From Takakia lepidozioides (lineage: Eukaryota > Plantae > Bryophyta), in assembly GCA_030704615.1 (NCBI GenBank), contig CM060731.1, positions 57,474,001 to 57,538,000 on the forward strand: a stretch of 64,000 nucleotides of DNA, in the 5' to 3' direction. A model generated the notes under the pieces. The model was not told where the DNA came from. It searched no databases and worked only from the letters and a program-made list of their open reading frames with translations. Position 1 is the first letter of the stretch. Every line of letters begins with the position of its first letter. The translations under genes were made by a program, and so were the position numbers. Below are positions 1-64,000 of this stretch, piece after piece.

Positions 1-174
1 TAGCTAACATGAATGCCAAAAGGGAAACAAATAGGAAACACCCCCATGATACACTAGCTGTAGGTCATGCCTGATTGTTCTGCGCGGGCTGAGTACCTAG
101 AGATTTCCAACTCTTCTATCTTGGAGTTTCCGCCTCGAATAGCGAAGGGATGGGTGAGTAAAAGCCGCGCGACA
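1..174 (+). repeat. 3' part of the 5' LTR of family A
   Basis: Ends ...AAAAGCCGCGCGACA; reverse complement of the LTR ends at 46155, 57445 and 59651. Confidence 0.92.
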
Positions 175-176
175 TT

Positions 177-194
177 TGGCGACCATACTGGGGA
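177..194 (+). promoter_or_regulatory. Primer binding site TGGCGACCATACTGGGGA (probably tRNA-Arg type)
   Basis: TGG-starting motif 2 nt after the LTR terminal CA; same motif at ~59631-59648 on the - strand; tRNA identity is inferred. Confidence 0.8.
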
Positions 195-302
195 ACTGAG
201 TCATGAACAACCGGATGTGACAGGCATCTGGTGGGATCATGGTGGTTGGACCATTAAAGAATTTGAAGTGAATCAAATCCCTGTGGAACGAAGGAAGAAA
301 GA

Positions 303-758
303 TTGTCCAAACAATTCTTTCAAAGGTTGGAATTGCCAGACGGTTGTAAAGAAAATATTCTTAAGCGAGTGCATGATGCTGATCCGGAATGGGGTCTGGA
401 GAAAGGAGTGATAAAGATTTATCAGGTAGCCTGTAGAGGAAGAGCACGTTGGTTACCAACATTGGTTTATGTGATAGCATTGCTATCCATTAAGCGAGTA
501 GAAGTTGAAGGCTGGGAAGAAAGAAAGGTGAATGTTTATACTCATATGCATGAAGAGCTTGTACTGGTAAAGAATTGGATTCCAAAGGATATTTTGTGGA
601 TCAAACTCACACCAAGAATAGCTTTCCAGACTTGTTTGCCATATGGTTATATGGTAACGGAGACTTCAACTATAACCAAGGGTGCATTGAAGCTTGAAAG
701 AAACCCAGGCATATACGAGAGATATTACAGAAGAGAGTTTTGGTTATTGCCACATTAA
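303..758 (+). CDS. Extra ORF upstream of gag, unknown function
   Basis: 151-aa ORF between PBS and gag; near-identical (frameshifted) copy at 59050-59483. Confidence 0.55.
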   Translation: MSKQFFQRLELPDGCKENILKRVHDADPEWGLEKGVIKIYQVACRGRARWLPTLVYVIALLSIKRVEVEGWEERKVNVYTHMHEELVLVKNWIPKDILWIKLTPRIAFQTCLPYGYMVTETSTITKGALKLERNPGIYERYYRREFWLLPH

Positions 759-779
759 AAGAAATGAAAGACATGGGAC

Positions 780-2702
780 ATGAGTGATGAAAGAGAAGCT
801 AGACGCCAGAGATATTTAGCAAAAAGAGAAAGCTATCTGAAAGCTAATTATCCATATCTATGGGAGAGAGGAATAGACATAGGGGAATCATCTGGACCTC
901 TCACACCATTAAGATCAAAGAGTACATCACCCATACCGGAAGAACTAGAGTTGGATGCCACTCCTTCTGTTTCTTTGCAAGAAAGATTAAGGGAATTGGT
1001 ACAGAAAGAAGATCAATCACGAGGTGAAAGATCTGGGGTACATCCCTGGATAAAAGATTTGACAGAAATCTTTGATAAGAGTTGGCATGGAACACCAAAA
1101 GCAGGAACTCCAGTTTCTGAAGCGGAAGGTGAAGAAGGAGAGAAGAGGATGTGGCAGAGCCAACGGAGAGTTCAGACTCTCCAACACATTACAGTTGAGT
1201 TACATGAGTGAAGAAGAAACCCAAGGGCAGAACTTGGAGGATGAAAACAGAGAGAAAAAATTGGAAGAGGAAGAATATGAAGAAGTAGACCCAACAGCTG
1301 AGGTTGAGACTACAACCAGGACATCCCAACCCGTTGGACCTGGATCAAGTGGAGCACTTGGATCACAGGCCAACGAAGGTGTCGGCTCATGGGGATCAGG
1401 CGGGCTGCCTGGATCTGGCTCTGGGGGGACAGGGAGTGTGGGAAGTAGTGCAACTGAAGCTGGGAATACTGTGGGAGTGCTCAAGGGCCACCACTTGGTG
1501 GAAGATCCACCACAAAAACAACAGGTCCAGAAGGACCAGCACCAGCAAGGGTGCCAGCACCTGTCAGGGGCAGAAGGTAGGGCCACAGATGGCGTTACAA
1601 CCAACACGGGCAAAACCACCCTTCCAATATATTCACAGGAAAAGGGGATCCCGATGTACACATTAGCCAATTTGAGCAATGTGTATAGTGAACAATGAGA
1701 ATGGCGATGATGCCAAGATGAGATGTTTTTGTTCACTTTAAGAGAAGCGAGTGTACAAGATTCCCTGATAATGCCATTATTAAATGGAATGGCTGAATAC
1801 AGCATTTCGAAATAGGTTCAGGACAAGTAAAACTGAGGATGAAGTGTATGGAAGTTTACAGTTAAAGCAAAAGAAGCATGAAACTGTTGAGGAGTATATG
1901 GAAAAGATGGAATTGATGATGAAAAAGCTGGCTGCAGTACCAGCACCCGGTTTACAGAAGACTTGGTTTGTGAGTGGACTAAGACCAGAGTTGCAAAAGA
2001 AAGTGGATATGTTACCCCATAATACAGTGGAGGAGGCATTTGAAACTGCAAACAGAATTGAGCAATTGGGAATGCTCAGGAGAGAGAAAAGGGATGATGA
2101 GGACTCTGAGGATGAGTCAGATGAAGAAGAAGAGCAAGAACTAAAAAGAAGAGTAAGAGAAAGGAGAAGTTGAAGAGGGATAACTATGAAAAAAAATTGG
2201 AAGAAATCTTGAAGAAGTATGCCACAGAGGCTGCAACACATTGGAGGAAGGGTGTATGGTGTGCAAAGTGCCAGAATGAAGGCCATACCACCACAGAATG
2301 CCACATGAAGGAGAAACACTGTACTATCTGTAAAATGGATAACCATTCTACTGAGAATTGTTACTACAACAGAAGGACAGCTGCAAGAGAACCTAGGCAA
2401 GTAAGGGTGCATCAGGTGCAGCCCAGCCAAGAAGAAACAATGATCAGGACCACTATGGTAGGTCTGGTGGTTATAACAATGGCATGGAAGGGAGAGGTAA
2501 TTCAAGAGGGAATTACCAAGGAAATTCCAGGCAACTATCAGGGTAATCCAAGGGGAATTACCAGCCCGGGAATCAGGATTATAGAAATAATCCAAGAACA
2601 GACCAAGGGCGAGGACCCAATGGTGAAGAACTATGTTACTATTGTAATCAGCCAGGACATCGCAGGGCAGCCTGTTCATTCTGGATAAGACACCAGAATG
2701 AG
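780..2702 (+). pseudogene. gag: gag (retrotransposon Gag domain + CCHC zinc knuckles), frameshifted
   Basis: W..L..AF..RF, LKQKKHETVEEY, FVSGLRPEL; CAKCQNEGHTTTEC and CTICKMDNHSTENC knuckles. Confidence 0.88.
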
Positions 2703-5700
2703 ATGAGAGCTCCTGTGAATGAGGGCCCAGTGGTGGCAGCTCACATGGTTAGGCCATGTGTTGTACCAGAAGTAAGTACAATGATAGTAACAAGAAGTAA
2801 AGCCAAACTAATACCTCCAGTAGAAGAGGAAGAAGATGATAATGAAAGTGGCAATGATATGCCTGAAGATGAAGAGACTTGGAAAGATGAGAAGGAACTG
2901 CACAAGGAAGTGGCAGATACTATAAGGGAAATGCAGAAGAGTACTGATATTCCTGTGGCAGATTCCTCTGATTCTGATGGAGAAGAAGAAGGGAGTGAGG
3001 AAGAAAGGAAGAAAGAAGATGCAGACATGCAAAGTAATGAAGAGACTTTGGCTGAAGTAATATGCAGACCAAAGCAGAAAATTACCATTGGACAGCTATT
3101 AGCTGTGGCACCTTATTGTAGGCACAGGCTGTATCAAGCAATCAATCGAATTGCCCAGGAGACAGGAAACACAGACCTGAACAGCAAGGTGACCAGTTAT
3201 AATGTGAAGCCGGAAGGGCGAGAAACAGTCATGGACTTTGATGATTCTATGCCAGTAATCCAATTGAGAATTGGAAGCACAGAACTAACTGATGTACTGA
3301 TAGATGGAGGTTCTGGAGTAAATATCATGACAGACCAATTAAGGAAGAAGCTTGGTCTAAGTAACATGAAACCAGCCCCATTTACAGTAACAATGGCAGA
3401 TCAAAGAAGTGTACAGCCATTGGGATTAATAAGAGGAGTTAAGATACAGATACAGAAGATGATCTTTATGATCACAGTAACTGTGTTGAAATGGATGAAG
3501 TCATGGAGGCTTACTCCTTATTATTGGGACGTCCGTGGCTGAAACAGGCCAGGGTATTCCATGACTGGAATTCTCAGTTACTAACGTGCATAATGGGATA
3601 CACGAGATACAAATTACCACAAAGAAATCTAGTAGATTACCTGCTACAAGAAGACCTCGAGGAGTCAGAGAGTATGACTGGAGAGGAGGACTGGATGAGG
3701 AGCAGGAAGCTACCCTATTTGCTGCACACCCAGAGTGGGAGCAGGTTGCAGAGATGCGGCTGGAAAGCCTAAGTTGTTTAAGAGGTATCTGCTTGTGGTG
3801 TAGTGACAGCAACACCAACTGAAGAGGAAACCAGCATTACCCATCACATTTCTATGAAGAAAGAGAAGGAGAAATGGAAATCCTAGAGGAACCAGCCACT
3901 GTGAGCTTACAGGATGAAGTGGTGACTGGTTGGACAATCACAGCTGATGAGCAGGTGAGGGAAGTGAATGTGGGAACTAAAGAGGAACCGAGGATGGTGA
4001 AAGTAGGAGCTGATTTGGAGCCGGAATTCTTCGAAGAAGCTAAAAGCTTGTTCATCAAATACAGAGATGTATTTGCTTGGAGCTATGAGGATCTAAAAGG
4101 GATACCACCTGAAGTCTGTCAGCATAAGATTGAACTGGAGCCAGGGTCAGTACCAATCAAGCAGGCGAGGTATAGAATGAATCCCAACTACGCACATAAG
4201 GTTGGAGAAGAGATAAAGAAGTTGGCTGAGGCTAAGTTTATATATCCAATAGAGTATACAACTTGGTTGTCACCCATTGTGATAGTTCCCAAGAAGAATG
4301 GTAAACTAAGAGTTTGTGTGAACTACAAGAAGCTGAATGCTTGTACGAAGAAAGATCCTTTCCCTTTGCCATTCACAGAAGCAGTATTAGACACTGTGGC
4401 AGGCCATGAGATGTACTCATTCATGGATGGTTTCTGTGGTTATAATCAAGTGCAAGTGGCAGAAGAAGACCAAGGAAAAACTGCTTTCATCACAGACTGG
4501 GGGGCTTTTGCATACAAAGTCATGCCCTTTGGACTTTGTAATGCACCAGCGTCCTTTCAGAGAGTGATAAGTGAATCTTTTCATGAGTATCTGGATGATT
4601 TCATGCAGGTATTCTTGGATGATTTCAGTGTGTACAGCTCTAAGAATGAGCACTTGCATAAATTGGAGTTATGTTTGGCCAGATGCAGGATGAGAGGTCT
4701 GGGCCTGAATCCAGAGAAGTGTACTTTCTGTGTGAACTCAGGGGTGCTTCTGGGACACATTGTGTGTAAGAAGGGACTCCTTGTGGATCCCAGAAAGACA
4801 GAGGCCATTAAAGCCTCTCCACCACCAGTGAATGTTAAAAGTCTAAGGAAATTCCTTGGGCAAACCAGTTATTACAGAAGATTTGTCAAGAGGTATGCAC
4901 AAATAGCAGCACCATTGAGCAAGCTTCTGAAGAAAGATGCAGTGTTTGCATGAACAGCTGAATGTCAACAGGCGTTTGAGGAACTTACACTGTCAGTAAC
5001 AACTACACCTGTGCTGATTAACCCTCACTGGCATGTAGTATTTCATGTTCACTGCGATGCATCAGGAGAAGCATTGGGAGCGGTGTTAGCCCAAAATGTT
5101 ACAGGAAATATAGATTCACTTGTGTACTATGCTAGCAGGTTGATGAACAGTGCTGAAAGGAACTATACCACGACGGAAAGAGAAACATTGGCAATGATCT
5201 ATGCAGTGAAGAAATTCAGGCATTACCTGTTGGGCAAGAAGTTTATGTTCTATGTGGATCACCAGGCTCTGATATACCTGGTAAACAAACCTCTGATAAG
5301 CGGAAGAATAGCAAGATGGTTGATAATCTTGCACGAGTTTGAGTTCGAGGTTGTTTACAAGCCTGCGAGACTACATCTTGTGGCGGATCATTTGTCACGG
5401 TTATCAACAGGAGAACCAGCCACACGAATAGATGATCAATTACCAGATGCGAGTCTCTTGCAGTGGAGGTGCAGGGAAGTGCAGATGACTGGTTAGATTG
5501 GCAGTGGCCAATCAGATACTACCTTGCTCATGGTCAGTGCCCACCTAGTTATGGTAAGGAGCAGAGGAAGAGAATCGCTATCAAAGCTTTACCTTATACT
5601 ATGGTAGGAAGCAGAATGTATAAGCTAGGACCTGATGGAGTACTAAAACGATGCTTGTACCACCATGAAGTAAATAAAGTTTTGGCGGAAGTTCATAAAG

Positions 5701-6812
5701 GAGTGGCTGGAGGTCATTTTGGAGAAGAGACTACCAGTAGGAAAATACTACTCGCAGGTTACTGGTGGCCTACTTTGTTCAAAGATGTACACAAGTATTG
5801 TCAGAAGTGTGATGAATGTCAGAGGCTAGGACCTTTGCAGAGATCTGGAAGGATGGCCTTGCATCCTACAATGCCTACGGAACCATTTCAGAAATGGGGA
5901 CTAGACTTTGTTGGACCGATATACCAACCAGCCAAGAATACACAGAACCGGTACATAATTATAGCCACTGATTATACTACGAAGTGGGTGGAAGCTAAAG
6001 CTTTGGGACAACACAGCCAAGTCCACAGCAAGGTTCCTGTACGAGAACATACTTATACGATTTGGCTGTCCCTTAGAATTTATCAGTGATCAGGGAAGTC
6101 ACTTCATGAATGAGACCATTGAGTTGTTGACTAAAGAGTTCATGATTGTACATAGAAGAGTACAACATATTACCCACAGGGTAATGGGCAGGCAGAGGCT
6201 ACCAACAAAATACTATGTACTATCTTGGCTAAGATAGTCAATGCAAACAGAACGGATTGGGATACAAAGCTGCTGACAGCTTTGTGGTCATACATGACTT
6301 CATATAAAGTCACCACTAAATATACACCATTCCAATTAGTTTATGGTATGGAAGCCTTACTTCCAGTGGAATTCCTGTTACCTACCATGAGAACGGAGTG
6401 GGGAAAGAGAATGGAATTGCAAGATTCCATTAAGGTCAGGAAACATGAATTATACCATGTGGAAGAAGTACGTGCTGATGCAGCTGATAATATGACCAGA
6501 ATGCAGATGAAGAGAAAGGAACAGTTTGATGAAGGCAAGTTAAAGACTTTTAAGACGGGGGATTTGGTTTTATGGTTGCAGAAGAAAGGAAAGATTAAAG
6601 CTTCTAAGCTTAAATCACCATGGAAAGGACCTTATGTCATACAAAAGATGTATGATAACAACACCGCCATGTTACAAACCATTAACAAAGAAATGCTGGG
6701 AAGAGTCAATGCCAATAAGTTGAAGGGATACAGTGGTATCCATGACAAACCTTTGCAGCATGATTTGCATGTTGAAACGCAAGAGCAGTCACGGGCTGCA
6801 CCAGTGTTACGA
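2703..6812 (+). pseudogene. pol: pol: aspartic protease, RT, RNase H, integrase (frameshifts, stop at 4951)
   Basis: VLIDGGSGVN; KKNGKLRVC, MPFGLCNAP, VFLDDF; HCDAS, YTTTERE; GGHFG..CDECQ, WGLDFVGP, WKGPY. Confidence 0.93.
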
Positions 6813-7750
6813 GCCAGTCAAGCGGAAAAATGTACGAAGGCAAAAGAAGAGAATGTTGAACAAATGAAACTCATTGTCGATATGAAGAATACAATCTGTC
6901 GCAATGAGGATACTTTCAAGCAATACAGACAGATTGAAGCTGATCAAGAGAAGCACATCGTGGAGTTGCAACAAACCATCATGGCCAATAGAAATGAAAT
7001 CGTGGTCAATAACAAGGCTTGGAGGGACTGGCTACTTATGCGAATTTGGTTGAACCTCATGCGAAGCGCATTGAGGCTTTACAACAACAATTAGAATTGT
7101 ACAAGCTAAGAGAGGAGCAAACTCTTAAGGGAACCACAAGCAACTTGGTGGATAACAGCCTTATGCAGGTCTGGTTAGCACAAGGGCCGGTAGAGGGCAA
7201 AGCACCACGAAAGCTCACCCAAAACGAGATGAATGAGCTCAGACTACAAGTGCAGAACATTGCCACAACTACTATAGACAATGTCTATAGTAGAATAGCA
7301 GAGTTACAGGAAGATGTAGACGGACTGCAGACTCAAGTGGAGGACCTCAATTCAAACATCGACAAAAGAGTCTATATCCCTCAGGAACAGCTAATGGCTT
7401 GTTATTTACAAGCCAGAACTTTGGCTTTTCAGTCTTCACAGGAGGTGCAGGAGATGCCAATGATACAAGAGCCAGTACCACCAACACCACAACAAGTCAC
7501 TGTACCAGTAGCTGAACCTGTTGTTACTACAACCACACCGCAACCACCACAGCCTGAGGTTGTACATGGACTCATTTATACCAAGACCAAGGAGGTAGCA
7601 AGTATTGTCATGGGATGCGGGTTATACTACGCTGCTTGTTTTCTAGTACGTTATCACATTGAGCAACAAAAGATGCAAGCACGCTTTCTGAGTTATTCCA
7701 GTGGGGATCATTGGGTATTACCTTCGGTGCCACCTCATATGTACCTATAT
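6813..7750 (+). pseudogene. Remnant of the family A 3' extra (coiled-coil) ORF
   Basis: Matches 47295-49403 protein (SQAEKCTK...HMYLY) with a further internal deletion at ~7560. Confidence 0.85.
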
Positions 7751-8005
7751 GGGTTACACTACTTGGGTTACACTAGTGAGATTACACAACGAGAGGGTAA
7801 CACATCCAGGGTAACACAGCGAGGGGTAACATAGGGGTACACTGATTACAGGGTTATATACTCCCAGGGTTACACTGATTACAGGGGTATACACAACGAG
7901 GGTTACACTGAGTATAGGGTTGCACATAGCGAGGGTTACACTGATTACATGATTACACACAAAGAGGGTTACACGACGAGAGGGATGACAGTGGATGGAG
8001 TAACA
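7751..8005. repeat. Degenerate GGGTTACAC/GGTAACAC repeat array (probably intronic on - strand)
   Basis: Repeated GGGTTACAC-like motif; same motif array at 38165-38440. Confidence 0.75.
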
Positions 8006-8054
8006 CTTACAGAGATACCAAGGCACTACAGACATAAGGTCTCTCATATACTGG

Positions 8055-8670
8055 CACTACAGCAAATGGGGGGCGTTTGCGACGCCAGCCACGCCCCCAC
8101 GCCCCGCGCGGCGCTGAGCGTGCGACGCCAACCCTGCGGAGCGTGTTTGCGATGCTGGGCCATCGCAGCCAAACCGCGGGTTGCCACCTGCGCCGGGGCT
8201 AGGTTGCAACGCCTGGCTCTCACACGGGTGGATGAAGGGCAACAGACAGCCCTTCCGTGCGACGCCCAAGCGTCGCCCCAGCGAAGGGGAGAAGCCAGCC
8301 CTTTCTGGCGACGGCCGGTCGTCGCAAGCCCAAAAAAAAAACCCTTTCATGCCCTTTCTTTCATCGCAGCCTTTTTTTGCGACGCCCAGCCGTCGCATGG
8401 TGGCATGAAGGGCAAAAGGCCCCTGCGACGGCCGGCGTCGCAAACAGCCCGGCTGCCCTATTCTTTCAAAACAAAAAAACATGTCACATTTTGCGACGGC
8501 TTGCCGTCGCCAATTGCGACCCCCGACCTCATAAACCCATTCTTTCAAAACAAAAAAAACAGGTTGCAGTTGGCGACGGTTGGCCGTCGCCGTTTGCGAC
8601 CCCCGGCCTCATAAATCCAAAAAACCGCATCGCAGGTAGCACGCGTGGGGGTCGCAGGCAGCGACTGCAG
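8055..8670 (+). repeat. CACTA left TIR and GC-rich subterminal repeats (TGCGACG / CGTCGCA motifs)
   Basis: Many direct and inverted GCGACG motifs next to the TIR. Confidence 0.88.
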
Positions 8671-8944
8671 GGCTTTCTAGGTTTAGGTTTAGGGCCTTTG
8701 GGGTTCTTAGTTTTTTTTTTTTTCATATGGTACTGGGGTAGGGTGTTTGTTTTTTTTATGGTTTAGCTTGTTGTGGACCTTTTTGTAGATTGTGACGTTC
8801 ATTTTGATAATTCTGTTGATACCACATCTGTATGTGTTGCTCCAACATGTTCATTGTCTCTGCCTTCTTTCTTGAAAGACTACCAGCCACAGCCATATTT
8901 GATCAATCGTAGAAATAAACTACAATATGCATGTACATGTACAA

Positions 8945-11900
8945 TCAATCGAAGGGATGGGTCCAGTTTGGTGCGAGAATTGTTATGTAGCTTTGATTTT
9001 GTGTCGAATCAACTTGAACATCATCATCCGGAGCTTCTTCATCCTCATCAAGCTGCAAGTCTTCTTGGTCATCGGAGTCATCGTCATAAATGGTCCGGCC
9101 CTCAAAAGGCACCTCCAAATCATCCTCCACCTCGTTGTCAATGGCCGTGTCTTCATCTCCTTCTCCAACATCCGTATCTTCTAGAGCTTCATCATATAGG
9201 GTCCAGGATGTATTGTCCGGGACGTCATCATCTTCTACCCCCTCTACCCAACCTCCATCATCAGCATCATTATGACCAGTCTCTCCGTCCACCGCAATTG
9301 CCTCATCCAATGGAGATCCGAGACCATGATAGATACGTCTTCCTTTTGGCTGAGCATGCACAACCATCTTCCAATTCCCCCCTCTTGTTTTGTCATCGAA
9401 GAAGAAAATTTTCTCCATGTCTGAAGGCCGTGAAAAAAGGCTTATCGGAGGGATGATGAGTAGGGTTGAGCCTATCTGCATTGACGCGGATGAAACCACA
9501 ATCATCTTACACTAGTGTTGCGGAAGGCCCCACAAGATGTGGTTGGAACCACCTTCCTTTGAAGAGAAGAGGACGGTACCTTGTATACTGAAGTTGGAGT
9601 ATGCACTCAAGTTTATTCATAGCAGGTTGTGTATCTCCCTTGCCCCACACGGAGTCTTGCCAATATGTGGCACACAAGCCAGAATCAAAGGTTGTTTTGC
9701 GCTTCATGTCAAGAGCACGAATGCGGAAATGACAACCGTGAACCCAAACCGCCGTGTATGAGGTCGCGAATTAAGAGGGGCCCCTTGCAATGTCTTGCAC
9801 CAAATCTGAAACCACCTCTCCTTGAGCAACAGCGTCATAAATTGAAGTCCGAAGCCACTGTTGGAATGAACTTAGAGACTGCAATTCCATGGGCAAATTT
9901 TGTGAAGGAACATTCCGGCGGCCCGCTCCTCGTCATGGGCGTCTAGTAACCGGCCTTGGATGGTTCCACCTCCATGCAAGCGTCTCCTCCTCTAATTGCT
10001 CAACAAGATTATTGTATCTTGTCTCCCACTCATATATGGATGGGGTGTTCTTCAGTATGAAGTCATGCACTTGCTCAATCACCAAGGTCGGCAATTTTAC
10101 CCTCTTCGATTTTTTGGGCAAAACGATGTCCTTGGTTCGTGCATCCTCCTCTTCCTTCCACATCCGAGGGGCTTCCTCATCCACCCTTGCCATGTACTCC
10201 GTGCAATAGAATATAGCTTATTGCAACGTATACCCTTCCGCCATGCTACCCTCCGGGTGCGCCATTTGTCTTACAAATCCTTTCAAAGTCTTCATATAAC
10301 GCTCAAGGAAGTACATCCACCGAGAATGAACACGGCCGGCAATCGAAGCCTCTTCCAAAGTGCACTACCAAGTGCACTTGGATGTCAAAGAAGGAGGGAG
10401 GAATGTGCATCTCCAACATACACATTACCTCCGCCGCCTCCTTCTTCATGCGTGGAAAATCCGCTTCTTCCAACTGTTTGGAGCAAATCCACCGGAACAA
10501 GCCTCCCAATCTATAGATTGTCTCACGAACCTCGGGAGTCAATGTCCCACGTACTGCAATGGGCAAGATGTCTTGCAATAGATTGTGGTAGTCATGAGAC
10601 TTAAAACCATGGACCCCGTTCTTCGCTGAACTTCGTACGGAGGGATGACCCATAACCAGTTGGTGTTCGGACAACACTTATGGTGGCTATCACTTTCTTG
10701 TATTCCTCCTTTGTCCATTACCAAGGTGCGTGCCTATACTTCCACCATACAACACCCTTTGGGTCCACACCATTTTATGCGGCCCATAGATGGTGCATGC
10801 GACCTGCTCCTCAAGCTCTTTTCTAACACCGAGAGAATCTCCTTTTGCAGCCACTCCCTTCTTTGCTGGCGTGCCATGAAGAATGCGAGAAAAAGACGAG
10901 TAGACATTCTTCTCAATATGCATGGGATCTAGAAAATGGTGAATCTTCAGGTCCTACATATATCCCCACCCACAAAGACTTACTCAAATTTTTTTACGTG
11001 AAAGTGACAATGCAGCGCATACCAAATGTGCAATATCACATGCATGCATAGGGATATTGACGGTGTTTTTGTGGAATATGTACCGCCCAATATGGCAATT
11101 CATAGAAGATTGAAAGTCGTTTCATGTCGGGCACGTCCACTTCACCGTCAGTGCCTGCATGGGCCTCCTTCCATCGGTCCTCCCAAAACTGCCCCGGACG
11201 GTGTCATAGGGGGGGGACTATTCCTCTTTGCCATCAAACAAGTGTTTCTCTCTTCTTCTCCATTGATGGCTCATAGGAAGAAATTTGCGGTAGTTGGGAT
11301 ACACCATCTTGTGAAAATGGCGAGAACTATGTGCATCAAGATCATTGCCACAATGCAAGCATGCATGGTACTCTTTGGTGCTTAGCCTCGAGCAAACAGT
11401 TAATCCTGTACTACACATCCCGCCACATTAGCAAAAACAAAAAGTTGTCATGTGCATGGCCCATAATGCCATCTACCCCACTACTGTGCACAAGACTGTC
11501 GCCGCTACTTCAATCAATCCCAATCCTCATCAATATTATCCAACATTGACAAGTGAATGTACGCGGGACGTTGTTCATGGGGAACATAATATACCTGGAT
11601 AATCATGCAAGCAAGATGTCTCTCATCTGAAAAGATTGTCCGGCCATAGGATTAAGTGAAGCACCCAATGTCGGAACCCCCCTCCATAGCTCCTTAAGTT
11701 CATCAACAAGAGGTCGCAAGTACGTGTCCATGTTTGCTACTTGTTTTTTTCCCTATGAGACATTCATATCATTGTTTCAATGCTCCACCAATATGCAAAT
11801 TATACTACAAAATGAATTACACGTCTTACTCCACGATTATGTCACTCATCAATCTTGCATCCGAATTGCGTCAGAGATCAAAAGTTTAATGTAAAGTCCA

Positions 11901-12165
11901 AGGCAATAATAAACATGAAATGAGTACACTCACCTGGGGCACAATGGCAGCCAACATGATATGGCCTTTTGTAATTGAAAGATACGGAGGGATGTTGTAA
12001 TTCACTATGATCACCGGCCAAGTGGAATGACTACATGACTGGACAGAGAATGGGTTGACCCCATCCGAGGAGAAGCCGAGATGGACATGTCGTGGGTCCT
12101 CCAAGAGAAAATGTCACATCTCTTCAATATGCCTCCATGCTTGTGAATCTTGTGGCTGCATTTTC
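8945..12165 (-). pseudogene. CACTA TnpD-type transposase (Transposase_21 / DUF4218 / DUF4216-like), degenerate, N-terminus missing
   Basis: DSQAWRH..EDPRHVHLGFSSDGVNPF..HSTWPVIIVNYNIPP; MHIEKNV; GFKSHDYHNLLQDILP; IPPSFFDIQVHLVVH; LFKGRWF; WKMVV; probable intron ~11754-11933. Confidence 0.9.
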
Positions 12166-13819
12166 TAGGATGAAATACCCCACACCCCCCACATGTAATC
12201 ATCCCATTATAATACAACACCCTTATGCCTTTCCCTTTATGCAGCCTCTCCCATATTGTCCCCTTTGTCACATAGCTTATAATAAAATGTTTTTAATGGC
12301 CATGCAACAGCGATGGGCTCATTTTTTAATCTCTGGAAACCATCTATAGCATCCTGATAACAACGTAGGTGTTCAGTATCAGTGATGTTATCCCACTTCA
12401 TCCACATCTCGATGGAGATGGGTGCTAAGAGGTTGATGTTGGCTTGCGGGTGCCACATCATGTGCTTGTTGTTGGCCACGTCGAGCTCAACAGAGCGAGG
12501 GGGTGTCCAAGGGACAAAATGCTGATTCCCCGGGGTAGCGCCTGCTGCCCTGTCTTGTTCCACCTGTGACATTTCCACATGCTCACAGAAATCCTTCACC
12601 GCATCAATTTCATGTTCGGGAAGACACATGTGACTTAGAAGTGGGTGATTGGTGACGGAGGGGGTAAAATCCTGCTCAGCATTGGAGGACTCTTAGGACC
12701 AAAAATGATCCCCCTACTGGATCTGTCCGTTCCCAGAATCACAAAAGTCAACTCTGGAACTGGCACATGCCATACCTAAGATGTAATTGTGGACCTGGTG
12801 CTGCTCCGTCTGGATGTGTTTAAGTGTGGCTTGGTTCGATCATTTGGTCTGGTACATGATTAACCATCTTGGGGCTTTCTTTCCTGATGCAACATACCCC
12901 TCAGCGCAAAGCAAGTACTATAACTTCATTGTATGGCTGATGAGGGCTGCCAAATCTGCAATACTGGCTCAGATAACATTCCAAATGATCCGGGAGCTCT
13001 TTTTGGAAGCAGCAGAAACTTTTGCCGATAACCCCAAGGCAAAACTGCTTGATAAGCTACCGGACTCCAAGGGGGCTAGATTCATTGAGAGATTGATCAA
13101 ACCTGGATCTTCTCCGACAGCCTCCCCTCCCCAAACCTGCGTTTAAATAGCTATAAACGGCAACGCATTGAAGGGAAACACTTTCCATCAAAACAGGAGA
13201 CCCATAGGGGCAGGGGTGCTAATTTCAGAGGACGTGGGGGCTACCAAAGAGGTGGCAGGTTCAATCTTTCTCCAACTCCGAGAATGCTAAGTTCGTAACC
13301 AGAACATCCAATGGAGGCTCTGGATCCAATTCCTGCTCCACAATCGACAGTGGGAGCCATGGGTCGAACCGATCCAGGCAGATGGCAGGAGAGTTCTCCC
13401 AATCCACAAGAGGAACTTTGATGCCTGGGAATGATCATGGACAACCTAAAAATGGTATGTCCCTTTCCCTTATGTATGCAGATTTGTGTTGACTTTTGAT
13501 GAGCAAAAAGAAAGAAAACCATGCATAAAGCAGCTGGTTTCTTACACATGTAATACCTTGAATAAAACTAGTTTTTTTTCGGGGTCTATGCTCAATATAT
13601 ACCCCAATCACACCATTAAGGTTGATATACTTGTTTTGGATACCCAATTTGTCTAAAGGTAGCCTGATAATCCTTTTCAGGACATCTTCCGAAGGATTGG
13701 CATATGAGCAGGGAGAGTTTGCCCTTTTAGAGAGGAGTCAAGTATGCACTCCCTTACGGGTGAGTGCATACCACTCACTCCGTAAGGGCCTGCAATACCA
13801 GGGGTTGGATGGTGGGATT

Positions 13820-14610
13820 CCCTCTCTCTCCCTCTCTCTCCCTCTGGACATTGGGCTTATGGAATTGTTGTCCCGACTTCCATCCTTGAGGAAATTGAAA
13901 AAATTGCAAAATTGGTTGTTGCAGGAATTTTGGATGTTTTTTTCCAAAATTTTTTTTAAAAAACTATATTTTTTAGTGAAATATTTCTTCACTAAAAAAC
14001 CTGTGAAACTCACGTCAGTTTCTACTTTTTCAATCCAACCTGGATGAAAAAAGGACTTCATCTGATAGGGCCTAAATACAGGGCAAGACAAGTTTTTTTT
14101 TATAAAAATCCCCCCATGTTTTTATCTAACCTAGAAGAAATACGGACTACATCCGTTGAGTGCAAGACAGGATGAAAGCACGATGTCTTTCATCTTCCAC
14201 GAATGAGAAACGGACAACGTCCGTCGGACGGACGGACTGGCGGATGTTTTTCATCCTGAGAAGGATGGATGACGGGCCAGACAGGGGAAAACCCTGCGCA
14301 ATCCTAATGTCTTTCTTTTTGCGCTGCGAGAGCGCGCGCGATGGCGGCTTGGGAGGAGCGATGGTGCTCGTGCTGCAGATACCTTGAGCTGCCAATCGTT
14401 GAGTATTTATGGCTCCTGTGAGTGACGCCTGGGCGAGCTCTTTAAGGCGATGGCGGTGGCTTAGTGATGAGGGAAGATTCCCTGTCTCAGTTGTCTGTTT
14501 TTTTGCTGCACAAGGGAACCGCGGCAGTGATGGCGGAGGCACCACCTGCATGCCTAGGACGTTTCCCTAGGAGCCCTCCTCTGGATCTTTGATGAATGGC
14601 GGCACAAGGA
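13820..14610 (+). repeat. Unclassified repeat X, copy 1
   Basis: Near-identical inverted copy at 16638-17420 and another copy at ~24380-25146; GGATGAAA/TTTCATCC motifs; hairpin TTTTTAGTGAA-N7-TTCACTAAAAA at ~13970-13998. Confidence 0.85.
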
Positions 14611-15081
14611 GGGGCCTGTTCGTCTTTAGGGTTAGCCATACGTAGTGCAGCCTCAATCTTATCTCCTTTAAGACCATATTCCAAGAGTTCTTTGGTATCC
14701 TCTTCAAGGATAGTAGGCATTCGTTCATGATAGTCAATCAGTCTGATCATGTACTTGCCATTTTTATTTGCAGATAGGCACAGCTTAACCCGATCCTCTA
14801 GAGCCAAAGTCTCAAGCAACAAGATTGGATTGTCATCACCTGAATCAATAGCTGCTGAGTCCAATGCTTGCACTTTAGCATGGAAGTCCGTTGGCTTTGT
14901 TTGTGCCAACACAGCCTGAATAGCAGGGATTGGAGGGGGCAGCGGTGGCTGACATCCCATGGCCTGCAGCTCAACAATCCATTCCGGAGTCTGTTTGGTG
15001 GAACTCTACACATAAACTGGAAATTTAGCCTGGTGACCAAGGGATAGTGTATGCAAAAACCACTAAGCATACTGGACAGTA

Positions 15082-16637
15082 AGAGAGGGAAGATACTTTT
15101 TGTCATGTCAAGACAAAGACAGGACCCCTAGGGTCGTTGTCATGAAAGAATAAATAGACATATCAGCCACTTAACAGTGGCACCATCCATCAATCATCAA
15201 GCTTAGAAAATCCAGAATTGCATCCATGCACAGTAATGTGTTCATGTCAGTATTATTCATAATCCAGAGAGTATGCCACTGATGCTGATTGACCACCAGT
15301 CAAGATCATGATACACTTACAGAGGTCTGGGTGGGATGTCGGGTACTTGGCCATATTTTGGCCTTGATGTGGTGCAGGTCATATAGTCATACAGATTTAC
15401 TGTCTGCAAGCTGTAATCCAAGCATACTTACTAAAACCCCATGGGTGTCATGGAGGGTTTTCTTAGAAAAAAAATGAACACTTGGATATCACAGGTTTAA
15501 ATACCTTGCCTTGCCAGTATTTGTTTTAGACTGGTGTGCAGTACAGCTTGCCCCCACAGGGGATGTGGATATGTCTGGTAAGTTTTCCAGAACACCCCTA
15601 TACCTTTATTTCTTGCTACAGCTGAAAATCAAAGCTCATGACACAACAAGGTAAATATAAAGGACTGCATACACATCCTGTGACAGTATATGGTATTGTC
15701 GGTACACCCTTCACATCATTCCACATTTGACCATGTCATTACACCATGTCGAGGGGGTATTTCCACTTGACCACCCTAGCTGCCTCAAAAACAAATTACC
15801 ATTTACATTACTGCCATATTTCAGTGTCAGCCGAATAGCCACAGGCAGAAACTTCACCATACCCTGGCCTAAGCATCTAGCAAACAAAGCCATCTGGGTT
15901 AGAACATAACATGGGCCTTTTACCAACAGAGGTACCCGAGTAGCTGCAGCAAATAGTTCCTTGCAGCCTCTCAATTTGTTTCCAACTACCATAAGGTAAG
16001 CAAAGCAAACTAGGGCCTGGAAAACAGATGTGTGTCTCTCACACAAGCCATCATAAACCCGGATGTCACATCATAACAGAGGTTTTCCACTGGCTGGGCC
16101 GAACTAGCCCATCGTAGAAAGCATTACACTTGTTCTTCAAAAATCAAGGAAGGAAAGAGGCAGGATCAAGAAAAACCATAGAGTAGTTTAGTTTTTCAAC
16201 ATTTTAGGATGAGTCCCTGGCAAACGATTCCTTCCCTTGCTTTGCAATCCCACTTGGCATCCAGCAGCACCTAGACATCAGAATATTAAGTGGAAGCCCC
16301 CACCCGTGCCCGTCCCAAAAACAACCACAACGCATTGTGAGTTAGTGAGGATGCACGAGGTGTGTAGCAGGCTTCCACACTTGCTATCGAGGTCAAATAC
16401 ACTTCAATCTAAGTGCAGAGAATGCCAAAGCAAGCAAGGAAGCAAAACCAACAGAAAAAAAACCTTTTTTTACTGTTTGGGGGAGAGTCGCCATCTCTCC
16501 ACAAGCCTAACCGTGTAGGGAGGACTCCGCCAGCACCACAACACTGCTACCTTGACCAAAGCAAGGTCTTGCCAAGCACAAGAAAAAAAAAACTTGGTTT
16601 CAAAAGGTAGGGTTTATAAAGGGAGGGAGAGAGACTT
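15082..16637 (+). repeat. Unclassified repeat Y, copy 1
   Basis: Direct copy at ~20552-21890 (lacking ~190 bp); diverged inverted copy at ~18420-19745. Confidence 0.82.
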
Positions 16638-17547
16638 CCTTGTGCCGCCATTCATCAAAGATCCAGAGGAGGGCTCCTAGGGAAACGTCCTAGGCATGCA
16701 GGTGGTGCCTCCGCCATCACTGCCGCGGTTCCCTTGTGCAGCAAAAAAAACAGACAACTGAGACAGGGAATCTTCCCTCATCACTAAGCCACCGCCATCG
16801 CCTTAAAGAGCTCGCCCATGCGTCGCTCACAAGAGCCATAAACACTCAACGATTGGTAGCTCAAGGTATCTGCAGCATGAGCACCATCGCTCCTCCCAAG
16901 CCGCCATCGCGCGCGCTCTCGCAGCGCAAAAAGAAAGACATTAGGGTTGCGCAGGGTTTTCCCCTGTCTGGCCCGTCATCCATCCTTCTCAGGATGAAAA
17001 ACATCCGCCAGTCTGTCCATCCGACGGACGTTGTCCGTTTCTCATTCGTGGAAGATGAAAGACATCGTGCTTTCATCCTGTCTTGCACTCAACAGATGTA
17101 GTCCGTATTTCATCTAGGTTAGATGAAAAACATGGGGGATTTTGTATAAAAAAACTTGTCTTGCCCTGTATTTAGGTCCTGTCAGATGAAGTCCTTTTTT
17201 CATCCAGGTTGGATTGAAAAAGTAGAAACTGACGTGAGTTTCACAGGTTTTTTAGTGAAGAAATATTTCACTAAAAAATATAGTTGTTTTTATAAAAAAA
17301 AAAAGGATAAAGAGCATCCAAAATTCCCTGCAACCCAATTTTGCAAATTTTTTCAAGATGGAAGTCGGGACAACAATTCCATAAGCCGAGTGTCCAGAGG
17401 GAGAGAGAGGAAGAGAGAGGGAGAGATCAGGAAACAGAAAGAAAAAGAGGAAGGTGGGGGGGTGTGACTGAGTAGCAGCTGCTCAGTCCCCCCCCCCCCC
17501 ACCTTTTTGTTTTTTCTTTGTTGCCCGCTCGTCTCCCTCTCTCTCAC
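16638..17547 (-). repeat. Repeat X, copy 2 (inverted), ending in a G/C-tract hairpin
   Basis: Reverse complement of 13820-14610; hairpin GGGGGG..GACTGAG..CTCAGTC..CCCCCC at ~17455-17500. Confidence 0.85.
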
Positions 17548-19768
17548 TTCTTATATGGTTAAGTTTCACCTACTTCCATATGTATATGGTTTCTTGACAA
17601 TACGGATGATAATCATACTGGTTTCATTCCCCTTTTGCGCCTAGTTGCTATGGTTTTGTGGCATACTGATGGGATTTCATCTCATTTTCATCCTGTTATG
17701 ACGAAGTGCATCCTGGAATGGCCATCGCTATGATAAACCTGGTTCTTTTCATCCTAGTATTCTTAACAACTTTCATTGACTGACAACTGTCAGCTTTGGA
17801 ATAAATTAATTACCTGGATGAATGTCGCAGCCTGACACTAAATCGTCAATGCAAACCCTATTTCCTCCTTTGTGCATTGACATCTCTTGCGCGATGGCGG
17901 CATGATGAAGCCAGGGGGCTGAGGCAAGCCGTTACGATAACCACTTGCTTGGCTTTTTTAAGGATTCTATGAATGATCCCTCATTGTTCAATTATTAACA
18001 CCAGCGCTTCTTACAACATCCAGGAAGGTTATCGTCCTTGCTGAAGTGATTGCTGTCGAGGGAATTCATGCAGCAGTTATGAATGACAGGCTGCTTCGGT
18101 GTTTCTGTGAATCCTTCCCCCTGAAGCAATTATGAACGGTGGCACTCCTTATGCAAGACAAGAAGGCACCCTTCCTCTTTATAATGCATGCTTTGCTTGC
18201 ACTAGCTCATGTTTTTTGCTCAGTCTCACTTTACTAGGACTTGGAGCTGTTGGAGCTGCTCACTGTCTTTGTTCAAATCTGTTTGCAAGGACGTCGTGGT
18301 GTTTGGTGCAAGGGCTTGCTGCTGTCTTGCTCAATTTATATGCAGGCTGGGGAGCTATGGCTAGGATCCCCCAGATCGTTCCAACGTTTTTTTAAATCTG
18401 GTTTGCTACCCTAGGAATTATGACATCTTGTTTTGCTTGAATTCTGATTGTTGGACATCGATAGCAAGTATGACCACCTGCCACTCACCTCGTGCATCCT
18501 CACTAACACCCAATATTCTTGTGGTGGTTTTTGGGACGGGCACAGGTGAGGGTGGTCATTTGACATGATGATTTTCTAAGCATACAGGACTTCGTGGTTT
18601 CTTCAAGGGTACAAAGGGCTGTTGCCTACCGACTCGTTCATCAGGGAATATCGTACCATCTCGATTTTCTGGTTTTCACAAACTACAAAGCTTCATGTCT
18701 TGTTTTTTGTCATTCAAGGACAATAAAGATCTTTGTTTACTAGTTTGGGACAATCAAGTTCCAAACTTATGACTTCATTTGCTGGTCACTATTCTGACCT
18801 GCATATGTTTTTCTCAGAACCACAAGGGGTACTTGTTTGTTTTTCGCAAACCCCTAGCATCTACATGACACTCAGGCCGTATGGAGTTTTTCAACTGTTC
18901 TGTTTATGATACCCTGCAGTATTAATTGTGAGACCTCTTTTTCATACCATAATATCTGTACTGCTCTAAACAGATTTTTGACATGCTGATAATATCCATC
19001 AGACATGTACACTAGGCTTTACAGAGTTACATGGGATACATGCCTGGATTTTCAGTCACATTTAAACATCTGCATGGCTTTTTGATACAAAGGATACCTG
19101 GAAAATAGCATCTGTACTTGATGCTTAATAATAATCTTTCAGAGCTGTATCGAATGGCAGTATTTGCCTTTTTGTATCTGCAAACTTGGGATACAAAGGC
19201 TAGAGCTTGTATGTGCTGGAATATACCCATTTGGAGCACTATAGCAACCTGATAAACGACATCTCCACAGGATGCATAACAATTATCAGGGATATGCTAA
19301 GTAAACAGCATGATGTCTCTTTGGCCTTTTAGCTCTGGACAATCAAGATACATTGGCAGTATGGTAAAAGATATTTTGCATTCTGGAAGGGCCATGTTAT
19401 GAAAGCAAGGAGATGACTTTCAATTTTGCTCTGGGCCTGTATGTGCTGTCTAAAATATGGAAACATGGGTGTGGAAAACTTCCCACGCTCCCACCCATAT
19501 TTTCAAGACTTTAAAGGTTCAAAAATATGTCAGGCATATATGTTGAATCAACTGAAACCTACTCTGGTTTTATCAAATGAAGTTTGGTTAATGCTCTTGT
19601 TTTTAAGAAAAAGTTTGATTCTGGATTTCTTAAGGTGCAGATGGATGGTGCCACTGTTTAGTGGCTGATTTGTCAATTTATTTTTTTGACTAAGACCTTA
19701 GTGGCCTTGTCCATGTCCCTGACAAGGCATAGTATCTTCCCTCTCCCTCTCTCTTTTTAACTTTTTCT

Positions 19769-20487
19769 GCAGAGGGGTCAACTCTGAGGTTAAGAAAACC
19801 ATGCTTTGTCGTATTATTAGACCTGCCTTGGAGTACGGATCTGCAATATGGGTTGATAAATCTGACTTAGAGGCTGTAGTGTCCAAAGCCATGTCTGTTG
19901 CCATGAGATTGTCTGATGAAAATGAAGTTAGGCAGAAAACTTCCCTGAACTTGTTTCCAGTTAGTGACATGGGGGAGGACATCTTGGATGACCTCAAGGG
20001 TCTACCCACTCTCGGCACTAGACTGAAATTTAAACTCAGGGCTGGAAGCATGCCTGTGAACAGCAAACAGAAGCAGAGATGAAAGGGAGAGTGCAATTGC
20101 CCGTTGTGTGGGCAATCTGAAGACAGTACTCATTTTCAGATACACTGTCCGGGTTTCTCTCACCAAAAAGACGCTCGCTTCAAATCTATCAAGGGAATTG
20201 TGCCTGTACCTCTGTTTAACAACTTTGAAAGTTTCAAGGTTGAGCCAAAAGCCCAGGCCCTCCTGAGGCCTAGTTATTGGGCAAATCACACACAGCAGAT
20301 TGATGCTTGTGTGAAGGGATTTCTAGAGGATATCTGGAAAACCTATATTAATTCTATATATGAAGGTAATTCTTACTACCAACGTCAGCCCCTGACAGAG
20401 GCAGATTCTGTCCCTTTTGTTTTCGCTCAAACTGGGCGCGGGGTCAATGGCCACAAGGCTACGACAAACAACCTCTTATGAGTACAA
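19769..20487 (+). mobile_element. 5'-truncated non-LTR retrotransposon (LINE ORF2 3' end with CCHC finger; possibly RTEX-like)
   Basis: IIRPALEYGSAIW (RT thumb), KFKLRAG, CPLCGQSEDSTHFQIHC; flanked by a 17-bp direct repeat TCTTTTTAACTTTTTCT (19752-19768, 20488-20504). Confidence 0.8.
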
Positions 20488-20551
20488 TCTTTTTAACTTT
20501 TTCTACACCCTCTCTCCCTTGTGTGGTTTGTTTATTTTTGTGAGCAGCAAA

Positions 20552-21966
20552 AAAGAGAGGGAAGATGTTTTGTCATGTCAAGACAAAGACAAGACCCCTA
20601 GGGTCGTTGTCATGAAAGAATAAACAGACATATCAGCCACTTAACAGTGGCACTATCCATCAATCATCAAGCTTAGAAAATCTAGAATTACATCCATGCA
20701 CAGCAATGTGTTCATGTCAGTATTGTTCATAACCCAAAGAGTATGTCACTAATGCTGATTGACCACCAGTCATGATCATGATACACTTTCAGAGGTCTGG
20801 GTGGGGTGGCGGGTACTTGGCCTTGATGTGGTGCAGGTCAAATAATCATACAGATTTACTGTCTGCAAGCTGTAATCCAATTATATTTACCAAAACCCCA
20901 TGGGTATCATGGAGGGTTTTCTTAAAAAAGAAAGGAACACTTGGATATCACAGATTTAAATGCCTTGCCTTGCCAGTATTTGTTTAGACTGGTGTGCAAC
21001 ACAGCTTGTCCCCACAGGGGAGGTGGATATGTCTGGTAAGTTTTCCAGAATACCCCTATACCTTTATTTCTTGCTACAGCTGAAAATCAAAGCTCATGAC
21101 GCATCAAGGTAAATATAAAGGACTGCATACACATCCTGTGATAGTATATGATACTGTCAGTACACCCTTCACATCATTCCACAGTTGACCATGTCATTAC
21201 ACCATGTCCATGGGGTATTTCCACTTGACCACCCTGGCTGCCTCAAAAACCAGTTACCATTTATATTACTGCCATATTTCAGTGTCAGCCGAATAGCCAC
21301 AAGCAAAAACTTCACCATACCCTGGCCTAAGCATCTAGCTGACAAAGCCATCTGGGTTGGAACATAACAGGGGTTTTTTTACCAACAAAGGTACCCAAGT
21401 AGCTGCAGCAAACAGTTCCTTGCAGCCTTTCAATTTGTTTCCAACTACCATAAGGTAAGCAAAGCAAAATGAGTCCTTGGCAAGCGATTCCTTCCCCCGC
21501 TCTGCAATCCCACTTGGCATCCAGCAGCACCTAGACATCAGAATATTAAGTGGAAGCCCTCACCTGTGCCCGTCCCAAAAACAACCACAACGCATTGTGA
21601 GTTAGTGAGGATGCACGAGGTGAGTAACATGCTTCCACACTTGCTATCGAGGTCAAATACACTTCAATCTAAGCGCAGGGAAGCAAAACAAACAGAAAAA
21701 GAATTTTTTTAACTGTTTGGGGGAGAGTCGTCATCTCTCCACAAGCCTAACCGTGAAGGGTGGATTCCACCAGCACCACAACACTGCTACCTTAACCAAA
21801 ACAAGGTCTTGCCAAGCACAAGAAAAAAGAGCTTGGTCTCAAAAGGTAGGGTTTATAAAGGGGGAGAGAAACTTCCTTGTTCTACCCAAGATGCCGTCAT
21901 TCATCAAAGATCCAGAGGAGGGCTCCTAGGGAAACGTCATAAGCATACAGGTGGTACCTCCGCCAC
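20552..21966 (+). repeat. Repeat Y copy 2 plus first ~75 bp of adjoining repeat X
   Basis: Colinear with 15082-16716; broken at the inversion breakpoint ~21967. Confidence 0.82.
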
Positions 21967-21967
21967 C

Positions 21968-24189
21968 TCACAGCCCCAAAGGCCTCAGGCACGGCCTGAC
22001 ACAGCCCCTCACAGCCCGTCACAGCCCGTCACAGCCCCAAAGTCTCAGGCACGGCCTGTCACATACCCTCACAGCCCGTCACAGCCCAGGCGTCTGCCCG
22101 TCACAGCCGCCACAGCCCTCACAGCCCTAAAGGCCTCGGGCACGGCCTGACACAACCCCTCACAGCCCCTCACAGCCCGTCACAGCCAAAGGCCTCACAC
22201 GGCCTGTCACAGCCCTCACAGCCTCAGGCCACGGGCACAGCCTGTCACACGCCGTCACAGCCCACAGGCCACTGGCACAGCCGGTCACAGCCCGCACACC
22301 GACCACTCACAGCCTGTCACATGGCCGCCCCATCCATGGCCGCTCTGGCAGTTTAGCCATTTCTCCAAGGGGTTTAGCCACGCCAAGCTAGGGTTTGTGT
22401 CTCTTGGACTCTAGGCTTTCTTCCACCGAGCTATGGCGGCTGTGAGGAAATCAGCAAGGTATTCTTGCTCTTTCGGCTCCCACACACCACCATAGTAGCC
22501 CTAAGCCATGAGGTGGTTGCCACAAACCAAGCCTTCTTTCTTACTTAGCCTCCCCAAACACGCCACTAAACTCAATGGCAAACAACCAAGCCCTGCTGGT
22601 TCCCAGCCCTTATGAGCACTCATTCAAGCACTCTCCTTGGCCATAGCATTTGTCTTAGAGCCTATTCCCCCCCTACACCTGCTGCTTCAAGAGTTGCGCT
22701 CCCTTCAAGCTTGAAGTTGAAACCCCAACTCACATAGGCCCTACAAGTGCTTCTTTCACTCCAAGTGGAAACCAGCCCTAGACCTTCCGTTCTAGCTCTC
22801 TAAAGCTTGAAAACAAGAGCCTCAATGGGCTGAAGGCATGCTCCACACATGCCCCACTCTCACCATAAGAGAATCAGCTCCTTTGCTTCATTTCTTGCAC
22901 CCACAAACCTGAAAATACAAGCTTTAGCAGGCTGAAAGCATGCTCCACATGCCCTACAGGGAAACCAGCCCCTTCCTTCCTTTCTTGCACTCCCACACCT
23001 GAAAGTGCAAGCCTTCACCAGGCTGATAGCATGCTCCACACATGCATTGCCCTCACATAAGGGAAGTCAGCCCTTCCCTCTTCCTTGCTTGCCCTCCAAG
23101 CTTGAAGATGGAAGCTTCAATGAGCTGAATACATGCTCCACACATGCAACCTCTTCACACACGAGATATCAGCCCCCTATCTTGGCTCCTTGGCTCCTTG
23201 ATGCTCTCTAAGACAAGACTAAGCACTCCAGAGCCTTTGCCAAGCTCCTGAAACCCTAAGGCTTACATTTCCAGCCACAAGACACTTCTCTTGTGGTGCA
23301 AGAGCTCTTCTTCCAAGCTCTGAAACCCTAGGTGCACATTCCATGGCCTTGCCGTACCTCTTAGCTCCTGTTCTAGCCCTGCTCTTGCCATGACAAGAGC
23401 CCTCTCAATGCTGAAGCTCGAGATTGAAACCTAATCTCACCATACACCACAAAGTGCACTGATTTGCCCCAAGCCAAATCAACCCTTTCGCTTGGTCTTG
23501 CAATCCTTCACACAATGAAAGCTCGCATTCCCAAGTCCAGTTCTCAGCTTTGCCACCAAAGCCACTATAACCTGCTCTTGACTGGTCCTCTTCCCAATCG
23601 TGCTTGCTCATGCATGTACACAATCTGAAACCATCAAGGTGCTCTGGAATTACCTGCAGCATGGTGCTTTCATCTCTGAAGCTGAAGATCGAATGCCAAG
23701 GTCTACCACCTCGTAACCCACATCGCCTCCGCTTCTAACAACCGAGAGCTCCACGCTGCTCCTTGCATAACAACTTGGTTTCTCTCATTCTCAAGCAAAA
23801 ACCACAAGTGCTACAACTAACTCGTATCTGGCACTCACAGATACGAGCTCATCTTTCTCGAGTGATAAAGAAGAAGAATACAAGCACAAGCTCATGCGAG
23901 CTCACAAAGCTGAAGCATAAACTCATGCATATATAACCTCATCACTCAAATACAAGTCAAGCCAAATGCACCCCACGCCATAGGGAATCCACACTACGGC
24001 GCCATAGCTAGGCGCGGTGAGGCTCAACTCGAGAAAGATGAGCCTCCCGCGCTTGCCATGAAGATAACCACTCCAGGGCCTAAATCTGCATTGACCCCTG
24101 GATTGACACTTGGGCCAATCCCAAATGTCAATATGTAAAAGCTAGTTATTTCCTAGCTAGTTTCACACTAGTGGTAAAATAACTTGACA
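21968..24189 (-). mobile_element. Inverted 5' terminus and 5' UTR of Gypsy element C
   Basis: 23863-24189 is the revcomp of 33686-34012; the GGGCTGTGA array at 21968-22320 continues into 25147-25330 once the inversion is undone. Confidence 0.8.
23863..24189 (-). repeat. LTR segment P (5' terminus of element C, TGTCAAG...TTTATCA)
   Basis: Near-identical to 33686-34012; flanked by GCCG (24190-24193 = CGGC on -). Confidence 0.9.
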
Positions 24190-24379
24190 GCCGGCAGAGC
24201 AAACGGATTGTCCGCCCCTTTCTTTGGGGCAGGGGACTTCTTCTCTTTCCCCATAAGCTGGCATCTGTCATGCAAACCCACAAGTTGGCCTCATTAGGAA
24301 ACAACCTCTACATTCCAGATCAAAAACAAAAAAAACCAAGCATGTCGGGGGCTAAGAGCAGCAAGTGCTCGGGGTCTCG

Positions 24380-25146
24380 AGAGGGGACAACAAAGAGAAA
24401 ATAAAAAGGTGGGGGGGGAAGTGACTAAGCACCACCACCAGCTGCTGAGCACCTACGGGCTCAGTCGCTCCCCGCGCCCCCCCCCCCATTTTTTTTTTTT
24501 TTGGTTTCCTGATCTCTCCCTCTCTTTCCCTCTGGAAACTGAGCTTGGAAAAAAATTGCAAAATTGGGTTGTAGGGAATTTTGGATTTTTTTCATCCAAA
24601 ATACAAATTTTTCCCTAGTGAAATATTTCTTCACTAAATACCTGTGAGTTGCAAAACTCCCGTAAGTTTCTACTTTTTCAAATCCAACCTGGATGAAAAA
24701 AGGACTTCATCTGACAGGACCTAAATACGGGGCAAGACATGTATAAACCCCCGATGTTTTTCATCTAACCTAGATGAAATACGGACTACATCCGTTGAGT
24801 GCAAGACAGGATGAACGCACGATGTCTTTCATCTTCCGCGAATGAGAAACGGACAACGTCCGTCGGGCGTACAAGCTGGCGGATGTTTTTCATCCTGAGA
24901 AGGATGAATGACGGGCCAGACAGGGGAAAACCCTGCGCAACCCTAATGTCTTTCTTTTTGCGCTGCGAGAGCGCGCGCGATGGCGGCTTGGGAGGAGCGA
25001 TGGTGCTCGTGCTACAGATACCTTAAGCTGCCAATCCTTGAGTGTTTATGGCTCCTGTGAGCGCCGCCTAGGCGGGCTCTTTAAGGCGATGGCGGTGGCT
25101 TAGAGATGAGGGAAGATTCCCTGTCTCAGTTGTCTGTTTTTTTGCT
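24380..25146 (+). repeat. Repeat X, copy 3 (inside inverted segment)
   Basis: Matches ~13820-14506 and, extending further, the reverse complement of ~16740-17547. Confidence 0.82.
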
Positions 25147-26085
25147 ATGACGGGCTGTGAGGGGCTGTGACAGAGGCCTTTGGGGCTTGAGGGGCTGTGG
25201 GCCGTGCCTGAGGCCTTTGGGGCTGTGAGGGGCTGTGGCGAGCTGTGACGGGCTGTGACAGCTGTGGCTTGTGCGGCCTGTGGGGCTGTGACCCTGTGAC
25301 CTGTGTAGGGCTGTGACAGGCTGTGGCATGTGAGCTGTGTGGGCCTGTACTGGTCTGTGGTGGCCCGTGTTGACCTGTGGACGGCCTGTGCTGACTCGTG
25401 GAGGCACTGGTGGACTGCCTAAGGACTGTATGTGGTCTGAAGGCCGAATTTTGAAGCTCGTGGAGGGCGGTTTGAGGAGTATCTTCATGATATTCCCATG
25501 GTCATGCAAGTGAGGGAGAGAGGAGAGGAAGAGTGTTGGGATGAGGGCATGCTGGGGTTAGGCATTGCTTTAGCTTCTCTTCCTCGTAGTTTCCACCCTC
25601 TCATTAGGCCAAGACCTTTCCGTAGGTGGAGGCAAGAGTCAGTCCGGGTTTGGGCTGGGGTGTCCTTGCAGGAGCAACACCGTGGAGTTGTTTTTGGTGT
25701 GGGGGAGTTGTCTGATTTCTTGTGTTTGGATCCCCTCCATACCTGCATGCTTGACTGTGCGCCATGCTAGTTTTGTGTGGGCGCTTGTTTTTATAGGTGA
25801 TTGGTCCGGATTTGATCACCGGCCAGTCCTAGAGCATGCTGTCGATGGTGAGGCTGGGGTGATGACCAGCCAGACCATCATTGTTTCTCCTGTGGTGAGG
25901 TTGGAGGTGATGACAAGCCAACCATAGGAGTGCTTGCGGTGGATGCAGGTACAGGTGTAGGCTATGTTAGGAACTTAGTATTCCAAACCATAAGCCGCAA
26001 CAGGTTCTCTACCCGGTTACCTTGTGGAGAGGGGGTTAGGGACATGTTCATGACCGGTTGAGTGTCAACACGGAGGTGCCACTAG

Positions 26086-27630
26086 TTGCTGGGGACAGTG
26101 CCGGTTCGAGCACTAGCGATACTAGTGGGTACACGAGACGAGGTGTGCGGTTTAGGCCACCTTCACCTCCTGTGTCTTCTACGGAAGGTTCTGATTCGGA
26201 TTGTGAATCAGGAGGACTCATACCGGCGGTGCAAGTTGTTTCTTTGCCATTGTTGTGGGACACAATGGAGGAGATGTATGGAGCTACCAAGGGCGGTGGG
26301 CACCATCGAGTTGGATGATTTTATCCAAGAGTTTGATAGTTGGTGTGATTTGCAGCAAATGCGCAATCCACAACTATTTACGCCTTTCATGGCATGGAAG
26401 GGGCTGTTTCAGCACCTTGAGGGGCCGCCTATGGATGATTACCATGAGTTCAGGCGGGGGCATGAGGTTGAGATCGAGGAGTGGAGGATGTACTGGTCAC
26501 CCGACTATGTCTCCATCACTAGGGGCACTAGAGCCACGAGGGCAGTGGCTACACCTGCCGCTGCACCGGCAGCTTCAGCAAGTAGCAGTGGGACTAGTGG
26601 GACTGGTGGTACAGTAGCTACGACGTCCACCCAAGCCACTACCGCACCAGCACTAGCACCCGTGCCTGCCTTCAACCCTGTTGTGGAGTTCTTCGAAGAG
26701 TTGAGAGGGAACTACCAAGGGGTGAGGACAGAGAAGTTGCGGAGCTTGCAAGAGTTCCAACGGAAGCCGACCGAGAGCTTGAGGGAGGCTTTCACTCGCA
26801 TGAGGCGCTTGATAAATGTAACCCAAGGGGTTACGGAAGCTCAGGCAGTCCAATTCTGGTATGGGATATTGGACAAGGAGCTGAGGAGAAGGGTGCGGGA
26901 TGCAACTCTCCTACAAGCGGCCCAACCCACCTTAGCAAATGTGTTTTTGCTGGCAGAGCGGATAGAGCTCAACATGGTGGAGGAACGAGTGGTCATGGTG
27001 GGATTTGCTAAGGAGACACCACGGGGTAGTGGTGCTCCTAGCCAACCACTACCTCAACGTGCTCAAGGCAACAAGGGGCTCAGGTGAAGCTCAGGGAAGG
27101 CAGAGAGGACCTCAGATGCAGGGGTCTCTCCCTTCATTTGCTGGCCAACAACGGGCGGATGTGGTGCTGGACATGTGGAGGACCCCATGTCAAGAAGGAT
27201 TGCCCAGAGGGAGGCAAAGGGCGGCACATGCACAGCCTGCACAGTTGCAGTGTGGGCATTGTGGCAAGCACGGGCATGGAGAGGCCCAGTGTTATGGTTT
27301 GCATCCTGAGTTGCGCCCAGGCCAGTTCCAAGGGAACAATGGTGGCCGGGGGCGAGGTGGAGCAGCCCAGAGAGGACGAGGTGGCCAGCCACGAGGTGCA
27401 GGCCAAGGGCAAGCTCAACATGGCCAAGGACGCGGAGGTCAGGGTGTTGACCAAGGCATGGCCAACCGGCTTCAGCAGCTAGAGCAGAGGCTCGCTGCCA
27501 TGGCTACAGCTCAGGTGGTACCGGCTCTAAGGCCGGATGGTCCACCTCCTGCTCCTGAGGGAGGAGATATGGGAGGCATGGGATTCATGTGTGGAGCAGC
27601 ACTACCACTAGTGCAGGGAGTCTGCTGCAG
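26086..27630 (+). pseudogene. gag: gag of element C (Gag domain, two CCHC knuckles, RG-rich tract), frameshifted
   Basis: LQEFQRKPTESLREAFTRM; CWTCGGPHVKKDC; CGHCGKHGHGEAQC. Confidence 0.82.
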
Positions 27631-28169
27631 CCGTGACTCGAGGAGCAGCACGAGTTCCTGAGCCACGAGGTGCAGAGGTGGAGTTGGATCCACAGCGTGG
27701 GGAGGCAAGCCGTCAGGCTAGGCTTCCTCAGTCATTCACATTGGCGGAGACAGTGTCGACGCCATCCATGGCACCTAGTTCTCGCCCGACTGTTACCGAG
27801 GCGGAGGTTACTATGCCATTGGGGAGAGCTACACGGGTAGCACCACTACCTAGTGTTGCCAAGGCTACGGCAGCTAGTGTGCTGCTAGGAGCGGCCACAT
27901 CTGTGTGCCAGGCTCCATTGTTCTCGGCTACCATGATTGCGACGCCGGGGGTAAGACCAGCTGAGGTGTTCAGGCTGGCAGCTACACTCTGTGAGAGTGG
28001 GGGTTACTTCATCTTCTGCGGAGATAGTGGGAGTGTAGTGCCGGAGGGATCCTCGGATTTGAGGGTCAAGACTGCCACGGCGGCGCCATGGCAAGCTGCA
28101 GCTGCCAGGTTGATGGAGCTGCCAGCTAGGCCAGCCATTGAGCGCGCCATGGTGACACCTGGAGTTGTC

Positions 28170-28560
28170 ATGTTAGACAACCAGGATGGCATTTTCTGTT
28201 TGAGTGGACCGGCAGGCAAGAGGTACCGGCCACTGCGGGTCTTGTTGGACTCGGGAGCTCAGCCATTGATGCTGGGCAGAGCTGCTATTGCAGGCTTGGG
28301 CCTCACGGAGGCGGATATGGAGCCTTGTCCTTTCCAGATACAGACGTCTCTGGGAGGATCGGAGCAGGCTCGGGGCATGACACGGCGTGAGTTGGCTATC
28401 AGACTACGGCCGGATCACCCTACAGATGGCTCAGTGATGCGAGCCAAGGCCATTGTGACAGACGCGGTCTCATACGATGTCCTGGTTGGTGGGGCAGTGT
28501 TGTACCCCATGGGCTTCACCCTGGATTTTTGGGAGGAGTCAGCTTCCTATAGGCCTGCAT
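28170..28560 (+). CDS. Retropepsin aspartic protease domain
   Basis: RVLLDSGAQ ... SYDVLVGG in ORF 27633-29216. Confidence 0.82.
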
Positions 28561-28960
28561 GGCAGTCAGGGGAGGGCCGGCGTGTGCAGCTCCCTGTGAC
28601 GTTCATAGGAGGAGTTGCGGTTGCCCAGCGAGGCAAGATGCCGACACTAGCAGCATTCACAGCGGCAGTGAGTTGGCCTAGAGAGTTGCTTGAGGGCAAC
28701 GCTCATTCAGAGGATGTGCCACCTCCGGGAGAGCAGGATGACATGTATGGTATGGCGGAGTTGCCTACCATGGTTGCTCAGACTCCATTGTGGGGCACGA
28801 GCAAGGATTTGCAGCGGATGCTGATCGACGGGTGCAACAAGCCTGGGTGGAGGCTTTTGTACCGTCAGGAGAGGAGGAGAGTGTGGGGATTGCACCAGGA
28901 CCACCTCAGTTGTCTCCATTGGACACCACACCTATTGTGTGGCAGTATCCGGATGAAGGC

Positions 28961-29900
28961 ATTTGTCTTCTGGACTTGTTTGGCGGGATCAGCACCGGAT
29001 TGGCTGCTGTGTTACAGGCAGGTGTACGAGTTCGGCGTTACCTGTATGTGGAGAGGGATGAGACTGCACGACGCGTTTCACTTCGCCATGTTGCTCAGTT
29101 GGTGCAGCGGTACCCTGAGTTGTGTCGGTGTCTGCAATTCGTGGATATCAGCAGGCCTTGCCAGCAGACATTTCGTTGCTGGGGGCGCAGGATTTGGAGC
29201 GGGTTGGCTCCATTGATCTGGTAGTGGCAGGTTGGCCCTGCCAAGGGCATTCATCAGCCGGGCATGGCAATGGATTGCGAGACTCGAGGTCGGGTCTGTT
29301 TTGGGAGATGGTGCGGGTTTTGCGCCACTTGCAGCTTCATCAAGCTGTATCTCCAGCATACATCTTGGAGAATGTGCCACTGATGGGCGATTCTCGGGCC
29401 AGGGTGATGGCCAGTGTGCATCAAGTCCGGTCGTGGCTTGGGTCAGCAGTGTTGCTAGATGCAGCTACAGTGGGGTCACGGCTCATCGTCCACGGCTATG
29501 GTGGACTAACTTGATGCCACCCGCACTGCTCAAGCGTGCATTTGATGGGGTGCAGCGGCCAGCACATCTCACAGTGGATAGCATTCTGGACACAGGGAGG
29601 CAGTCTCAGCGTGTGAGACACGATGACCGTTCGCCTTTGGCAGTGGTCAACAAGGTGGGTCAACCACGAGCAGCATTACCTACACTGCTCAGCTTCCCAG
29701 GATCGCATGCTTTCCGGGATAGTGGACCTGGCCTCCTGTGGGATGCTCAGTTGCAGCAGTTAGTGGAGCCTAATGCTGACGAGCGTGAGCGGGCAATGGG
29801 TTTTACCACTGGTACCACGGCGGTGTCGTCTCTTTCTGAGGCATCACGTCGTCAAGTGTTGGGGCAAGCAATGGATCTCAATTGCTTGACCTGGATTATC
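28961..29900 (+). pseudogene. C5 cytosine DNA methyltransferase domain (DNMT3-like) within the polyprotein; 2-3 frameshifts
   Basis: Motif I LLDLFGGISTG, II YVERD, IV DLVVAGWPCQG (catalytic PC), RSGLF, VI ILENV, VIII DAATVGS.AHRPRLWWTNL, IX ERERAMGF, X RRQVLGQAM, all in canonical order. Confidence 0.92.
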
Positions 29901-30299
29901 AGCTTGGCTCTGGCTGAGCAACGCAGAGTGCGGAGTACACTTCCCTCATGGTCTCTCTGCCTACCGAGACGGTACAGGCAGTGAGTGGGGGCGAGCATGT
30001 GAGGACCACGGGGTGCATGCATCCATGGCACACGTGGGAGGTGCTCGAGGTTCAGAGGGAGTTGGCAGCCAAGGCGGCTGTGATGGATGAGGTTGGGGAT
30101 TCTTCTCGGTTGAGGAGGTCCTCAAGGATGAGATGATGGGGCAGGATGAGGCCTTGTCATTGACTGAGCAGGCAGGGAGTACTGCTCAAGAGGTTGCAAC
30201 ATAGCAACCACTGGACGCGTCCTCTACCTCTAAGCCCACTGGACTTAAGGTTGCAGTTACGGAGGACAATTGGGAGCCTGACATTGGACCCATTGTCAC

Positions 30300-31620
30300 C
30301 GGAGGAGAGAGACGACGTATACGGCGGTTCCTGAGGGCTTACAGGAATTGCTTTGCCTTCAGTTTGAAGGACTTGGGAGCACTGAAGGGTCAAGAGATCC
30401 GTATTGAGTTGGCCACTGACACGCCAATCTTTCGGAGACCCTATAGATACAGTGACATGGAGAGGTCTTTGATTCAGATGAGGACTCAAGATCTCTGGTT
30501 GACGTATGTGCGGTGATTACCGGCCTGTAAATCGTCAGACCAAGTCCGATAAGTATGCCATGCCAACACCAGAGGAGATCTTTGATGCCATCGGGCATGC
30601 TAAGGCCTTTAGCACTTTGGATTTACGATCCGGATATCACCAGTTGCCAATCAAGGAGGCGGACAAGCAGAAGACGGCATTCTGGGGGATCAATGAGCAC
30701 GGCAAGGATTGCCTATATCAGTGGCGGTTCTTACCATTTGGGCTTAAGAATGCTCCTGCAGAGTTTCAGAGAGTCATGGATAGGATTCTAGCAGGGGTGG
30801 ACTTTGCTCGGTGCTACATAGATGACATCATCATCTTTAGTGTTACGATGGAGGAGCATGAGAGACACCTTCAGGTGGTATTGGAGCGCTTGAGAGCGCA
30901 CGGATTGAAGTTGCATCCGGGGAAGTGCAAGTTTTTCCACAACCAGATTGAGTATCTGGGTCACATGATATATCCTGGAGGATTGGGGGTACAGCAGACT
31001 AAGGTAGAGGCATTGCACAAACCACGCCCCACGGATGTGAGCCGAGTTCGAGCTTTCATGGGGTTGGCAAACTATTATAGACGGTTTGTCAAGGGATTTA
31101 GTACCATTGCAAAGGCTCTAACCAAGCTGACCAAGGTGGACCAGGAGTGGCAGTGGGAAGATGAGCAGGAACGAGCTTTTCAAGAGCTCAAGGCGAGGTT
31201 GACCTCGGCGCCTATCCTGAGACGACCTATCAGGGGGCGTCCCTTTCAGCTGCATACGGATTGGAGCATGCTGGGGCTTGGAGCGGTGCTCACACAGGTG
31301 GATGATGAGGGAAGAGAGTTCGTAGTGGCTTATGCTAGCCGCTCGAACAACGCTGCAGAGGCTAAGTACAGCTCATATGAGGGAGAGTGCTTAGCTGCAG
31401 TGTGGGCCGTGGCACACTTCAGGTGCTATCTATACGGCAATCTTTTCACCCTTGTCACGGATCACCAGCCACTCAAGTGGTTGATGGAGTCAGACAAGCT
31501 TACGGGGAAGCTTGCACGGTGGGCACTCATACTCCAGGAGTATGACTTTCAGGTTGTGCATCGACCGGGTTTGGTCAATCGGGATGCGGATGGATTGAGT
31601 CGCAATCCATGCATGAGCCA
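30300..31620 (+). pseudogene. pol: RT and RNase H of element C (deletion in RT N-terminus at ~30495)
   Basis: [31 protein letters not shown]; LHTDWS, YSSYEGEC, TDHQPL, ADGLSR. Confidence 0.93.
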
Positions 31621-31949
31621 GCAGGATGACACTGGAGCTCGGTGGCATGGTGAGACGGACGAGGAGATGGTGCCGGGATGGCACGCATCTGCATTTTTGT
31701 GTATCTTGGCATCGGGAGGTCAGGTTGGACCTACAACAGGGATGACTGTAGACGGAGTGTCTGAGGACCCTGAGGCTAGTGATGAGCCAGGTGGTGCCAG
31801 AGATATACATGAGGATTCGGCTGTGTTGGACTACCTCCGCACGGGAGACACGGCAGCCATTGTGACTGCCAGGAGAGGGATCGGATCCTGCAACGAGCCA
31901 AGAGGTTCAAGTGGGAGGGGATACACCTACTTCGAGTGTGGGAGGATGG

Positions 31950-33244
31950 TCGGGTGAGGATTGTGCCTCACCCCACACAGCGTGCACGGTTAGTGCGGCA
32001 TGCCCATGAGGAGTTGGGGCATTTTGGAGTGCGACGCACTCAGTTTACTGCAGGGGCAGTATTGGTGGCGTGGTATGCATACAGAGGTGCAACAGTTCGT
32101 GGCTAGGTGCATGGTGTGTGACAGGGTGCGTGCTTCATTCAACGCCCCTACACCACAGTTGCATCCTTTACCAATCATGGGATTGGGCTACAGGTGGAGT
32201 CTTGACTTCGCAGGACCGTTGCCACTGACTATGCGCCACCACAGATATGTGTTGGTGATGGTGGAGCACTTCTCCAAGTGGATTGAGTTGGTTCCATTGC
32301 CTGACAAGGCTAGTGAGGGGGCTGCGTATGCATTCTTGGATCGTGTGCTTAGCCGATTTGGTGCTCCAGCTGAGGTACTCACGGACCAAGGGAGAGAGTT
32401 TCTTGGGGGAGTTTCAGGCTTTGTGTGATAAAGCCTTGATAGACCACCGCACCACTTCTCGGATCATCCTGAGGCCGATGGCTTAGCAGAGAGAGTTGTT
32501 CAGACGGTGAAGAGGGGTTTGCGCAAGTATGGCTTGCAGAAGGGACACCTAGGAGATTGGGATCTTCAGGTTCCTTGGTTAGCCATGGGCTACAGGTTCA
32601 GCAAACAAGCATCACTTGCCTCCTTCTCACCATATTTCCTTCTCTTTGGCCGAGAGCCGGATTTGCCTGCAGCCATTCGTAGGGACACTGCTCAAGTCCT
32701 TAACCTTGACGATCCGGACGTGTGGGTACGTGCATGTGATCAGCGTGCAGAGTTGTTCAAGAAAGTCATGCCCATGGCTTTTGAGAACCTTGCCATTGCA
32801 CAACACCGTGATACGTTGAGGTATGCCACTATACGTGGTGGAGGATATCGTCCTGGGGTTCGGAGGTTTAGCCCTGGTGACTATGTTTATTTGCAGCAGA
32901 CTGCTCCTACGACTCTGGATGTTACTGCAGGGCGTGTTATTCTGAGGGTTCGAGAGGTGTTGCCCTCAGGGGTCCTGATCTTGGAGGGTCGGGATGGCAT
33001 GACTTGGAAGGACCATGTGCGTAATTGTGCGCCATGTCACCTTCCCAATGTCGATGGCAGAGTTGACCCAAACTTGGCAGTGGTACCTGCAGGTTTGAGG
33101 TGCATGCTCTGTGGGTCTGCCAAAGGGGCAGCCACCATGCTGGTGTGTGATCGATGCTCAAGGGGTTGGCATATGGGATGCTTGACACCACCTCTTGAGA
33201 AGGTTCCTGACGGAGATTGGTTGTGTCCACACTGCTTGGGATAG
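31950..33244 (+). pseudogene. Integrase with C-terminal PHD finger (33101-33235)
   Basis: H..LGH..YWW..CMVC, WSLDFAGP, TDQGREF; CMLC..LVCDRC..WHMGCLTPPLEKVPDGDWLCPHC (C4HC3). Confidence 0.9.
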
Positions 33245-33504
33245 TGGCAGTGGACATGACTGGAGGCAGCTAACAAGACATGGGAGGCCAAGCTCATAGG
33301 AGTCAATACATGAGATCCCAAGCTCAAGTTCACAGGTTGCAAGACGGCGACTAACGATGGGGCAACTCTTGCACCCGGCCTCTTGATCTATCGAGTTTGA
33401 GTGTAGTAGGGATAGTGGTGGAGGACTTAGTGAGGCTATGGTCACTATCACATCTTGTGGCTACCTGGACTTAGAGGGACCTAAGCACCAGCTAGGGGGG
33501 CGAT

Positions 33505-34012
33505 TGTGTGGACTAGTGACTGCCATAGTGGGCAGCATAGTGGCAGCCTAGTGACTGACTAGTTGTAGCCTAGTGGTTGGACTAGTGGTGGACTAGTGGT
33601 ACTATAGTAGTGTGTGGTGTGCACATGTGTTGTGTGGTTTTGGACAGCGATGTAGTTGTGTAGCGATATGTATGCGCACGACAGCTGTCAAGTTATTTTA
33701 CCACTAGTGTGAAACTAGCTAGGAAATAGCTAGCTTTTACATATTGACATTTGGGATTGGCCCAAGTGTCAATCCAGGGGTCAAGGCAGATTTAGGCCCT
33801 GGAGTGGTTATCTTCACGGCAAGCGCGGGAGGCTCATCTTTCTCTCGAGTTGAGCCTCACCGCGCCTAGCTATGGCGCCGTAGTGTGGATTCCCCATGGC
33901 GGGGTGCACTTGGCTTGACTTGTATTTGAGTGATGAGGTTATATATGCATGAGTTTATGCTTCAGCTTTGTGAGCTCGCATGAGCTTGTGCTTGTATTCT
34001 TCTTCTTTATCA
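33505..34012 (+). repeat. Complete LTR of element C = Q (33505-33683) + GC + P (33686-34012)
   Basis: Starts TG right after the PPT, ends CA; P repeated at 23863-24189, Q repeated at 34014-34187. Confidence 0.85.
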
Positions 34013-34013
34013 T

Positions 34014-34187
34014 TGTGTGGACTAGTGACTGCCATAGTGGGCAGCATAGTGGCAGCCTAGTGACTGACTAGTTGTAGCCTAGTGGTGGACTAGTGGTGGA
34101 CTAGTGGTATACTAGTGTGTGGTGTGCACATGTGTTGTGTGGTTTTGGACAGCGATGTAGTTGTGTACGATATGTATGCGCACGACA
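34014..34187 (+). repeat. Second copy of LTR segment Q (3' terminus of element C, ...GCACGACA)
   Basis: Direct repeat of 33505-33683; followed by CGGC. Confidence 0.9.
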
Positions 34188-34191
34188 CGGC

Positions 34192-36338
34192 ACGTGTGAC
34201 GCGCCAGGGCGTCTCACGGTTAACCAGCCCCATCGACAGCCGCAGCCGGAGGGCTTGTCTGCCCCCCGAGGCCAGTACCCCCCCTCTTGTCCACATCTTG
34301 GATGCGCTAGGGGCCGACTCAGCCAGCTCTCCTATTCGGGAGGTTGTTGCTAAGCCGGATGCTTAGTTGAGCACACCCCCGGCCACCAAGACGGGTGAAA
34401 TGTACCTTGGCAAGCACATCACCCGTTCGGGGCCCGGTATGGGCAACTTTTGGATGTCACCCCCATAGCAACCCCTTCCTCCGCAACAAAGGCTGCACTT
34501 GCCAAGGCCCAACGTCAGGTTCAAGGGCCTTTGAAAGCCTCTATTGCTAGCCCATTGTTGTCGATGAGGGAGGAGGAGACGAGGAGGGCCAATGAAGTGG
34601 CCGAGATAGCAAATCGCCTCGAAGAAGTCAAGTCGGGTGAGGGCTTCTACCCTGATACGCATTTGGGGGGGGGAGGCGGAGGTATGGGCCGGTTTGGAGC
34701 GGCCTACCCGATCAGCGACGCCGCCCCTTGAGCCTGAGCGGTCAGCAAAGAAGGGCCTGGACTACGGGCCGTCGCCGCCGGCTATGCTCCACATCTGGAA
34801 TCTACTTCCAGTGGCGCTCCGGGAGGGGATAGAGCGGGCACATCCGGCAACGGGGACTCCTGCCACATCGGGTGAAACCGGGGGCGAGTCGGACAAGCTT
34901 GAAAAGGTACAACTGTCGCACCTTGTTTCCATGTTTATCCGTTCCTTTGCATGCATGATTTTTCTTTGTTGTTTGTTTCTTTTTTGAATTTGGAGGGGTT
35001 ATTTGTCTTCAGGAGCAACAACATGGCTGGCCTCATTGGTGCAGTCCAGTGGGGTTGCCAATGAGGGAGAGCACGTGGTGTTCATGAAGGACCCAAACAC
35101 CAAAGGTAAGAAGAAGAGGCCTCGACCTCCCGAGATCCCTTTTACCATCAATGAAGGGGCTGCCGAGGAGAGAGAGAGAAGGGAGAGGGAGAAGGAGAGA
35201 GAGGAAGTAGTGGGGAAGGGGAAGGAAAAGAAGAAGAAGAAGAAGAAGAAGTCCCATGGAGAGGAAGGGGTGAGTGTGCATGCGGGGAGGGCAGTGGGGT
35301 AACAAAGGAGCAGGGGAAGGAGGCTACAAAGAAGGGAGAGGGTGGGAAGAAGAACATGCCCTTGGCAATACAGGACGTGGAGTTGGCAAAGATTGTCGTG
35401 CCACCGGTGGAGGTGAATCGCCATGGTGAACCCTGCGGTGCGTTCTGGGAGGCTATGAAGAAGTCAGCCTTCGAACTCGCAATGAGGTGGTTCCCTTTGA
35501 ACATCGAGTGGGCTGATTAGCACTTTGGCGCAAAGCGGGCATATGCCCGTGAGTTAGACCGCCGGTTTCCGGGGAGTGACACAAGGGTGATGGAGATGGT
35601 GGGGCGAAACTTGAAGGACAGGAGGTACCGTGCCAGACAGATCATTCGGAGGGCAATGGAAAAGGGGGCCATACCCAAACCACCTTATGGAATTACACAG
35701 GTTGGCAAATCCTGAATCATGTCACCTTCCATTTGTCGCATGTGCATTAATGAGGTGGATTCGATGCAACGTATGTGTGTAATTCACTAATTGTTGGGGG
35801 GGGGGGGAGGCGCATAGGTATCGTGGGATGCACTCATTGCGGAAGAGATTGATGCCTCAAACAAGGCCAAATTTGACCGGGCACGCAAAGCAACAACAGT
35901 CCGCCTTGACAAGCACGAATCCACATACAAGTGGGGCGCCGGATCCAAGGGTTTTATCTTGCGATTTGTAAGTCGTACTTCCCTATGGATTTTGTTATGT
36001 TTTCTTTTTGGCTCCATCATCGCGAAGAACTGACTTTAATTTGTGGCATGTGTGTAGCAACGCGCGTTTGAGAGGAAGCCATCTCCGGTAGAGTACAACT
36101 ACGCCAAGGAGCATGGTTGGCAATCCCTCATGAAGAACATGGCCAACACTGAGGAGATGAGTGCACTACAGGGCACTAGTATGGATGAGGTCGGGGTCAT
36201 GGCCAGGGATTGGATGAGAGCTCTGTGGGACCTAGGGGAATGCCGCCTCATTTAGGTGCTCTGGCAAAGGGCGCAGAGTCATCAGGCTCATCGGATAGCT
36301 CTGAGTCCTCCACTGAGGATGGGGATGAGGATGACTAG
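34192..36338 (+). pseudogene. CACTA second ORF (TnpA/Transposase_24-like), spliced; first codons displaced to 24190-24254 (-)
   Basis: GT-AG introns ~34908-35012, ~35701-35817, ~35968-36057; basic/acidic tracts; KFDRARK..YKWGAGSKGF; lies just inside the right subterminal repeats. Confidence 0.6.
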
Positions 36339-36619
36339 TCCTAGTCCATGTAGGTCCCAGGGTCAGCCTATTGAACCCTTGTGAGCTTTTCAGCTCATTT
36401 CCTGTAAATATATTTTTATCTTTCCATTTTCCATCTTATTCATGTGTCGCACCGTCCTCACCCTTGATTCATGCTTGCTCAATTGTGTACCTGCTAAATC
36501 AGAGAAATGGAACTGTAAGGTCTCCCATCCCCAAGAACAAAACCAGGCAAAAAATGAAAACACCCCCAATTCACCCCCAAAATGAACCCCCAACCCCCAA
36601 CCCCCACCAGGCTGCCCTC

Positions 36620-37309
36620 GTGACTGCAGGACGTCGCCAATGGCGACGTGCTTTTTGGCGGGGGTCGCAAACCACGACGGTCGGGGCGTCGCAAAACCCA
36701 TTTGCGGGTGGCAACGCCCGACACCCCCTGCGATGTGTTTTTTGGTCCGGGGTCGCAAGCCGCGACGCCCTAGCGTCGCGAAGCCCGCCACCTTGCCTGC
36801 GCCACGTCTTTTTTTATATATTAAATATAAAAAAGAACGACGCCAGAGCGTCGCGAAAACCCACGCCCGGGCGTGGCGGAGCCCGACTCCTGCTCCTGTA
36901 GTTTTTTTTTGCCACGCCCAATAGTCGTTTGGCGTACCACCCGGCTTACGCCACGTGTTTTTTGGGTTTTAGGATGGGACTCCCGAGCAGGTTAGAAAAA
37001 AAAAGGGATGCGACGCCGCGCCGGCGCCCCCACCAACGCCGTCGGCTGGAGGGCCGCGACGGCGAGACGTCGCTCGAAAGAGGCCCCTGCCATCAGCGCG
37101 GACAGCCTGAAAAGCGACGTCCGGCAGTCGTGGGAGTTGGGCGGGGGCTCGCGACCCCCATACGTAGCATTTTTGCGACGTCATTTTGGCGACGCCCATG
37201 CGATTGCCGGGCGTCGCAAATTCTACGCCTGCCCCCTGCCCGAAATGGGCGTTTTCCCGACGCTGCGGCGTGGCTCGGGCGTCGCAAAGGCCCCCCTTTT
37301 CCTGTAGTG
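36620..37309 (-). repeat. CACTA right subterminal repeats and TIR
   Basis: GCGACG/CGTCGC motif clusters ending in ...CCTGTAGTG. Confidence 0.88.
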
Positions 37310-39297
37310 TGGATGCCCAAACGCGCATTGTAGTCCATTTCTGTTGGTGATTCGCTGAAGAGGCCACAACACCAAAGCTGGATAAACGATTCTTTCTGAT
37401 GGATCGCAAAGTGATGGGCGACGCGACGACGGCTTGCCTTGCAAATCTGTATAGCTCCGTTGATCTTAACTGACCTGTCACCCCACTCTTCTGTACTCAA
37501 ACTCGATCTTAAGTCCTCGAGCTCAAAATCCAAGGTCGTAATTCCGTCACCAGGTTGTGCAAAATACATCAGACTAAAGCCGTAATACTCATCGACCAGG
37601 TCCTTCACCTTTGAGGCCGTAAGAGCACTTTCTAGAAGGTCAATCGTGAACCCCAACCTGGGATGCGTTTGGGAAACTAACCTGCCATGATTTCTTACAT
37701 CGTTGTGGGCCAGAATTCTCAAAAGGAGTGGTGGCAGTCCAATGTGCGGTTTTGGTGAGATTCTCCATTTGGCTGATCAATCCTTCCGCAAAACCGCGAG
37801 TGAATTCCAACGGATCTGGAACAACCAAACCTTCGATTCCATCTACAGTAATAGTGATGACAAGAGGATTTGAAGTTATGGCATCGTCAAGGTCGGTATT
37901 GCCAAGAGCTGGTTCGTCCATCGTGTCATCATCATGTGAGGCTTGGCTCTCTCGATGGACTCGTGTAAGTCTCCCACATTTTTTCTTTTTCTACTTTGGC
38001 ATGTCAGGATGCCCAATTCTCTCCAAATTCTCCTTCACCCGATTCAATTCCTCTATCATTAACGAACCATGATCCGGCGGGGCTGTAAACCCTTTGGGGA
38101 CAGCGACAACACTGTCCATATCATCGCTTCTAAGATGATGTCGAGCTCCCTGTGCAATACAGCGTGAGGGGTTACACCAGAGAAAAGGGTTACAACACGA
38201 GGGGTTACACATGAAAAAGGGTTATAAGGAAGGTGGGCTACAGGGCAGATGGATTTATGTATAAGGGTGTACAAGGTATGTGGTTTACACGGCACATGGA
38301 TTGAAACAAGGGTTACACAGAGGTGGGTTACACACCATAGGGATTTTAAAAAGGGGTTCACTGTAGGTGGGTTACACTCTGGGTTACACGCCAGAGGAGA
38401 CAGGCGGGGGGGGGGGGGGGGTAACACAAAGGGTTACACGGATAGACAACAGTCCAAAATTTGAAAAACAAAGAAATGGCAGGGAATCCAACTTGAATGT
38501 CCAACGATAGAACCCAACTTGATTTTGCAGCTGTCGCATAGACTGCGCCCTCGCATCGCACAACAAATTCTTGGAATGCCGGCCAAAACCCCTTCTCATT
38601 GACATTCGGAAAATGGGAACTGAGGAATAAGGCCATGTGGTAGCAGAAGGATCGAGCCTGGAGTTCGCTTTCGCAAGATGAACCTTGAGCTCCGGTTTCC
38701 CCGGTTTCCAATGTTGATTTTCTTTGCAATAGGGACAGGTAAAGGCGGGCTCAATCGCCGCTTGTCTCTCTCGTTAGGAACCTGCCGAAGAGAAGGACCA
38801 GGGACAGAAACAGCAGGAGCAGCAAAAGATGGAGCCTTTGTAAGAGAAGTAGCCGAAGAAGATACAACAACAGGCACTTCAATAGGATCTGCAATCTCAC
38901 CCAAAACCACCCTATTTTGCAGAATCCATGCATGATATGCATCAACAGAAGAAGCCGGAACATAATTCACCACATTTTCAACAACCATGGCATGCTTGAG
39001 CTCCGCATCAAAAAACGGTTTTGTTCTTTTCGGTCAAGCCATACATGCGGCCGTTCCATTGACAATATGTCGATTCAATCTGCTCTTATCTACCTTTACT
39101 TCCCCACAGTAAGGACATTTGAACTTAGGCCGGCCCTTTGCTCCCTCCACCTTGGCCTCTCTACACCTGGTGTGATAGTACGCGATCATTATAGCATGCT
39201 CATGCTCAGTGTACCAGAAGCGAACTCGTTCGACATCCCTCTTCAAGTGATCAAATGGAACACTAGCCTCTCCAGGGAACAGATAGCAATCAGCCAT
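37310..39297 (-). pseudogene. Spliced ORF of unknown function with an N-terminal C2H2-like zinc finger, interrupted by the CACTA
   Basis: FKCPYCGEVKVDKSRLNRHIVNGTAAC; AG acceptor at 38150-38151; frame continues across the TSD into 8011-8051, followed by a GTAAGT donor. Confidence 0.55.
38165..38440. repeat. GGGTTACAC repeat array (intronic)
   Basis: Repeated GGGTTACAC; same motif as 7751-8005. Confidence 0.75.
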
Positions 39298-39414
39298 GGC
39301 AAAAGAAAAAGCTGATAGAAGAGAAGAGAAGAGCAAGAGCAAGACAAGACAAGACAAGACCAAGAGAATTCCAAAGAACGCACAACAAAGAGCACGCACA
39401 ACAGGGAGTGCAGG

Positions 39415-40143
39415 TGTCACGCACCTCACTTCGGTAAGCTCCCCTTCAAGTTATAGTTACTCGCTTTGATGCGCGCGCCTAACTCCCAAACTGGCCGCCG
39501 GGCCAACTCGGAGCTTCGGCTGCTCACCGGGACATAACGGTCCCCCTTTACTCCTCCACAAGACCCTCTCTCAATTTGGGCCTAGTAGAAATTCCCTTTG
39601 GTCGATGGCAGTCTGGAACAGCTCCCCACACCTTGGTCGCTTTCCGGCTCGCACGCTTACTCACTCGTTTTTGGTCACCCACGGGCTTGCACCGTTCTCG
39701 GGGTTACTACTCCCTATATATACTTCTATGACTGTCCGCGGGGGTTTCACAAACAACCATGCCATTTTATGGCGAACCACCACGAAAACCCTCGACTCTC
39801 GGTGATGAGTCGCGGTGAGTCTTGGCCCACCCACCACGGTCCCATTGGACCGTGATGAGTCCCAAGACTCCCCACGACTCCCACCACAAGGTCTTCGCCC
39901 CCATGGTGAGTCCTATGTACCACCCCCACTAAGTCCCACTAAGCTACCACCCACCCCTCGTGGAACCACCCCCACCGCAACCCGGTGTGCAGGGCTCCAC
40001 CTAGTGAGCGCCTCCACCTCCTTGAGTGCCTTGGGTACTCAAGGGTGCTTCAGCCCCAGCATCTATTATTGCCACTGCCCCCACCATAGGGGCAGCCCCT
40101 GTCGTGTCCCAACCCCCTGCCCTCAAGGCAAAGCGTCGTGACA
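39415..40143 (-). repeat. 3' LTR of element B
   Basis: Bounded by the inverted repeat TGTCACG...CGTGACA; first 500 bp match 45655-46154. Confidence 0.85.
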
Positions 40144-41048
40144 CACACCCCTACCAACAGGGAGTCGATGCCATCATCGACTTGTCCATTTTGTAGAAAC
40201 GAACATCCAAGTTGTGGCGTCCCACATCAAGGAGTTTGTTTCCGTACCATGGCCTCCCATGGCAAAGAACCAAACCCCCCCACTTGACTCTACTCTCCAT
40301 TAGCTAGTTCGGCCGACTTCTTCCAAGTCCCGGCCGAGGGTGGAGCCTCTCAAGCTCCTCCCAGTGCACTCTTCTTGGCCTACTTCAAGGCCAAAGAACG
40401 ATCCTCCCCGAGGATCGAATCGCCTTACTGCAACAACATTGCTTGCAACCACTCATGATGCCGCTTTTGGCATCACCTTGAGCAAGGGTTCATCTTGAAC
40501 CCCTTTTTTGACTAGGAAGATAACCTTGAACAAACCGTGCGCCCCAATCACTACAATTGGGTCCGCCTTGGAATGCTGGCCTGAGGTACGGGACCGCCGA
40601 AGCCGCACTACGACTTCGTCCGAGGCTACACGATTATAGTACATGAACGGAACCACATAGCTTCCGCGTTAGCCCGCACTACAAGGCAACCCCCTCGGTA
40701 GCGCAGTTATAGTACGCGCACGCGCCAGGTACGCACTAGCATGTGAACTCCCAAAGAATACGCAATTTTCCTTGCCCCTTGGATGGGAGTCACCCGATTT
40801 CGGCACTACGCAAACACACGATTATTCCAATTTACCTCTCCTACTTTTGTAAACTAGCATGCATTCTACACACTAGCCAACCCTACCATGTATCTCCATT
40901 CCAAACAAAATAGGACGCACAACATTTGGAAACCATTTCATTTATAACAAAATTTGTACAACACAAGTTTTTGCAATCAGATTCCTGAGCTAGCTAAGCC
41001 GGACTAAGCATGCATTTCCTCCCCCACAATCCAAGGTTGATGTCCCCA

Positions 41049-44000
41049 TCAACGCTTCTTCCGCTTTTGAGATCGCCCTTCGAAAGCTGCAACCGCCTCG
41101 GATGCGTTTCCCATTTCTGAGGCACGCACCCAAGATGCCTCCACATGATGATAGTCCTTCCATTTCACGAGATACTCCGTTTCTCGATTCTTGAACCTCC
41201 TCGACTTAAGCACTGCCTCCACCTCGTACTCAGGTTCATTTTCATGATCCAACAGCAAAGGTGGCGGATGCAACACTTGATGCCGATTTGGACGCGCTTC
41301 ATCTTCAAAGTAAGGCTTAAAAAGGGAGACGTGGAATACCGGGTACACCTTGCTATTTGCCGGCAGCTCCAATTCATACACATCCTCATTCATAACCTTC
41401 CGGATGCGAAAGGGTCCCGCATACGGAGGTACGAGCTTCGGATTCACTTCCGGAGGTAGTCGGAAATTCTTGATGTTCATCCAGACCTCCGTGCCTGCCT
41501 CAAACTTAACTTCCCTCCGCTTCCAATTTGCCTGCCGTTCATATCATTTCCTAGTTTTGGCAATGTTGTACTTTGCGAGTTTCAACAAACGCTCGCGTTC
41601 TTCCAACACCGCTGCTGCTGCCGGTTCCTCAACGTCTTGGGCGGCCCAACTTGTCGGCACCAGAGGTGCTTTTCCATAGACCAATACGAAAGGGGAAACT
41701 CCCGTTGCGGAGTGTTTTGTGTTATTATAACAGAACTCTGCCGCATCCAAGTGTTCCACCCAGTCCAATTGGTCAGCCGACACGTAATTCCGCAAGATCT
41801 GCTTTACCATGGAATTCACCATTTCCGTTTGGTTGTCCGTTGTAGGTCGGAAGGCGGTGCTCATCTTGAGCCTCGTCCCCATTTTCTTCCAAAGTGCCCT
41901 CGAAAACTTACTTGTAAACTTTGGATCGCGGTCCGAGACTATATCCTTCGGGAGTCCATGATGCTTGAAGACGTGGGCGAAGTAGAGTCGTCCGTTTCGT
42001 GCGCCGTTGCCGTTTCCTTGGTGGGGATGAAATGGGCCATTTTACTGAACCTATCCACCACCACCATGATTGCATCGAATCCTTTCGACAGCGACATAGC
42101 AGTCATGAAATCCATCGAGACATTTTCCCAAGACCCCTCTGGAATCGGCAAGGGTTGTAACAGCCAGCTTGCTTTTTGTACTCGCTTCGATTTTGTTGGC
42201 ATGTGGTGCATGTCTTCACATACTCCTTGGCCTCCTCCCTTAGTTTGGGCCAGAAATACTCTTTCTTTAGGAGTGCCGCGGTGCGCTTGGCTCCGCCGTG
42301 GCCCGCAAGCGGGCTATCATGACATTCTCTCCAGAGACTATCTCTTATCCTTCCCTTCGGCACGTAGAGACGCTTTTGCTTGTACCGGTGCAATCTTTTT
42401 TGCAAGTGGAACTGCGATTTAACCCCCATCCTCAAGTCCCGCATCACGGACTTTGCCATCTCATCCTTCCGGTAAGCCTTCCGGATCTTCTTTTGGAGCG
42501 CCGTCTCGCCCTCGTACACCAACATGAGCTGTTGCTTTCTACTTAAAGCATCGGCCACCACATTGTCCCATCCCGGTTTGTACTAGATATCCACGTCGAA
42601 CACCACCAAAGTGTCTTGCCACCTAAGTTGTTTTGGGGACAACTTAGGCTGCGTGGCAAAATACTTCACCGTGACATTGTCCGTGAACACCTTCACCGGG
42701 TTGGAACCAACATAGTGACGCCAAAGCTCAAGGCAATGCACCACCGCCTTCATTTCTTTCTCATGCGTAGGCCACCGTCGCTCCACTTCATCAGTTTCTT
42801 ACTTTTGTAAGTCATTGGACGTCCATCTTGCATGAGCACACCCCCAATTGCGAAGTCCGACGCATCTGTATGAATCTCAAATGGACGGTCGAACTCCGGA
42901 ATTTTCAAGACTGGAGCTTCCGCCATCCGCTGCTTCAACTCGGCAAAAGCTTGGCCACAAAAGGTGTTCCATACCCCTACTTTAGACTTACACAGAAGGT
43001 CTGACAGTGGCCCCGCGATCTTGGCGAAATTTCTCACATACTTTCGGTAATAGGAGGTGAGTCCTAGGAAGGATTGCACTCCCGGGACCGATGTCGGAGG
43101 CTCCTAATCCAAGATCACCCTCACCTTTCTGTCATCCATTTTAATCCCATCCTGTGTAATCACATGCCTAGGAACTCCACTTTTGTGATCCCGAATTCGC
43201 AATTTGAAGCTTTGGCATACAGCTTCCCTTCCCGCAATTTCTGGAACACCCTTTTTAGGTGGTGCTCTTCCTTTGTTTTCGAGTACACCAAGATATCGTC
43301 GATGTACACGATCACAAAGTCATCCAACCACTCCTGGAAAAGGCTGTTCATTAGCGTGCTAAAGGTCGCGGGTGCGTTGGTGAGCCCAAAAGGCATCACC
43401 AAGAACTCATACGAACCATATCTTGTCCTCCACGCGGTCTTCTCCTCATCTCCTTCCACCACTCGGATTTGATGGTAGCCCGAGCGCAAATCGATCCGGC
43501 TGAAATACTTCGCTCCTGCCAACCGATCGAAGAGGTCATCGATCCTTGGCAAAGAGTACCGGTTCTTGATAGTCACATTATTCAGAGCCCTGTAATCGAC
43601 ACACATCCGCAGCGTCCCATCCTTCTTGTCTACGAATAGCACCGGGGCCCCGTAAAGTGACTTAGTCGACCGGATATACCCCTTTGACATTAGATCCTTG
43701 AGCTGAGTCTTCAGCTCGACCAACTCTCTGTGGCTCAACCGGTAGGGCGCCTTGGCAGGCGGCTCCGATCTTGGTATCACCTCAATCTTGTGGTCAACTC
43801 CTCTTCGCGGTGGGCAAGCCGCTTGGTAAATCCTCCGGCATCACATCTTGGTAGTTCTCCAAAATTCCCTTGATCCAATCTGGGCTCGACTCCCTATCGC
43901 CTTCTCCCTTCACTTGTCTTACGTAAAGCAAAAACTGGGGCTCGTGTGGCTCCTCCACAGCCCACTCCTTTGCTGACAACAGGTTTATTCGCCCTCCCAC

Positions 44001-44400
44001 TGGGTTGGGCGTTTCCGACACTCGTAAAACTTCGCCACCATTCCCACACGGTAGCGTGACTATTTTCTTGCGGCCATCTATGACCGCTCCAGATTTGCTC
44101 AAAAAGGTCATCCCCAAAATGAGATCCACTCCATCGCAAATAGTGAAGTTCTCACGTCTCTCCCAACTCCCCAGCTGAAGGGGAACATCAAACGCCAACC
44201 TCGTCGCCAATTGTGGTTCTCCTTTGGCATAATGCACCTCAATAAAGGCCCCCACATCACTTGTCGGGAGCCCCAGCTTTCATGCCGTTGCCGGTGTCAT
44301 GAAAGAGTGCGACGCTCATGTGTCCACCAACAACGACACGTTAGTTCCAGAAATTTTCCCACTCACGAACAATAACTAATTCCCTTTACGCAGGGGGCCA
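41049..44400 (-). pseudogene. pol: pol of element B: PR, RT, RNase H, integrase, chromodomain (frameshifted)
   Basis: [69 protein letters not shown]. Confidence 0.93.
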
Positions 44401-44405
44401 GTTTC

Positions 44406-45599
44406 CTAATACAACTCACAAGAGTAGTTGCCTACCTTGCAAGTCTTGACAACCACTGCCTCCACCAAACGGCTGATGGTATCTTCAGACAGCTCCATGG
44501 TTGCCCAAGTTATGTTCAATTGACGGGGCTTCGCGCACTTCTTAGTCATGTGCCCAAGCTCCCCGCAATTGAAACACACTCCATCGAAGGTCGCCTTCTG
44601 TCCGCCAGAAGCCGCCGCACCTGATTTTTCTTGCGGAGCACCGGGTGCCACTTTGACGGTAGAAGGACCTCCCTTCGATTTCCACGTGCCATTGTCGCCA
44701 CGTGGCCTATCCCACTTCTTTTCCGGTCGAAATGAGTCACCCTCCCACTGGGTCTTCTTGTGGTTCAGCTCCGTACGGCCTTGTCTTTCGCCCCTAGGGA
44801 CATCCGAGAAACATTCAGCCCTTTCAATTGCCTCGTTCAAGGTCTTAGGTGGCTTCTCCTCCAACTTCTGCTTGGCCCATGGGGCCAGTCCCGCCACAAA
44901 GTTGAAGACCATTTCTGGTTCCGCCATATCCGCAACTTCGAGCAACAACACATTGAAAGCCTGAACATATCCCCGAATGTCATCCGTTTGCTTCAAATTC
45001 CTCATCTTGTCCCGGGCGAGCCAGCTGGACGTGTTGAGGGGAACAAATTGTCTTTTTATAAGTTCCTTGAACCCACTCCAGTTCAAGGTTTCCGGGTTTG
45101 GACCTTGGTCGTGAAGGCGTTTCTGCCACCAATGTTGGGCATAGCCCCTCAAATAGGTGGGAGCCACTTCCATCCGATCCTCGTTACTCAACTTGGCCGC
45201 CCGGAAGTACTGCTCCAGCTCCAAGAGCCAGGTGTTGAGTGCCTTCCGATTTCGGACGCCTTCGAAGGTGTTGGGTTCCTTAGGCTTCACCTTAAACTTT
45301 GCCTTAGTGGAAGTGGCATTAGCTACCTTCAACAAGTCTTTTAACGTCCCGCCAAACTGCGCAAACAACCCTTCCCAAAAGGCTGCCGGCATGGGAGGCA
45401 TCTGTTGGTCTGGCGGAGCCTCCGGGAGATCCTCGGGCTCCAACTCCCCAGATTCCTCCCGTTCTTGAGTGGCCTCGCTTTCAAAAGCATGAATCGCCTC
45501 CTCATATTGCCGCTTCGGTGACACGTCGCCCCCATCAGGCTCACCAGGATCATCATCTTTCGGGCCGTTCTGCTTTCGCTTTGGCTTGCCCGACCCCAT
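44406..45599 (-). CDS. gag: gag of element B
   Basis: PNTFEG, YLRGYAQHWW, LKQTDDIRGY, CFNCGELGHMTKKC. Confidence 0.9.
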   Translation of the reverse strand: MGSGKPKRKQNGPKDDDPGEPDGGDVSPKRQYEEAIHAFESEATQEREESGELEPEDLPEAPPDQQMPPMPAAFWEGLFAQFGGTLKDLLKVANATSTKAKFKVKPKEPNTFEGVRNRKALNTWLLELEQYFRAAKLSNEDRMEVAPTYLRGYAQHWWQKRLHDQGPNPETLNWSGFKELIKRQFVPLNTSSWLARDKMRNLKQTDDIRGYVQAFNVLLLEVADMAEPEMVFNFVAGLAPWAKQKLEEKPPKTLNEAIERAECFSDVPRGERQGRTELNHKKTQWEGDSFRPEKKWDRPRGDNGTWKSKGGPSTVKVAPGAPQEKSGAAASGGQKATFDGVCFNCGELGHMTKKCAKPRQLNITWATMELSEDTISRLVEAVVVKTCKVGNYSCELY

Positions 45600-45640
45600 G
45601 ATGAGGCCGATCTCAAGGACAATTGCGTACTGAACTCTAA

Positions 45641-45652
45641 GCTCTGATACCA
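45641..45652 (-). promoter_or_regulatory. PBS complementary to initiator tRNA-Met (TGGTATCAGAGC)
   Basis: GCTCTGATACCA 2 nt from the LTR end. Confidence 0.95.
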
Positions 45653-45654
45653 AG

Positions 45655-46154
45655 TGTCGCGCACCTCACTTCGGTAAGCTCCCCTTCAAGTCATAGTTAC
45701 TCGCTTTGATGCGCACGCCTAACTCCCAAACTGGCCGCCGGGCCAACTCGGAGCTTTGGCTGCTCACCGGGACATAACAGTCCCCCTTTACTCCTCCACA
45801 AGACCCTCTCTCAATTTGGGCCTAGTGGAAATTCCCTTTGGTCGATGGCAGTCCGGAACAGCTCCCCACACCTTGGTCGCTTTCCGGCTCGCACGCTTAC
45901 TCACTAGTTTTTGGTCACCCACGAGCTTGCACCGTTCTCGGGGTTACTACTCCCTATATATACTTCTGTGACTGTCCGCGGGGGTTTCACAAACAACCAT
46001 GCCATTTTATGGCGAACCACCACGAAAACCCTCGACTCCCGGTGATGAGTCGCGGTGAGTCTTGGCCCACCCACCACGGTCCCATTGGACCGTGATGAGT
46101 CCCAAGACTCCCCACGACTCCCACCACAAGGTCTTCGCCCCCATGGTGAGTCCT
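45655..46154 (-). repeat. 5' LTR of element B (truncated)
   Basis: Matches 39415-39914, then switches abruptly to a family A LTR. Confidence 0.92.
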
Positions 46155-47255
46155 TGTCGCGCGGCTTTTACTCACCCATCCCTTCGCTATCCGAGGCGGA
46201 AACTCCAAGATAGAAGAGTTGGAAATCTCTAAGTACTCAGCCCGCGCAGAACAATCAGTCATGACCTACAGCTAGTGTATCATGGGGGTGTTTCCTATTT
46301 GTTTCCTTTTCCGCATTCATCTTAGCTACCTTACCATTGATAATTAAGTATCAGTTTGCTTCATCAATTTATCGGTTTCCTTAACTCCTCCATTCAATCC
46401 ACAGCTTCACTCAGATCTCTCTACACAGTGTGATTGTATCGTATAAGTATCAGATTATGATTTATCAGGTATCAGGCCGAAGCCATTGTGTCTCTATTCT
46501 CCTCTACAATATCCCTACAGCTTTGCATATAACAAGCATCTACTAATCCTCTTTCCTCCTTCATCGTGCTCACCGACTTCCGCTCCCGTCTCACTCCGAA
46601 ATCCTCCTTCCCCGAATAATAATCATCCCCTCATCATTCCCCGTTCTTCCCTTTATCCTCCTATCCGCGGTTCTAACCGTTTCCCTCTCTAACCGTCGTA
46701 TGTGAATTATCATGTTCCCTTCACAGGTGTTGTTCCCCACAGTCGTTCCCTGTCCTACTCTTCGTTCCCTATTATCGTGACAGCTGTGTCAAGCGGTGAC
46801 TGGCTGTGTTTGGCTGTGTCGGGCTGTGACTGGCTGTGTGGCTGTGCCGGGCTGTGACTGGCTGTGTGGGCTGTGTGGGCTGTGACGACTGTGACGGGCT
46901 GTGTGGGCTGTGACGGCTGTGTGGGTTGTGTGGGCTGTGACGACTGTGACGGGCTGTGTGGGCTGTGTGGGTTGTGACGACTGTGACGGGCTGTGTGGGC
47001 TGTGACGGCTGTGTGGGCTGTGTGGGCTGTGACGACTGTGACGGGCTGTGTGGGCTGTGTGGGCTGTGACGGCTGTGTGGGCTGTGACGACTGTGACGGG
47101 CTGTGTTGGCTGTGTCGGCTGTGTGGGCTATGTAACCCCCCTCTACAGTGCGCTGCTGTCACCCCTAAGGTTCCTGTTTGTCTCAGTCTGTGCAAAAATT
47201 AAGGGTACCCTACAGATCCCGTATAAGTGTCTAAGTCCCCTACAGTCCTCTAACA
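46155..47255 (-). repeat. 3' LTR of family A copy 2 (contains a GGCTGTG minisatellite ~46780-47130)
   Basis: TGTTAGAGG...GCGCGACA on -; preceded by PPT GAGGGAGGAAGGGGTAAA. Confidence 0.93.
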
Positions 47256-47294
47256 TTTACCCCTTCCTCCCTCAAAAAGCCGTGTCCTCACGGT

Positions 47295-50200
47295 TTACTG
47301 TTTCCGAGTAGCAAACCTTTGTGAGTGAGCACCTTGTTGACGTTGAGAGTTTCGTGGTGGGCTGTGTGTACGAGCCCGAGGTCTGTCTCTGGTTGATGGA
47401 GATGGTTGATCACTACCTGGATAAGTGAGGCCTTCTGGAGGCTGATATCGAGGTAATCTTTCCGGCATAGGAGATCCCCTTTGTTTCTTCTCTTCCATCT
47501 GAATTGCATAGTCTTCTCCCATGTCAAAAGAATTTTGTGAAGAAACAGTTGTATCAGAATCCTCATCGCCTCTCAGGTGTTTTAATTTTCGAACTTTTTG
47601 TGGAATCATCTGGGGCATACAATGCTGTCCTACCATGTCTGGAAGTTTGCATTTTACAACCTGGTGTAACCGTTGAACAGCAAAATTGGTGTAGACACTG
47701 AGCTCCTTGTCTGTCCAGATGAGTGGGGTACCAATTACTGGTGCAGCGTGCAAGTATTTCCATGCGATATGTCCCTTATAGAAAATGTCATCAAGTCCGA
47801 ATTTCTGTGTTGACAAATTGTTGCAGGCTGCTTGAAACCATGAACGAATTTGAGAATCCTTCTGTATCATAACTTTTGGGTCATATAGGTACATATGAGG
47901 TGGCACCGAAGGTAATACCCAATGATCTCCACTGGAGTAACTTTGAAAGCGTGCTTGCATCTTTTGTTGCTCTATGTGGTAACGTATCAGAAAACAAGCA
48001 GCGTAGTATAGCCCGCACCCCATGACAATACTTGCTATCTCCTTGGTCTTGGTATAAATGAGTCCATGTACAACCTGGAAAGCAACCAATTCCCTCAACA
48101 TGGTACCTGCCTCGTGCCAGTATTGTGCAAAGTGATGATCTTCAATATGTCGATTGTTTGGAAGAACTTTAGTCCTGGTTGCCACTGGCAGCCAAATACG
48201 CATGATTTGGTAGTAATGTGCGAATGACTGCGGAGGACTAAATTCTTTCCAAGCCAAATCCAACATGATGGGAATTTGGTTGAAGGGCATAATCATAGCT
48301 CTACTGTACTCCCTGGCAGCTGGAGTTTTAGGTGGGTTAAAAGCTGCATTGCCCCATACCTCCGGCTGTGGTGGCTGTGGTGTGGTTGTAGTAACCACAG
48401 GTTCAGCTACTGGTACACTGACCTGTTGTGGTGGTGGTGGTACTGGTTCCTGTACCATTGGCATCTCCTGCACCTCCTGTGAAGACTGAAAAGCCAGAGT
48501 TCTGGCTTGCAAATAAGAAGCCATTAGCTGTTCCTGAGGGATATAGACTCTTTGGTCGATGTTTGAAGTGAGGTCTTCCACTTGAGTCTGGAGTCCGTCT
48601 ACATCCTCTTGTAACTCTGCTATCCTACTATAGACATTGTCTATAGTAGTTGTGGCAATGTTCTGCACCTGCAGTCTGAGCTCATTCATCTCGCTTTGGG
48701 TGAGCTTCCGTGGGCTTTTGCCCTCTACTGGCCCTTGTGCTAACCAGACCTGCATAAGGCTGTTATCCACCAAGCTGCTTGTGGTTCCCCTGAGAGTTTG
48801 CTCTTCTCTTAGCTTGTACAATTCCAACTGCTGTTGTAAAGCCTCCATGCGCTTCGCCTGTGGCTCAACCAATTGCGCATAGGCAGCAAGTAGATTATTG
48901 GCTTCCTTCGAAGCCTTGTTACTGACCGCGATTTCATTTCTATTGGCCACGATGGTTTGTTGCAACTCCACGATGTATTTCTCTTGCTCAGCTTCCATCT
49001 GCCTGTATTGCTTGAAAGTATCTTCATTGCGACAGATTGTATTCTTCATATCGACAATGAGCTTCATGTGCTCCACATTCTCTTCTTCTGCCTTCGTACA
49101 TTTTTCCGCTTGACTGTTTATTTCTTTTGTTGATTGGTCAAGCATAGTTGTAAATGTAGCGCATTGTATCGCCATCCTGTTATGCACTGTCTGCAACTCC
49201 GTATGTAGTGCATTCAGTTCTTGCAACTTGCTTTCATGCTGCACCTGCGTTTGATATAGCTGTTGCTTATGTGCTTCGTGCAACTGGTCTTGCGCGAGGC
49301 CTGCCTCAATCAATTGTTGCTTGGCCAATTGCAAAGCCATTTCTGTATTGGCCAAGTCCTGCTTCATCTTGAGAGTGACCTCTTCATCGACTTGTTTGCA
49401 CATTCAGTGGCAAGTCGAGCCTCAAACTCCTTCCTGAGTTCTTCTTTCAAGGCTGTCAATTGGGTAATTGGAACATGGGATTTGACATAAGTCCCCAACA
49501 AATTAAGTGTCCTGCCTATGGAACTCATCAGCATTGCCTGTTGAGGGTCATCATGGTGAGGTTGCTGCTGTTCCTCCCGATCTTCAACAGTATGATGTCT
49601 CACTAACCATTCAGGCCATTGTCCCACCGGATTTTCTTCCTGAACTACTTCATCTATGACTGGTGTTACAGTGTCATGACCTTCCGCCTGTGGTACCTCC
49701 AACACAGGTGTGTGCATTATATGCACCTCAGGATTTCCCTTGGGCAACTGTTGCACCTCTGGGATTTCTGTCTCCTTACCAGACCAGAATATTCATAGAG
49801 AAGGTCCCCTTTCTCTATTTCTGCCACTATCTGCTCTGTAGTTGGAATCTCTATCCCTTCACTTTCCAAATCAATTATTTCGGGTTGAGCTGCATGGATA
49901 ACTTGTGACCTTGTGACAAGTCGTTCAAGTGGCTGTGTTGGCTGTGATGCAGAAGTAACTTCTTCCTCCCTCTCTGAAGGTCCTGCTTCCAGTAATAACA
50001 TTCTTTTGTGCTGCTGTGCCCCTTCCTGGTCATGAGCTTGGGAAACATTATCATGCGGAATCCGTGAAGCCAGTGGATCCGCCACTACAGTCTTTCCCCT
50101 TCTCTGCCTCTTAGTCTCGGGTTGTGCTGCTAGTCCACCCTCACTGTGTGAAGAGCCTTGCTCTTCCATTGCAGTTGTTTCTGGCTCAAACACTCCCATT

Positions 50201-50843
50201 TCCTTCCTTTCTTGTGCATTAAGTATGCCAGAACTAAGGATTATTTGAGCAATGATTGGGCCAGACACTATGATAGGAGATTTTGCGGTAGTACCTTGTA
50301 ATCTTTTCATCTCCTCTACCAGTGCGTTGTACATTATGTCCGCCCATTGTACCTCTTGTCCCTTCAGCCTTTGAGGATTTCCTCTGTGAAGGATCTGCTC
50401 AAATATTGTTGGTTCTGTTTCAGGGCAATCAGAACGTTCAATACTTGGCCTATGTCTTTTAACCCTGGGTACACAGCTTTGGTACAAGCATAACCCTGAG
50501 TTTTAAAGAAACTCCCTTCTTGGAATAAATCCCCTATTTGCAGTCTTTCCCTGTGTTCCTCCACATACACATGACCTGCTGGCAATCGAAACAATTGCTG
50601 GAGGTATAGGGGAGTAATCATTAATTCAACTCCCTTCACCGTTGTTGTTCCTGTCTTTGGCTCAAAGTTCTGCAAAAATTGTAACATGTACTGTCTATGG
50701 TATAGTGTCCAATCCATGCTTTGCAATCCTTCCAATCTCAGCTCCTTCAGTATCTTTATCGCCTGTGGGGTAGCCATCGTTTGTTTCTGCAGAATTGTGG
50801 TGCTCTTCACCCTGATTTCCTCCATTCCTCTCACTCTCTTCAT
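47295..50843 (-). pseudogene. 3' extra ORF (env-like position): putative plant-transposon domain + long coiled coil; four frameshifted pieces
   Basis: ORFs 50364-50966, 49717-50487, 49364-49756 and 47295-49403 overlap end-to-end; MLQFLQNF..TVKGVELMITPLYLQQLFRLP resembles Athila/SIRE-type accessory ORFs; Q/E/L heptads. Confidence 0.7.
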
Positions 50844-50929
50844 CTTAGACTCACAGAACTGCTTTGGTTGTAACAACTGCAGGAATGCCTGTAGTGCACA
50901 AAGCAGAAACGTATGGTTGCCGCAGAAAG

Positions 50930-53900
50930 CTATGGGTAATCTCTTGTAAGCCTGCGGGGCTTGCAAGCATTGTTCAAGAGAAAAGCTCTGCTCTTTCGTT
51001 TCGTGTCTCTGCCATTGCGTAAGTAATATTGCGAGCGTATAGTCTGTTGCGTATAGTCTGTTAGTTCCTCCATAGTTTCCAAGTTATAGCATTTATGGCC
51101 TGTCCTGTCGAGACGCCCGTTACTCAGAACGACGCCGCCTCTTGCGCTCAATTTCCCTCCATTTTCTTGATCATTTCTCTGGTTTTCTATTGGCTGTATC
51201 CGCTGTGACTGGATTTTAACTTTTATTTTCTTTAGTGGACTTTCCCTGTTGGATAGTCCACTAGGATCACACATGCGACATGAATTCAGTTTTTCTGTAC
51301 TTGCCGTTCGTTCTGTTTCTCTTTTTCCGTATTCATTAATGGGCCCGCCTTTCATCCCATTTGACGGCCGTTCTTTTCCTCTTTCTTTTTGACACCTGTC
51401 CTTGCACTTCATTCTCTGCTGTGTGTCGCACCCTGACCTCCACGTGTCTATTTTTAAAGTAATTTCCGTTTCCTCTTCCGTCATCCATTTTCCTGAAGTT
51501 ATTATGTGTCCACTTGCCACTGATTCTATGGATGGTGTAACTTTAGTAGGCTGTGTTGAGCTGTGACAGGCTGTGTCATACTGTGTTACCCTGTGATAGG
51601 CTGTGTTGCACTGTGGTAAGCTGTGATAGGCTGTGACACGCTGCGGTAGGTTGTGATAGGCTGTGTTGCACTGTGGTAAGCTGTGATAGGCTGTGACACG
51701 CTGCGGTAGGTTGTGATAGGCTGTGTTGCGCCTTGCTGGGTTGTGGTTGGCTGTGTCACGTCGTGACGGGCTGTGGTAGGCTGTGTTGCGCCTTGCTGGG
51801 CTGTGGTTGGTTGTGTCACGTCGTGATGGGCTGTGATAGGCTGTGTCACGTTTGTTTTGCCCACCCCGGTCATATATACTGGGCCTAGCGACAAGTGTTC
51901 CATACTCCGTTCGTAACACTGGTGCAGCCCGTGACTGCTCTTGCGGTTCAACATGCAAATCATGCTGCAGGGGTTTGTCATGGATACCACTGTACCCCTT
52001 CAACTTATTTGAATTGACTCTTTCCAGCATTTCTTTGTTAATGGTTTGTAACATGGCTGTGTTGTTATCATACATCTTTTGTATGACATAAGGTCCTTTC
52101 CATGGTGATTTAAGCTTAGAAGCTTGAATCTTTCCTTTCTTCTGCAACCATAGAACCAAATCCCCCGTCTTAAAAGTCTTTAACTTGCCTTCATCAAACT
52201 GTTCCTTTCTCTTCATCTGAATTCTGGTCATATTATCAGCTGCATCAGCACGTACTTCTTCCACATGGTATAATTCATGTTTCCTGACCTTGATGGAGTC
52301 TTGCAATTCCATTCTTTTTCCCCACTCCGTTCTCATGGTAGGTAACAGGAATTCCACTGGAAGTAAGGCTTCCATACCATAAACTAATTGGAATGGTGTA
52401 TACTTTGTGGTGACTTTATACGAAGTCCTGTATGACCATAAAGCTGTCAGCAGCTTTGTATCCCAATCCGTTCTGTTTGCATTGACTATCTTAGCCAAGA
52501 TAGTACATAGTATTTTGTTGGTAGCCTCTGCCTGTCCATTACCCTGTGGGTAATATGTTGTACTCTTTCTATGCACAATCATAAACTCTTTAGTCAATAA
52601 CTCAATGGTCTCATTCATGAAGTGACTTCCTTGATCACTGATAAATTCTAAGGGACATCCAAATCGTGTAAGTATGTTCTCGTACAGGAACCTTGCTGTG
52701 GACTTGGCTGTGTTGTCCCTCAAAGCTTTAGCTTCCACCCACTTTGTAGTATAATCAGTGGCTGTAATTATGTACCTGTTTCGTGTATTCTTGGATGGTG
52801 GATTAATTGGTCCAACAAAGTCTAGTCCCCATTTCTGAAATGGTTCCGTAGGCATTGTAGGATGCAAGGCCATTCTTCCAGATCTCTGCAAAGGTCCTAG
52901 CCTCTGACATTCATCACACTTCTGACAATACTCATGTACATCTTTGAACAAAGTAGGCCACCAGTATCCTGCGAGTAGTATCTTTCTACTGGTAGTCTCT
53001 TCTCCAAAATGACCTCCAGCCACTCCTTTATGAACTTCCTCCAAGACTTTATTTACTTCATGGTGGTACAAGCATCGTTTTAGTACCCCATCTGGTCCTA
53101 ACTTATACATTCTGCTTCCTACCATAGTATAAGGTAAAGCTTTGATAGCGATTCTCTTCCTCTGCTCCTTACCATAACTAGGTGGGCACTGACCATGAGC
53201 AAGGTAGTATCTGATTGGCCACTGCCAATCTAACCATTCATCTGCACTTCCTTGCACCTCCATTACAAATAAACTCGCATCAGGTAACTGATCGTCCACT
53301 CCTGTGGCGGCCTCTCCTGTTGTTAGTCGTGACAAATGATCTGCCACAAGATGCAAACGGCCAGGCTTGTAAATAACCTCGAACTCAAACTCATGCAAGA
53401 TTATTAACCACCTCGCTATCCTTCCACTTATCAAAGGTTTGTTCACCAGATATATCAGAGCCTGGTGATCCACATAAAACATAAACTTTCTTCCCAATAG
53501 GTAATGCCTGAATTTCTTCACTGCATAGATCATTGCCAATGCTTCTCTTTCCGTTGTGCTATAGTTCCTCTCAGCACTGTTTATCAACCGGCTAGCATAG
53601 TACACAGGTGAATCTATATTCCCTGTAACATTCTGGGCTAACACCGCACCCAACGCTTCTCCTGATGCATCGCAGTGAACATGAAATACTACATGCCAGT
53701 GAGGGTTAATCAGCACAGGTGTAGTTGTTACTGACAGTGTAAGTTCCTCAAACGCCTGTTGACATTCAGCTGTCCAGGCAAACACTGCATCTTTCTTCAG
53801 AAGCTTGCTCAATGGTGCTGCTATTTGTGCATACCTTTTGACAAATCTTCTGTAATAACTGGTTTGCCCAAGGAATCTTCGTAGACTTTTAACATTCACT

Positions 53901-55141
53901 GGGGGTGGAGAGGCTTTAATGGACTCTGTCTTCCTGGGATCCACAAGGAGTCCCTTCTTACACACAATGTGTCCCAGAAGCACCCCTGAGTTCACACAGA
54001 AAGTACACTTCTCTGGATTCAGGCCCAGACCTCTCATCCTGCATCTGGCCAAACATAACTCCAATTTATGCAAGTGCTCACTCTTAGAGCTGTACACACT
54101 GAAATCATCCAAGAATACCTGCATGAAATCATCCAGATACTCATGAAAAGATTCACTTATCACTCTCTGAAAGGTCGCTGGTGCATTACAAAGTCCAAAG
54201 GGCATGACTTTGTATGCATAAGCCCCCCAGTCTGTGATGAAAGTTGTTTTCCCTTGGTCTTCTTCTGCCACTTGCACTTGATTATAACCACTGAAGCCAT
54301 CCATGAATGAGTACATCTCATGGCCTGCCACAGTGTCTAATACTGCTTCTATGAATGGCAAAGGGAAAGGATCTTTCTTCGTACAAGCATTCAGCTTCTT
54401 ATAGTTCACACATACTCTTAGTTTGCCATTCTTCTTGGGAACTATAACAATGGGTGACAACCAAGTTGTATACTCTATTGGGTATATAAACTTAGCCTCA
54501 GCCAACTTCTTTATCTCTTCTCCAACCTTCTGTGCGTAGTTGGGATTCATTCTATACCTCGCCTGCTTGATTGGTACTGACCCTGGTTCCAGTTCAATCT
54601 TATGCTGACAGACTTCAGGTGGTATCCCTTTTAGATCCTCATAGCTCCAAGCAAATACATCTCTGTATTTGATGAACAAGCTTTTAGCTTCTTCGAAGAA
54701 TTCCGGCTCCAAATCAGCTCCTACTTTCACCATCCTCGGTTCCTCCTGAGTTCCCACATTTACTTCTCTCACCTGCTCATCAGCTGTGATTGTCCAACCA
54801 GTCACCACTTCATCCTGTAAGCTCACAGTGGCTGGTTCTTCTAGGATTTCTATTTCTCCTTCTCTCTCTTCATAGAAATGTGATGGGTAAATGCTGGTTT
54901 CCTCTTCAGTTGGTGTTGCTGTCACTACACCACAGCAGATACCTCTCAAACAACTTAGGCTTTCCAGCCGCATCTCCGCAACCTGCTCCCACTCTGGGTG
55001 TGCAGCAAATAGGGTAGCTTCCTGCTCCTCATCCAGTCCTCCTCTCCAGTCATACTCTCTGACTCCTCGAGGTCTTCTTGTAGCAGGTAATCTACTAGAT
55101 TTCTTTGTGGTAATTTGTATCTCGTGTATCCCATTATGCAC
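50930..55141 (-). CDS. pol: pol (RT, RNase H, integrase, C-terminal extension), uninterrupted 1403 aa
   Basis: MDGFSGYNQ, VFLDDF, HCDAS, GGHFG..CDEC, WGLDFVGP, SDQGSHF, YPQGNGQAE, WKGPY. Confidence 0.95.
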   Translation of the reverse strand: MHNGIHEIQITTKKSSRLPATRRPRGVREYDWRGGLDEEQEATLFAAHPEWEQVAEMRLESLSCLRGICCGVVTATPTEEETSIYPSHFYEEREGEIEILEEPATVSLQDEVVTGWTITADEQVREVNVGTQEEPRMVKVGADLEPEFFEEAKSLFIKYRDVFAWSYEDLKGIPPEVCQHKIELEPGSVPIKQARYRMNPNYAQKVGEEIKKLAEAKFIYPIEYTTWLSPIVIVPKKNGKLRVCVNYKKLNACTKKDPFPLPFIEAVLDTVAGHEMYSFMDGFSGYNQVQVAEEDQGKTTFITDWGAYAYKVMPFGLCNAPATFQRVISESFHEYLDDFMQVFLDDFSVYSSKSEHLHKLELCLARCRMRGLGLNPEKCTFCVNSGVLLGHIVCKKGLLVDPRKTESIKASPPPVNVKSLRRFLGQTSYYRRFVKRYAQIAAPLSKLLKKDAVFAWTAECQQAFEELTLSVTTTPVLINPHWHVVFHVHCDASGEALGAVLAQNVTGNIDSPVYYASRLINSAERNYSTTEREALAMIYAVKKFRHYLLGRKFMFYVDHQALIYLVNKPLISGRIARWLIILHEFEFEVIYKPGRLHLVADHLSRLTTGEAATGVDDQLPDASLFVMEVQGSADEWLDWQWPIRYYLAHGQCPPSYGKEQRKRIAIKALPYTMVGSRMYKLGPDGVLKRCLYHHEVNKVLEEVHKGVAGGHFGEETTSRKILLAGYWWPTLFKDVHEYCQKCDECQRLGPLQRSGRMALHPTMPTEPFQKWGLDFVGPINPPSKNTRNRYIITATDYTTKWVEAKALRDNTAKSTARFLYENILTRFGCPLEFISDQGSHFMNETIELLTKEFMIVHRKSTTYYPQGNGQAEATNKILCTILAKIVNANRTDWDTKLLTALWSYRTSYKVTTKYTPFQLVYGMEALLPVEFLLPTMRTEWGKRMELQDSIKVRKHELYHVEEVRADAADNMTRIQMKRKEQFDEGKLKTFKTGDLVLWLQKKGKIQASKLKSPWKGPYVIQKMYDNNTAMLQTINKEMLERVNSNKLKGYSGIHDKPLQHDLHVEPQEQSRAAPVLRTEYGTLVARPSIYDRGGQNKRDTAYHSPSRRDTTNHSPARRNTAYHSPSRRDTANHNPARRNTAYHNLPQRVTAYHSLPQCNTAYHNLPQRVTAYHSLPQCNTAYHRVTQYDTACHSSTQPTKVTPSIESVASGHIITSGKWMTEEETEITLKIDTWRSGCDTQQRMKCKDRCQKERGKERPSNGMKGGPINEYGKRETERTASTEKLNSCRMCDPSGLSNRESPLKKIKVKIQSQRIQPIENQRNDQENGGKLSARGGVVLSNGRLDRTGHKCYNLETMEELTDYTQQTIRSQYYLRNGRDTKRKSRAFLLNNACKPRRLTRDYP

Positions 55142-58100
55142 GTTAGTAACTGAGAATTCCAGTCATGGAATACCCTGGCCTGTTTCAGCCACGGACGTCC
55201 CAATAATAAGGAGTAAGCCTCCATGACTTCATCCATTTTTAATACAGTTACTGTGATCATAAAGATCATTTTCTGTATCTGTATCTTAACTCCTCTTATT
55301 AATCCCAATGGCTGCACACTTCTTTGATCTGCCATTGTTACTGTAAATGGGGCTGGTTTCATGTTACTTAGACCAAGCTTCTTCCTTAATTGGTCTGTCA
55401 TGATATTTACTCCAGAACCACCATCTATCAGTACATCAGTTAGTTCTGTGCTTCCAATTCTCAATTGGATTACTGGCATAGAATCATCAAAGTCCATGAC
55501 TGGTTCTCGCCCTTCCGGCTTCACATTATAACTGGTCACCTTGCTGTTCAGGTCTGTGTTTCCTGTCTCTTGGGCAATTCGATTGATTGCCTGATACAGC
55601 CTGTGCCTACAATAAGGTGCCACAGCTAATAGCTGTCCAATGGTAATTTCTGCTTTGGTCTGACATATTACTGCAGCCAAAGTCTCTTCATTACTTTGCA
55701 TGTCTGCATCTTTTTTTTTCCTTTCTTCCTCACTCCCTTCTTTTTCTCCATCCGAATCAGAGGAATCTGCCACAGGAATATCAGTACTCTTTTGCATTTC
55801 CCTTATAGTATCTGCCACTTCCTTGTGCAGTTCCTTCTCATCTTTCCAAGTCTTTTCATCTTCAGGCATATCATTGCCACTTCCATTCTCATCTTCTTCC
55901 TCTTCTACTGGAGGTATTAGTTTGGCTTTACTTCTTGTTACTATCATTGTACTTACTTCTGGTACAACACATGGCCTAACCATGTGAGCTGCCACCACTG
56001 GGCCCTCATTCACAGGAGCTCTCATCTCATTCTGGTGTCTTATCCAGAATGAACAGGCTGCCTTGCGATGTCCTGGCTGATTACAATAGTAACATAGCTC
56101 TTCACCATTGGGTCCTCGCCCTTGGTCTGTTCTTGGATTATTTCTATAATCCTGATTCCCGGGCTGGTAATTCCCCCTTGGATTACCCTGATAGTTGCCT
56201 CTGGAATTTCCTTGGTAATTCCCTCTTGAATTACCTCTCCCTTCCATGCCATTGTTATAACCACCAGACCTACCATAGTGGTCCTGATCATTGTTTCTTC
56301 TTGGCTGGGGCTGCACCTGATGCACCCTTACTTGCCTAGGTTCTCTTGCAGCTGTCCTTCTGTTGTAGTAACAATTCTCAGTAGAATGGTTATCCATTTT
56401 ACAGATAGTACAGTGTTTCTCCTTCATGTGGCATTCTGTGGTGGTATGGCCTTCATTCTGGCACTTTGCACACCATACACCCTTCCTCCAATGTGTTGCA
56501 GCCTCTGTGGCATACTTCTTCAAGATTTCTTCCAATTTTTTTTCATAGTTATCCCTCTTCAACTTCTCCTTTCTCTTACTCTTTCTTTTTAGTTCTTGCT
56601 CTTCTTCTTCATCTGACTCATCCTCAGAGTCCTCATCTTCTTTTTCTCTCTCCTGAGCATTCCCAATTGCTCAATTCTGTTCGTTTCAAATGCCTCCTCC
56701 ACTGTATTATGGGGTAACATATCCACTTTCTTTTGCAACTCTGGTCTTAATCCACTCACAAACCAAGTCTTCTGTAAACCGGGCGCTGGTACTGCAGCCA
56801 GCTTTTTCATCATCAATTCCATCTTCTCCATATACTCTTCAACAGTTTCATGCTTCTTCTGCTTCAGCTGTTGTAAACTTCCATACACTTCATCCTCACT
56901 TTTACTTGTCCTGAACCTATTTCGAAATGCTGTATTCAAGCCATTCCAGGTTAGGAAATGATTATCAGGGAATCTTGCATACCATTCACTTGCTTTCTTG
57001 ATAAGTGAACAAGGAAACAGTCTCATCTTGGCATCATCGCCATTCTCATTGTTCACTATACACATGTGCTCAAATTGGCTAATGTGTACATCGGGATCCC
57101 CTTTCCCTGAATATATTGGAAAGGGTGGTTTTGCCCGTGTTGGTTGTAACGCCATCTGTGGCCCTACCTTCTGCCCACTGACAGGTGCTGGCACCCTTGC
57201 TGGTGCTGGTCCTTCTGGACCTGTTGTTTTTGTGGTGGATCTTCCACCAAGTGGTGGCCCTTGAGCACTCCTTGCTTCTGGTCCCACGATATTCACAGTA
57301 TTCCCAGCTTCAGTTGCACTACTTCCCACACTCCCTGTCCCCCCAGAGCCAGATCCAGGCAGCCCGCCTGATCCCCCTGAGCCGACACCTTCGTTGGCAT
57401 GTGATCCAAGTGCTCCACTTGATCCAGGTCCAACGGGTTGGGATTGTCGCGCGGCTTTTCCTCACCCATCCCTTCGCTATCCGAAGCGGAAACTCCAAGA
57501 TAGAAGAGTTGGAAATCTCTAAGTACTCAGCCCGCGCAGAACAATCAGTCATGACCTACAGCTAGTGTATCATGGGGGTGTTTCCTATTTGTTTCCCTTT
57601 CCGCATTCATCTTAGCTACCTTACCATTGATAATTAAGTATCAGTTTGCTTCATCAATCTATCGGTTTCCTTCACTCATCCATTCAATCCACAGCTTCTC
57701 TCAGATCTCTCTACACAGTGTGATTGTATCGTATAAGTATCAGATTATGATTTATCAGGTATCAGGCCGAAGCCATTATCTCTAATCTGCTCTCCAATAT
57801 CACTACAGCTTTGCATATACAATAGCATCTACTAATCCTCTTTTCTCCTTCATCGTGCTCTCCATCTCTTGCCTCCGATCTCCGCTCCAGCCTGACTCAG
57901 AAGTCCTCCTCCGAATAATGATGATCCTCCTTCATTCCCCGTTTCTCCCTTTATCCTCCTATCCCGGTTCTAACCGTTTCCCTCTCTAACCGTCGTCTGT
58001 GAACTAACATGTTCCCTTCGCAGGTGTTGTTCCCCACAGTCGTTCCCTGTCCTACTCTTCTTCCTATGATCGTGACCGCTGTGTCAAGCTGTGACTGGCT

Positions 58101-59037
58101 TGTGAAACTGTGACGGGCTGTTGACTGGCTGTGCGACTGTGTTTGGCTATGTCGGGGCTGTGACTGGCTGTGTCGGCTGTGTCGGGCTGTGATTGGCTGT
58201 GTGGGCTTGTGACGACTGTGACGGGCTGGTGTTGGCTGTGTGGCTGTGGTCGGCTGTGACGATTGTGACGGGCTGTGTTGGCTGTGTTGGCTGTGTCGGC
58301 TGTGACGACTGTGACGGGCTGTGTTGGCTGTGTGGGCTGTGACGACTGTGACGGGCTGTGACGACTGTGTAACCCCCCTCTACAGTGCGCTGCTGTCACC
58401 CCTAAGGCTCCTGTTGGTCTCAGTCTGTGCAAAATTAAGGGTACCCTACAGATCCCGTATAAGTGTCTAAGTCCCCTACAGTCCTCTAACAGGGATGTCC
58501 TGGTTGTAGTCTCAACCTCAGCTGTTGGGTCTACTTCTTCATATTCTTCCTCTTCTAATTCTTCTCTCTGTTTTCATCCTCCAAGTTCTGCCCTTGGGTT
58601 TCTTCTTCACTCATGTAACTCAACTGTAATGGTGTTGGAGAGTCTGAACTCTCCGTTGGCTCTGCCACATATCCTCTCTCTTTTTCATCTTCTGCTTCAG
58701 AAACTGGAGTTCCTGCTTTTGGTGTTCCATGCCAACTCTTATCAAAGATTTCTGTCAAGTCTTTTATCCAAGGATGTACCTCAGATCTTTCACCTCGTGA
58801 TTGATCTTCTTCCTATACCAATTCCCTTAATCTTTCTTGCAAAGAAACAGAAGGAGTGGCATCCAACTCTAGTTCTTCCGGTATAGGTGATGCACTCTTT
58901 GATCTTGATGGTGTGAGAGGTCCAGATGATTCCCCTATGTCTATTCCTCTCTCCCAAAGATATGGATAATTAGCTTTCAGATAGCTTTCTCTTTTTGCTG
59001 AATATCTCTGTCGTCTAGCTTCTCTTTCATCACTCAT
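55142..59037 (-). pseudogene. gag: gag-protease of family A copy 2, interrupted by a solo LTR
   Basis: YSGKGDPDVH, LFPCSL..ASEWY, three CCHC knuckles, LIDGGSG, LLGRPW. Confidence 0.9.
57445..58491 (-). mobile_element. Solo LTR of family A inserted in gag of the same family
   Basis: Complete LTR flanked by 5-bp TSD GGGAT (57440-57444, 58492-58496); uninterrupted site seen at ~1320-1335 in copy 1. Confidence 0.93.
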
Positions 59038-59049
59038 GTCCCATGTCGT

Positions 59050-59500
59050 TCATTTCTTTTTATGTGGCAATAACCAAAACTCTCTTCTGTAATATCTCTC
59101 GTATATGCCTGGGTTTCTTTCAAGCTTCAATGCACCCTTGGCTATACTTGAAGTCTCCGTTACCATATACCATATGGCAAACAAGTCTGAAAAGCTGTTC
59201 TTGGTGTGAGTTTGATCCACAAAATATCCTTTGGAATCCAATTCTTTACCAGTACAAGCTCTTCATGCATATGAGTATAAACATTCACCTTTCTTTCTTC
59301 CCAGCCTTCAAACTCTACTCGTTTAATGGATAGCAATGCTATCACATAAACCAATGTTGGTAACCAACGTGCTCTTCCTCTACAGGCTACCTGATAAATC
59401 TTTATCACTCCTTTCTCCAGACCCCATTCTGGATCAGCATCATGCACTCGTTTAAGAATATTTTCTTTACAACCGTCTGGCAATTCCAGAACCTTTGAAA
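59050..59500 (-). pseudogene. Extra ORF upstream of gag (copy of 303-758)
   Basis: Near-identical translation, one frameshift. Confidence 0.55.
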
Positions 59501-59650
59501 GAATCGTTAGGACAATCTTTCTTCCTTCGTTCCACAGGGAATTTGATTCACTTCACTTCAAATTCTTTAATGGTCCAACCACCATGATCCCACCAGATGC
59601 CTGTCACATCTGGTTGTTCATGTCCCCAGGTCCCCAGTATGGTCGCCAAA

Positions 59651-60638
59651 TGTCGCGCGGCTTTTACTCACCCATCCCTTCGCTATCCGAGGCGGAAACT
59701 CCAAGATAGAAGAGTTGGAAATCTCTAAGTACTCAGCCCGCGCAGAACAATCAGTCATGACCTACAGCTAGTGTATCATGGGGTGTTTCCTATTTGTTTC
59801 CCTTTCCGCATTCATCTTAGCTACCTTACCATTGATAATTAAATATCAGTTTGCTTCATCAATCTATCGGTTTCCTTCACTCATCCATTCAATCCACAGC
59901 TTCACTCTCAGATCTCTCTACACAGTGTGATTGTATCGTATAAGTATCAGATTATGATTTATCAGGTATCAGGCCGAAGCCATTATGTCTCTAATCTGCT
60001 CTAACAATATCACTACAGCTTTGCATATAACAAGCATCTACTAATCCTCTTTTCTCCTTCATCGTGCTCTCCATCTTTTGCTTCCGATCTCCGCTCCAGC
60101 CTGACTAAGAAGTCCTCCTCTGAAGAATGATAAAATCCCCTCCTTCATTCCCCGTTTTCCCTTTTATCTTCCTATCCGCAGTTCTAACCGTTTCCCTCAC
60201 TAAACCGTCGTCTGTGAACTAACATGTTCCCTTCGCAGGTGTTGTTCCCCAGTCGTTCCTGCTTACTCTTCTACTCTTCGTTCCCTATGATCGTGACAGC
60301 TGTGTCCAGCTGTGACTGGCTGTGTGAAACTGTGACGGGCTGTGACTGGCTGTGCGACTGTGTTTGGCTGTGTCGGGCTGTGACTGGCTGTGTGGCTGTG
60401 CCGGGCTGTGTCGGCTGTGTCGGCTGTGTTGGCTGTGACGACTGTGACGACTGTGACGGGTGTTTGCTGTGTTGGCTGTGTGGACTGTGACGGCTGTGTG
60501 GGCTGTGACGACTGTGTAACCCCCTCTTACAGTGCGCTGCTGTCACCCCTAAGGCTCCTGTTGGTCTCAGTCTGTGCCAAATTTGGGTTACCCTACAGAT
60601 CCCGTATAAGTGTCTAAGTCCCCTACAGTCCTCTAACA
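59651..60638 (-). repeat. 5' LTR of family A copy 2
   Basis: TG...CA; followed on - by PBS TGGCGACCATACTGGGGA. Confidence 0.93.
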
Positions 60639-61333
60639 ACAGCCAGTCACAGCTCAGCACAGTCACAGCTTGACACAGCCTGTCACAACGTACATGGGGA
60701 ACGGTTATCATTGACAGGGAACGACTGTGTGGGAACAACATTTGCAGAGGGAACGTGTTACTTCAGGGGTGACGGTTAGTTAATTAGGTGGTTAGAACAG
60801 CTTGCGGGTAGATTAGGCAAGGTGGCAACATGAAGGGGATCACTTCACAGGATCACTTCTTGGAGGGGGCGACTTGGTCAGGGGGAGAGGAGACGAAACG
60901 GAGAGCGGAAACAGTGAAGAGGGGATGATGACTTGATTGAGACTTAATTAATGCAAGCTGTAGAATCATACAGAAGGGTAGATTAGGAACACCATGGCAG
61001 TGGCCTGATACTTGATAAATCTTAATCTGATACTTAATCGATACAATCATACTATGCAGAGAGACATGAGAGAAGCCGTGGAATGAATGAATGATTGATT
61101 GATTGGAACTTGGTAAATACTGAAGCAATCTGATGCTTCAGTATACACAGTAAGGTAAATTGATAACATGAAGGCAAGAAAGAATACAAATAGGAAGCAC
61201 AACCATGATTCACTAGCTGTAGGCCATGACTGATTGTTCTGAGCGGGCTGAGTGCTTAGAGATATCCAACTCTTCTATCTTGGAGTTTCCACCTCGGATA
61301 GCGAAGGGATGGGTGAGTAAAAGCCGCTCAACA
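60639..61333 (+). repeat. Partial LTR of a related (A-like) subfamily
   Basis: 3' end ...GGGTGAGTAAAAGCCGCTCAACA homologous to the family A LTR end; diverged middle. Confidence 0.8.
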
Positions 61334-62600
61334 CACGTTCCCTCTGCAGATGTCGTTCCCACACAGTAGTTCCCTGCTAATGATAACCGTTCCCTCCGTG
61401 CGCTGTGATGGGTTGTGCCAAACTGTGTTGGGCTGTGACTTTGCCGAGCTGTGACTGGCTGTGTAAAGATGTGTCGGGCTGTGTCGGGCTGTGACTGGCT
61501 GTGCAAAGCTGTGTCGGGCTGTGATAACCCATGACTTGACTGTGTGAGCCTGTCTACCACCCCTAAACCTGTGTGGCCTAAGTCTACCATCTGTAAGTCT
61601 GCGCAAAATTAAGGGTACCCCACAGAACCCGTAAAAACGTCCAAGTCCCAAACAACCCTCTAACATTACCCCTCCCCCTCTCAAAAAGTCGTGTCCTCAC
61701 GGTTTACTGCTTAGGACCAGCAAACCTTTGTGAGCGAGCACCCTTCTGACGGTGCGAGTCTCTTGAAGGGCTCTGTGTGTGAGCTCCAGCCTTGTCACTG
61801 GCTGATGGAGGTGATTGAGCACCAAATGGAAATGTCTGACCCGCCTGTGGTTGATAACAAGGTAACCTCTCAAGCATAGGAGATCCCTGTCGTTTCTTCT
61901 CTGCCATCTGGAGTGCATAGTCCTCCGCCATGTCAAAAGGTTCCTCTGAAAAACCAGTAGTATCAGAATCATCTTCCCCCCTGAGGTGTTTTGGCGGCCA
62001 AACGCTCCTCCAGAATCCTACGTGGTATACAATGTTGGCCCACCATGTCTGGAAGCTTAAACAATACTACTTGCTGTAAACGCTTGCAAGCAAAATGAGT
62101 GAACTCCCTGAACTCCTTGGCCGTATAGGTGAGAGGTGTGCCAATGACTTTGGAACAATGTAAGTATTTCCAAGCTTCATGTCCCTTATAGAAAATATCA
62201 TTGGGGCCCAATTTTTCTTTGACCAAGTTGTTCCAAGCCAAATTAAACCATGAACAAAGCTAGGAATCCTTCTCCACTGAAAAGAACCTCTCCTTCCAGA
62301 GCAATAGGCTCTGGTGCAACAACATGTACTAACAGAGGGACCTCTGAGACAACAGAGTCAACTGGCTGTGATGGCTGTGGTACCAAAGTGACTTCTTCTT
62401 CCCTCTCCAAAGGTCGTGCTTCCAGCAATAACAGCCCTATGTGCGGCTGTTCCCCATCTTGCACAAGAGCTATGGAAACATCATCATTTTTGCGGTTCCC
62501 TTGAAGCTAGTGGATCGGCCACTATAGGCGTGTCCCTCTTTTGTCTCTTGGACTGGTGCCCCGCCCTTCCAATCCACCTTCACTATGTGAAGAGCCTTGC
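61334..62600 (-). mobile_element. Fragment of an A-like element: partial 3' LTR (61334-61665), PPT, pieces of the 3' extra ORF
   Basis: ...CCTCTAACA then TTACCCCTCCCCCTCTC; DIFYKGH.AWKYLH, KLPDMVGQHC, EDYALQMAEKKRQGSPM match 47295-49403. Confidence 0.82.
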
Positions 62601-62890
62601 TGGACATGAACATTACCACATTTTGACCTATGTACTTTCCATGGCCACATTGATACCTCCCCCTGCAGGCTTACAGCAACTTAGAAGGCCTCCTAATCCC
62701 TTGATTGACTGCTTGGCTTGAGACAAATTGCCGTGCAAGGGCTATAACCTTGACACTCCAACACTCCCCCTCAAGGCATAGCCCTTATAGCTAATGCCCA
62801 TCAAACTAACCCCTTTCCACCAGTGTTCTCAATGTGGGACATTTTCTTTTCATTCTCCAAAACCGTTGGAACTGTGTAACAATCCACATT
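62600..62890 (-). mobile_element. Possible Copia/TRIM-type fragment (PPT-LTR junction)
   Basis: TTGAGGGGGAG-TGTTGG on - strand at ~62758-62774; no coding support. Confidence 0.3.
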
Positions 62891-62896
62891 GTCTAT

Positions 62897-63120
62897 CAGA
62901 TCACTTGTCACGCCTAGCAACAGGAGAGGCCGCCACGGGAGTAGACGACCAACTACCTGATACAGTTTATTTGCAGTGGAGGTGCAAGGAAGTGCAGATG
63001 ATTGGTTAGATTGGTAGTGGCCAATCAGATACTACCTTACTCATGGTCAGTGCCCACCTAGTTATGGGAAGGAGCAGAGGAAGAGAATAGCTATCAAGGC
63101 TTTACCTTATACTATGGTAG
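62897..63120 (+). pseudogene. Family A-like pol fragment (RNase H/integrase junction), inverted
   Basis: DHLSRLATGEAATGVDDQLPD..WLDW..YGKEQRKRIAIKALPYTMV. Confidence 0.8.
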
Positions 63121-63400
63121 TTTTGTTGATAAAATTTGCAAATTTGCAACGTTCAGGAGTTTTGTTTTTGTTCTGCATGAAATCTACTTGGTTCTCATTG
63201 CCAATGACATCTCCCCCGTGTCTGAAAATTTCCTTCCTGGGCTTTTGGCTCAGCCTCGAGACTATCAAAGTTGGTAAACAGAGGCTCAGACAGAATTCCA
63301 TTGATAGTTTTGAAGAGGGCGTCTCTCTTTGAGGTTGATATGATGTGAGACGCTATTTGTAGCATTTTTAGACATTGAAACCTTCAAGGTACCTCTGTTA

Positions 63401-64000
63401 TCAAGTCAAACGGCCAGGCTTGTAAACAACTTCAAACTCAAACTCGTGCAAGATTATTAACCACCTTGCTATCCTGCCACTTATCAAAGGCTTGTTCACC
63501 AGATAAATCAGAGCATGATGATCCACATAAAACATAAACTTCCTTCCCAATAGGTAATGCCTGAATTTCTTGACTGCATAAATCATTGCCAATGCTTCTC
63601 TTTCAGTTGTGCTATAGTTCCTTTCAGCATTGTTCATCAACCTGCTAGCATAGTACACACGTGAATCTATGTTTCCTGTAGCATTTTGGGCTAACACTAC
63701 TCCCAATGCTTCTCCTGAGGCATCACAATGCACATGAAATACTACATGCCAGTGAGGGTTAATCAGCACAGATGTAGTTGTTACTGACAATGTAAGTTCC
63801 TCAAAAGCCTATTGACATTCAGCTGTCCATGCAAACACTGCATCTTTCTTCAGAAGCTTGCTCAATTGTGCTGCTGTCTGTGCATACCGTCTCACAAATC
63901 TTCTGTAATAACTGGTTTGTCCAAGGAATCTCCTTAGACTCTTAACATTTCCTAGTGGTGGAGAGGCTTTAATAGCCTCTATCTTTCTGGGATCCACAAG
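63401..64000 (-). pseudogene. pol: Family A-like RT-connection/RNase H fragment running off the window
   Basis: RFLGQTSYYRRF, HCDASG, YSTTEREAL, VDH. Confidence 0.9.

Follow-up and report, generated by a model that had tools for sequence, protein, structure and literature searches.

How a Gypsy retrotransposon encoding a DDE integrase comes to be bounded by two different parts of its own LTR is the question raised by a locus of Takakia lepidozioides (GCA_030704615.1, CM060731.1, positions 57,474,001-57,538,000 of the forward strand). The whole of this 64-kb stretch is referred to here as the window, and its own coordinates are used throughout. The element is a Gypsy retrotransposon with the layout P-internal-Q-gc-P-t-Q, bounded by a 4-bp CGGC duplication (Table 1).

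Structure of the element and its empty site

All the junctions specified in the original prediction were found at their positions in the sequence. The two copies of P (minus strand 24189 to 23863, against 33686-34012) match at 320 of 325 aligned letters, and the two copies of Q (33505-33683 against 34014-34187) at 173 of 174. The internal joint reads CACGACA-gc-TGTCAAG, the P/Q joint of this copy reads TTTATCA-t-TGTG, and GACAGCTGTC occurs only once in the window, at 33680. The 2-nt spacer was predicted to be lost on insertion, and GC is indeed missing from the ends of the element. The CGGC proposed as target duplication is present on both sides and occurs singly in a contig of run X5, obtained from another sample, where the left flank is fused straight to 34188; this empty site is visible from both sides and is marked by loose ends before 34188 and before 24190. 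The continuous reading frame restored by removing the element had also been put forward in favor of precise ends; this argument was rejected, since the frame amounts to 79 codons and two of the three right-flank frames are open for 53-57 codons anyway. No Rfam matches were obtained in the region 21900-34300.

The conventional LTR proposed at 33505-34012 does have the Q-gc-P structure, but the TG...CA at its copying ends is not conserved in the relatives: in subfamily C, the left copying-defined end begins with ATAC after the polypurine tract. In the window, this end probably starts directly after the G run, at 33501, rather than at 33505. Since the primer site pairs with positions 147-162 of P, the transcript is likely to start about 147 nt into P, and P1 would contain the promoter-side part of U3, R, and U5.

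The extent first proposed for the element (23863-34191) holds at its right end only. The left part, about 3.2 kb long (21966 to about 25146), appears to have been inverted after the insertion, which would explain why the left P is on the strand opposite to the coding region; the element therefore probably includes 21966-23862, while 24194-25143 would be host DNA. The target repeat has two paralogs elsewhere in the window (16209-17530 and 13819-14610), both with the host join intact, and comparison with these paralogs indicates that about 23 host bases were lost. In the relatives L022, L043, and L070, P1, the leader, and the coding region are collinear on one strand. The inversion is a secondary feature, which the internal site described below does not explain.

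Table 1. Features of the Takakia element and its flanks, in window coordinates.
Feature	Position	Strand	Remarks
5' leader, inside the presumed later inversion	21966-23846	-	One half of a GGCTGTG tandem array lies at its end (21966-22320)
Self-priming primer-binding site	23847-23862	-	16/16 letters complementary to P positions 147-162
P1 (A1), real 5' end	23863-24189	-	Starts with TGTC
Left CGGC copy of target duplication	24190-24193	-	Single copy at the X5 empty site
Host flank, multi-copy repeat, probably inverted along with P1 and leader	24194-25146	-	Paralogs 16744-17530, 13898-14507
Remaining 5' leader	25144-26085	+	Start occupied by the remaining half of the GGCTGTG array (25144-25359)
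Right breakpoint of the presumed inversion	about 25146		3 shared nt, AGC
gag, frameshifted	26086-27661	+	Weak Retrotrans_gag match, E 9e-4; CCHC-like motif visible
Protease region	27612-28900	+	LLDSGA at about 28290 read in translation; no Pfam match
C5 cytosine methyltransferase domain, DNMT3-like, frameshifted	28900-29984	+	Pfam DNA_methylase, E 1.8e-13
Reverse transcriptase and RNase H	30503-31957	+
DDE integrase (H2C2 and rve, frameshifted) with C-terminal PHD finger	31813-33244	+
Polypurine tract AGGGGGG	33494-33500	+	Same G run precedes Q in relatives
Q1 (B1), upstream part of U3	33505-33683	+	Ends with CACGACA
Attachment-like palindrome GACA-GC-TGTC	33680-33689	+	GC spacer (33684-33685) missing from element ends
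P2 (A2)	33686-34012	+
P/Q joint (U5 end to U3 start)	34013	+	Differs between copies
Q2 (B2), real 3' end	34014-34187	+	Ends with GACA
Right CGGC copy of target duplication	34188-34191	+

Ends and internal palindrome in the related copies

The survey covered 86 related loci, 47 of which show a terminal Q end, or 41 once shared flanks were merged. The end counts omit loci with no usable end, whether because of a short contig, truncation, or excessive divergence from the three reference repeat pairs (such as L018, L019, L033, L034, L052, L056, and L066), and L087 and L088 (31% identity) were ignored. The copies in this Takakia genome are visible through short contigs only, the summed depths of which were not used as copy numbers.

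The 41 distinct 3' ends stop without exception at the end of Q, with GACA in 38 cases and AACA in three. The sequences flanking them begin with 13 different dinucleotides (GC in two cases). All 12 distinct 5' ends start with TGTC and none has Q upstream, so that no element with two complete direct LTRs at its ends is present in this set. Among the nine copies in which both ends are available, six have perfect 4-bp duplications, two match at three of the four letters, and one (L062) has none. In run X3, from the same organism, 37 contigs exit the element exactly at 33683 into flanks which are unlike one another (agreement 0.37), while 21 show the Q-gc-P joint and 12 the P-t-Q joint; unlike flanks at the start of P are absent from the X3 contigs listed and are present in one X5 contig. 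TGTC...GACA ends with 4-bp duplications are thus seen repeatedly, both within this organism and in three or more other subfamilies, as the original prediction required of a programmed mechanism, and the ordinary Q-P...Q-P pairs which were to speak against it were not found in any of the loci examined. The mirror form, which had been named as another possible product, was found at none of the 12 5' ends.

The long form (Q-P-Q) accounts for 18 of the 41 3' ends. The other 23 have a single Q, giving a short P-internal-Q form which had not been foreseen; L031, where Q is followed by GCTG, was scored as short, although it is ambiguous. P2 is where L026, L044, and L011 end and where L072 is truncated, and a full P followed by flanking DNA occurs in none of the four. 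The divergence of Q does not differ in age terms between short and long forms (p 0.51 and 0.82), a result equally compatible with direct insertion of the short forms and with later recombination. The circular contig L081, which carries one Q-gc-P followed by the leader, was considered as a free circle or a conventional end and set aside, since the collapse of repeats during assembly may explain it; no other candidate for a free circle was seen, nor were any relatives found in viral contigs.

The GACA-GC-TGTC palindrome is retained down to about 45% integrase identity. Exact copies of GACAGCTGTC occur 11 times in the 91 kb lying just downstream of the integrase, versus a single time in the remaining 691 kb, where it likewise follows a G-run polypurine tract. 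In L045, L083, and L084 the palindrome is embedded in longer perfect palindromes, and in L073 and L080, which form one branch of the tree, no clear palindrome was found in the 0.5 and 1.65 kb following the integrase. The Q-gc-P spacing is constant at 2 nt, while the P/Q joint varies by a few letters between copies, and in L008 about 20 nt have been inserted there; in old copies, some of this variation could reflect later decay. Since the P/Q joint fuses U5 to U3, the joining of ends is its sole possible origin. As judged by these sequence comparisons, the palindrome is a dedicated internal site, where the integrase would cut what may be a circular substrate.

Possible routes of insertion

That the integrase makes use of the internal palindrome is, in our opinion, very probable. 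Whether the copied ends are first joined into a circle and the palindrome is then opened by the DDE integrase is a closer matter, which we are inclined to answer in the affirmative. Transcription of the long form would begin about 147 nt into P1 and stop in P2, and ordinary self-primed reverse transcription would yield linear Q-gc-P...Q-gc-P DNA, the copied ends of which would be fused imprecisely by host end-joining, giving the P/Q joint. To the integrase, GACA-GC-TGTC would look like two ends already joined, and it would open the circle in the 5' LTR, dropping the central GC, and insertion with a 4-bp stagger would give P-internal-Q-gc-P-x-Q. The short form might arise from one-LTR circles opened at their lone palindrome or from later recombination between Q copies, and would be unable to replicate because the second P is missing.

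The integrase-opened 2-LTR circle of the original prediction is supported as regards the internal site; the cutting by the integrase and the circular substrate are inferred, and the lack of the mirror form weighs against the latter. The palindrome would be present twice, in identical form, once a 2-LTR circle was finished, so that the mirror P-x-Q-gc-P-internal-Q would be expected roughly as often as the long form; the probability of its absence from 11 ends lies between about 0.001 and 0.04, according to the share assumed. The site in the 5' LTR would have to be preferred, perhaps, speculatively, owing to early loading of the integrase on the plus-strand strong-stop duplex. The absence of a duplication in L062 and of a clear palindrome in L073 and L080 are further points against the circle.

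The most serious alternative, which we regard as possible but distinctly less probable, involves the same site and the same enzyme with no closed circle: the half-sites of the palindrome in the linear 5' LTR would be inserted and the loose copied ends repaired afterwards, end-joining giving the long form and annealing between the two Q copies the short form. The identical ends, the duplications, and the variable joint would all be accounted for, early loading on one site would fit the absence of the mirror form, and short forms would arise directly in large numbers (23/41) and be no older than the long forms in terms of Q divergence. However, a chromosome break would be left at every insertion, the same site bias is required as with the circle, and the short forms are explained equally well by one-LTR circles or later recombination.

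It seems improbable that the copies result from a templated route of the DIRS/Ngaro kind, in which an RNA spanning P2 and Q2 would carry an inherited P/Q joint, Q-gc-P would template the ends, and the integrase would insert the product. The A1-B1-A2-B2 layout is shared with PAT and Ngaro (PMC4157794, in the part available), the 12 X3 contigs carrying P-t-Q agree with one another there at 0.98, which fits an inherited joint, and a single permutation would be accounted for; against this, the conserved polypurine tract before Q1 and the self-priming site after P1 are those of ordinary LTR copying, and the joint differs within one subfamily. We give slightly less credit still to a nuclease other than the integrase, from the host or another domain of the element, opening the palindrome and leaving the integrase merely to trim and insert. 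The strictly kept 10-bp palindrome does resemble a recognition site, and retroviral integrases normally require free linear ends (PMC11054761, in the part available), but the scanned ORFs yielded no other nuclease domain, and the exact loss of two letters after CA fits integrase chemistry. Lastly, although the copy in the window is rearranged and frameshifted, a one-off aberrant insertion, a nested insertion, or an assembly artefact is refuted by the 18 distinct long-form loci in several subfamilies, the empty site, and the matching duplications.

Returning to the circle opened by the integrase, a broader version, in which an old green-plant Gypsy lineage has moved its attachment site to a U3 palindrome, circles are obligate, and the integrase is a sequence-specific double-strand cutter opening only the 5'-LTR site, seems to us about as probable as not. 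For a whole lineage, insertion through an internal site resembling a junction appears to be the usual way, against the rule that DDE integrases insert the linear ends made by reverse transcription. In the well-studied LTR elements, to our knowledge, circles are always dead ends. In retroviruses, the 2-LTR circle junction was tested by Panganiban and Temin in 1984, even when placed inside the genome, and the circle-junction model was dropped in the 1980s, linear DNA having proved to be the precursor (recounted in the available part of PMC11054761); the foamy-virus integrase cleaves a palindrome at 2-LTR junctions (PMC1180852, likewise). The symmetric CA-spacer-TG used by the integrase, as predicted here, resembles such a junction. 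However, cleavage of the retroviral junction restores the normal ends, whereas the present site is built permanently into U3 and inherited with it, lies apart from the end-to-end joint, and sets the ends of every copy seen.

Classification and comparison with known elements

The pol order PR-RT-RH-IN with a Gypsy-type reverse transcriptase, the self-priming site after the 5' repeat, the polypurine tract before the 3' repeat, and a duplication in the 4-6 bp range with TG...CA insertion ends all place the element in Ty3/Gypsy. The best PDB match of the relative P0004 is Ty3 Gag-Pol (E 1e-91), and that of the relative P0129 is DNMT3A. Matches to rve and Integrase_H2C2 identify a DDE integrase, frameshifted in the window copy, and D-x34-E is present in 100 of the 105 matched proteins (156 examined). 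The split layout known from tyrosine-recombinase retroelements had been claimed here for an integrase-encoding Gypsy, and no Phage_integrase match was obtained in 48 ORFs of the element region or eight of L043, some short ORFs being excluded. The gag-PR-RT-RH-IN order, polypurine tract, self-priming, TG...CA ends, and 4-bp duplication are shared with canonical Ty3/Gypsy elements, including the self-priming Tcn1/Tf1-Sushi, but there is no identical LTR pair at the ends and the insertion ends differ from the copying ends. In addition, the integrase is followed by a PHD finger only, in place of the chromodomain of chromodomain Gypsy elements such as the Tcn1 clade, and the element lacks the NCGN target preference reported in the part available on the bryophyte clade Phygy (Neumann et al., 2019, PMC6317226).

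Split-repeat tyrosine-recombinase elements integrate from a joined intermediate. The A1-internal-B1-A2-B2 layout is common to PAT, TOC, Kangaroo, Ngaro, and Viper (PMC4157794, in the part available), whereas the present element differs from them in having a DDE integrase and a 4-bp staggered duplication in place of a tyrosine recombinase, along with a Gypsy-type reverse transcriptase, a polypurine tract, and a primer site; the shared layout is convergent. The element offers a route from ordinary LTRs to PAT/Ngaro split repeats with no recombinase.

The remark in the original prediction that no described Gypsy lineage was known to do this has to be corrected as regards the layout: the Figure 4c legend of de Mendoza et al. 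(2018, PMC5890265) likens the repeats of KnitGypsy-Dnmt3 from Klebsormidium nitens to those of DIRS (A-coding region-B-A-B), and KnitGypsy-Dnmt3 shares with the present element its Gypsy domains and a DNMT3-like methyltransferase inside pol. In the available part of that description there is no mention of a target duplication, a palindrome, self-priming, a PHD finger, a short form, or a mechanism. The name KnitGypsy occurs in a single paper in the literature searched, which contained no paper on the palindrome, duplication, or mechanism; Repbase, Dfam, theses, and most subscription papers were outside its scope and could hold a description. The integrase-PHD protein P0014 of K. nitens, which may come from a KnitGypsy-Dnmt3 copy, is 54% identical to that of the window. 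Its sisters in a tree with an unresolved backbone are L035 and L045, both bearing the GACA end and the palindrome. Our search for methyltransferase polyproteins in K. nitens found none. The Chlamydomonas Gypsy-7a_cRei (10.1101/2022.06.16.496473) is also a green-lineage Gypsy with a PHD finger, but in the available part of the source the PHD finger is listed before the integrase, left and right LTRs are described, and a split layout is not mentioned.

Programs searching for paired LTRs would miss such elements or misplace their bounds, and the elements are therefore likely to be under-annotated. An integrase inserting circles via one short site could also serve as a tool. The closest named kin are from liverworts, mosses, and green algae, and a relative showing 79% identity occurs in Marchantia polymorpha, a tractable model.

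Ends and putative later rearrangement of the window copy

The junctions of the split element, a Gypsy retrotransposon with the layout P-internal-Q-gc-P-t-Q, were found where the original prediction had placed them: its first and second copies of P and Q match closely (see the table), and CGGC adjoins it on both sides. An independent-sample contig (run X5) spans the empty site, which has a single CGGC and is visible from the left and right flanks. This fixes both the ends and the 4-bp duplication exactly as proposed, although the contig may be a paralog rather than the allele because the target is a multi-copy repeat. The restored reading frame, previously taken as proof of precise ends, adds little to this. 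The target repeat lies in rearranged, inverted pieces, to which no protein family was assigned.

Features of the window and their coordinates
Feature	Coordinates	Strand	Remarks
P1	24189->23863	minus	320/325 letters identical to P2 (33686-34012)
Q1	33505-33683		173/174 letters identical to Q2 (34014-34187)
Target repeat	13819-17530, 20553-21975, 24381-25146		
Putative inversion	21966-25146		
Second Gypsy family	46155-60638	minus	
Second Gypsy family	1-8600		
Solo LTR	57445-58491		5-bp duplication GGGAT
Tandem repeat	51551-51846		in frame, ~60 bp
504-bp direct repeats	39411-39914, 45651-46154		AGTCCT terminus

In the window copy, P1 is directed away from the coding region; in relatives, P1, the leader and the coding region are all on the same strand. 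Since two further copies of the target repeat in the window continue from 21965, via about 23 more bases, into the reverse of 25146, the segment between these points appears to have been flipped after the insertion, splitting the GGCTGTG array of the leader. The right break has 3 letters in common, and the element was originally about 11.3 kb long.

Recurrence of the layout and of the palindrome

The split layout is real, programmed and lineage-wide. Run X3, from the same organism, has 37 contigs that depart from the element right after 33683 into long flanks unlike one another (median 221 letters, agreement 0.37), which confirms the expected recurrence of the Q end. Among the X3 loose ends listed, 12 contigs continue from the P end into the t-Q joint, and 21 have the Q-gc joint at the P start; no unlike flanks were listed at the P start or at the copying-defined ends. 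One X5 contig has the P start at 24189 beside a different flank.

The relatives surveyed consisted of 80 metagenome loci and 6 usable genome-bin contigs. The terminal Q end was obtained in 47 of these 86 loci, corresponding to 41 distinct ends (GACA in 38, AACA in 3): 18 were of the long form, Q-P-Q, including two that have internal deletions, and 23 of the short form, where a single Q is followed by the flank (one ambiguous). All 12 distinct 5' ends start with TGTC without any upstream Q. Among the nine copies with both ends, six show perfect 4-bp duplications (ACTA, CATA, TACA, CCAA, AAAG and TCCC) and two a one-letter mismatch (GGTT/TGTT and GCAT/ACAT), while the flanking 4-bp sequences of L062 do not match. 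The predicted ends thus recur in relatives. An additional decayed subfamily with a worn palindrome (L019, L033, L034 and L018; repeated Q in L033) was left out of the counts. The eukaryotic retrotransposon contigs L081-L086, present in prokaryotic bins (cyanobacterium, mollicute, archaeon and halanaerobe), are likely to reflect bin contamination; L081 (1-9285) is a circular contig (127-letter end overlap) with one Q-gc-P, either a one-LTR circle or the product of repeat collapse.

The exact core of the Q/P joint palindrome, GACAGCTGTC, occurs 11 times in 91 kb directly 3' of integrases versus once in the remaining 691 kb, there likewise 3' of a G run, and its changes in older copies are mostly transitions. 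The palindrome is kept at 45-51% integrase identity (L045, L055, L083 and L084), in three cases within longer perfect palindromes. No clear site was found in L073 and L080 within 0.5 and 1.65 kb 3' of the integrase. In the tree, the backbone of which is unresolved, K. nitens P0014 and L035 are sisters (100/99) and both join L045 (100/100); the L035 contig reads CCCGACA, then 7 other letters.

Copying signals, proposed mechanism and known systems

The coding region of the split element, interrupted by several frameshifts, comprises gag, protease, a DNMT3-like methyltransferase, RT, RNase H, a DDE integrase and a PHD finger; no tyrosine recombinase was detected among the ORFs scanned. Among named proteins, the nearest come from Marchantia (79%), Calypogeia, Sphagnum, Klebsormidium (54%) and chlorophytes. 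The position of the methyltransferase seems to shift within the lineage: in the related protein P0043 it falls between RNase H and integrase, in the window element and P0016 ahead of RT. The usual integrase spacing is D-x35-E; among the related proteins P0001-P0120, 100 of the 105 matched have D-x34-E, one below. A predicted self-priming site, 16 letters perfectly complementary to P positions 147-162, occurs 3' of P1, and a G-run PPT 5' of Q1; based on these signals, the LTR made by reverse transcription would therefore be Q-gc-P, yet the insertion ends fall in the middle of it. Of the 12 loci of relatives that were tested, 7 have similar matches (9-17 letters at P positions 161-171), while in the rest the match is short or absent. 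Self-priming sites are known in the Tcn1 and Tf1/Sushi groups, which have this feature in common with the split element (PMC6317226).

The 2-letter spacer between CA and TG at the internal joint is absent from the insertion ends, a loss resembling integrase 3' processing, as proposed. The P/Q joint links the U5 end to the U3 start and can be made only by end-to-end joining, in line with the predicted LTR-LTR ligation; its sequence differs among copies. In at least one subfamily, TG...CA has gone from the copying-defined ends. The integrase has probably switched from these ends to the internal palindrome, the copied ends being joined by host repair; in the simplest order, the circle would form first and the palindrome be cut second. 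The sequence data are explained nearly equally well if the cut is made on linear DNA and the ends are joined by repair once the element has been inserted. As regards the earlier view that the integrase opens a 2-LTR circle at a dedicated site, the site does recur, while the cutting and the circle are what we infer; the mirror form, named as an alternative product, was present in 0/12 5' ends, which argues against a freely finished circle, so that one of the two palindrome sites must be preferred. Only the long form can replicate, since P2 has to supply letters 1-146 of P as well as the strand-transfer repeat.

The split element shares its proteins and copying signals with Gypsy elements but not their paired LTRs, and its split-repeat layout with PAT and Ngaro but not, as far as was found, their defining recombinase (PMC4157794). 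The layout was already known from one unexplained mention, a figure-legend sentence on KnitGypsy-Dnmt3 (PMC5890265), probably the same lineage. The original prediction, which knew of no described Gypsy lineage of this kind, is thus qualified as regards the layout; mechanism, ends and duplication occur nowhere in the text and three supplement files searched, and the literature search yielded no fuller description. Streptophyte Gypsy-DNMT3 is mentioned by name in a 2026 preprint about retrotransposons that carry methyltransferases, the passages found containing nothing on repeats (10.64898/2026.05.21.726589). Retroviral integration via the circle junction was claimed in 1984 and later displaced by the linear model (PMC11054761), and foamy-virus integrase is able to cleave circle junctions (PMC1180852).

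Neighbouring elements

The LTRs of the second Gypsy family are of the conventional TG...CA type and about 1.0-1.1 kb long, with the terminus GCGCGACA resembling the CACGACA of the split family; they also contain the GGCTGTG array of the split element. The solo LTR sits inside an element of this same family, where it separates the leader from gag, and is absent from the copy at the start of the window. The tandem repeat lies in pol of the conventional element. The direct repeats flank minus-strand gag and RT, and their terminus is 6 letters before the LTR end of the neighbouring family.

Follow-up and report, generated by a model that had tools for sequence, protein, structure and literature searches.

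The window, that is the whole stretch of 64,000 nucleotides from Takakia lepidozioides that was analysed, contains a defunct copy from a family of Ty3/gypsy retrotransposons with its own DNMT3-type C5 methyltransferase (DNMT, here also called methylase). Pfam scans and sequence comparison gave the domain order gag, protease (PR), DNMT, reverse transcriptase (RT), RNase H (RH), DDE integrase (IN) and PHD finger, all encoded on the plus strand. The gag with a zinc knuckle and a Gly/Arg-rich stretch (26265..27510; PF03732, E 9e-4; PF00098, E 0.08; 54% to P0005 from Marchantia; frame breaks near 27074–27165) and the aspartic protease with LLDSGA at about 28245 (28140..28600; PF13650, E 0.023; aligned to P0005) have Pfam scores under Pfam's cut-offs for gag, zinc knuckle and protease. 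Behind the methylase follow the RT with its YIDD motif and the RNase H (30253..31600; PF00078, E 4.6e-33; PF17917, E 3.8e-36), where about 90 nt are missing at 30500 relative to relatives, then the DDE integrase with a zinc-binding domain (31970..33040; PF17921; PF00665, E 3.5e-11; frame breaks near 32040 and 32400–32460) and, at the integrase C-terminus, the PHD finger (33101..33235; PF00628, E 4.1e-11, and PDB matches). Many of the frame breaks are gaps of 1–2 nt and may be assembly errors. The order gag-PR-RT-RH-IN with a DDE integrase is that of Ty3/gypsy elements and a target-site duplication, TG...CA ends and a polypurine tract (PPT) are also present; in place of the two complete direct LTRs between primer site and PPT that belong to this class the element has a split layout, A...B-A-B. 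It does not belong to the DIRS/tyrosine-recombinase class, as it has a protease and a DDE integrase, nor to the chromoviruses (Tcn1), as the integrase carries a PHD finger in place of a chromodomain.

A segment of about 3.2 kb at the left end, recognized by repeat continuity, is inverted (21976..25143, minus strand) and comprises the 5' part of the element (21976–24189) and its left flank (24190–25143). The host repeat at 20553–21975 runs on into the reverse of 25143–24381 in its other copy (15081–17530), the 5' region's tandem repeat keeps its register over the inversion break, CGGC flanks the element on both sides and the empty-site joint 24194/34188 occurs in 4 contigs of run X3; thus the reversed A repeat stems from an inversion, which is either real or an assembly error. 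The pair 23863–24191/33684–34012 was also considered as inverted terminal repeats and rejected, since its left arm lies inside the inverted segment. On the element's own strand both target-site duplications read CGGC (24190..24193, minus strand; 34188..34191, plus strand). The 5' terminus is repeat A1 (23863..24189, minus strand; 97% identical to 33684–34012), which starts with TGTCA. Abutting it lies a likely self-priming primer-binding site (23847..23862, minus strand) that lacks the TGG start of the tRNA type and is complementary, in a 17-bp match, to an arm inside A1 (24028..24043, minus strand), the likely 5' end of the transcript and primer; none of 200 control positions reaches this length, the maximum being 9. 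On the plus strand at the 3' end, a PPT (33494..33502) abuts repeat B1 (33503..33683; 97% to 34012–34187), which ends in GACA and is followed by repeat A2 (33686..34012) and the 3'-terminal repeat B2 (34012..34187), both found by self-comparison. The B|A junction is the palindrome GACA-GC-TGTC (33680..33689, plus strand), in which the termini stand head to tail around a 2-nt spacer, and at A2|B2 the primer-site end of A is joined to the PPT end of B.

From the neighbours named in the sequence-only reading, a chromovirus with a Met-tRNA-type primer and an Athila-type element were confirmed, a CACTA element was not. The chromovirus (39411–46154, minus strand) has LTRs that are 97.6% identical, a Met-tRNA-type primer site and a chromodomain, and two Athila-type elements, 95% identical, lie at 46155–58491 (minus strand) and 1–7751 (plus strand). 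The named matches of their Pol were Riccia with 53%, Marchantia with 49%, Adiantum with 46% and seed plants with 37–47%, and a 702-aa ORF at 47295–49403 after the Athila-type pol gave no Pfam match. For the CACTA candidate no transposase match was obtained in the 32 + 12 window ORFs scanned; CACTAG strings occur inside repeat A. A short ORF at 39037–39450 (minus strand), interrupted near the chromovirus LTR, matches a C2H2-type zinc finger (E 0.001–0.01). The GCTGTGAC-type tandem repeat in the 5' region of the element (21968–22320, 25145–25372) is 69–76% alike to Athila-type LTR repeats (46777–47133, 58078–58370, 60293–60517), a likeness that might reflect either a shared regulatory array or exchange between families. 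CpG depletion was uninformative, with 0.46–0.58 for the element versus 0.15–0.40 in the Athila-type neighbours, the element not being the CpG-poorer.

The A...B-A-B layout is found not only in the window but also in the related loci L032, L040, L043, L051, L065 and L079, and a 4-bp target duplication flanks 7/8 elements with both ends, the one without being L043. Behind the PHD finger the motif GACA-nn-TGTCA is present within 1 mismatch in 14 of the 23 loci with a PHD match, against a background of 0.3 per 1.5 kb. In 7/8 elements (all except L051) the bases after A1 are complementary over 10–17 nt to a site inside A, using three unrelated sequences, and in each of them the complementarity exceeds all 200 control positions. 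The post-A1 site is thereby a likely self-priming site resembling those predicted for Tf1/sushi and Tcn1. We propose that the minus strand is self-primed directly past A1 and the plus strand at the PPT before B1, which would, with good probability, yield a cDNA with the true LTR B-nn-A. As standard reverse transcription gives this LTR and yet the inserted copies end in its middle, we infer that a joined circle is cut at the palindrome: the cDNA ends would be ligated (A|B), a staggered integrase cut at GACA^nnTGTC would create two CA-3' ends with 2-nt overhangs, and strand transfer would result in A...B-A-B with a 4-bp duplication, one-LTR circles giving A...B. We regard this step as somewhat favoured. 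The A|B joint indeed looks like ligated cDNA ends and likely points to integration from a circle; among 11 distinct joints four are aberrant, all of them in related loci: L043 and L079 differ in a single base, and L065 and L074 have lost most of B2. Both deletions begin at the A|B joint and spare the terminal GACA.

A doubtful alternative is that the ends are regenerated in the manner of DIRS elements, where the transcript would run into B2 and A/B template switches would rebuild a circle, B|A being copied from B1|A2 and A|B being inherited. This would fit the A-coding-B-A-B layout shared with SymbioDIRS and the remaining 7/11 A|B joints, which are constant within their own subfamily, together with the finding that B before A at the 5' end (the reciprocal form A-B-A...B) was seen in 0/22 distinct 5' ends. 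The chance of the latter is 2e-5 if the short forms were reciprocal products, and random cutting of a two-LTR circle predicts A-B-A...B, so that integration from a circle needs an extra bias with one junction always chosen. Against a DIRS-like route, the conserved PPT abuts B1 and the conserved primer-like site abuts A1 in the fashion of LTR elements, and in L065 and L074 it is B2 that is trimmed, starting at the joint, with B1 intact. The distinct 3' ends comprise 7 of the form PPT-B-flank versus 11 of the form PPT-B-A, and the short A...B forms are either one-LTR-circle products or B1-B2 recombinants. L009 (7131–15770) is of the A...B form, complete, flanked by a 4-bp duplication and lacking A2-B2, and L007 (1676–2014) is a solitary A repeat upstream of a protease with no primer-like site after it.

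The methylase of the window copy is spread over three reading frames with two frame breaks at about 29120 and 29480. Three-frame translation recovered all C5-methyltransferase motifs claimed before, on the plus strand, in order and between protease and RT: motifs I–II (LFGG, YVE; 28913..29119, by translation and protein alignment), motifs IV and VI (GWPCQG with the catalytic Cys, ENV; 29128..29478) and motifs VIII–X (HRPRLWWTNL, ERERAMGF, LGQAM; 29484..29936; 73–76% to P0005/P0001). In the suggested search with PF00145 the middle piece matches at E 1.8e-13; the first and third pieces alone gave no Pfam match and show 66–76% identity to proteins from Calypogeia and Marchantia. These two breaks are not shared by the whole family, since contigs from other copies deviate at each of them: all four runs have a row at 29479, and two have loose ends at 29123. 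The proposed DNMT3 likeness was supported with the unbroken domain of L002, whose best PDB sequence matches are DNMT3A/B/C (E 1e-11 to 1e-9), with HhaI, DNMT2 and the 4onj methyltransferase reaching no better than E 4e-4, and whose structure model (pLDDT 96.5) has DNMT3A as top fold match (E 3e-19, TM 0.71); the type is assigned by this ranking of PDB sequences and folds, in which the L002 domain stands nearer to DNMT3 than to DRM, DNMT1, DNMT2 or bacterial enzymes. Motifs I–X in linear order with the catalytic Cys, the ENV Glu and RxR, as in DNMT3-type enzymes, are all present.

The catalytic residues are retained in the family, with the motif IV Cys in 73/73 loci with cover at that position, in a set that was collected with motif IV and IX patterns and is thereby biased toward conserved copies, that contains duplicates of one insertion and that has an unbroken domain in only 4/74 loci. 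In A3 the Cys is kept in 71/71, the ENV Glu in 71/73 and the second Arg in 71/73. The methylase is also under purifying selection: between window and L002 pN is 0.19 at a saturated pS of 0.76, values resembling those of RT, IN and gag, and between L023 and L025 dN/dS is 0.13. Changes common to three or more copies have a dN/dS of 0.41–0.52, which we counted against the claim, and singletons one of 1.08–1.15. The methylase is predicted to be catalytically active, and its substrate is likewise a prediction. A second subfamily (L038–L080) has GWEC in motif IV and ENT in motif VI.

To describe the family, its abundance and its relatives were analysed. Parts of the element are contained in 13/17 runs listed, and in four runs from three studies the methylase has a contig depth similar to that of gag and 10- to 70-fold above the flanks. 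The summed contig depth, which is not equal to copy number, was 15,000–24,000 for the methylase, 20,000–23,000 for gag and 170–505 for the flanks in run X1 (one sample with X3, possibly the one from which the window stems), 740–810, 726–812 and 11–48 in run X5, and 113–181, 174–345 and 0–29 in run X6. A protein search gave 37 matches with Calypogeia fissa, Marchantia polymorpha and Sphagnum fallax on top; several of the top proteins are Gag-protease-methylase ORFs that end shortly past the methylase domain, and the domain order of the window element recurs in its relatives from Marchantia, Calypogeia and Sphagnum. Among the best 80 of 316 confirmed metagenome loci the methylase ends before the RT starts in 59/59 loci holding both; an exception in order is L063 (834–5090), where a single long ORF places the methylase after RNase H and ahead of integrase. 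At a threshold of E 1e-30, a profile search yielded 458 clusters formed at 50% identity. From the best 150 of these, 139 gave a probe match: 76 have the methylase behind RT/RNase H or ahead of integrase, 14 have it behind protease or ahead of RT, and 49 show no domain besides it. The order RT-RH-DNMT-IN was found in 19/21 long cluster members scanned, 18 of those 19 with PHD, and named members of the wider methylase clade include Scenedesmus sp. and Monoraphidium. These comparisons indicate that a large related clade, green algae included, carries the methylase between RNase H and integrase and that the domain has changed its place within the clade. Proteins P0193–P0333 share the single-ORF arrangement of L063, and two of them, P0247 and P0292, have a G-patch added after the methylase.

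Named relatives of the RT come from Calypogeia, Riccia, Marchantia, Closterium and Klebsormidium. Together with the matches of the protein search and of the Athila-type Pol they make a non-seed land plant the likely host, in line with the sequence-only reading. In trees of RT and DNMT (FastTree, chosen rows) the window adjoins liverwort and moss sequences, the rooting of the DNMT tree being unreliable with a phage-type outgroup and 108–209 aligned columns, and its identity to liverwort proteins is 72–75% for DNMT and 81–82% for RT. The one K. nitens RT in the comparison (P0150, 54% identical) falls into the wider clade and does not adjoin the window. The Calypogeia RT P0064 groups with the second subfamily, which apparently shares its kind of host with the first. 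Closterium RTs (P0084–P0128, 51–53% identical) lie within the wider clade, and P0084 starts with a remnant like motifs IX–X, which suggests a methylase in the Closterium elements too. In viral contigs only distant phage-type methylases were found (24–48% over short stretches, 59 loci).

Between methylase and RT, in the RT frame, lies an in-frame stop with a readthrough-type context, TAG CAA CCA (30202..30210, plus strand; TAG at 30202–30204), which was analysed in relatives. The position 17 codons ahead of the RT probe is a stop in 21/23 close relatives (TAG in 14, TAA in 7, and TAC, no stop, in 2), and no other position among the 39 linker codons is a stop in more than a single one of the 23; the methylase codon with the highest mutability is a stop in 10/30. 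A conserved stop in such a context makes it likely that the methylase is present at the level of Gag and not of Pol. The sequence-only reading had the enzyme packaged with Pol, which is not supported in that wording for the window's branch, since the methylase here closes the Gag-protease ORF and the conserved stop sets it off from the RT. It would thus likely be made together with Gag and protease and in excess over RT and integrase. The second subfamily (L038–L079) is mostly without a stop ahead of the RT and P0161 has no stop and a single 2240-aa ORF; these and the majority of the clade with its methylase in Pol show that bulk expression is not required.

Our main reading, to which we give a probability of roughly 0.6, is that the methylase is packed in bulk with Gag and likely methylates the element's own cDNA, which is then likely circularized and integrated. 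The domain order, the presence of the enzyme throughout the family, the intact catalytic residues and the purifying selection are its practically certain basis. At even odds, the cDNA would be methylated before integration, so that new copies arrive marked like host heterochromatin, and the PHD finger would tether the integrase to histone H3. The best PDB relatives of this finger are those of CHD4, KDM5B, PHF12, KDM5A, ATXR5 and PHF21A, several of which bind unmodified H3K4. Fusions of transposons and PHD fingers in general are already known from the text of bioRxiv 2021.11.30.470311.

Alternatively, the methylase might act mainly on chromosomal DNA, be it the target site, the integrated element or sister copies, for self-restraint or host benefit instead of cDNA marking. 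Bulk expression at Gag level would exceed the enzyme needed by one cDNA, the methylase adjoins integrase-PHD in most of the clade, and the authors of PMC5890265 raise this option in their text. Its retention across a very wide selfish clade would be explained more simply by a benefit to the carrier copy, and we regard chromosomal action as the main role as improbable. For cDNA marking by an enzyme made in bulk, we find it quite probable that ORF1 is translated in excess and that Pol (RT-RNase H-integrase-PHD) would arise by readthrough of the stop at a low rate. UAG CAR YYA is the readthrough consensus of tobamoviruses according to the text of PMC3542737. In 21/23 close relatives the stop position is followed by CAA CCC, which is the commonest context in the moss-like copies and, as a point against, matches this consensus at 5/6 positions, and the divergent loci have TAG CAG TTA (L023 and L025) and TAG CAA TCA (L061). 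In L023 ORFs of 1369 and 1047 aa abut at the stop. No RNA structure common to the region after the stop was found among five sequences folded.

The stop might also be the true end of ORF1, with Pol being made in another way such as from a spliced or shorter RNA or by re-initiation. ORF2-like proteins exist as separate database entries (P0177), but the frame is the same on both sides of the stop, a Gln codon follows it in three divergent branches in agreement with UAG CAR YYA, and neither the window nor L023 has a Met from the stop to where RT homology begins, which leaves such a true end rather unlikely. A chance capture or nested fragment in one copy, for which only the broken domain of the window copy would speak, is refuted by the relatives, the even contig cover of the family, the order kept in all 59 loci and the selection, so the methylase is a standing part of the family.

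The claimed precedent in charophyte algae exists in KnitGypsy-Dnmt3 of Klebsormidium nitens, which the text of PMC5890265 describes as a Gypsy element with DIRS-like repeats, a DNMT in Pol and a Ka/Ks under 0.2, and whose enzyme gave no methylation in yeast, an outcome that the authors call inconclusive. Both elements share the Gypsy domain set, an intronless, unrearranged DNMT3-type domain, purifying selection and the DIRS-like split repeats, in the window copy allowing for the inversion. KnitGypsy-Dnmt3 is described as having its DNMT in one ORF with RT and RNase H, as in the second subfamily and P0161, whereas an in-frame stop separates DNMT and RT in the window's branch. Furthermore, that text presents KnitGypsy-Dnmt3 as gained in the K. 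nitens lineage and as less numerous than its counterpart in Symbiodinium, whereas the window family is abundant and has relatives in liverworts, moss and green algae. PHD finger, priming, target duplication and mechanism are not mentioned for it in the text of PMC5890265, figures aside. SymbioDIRS-Dnmt3 from the same text also has a DNMT3 domain in a retrotransposon with A-coding-B-A-B repeats and was shown to methylate CG in yeast, but has a tyrosine recombinase and a DIRS RT, in contrast to the DDE integrase, protease and 4-bp duplication found here. EpiLTRs, by the passages of bioRxiv 10.64898/2026.05.21.726589, are LTR elements that likewise combine a DNMT with a chromatin reader, but have a DNMT4-sister enzyme, Dam and a chromodomain instead of the DNMT3-type enzyme and PHD of the window element, which has no Dam match.

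For Tf1/sushi and the Tcn1 chromoviruses a tRNA-free self-priming is predicted in the text of PMC6317226, but unlike the window element they have ordinary LTRs, a chromodomain and no methylase. Foamy virus integrase acts on 2-LTR circles with a palindromic junction, a 2-nt loss and one cut giving two processed ends (text of PMC1180852); in that virus the cut falls on the LTR-LTR joint itself and the provirus keeps ordinary LTRs, whereas the putative cut here lies inside the LTR and permutes it. The tobamovirus type I signal in the text of PMC3542737 is the same UAG CAR YYA, here a candidate signal after Gag-protease-methylase. Phygy (REXdb) prefers NCGN targets according to the text of PMC6317226, and 0/7 duplications seen are NCGN. 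In their accessible passages PMC12344493 and bioRxiv 10.64898/2026.05.21.726589 cite PMC5890265 for 'streptophytes', and PMC6453930 treats host plant DNMT3. Titles, abstract starts and passages of the literature contained no description of the land-plant elements or their mechanism; supplements or figures of the 'streptophyte' papers may hold copies. Thus, a methylase in a Gypsy element is already known, and not found in the searchable part of the literature were the land-plant and green-algal spread, the placement on the Gag side of a readthrough-type stop, the PHD finger, the priming site and the evidence for circle-first integration. More tentatively, the family may belong to an old Ty3/gypsy clade spread over the whole green lineage, with attachment sites at a palindrome inside the LTR, obligate circle integration, tRNA-free priming and a PHD finger reading histone H3, in which the branch that entered land plants would have shifted its DNMT3 out of Pol and onto the Gag side of a leaky stop, giving many copies of a de novo methylase per particle.

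In summary, DNMT3-carrying Gypsy elements are no mere oddity of Klebsormidium: land plants, among them the model liverwort Marchantia, harbour them as an abundant family under selection. As methylation mutants and methylomes are available for Marchantia, the gain of a transposon from its own methylase is testable there. The position of the stop predicts the dosage of the enzyme, and from the ends one would expect a naturally occurring circle-first integration by a DDE integrase, which in retroviruses counts as a marginal route. Elements with split repeats would likely escape LTR finders that require two complete LTRs, and DNMT3 counts in such genomes are possibly inflated by DNMT3-carrying elements.
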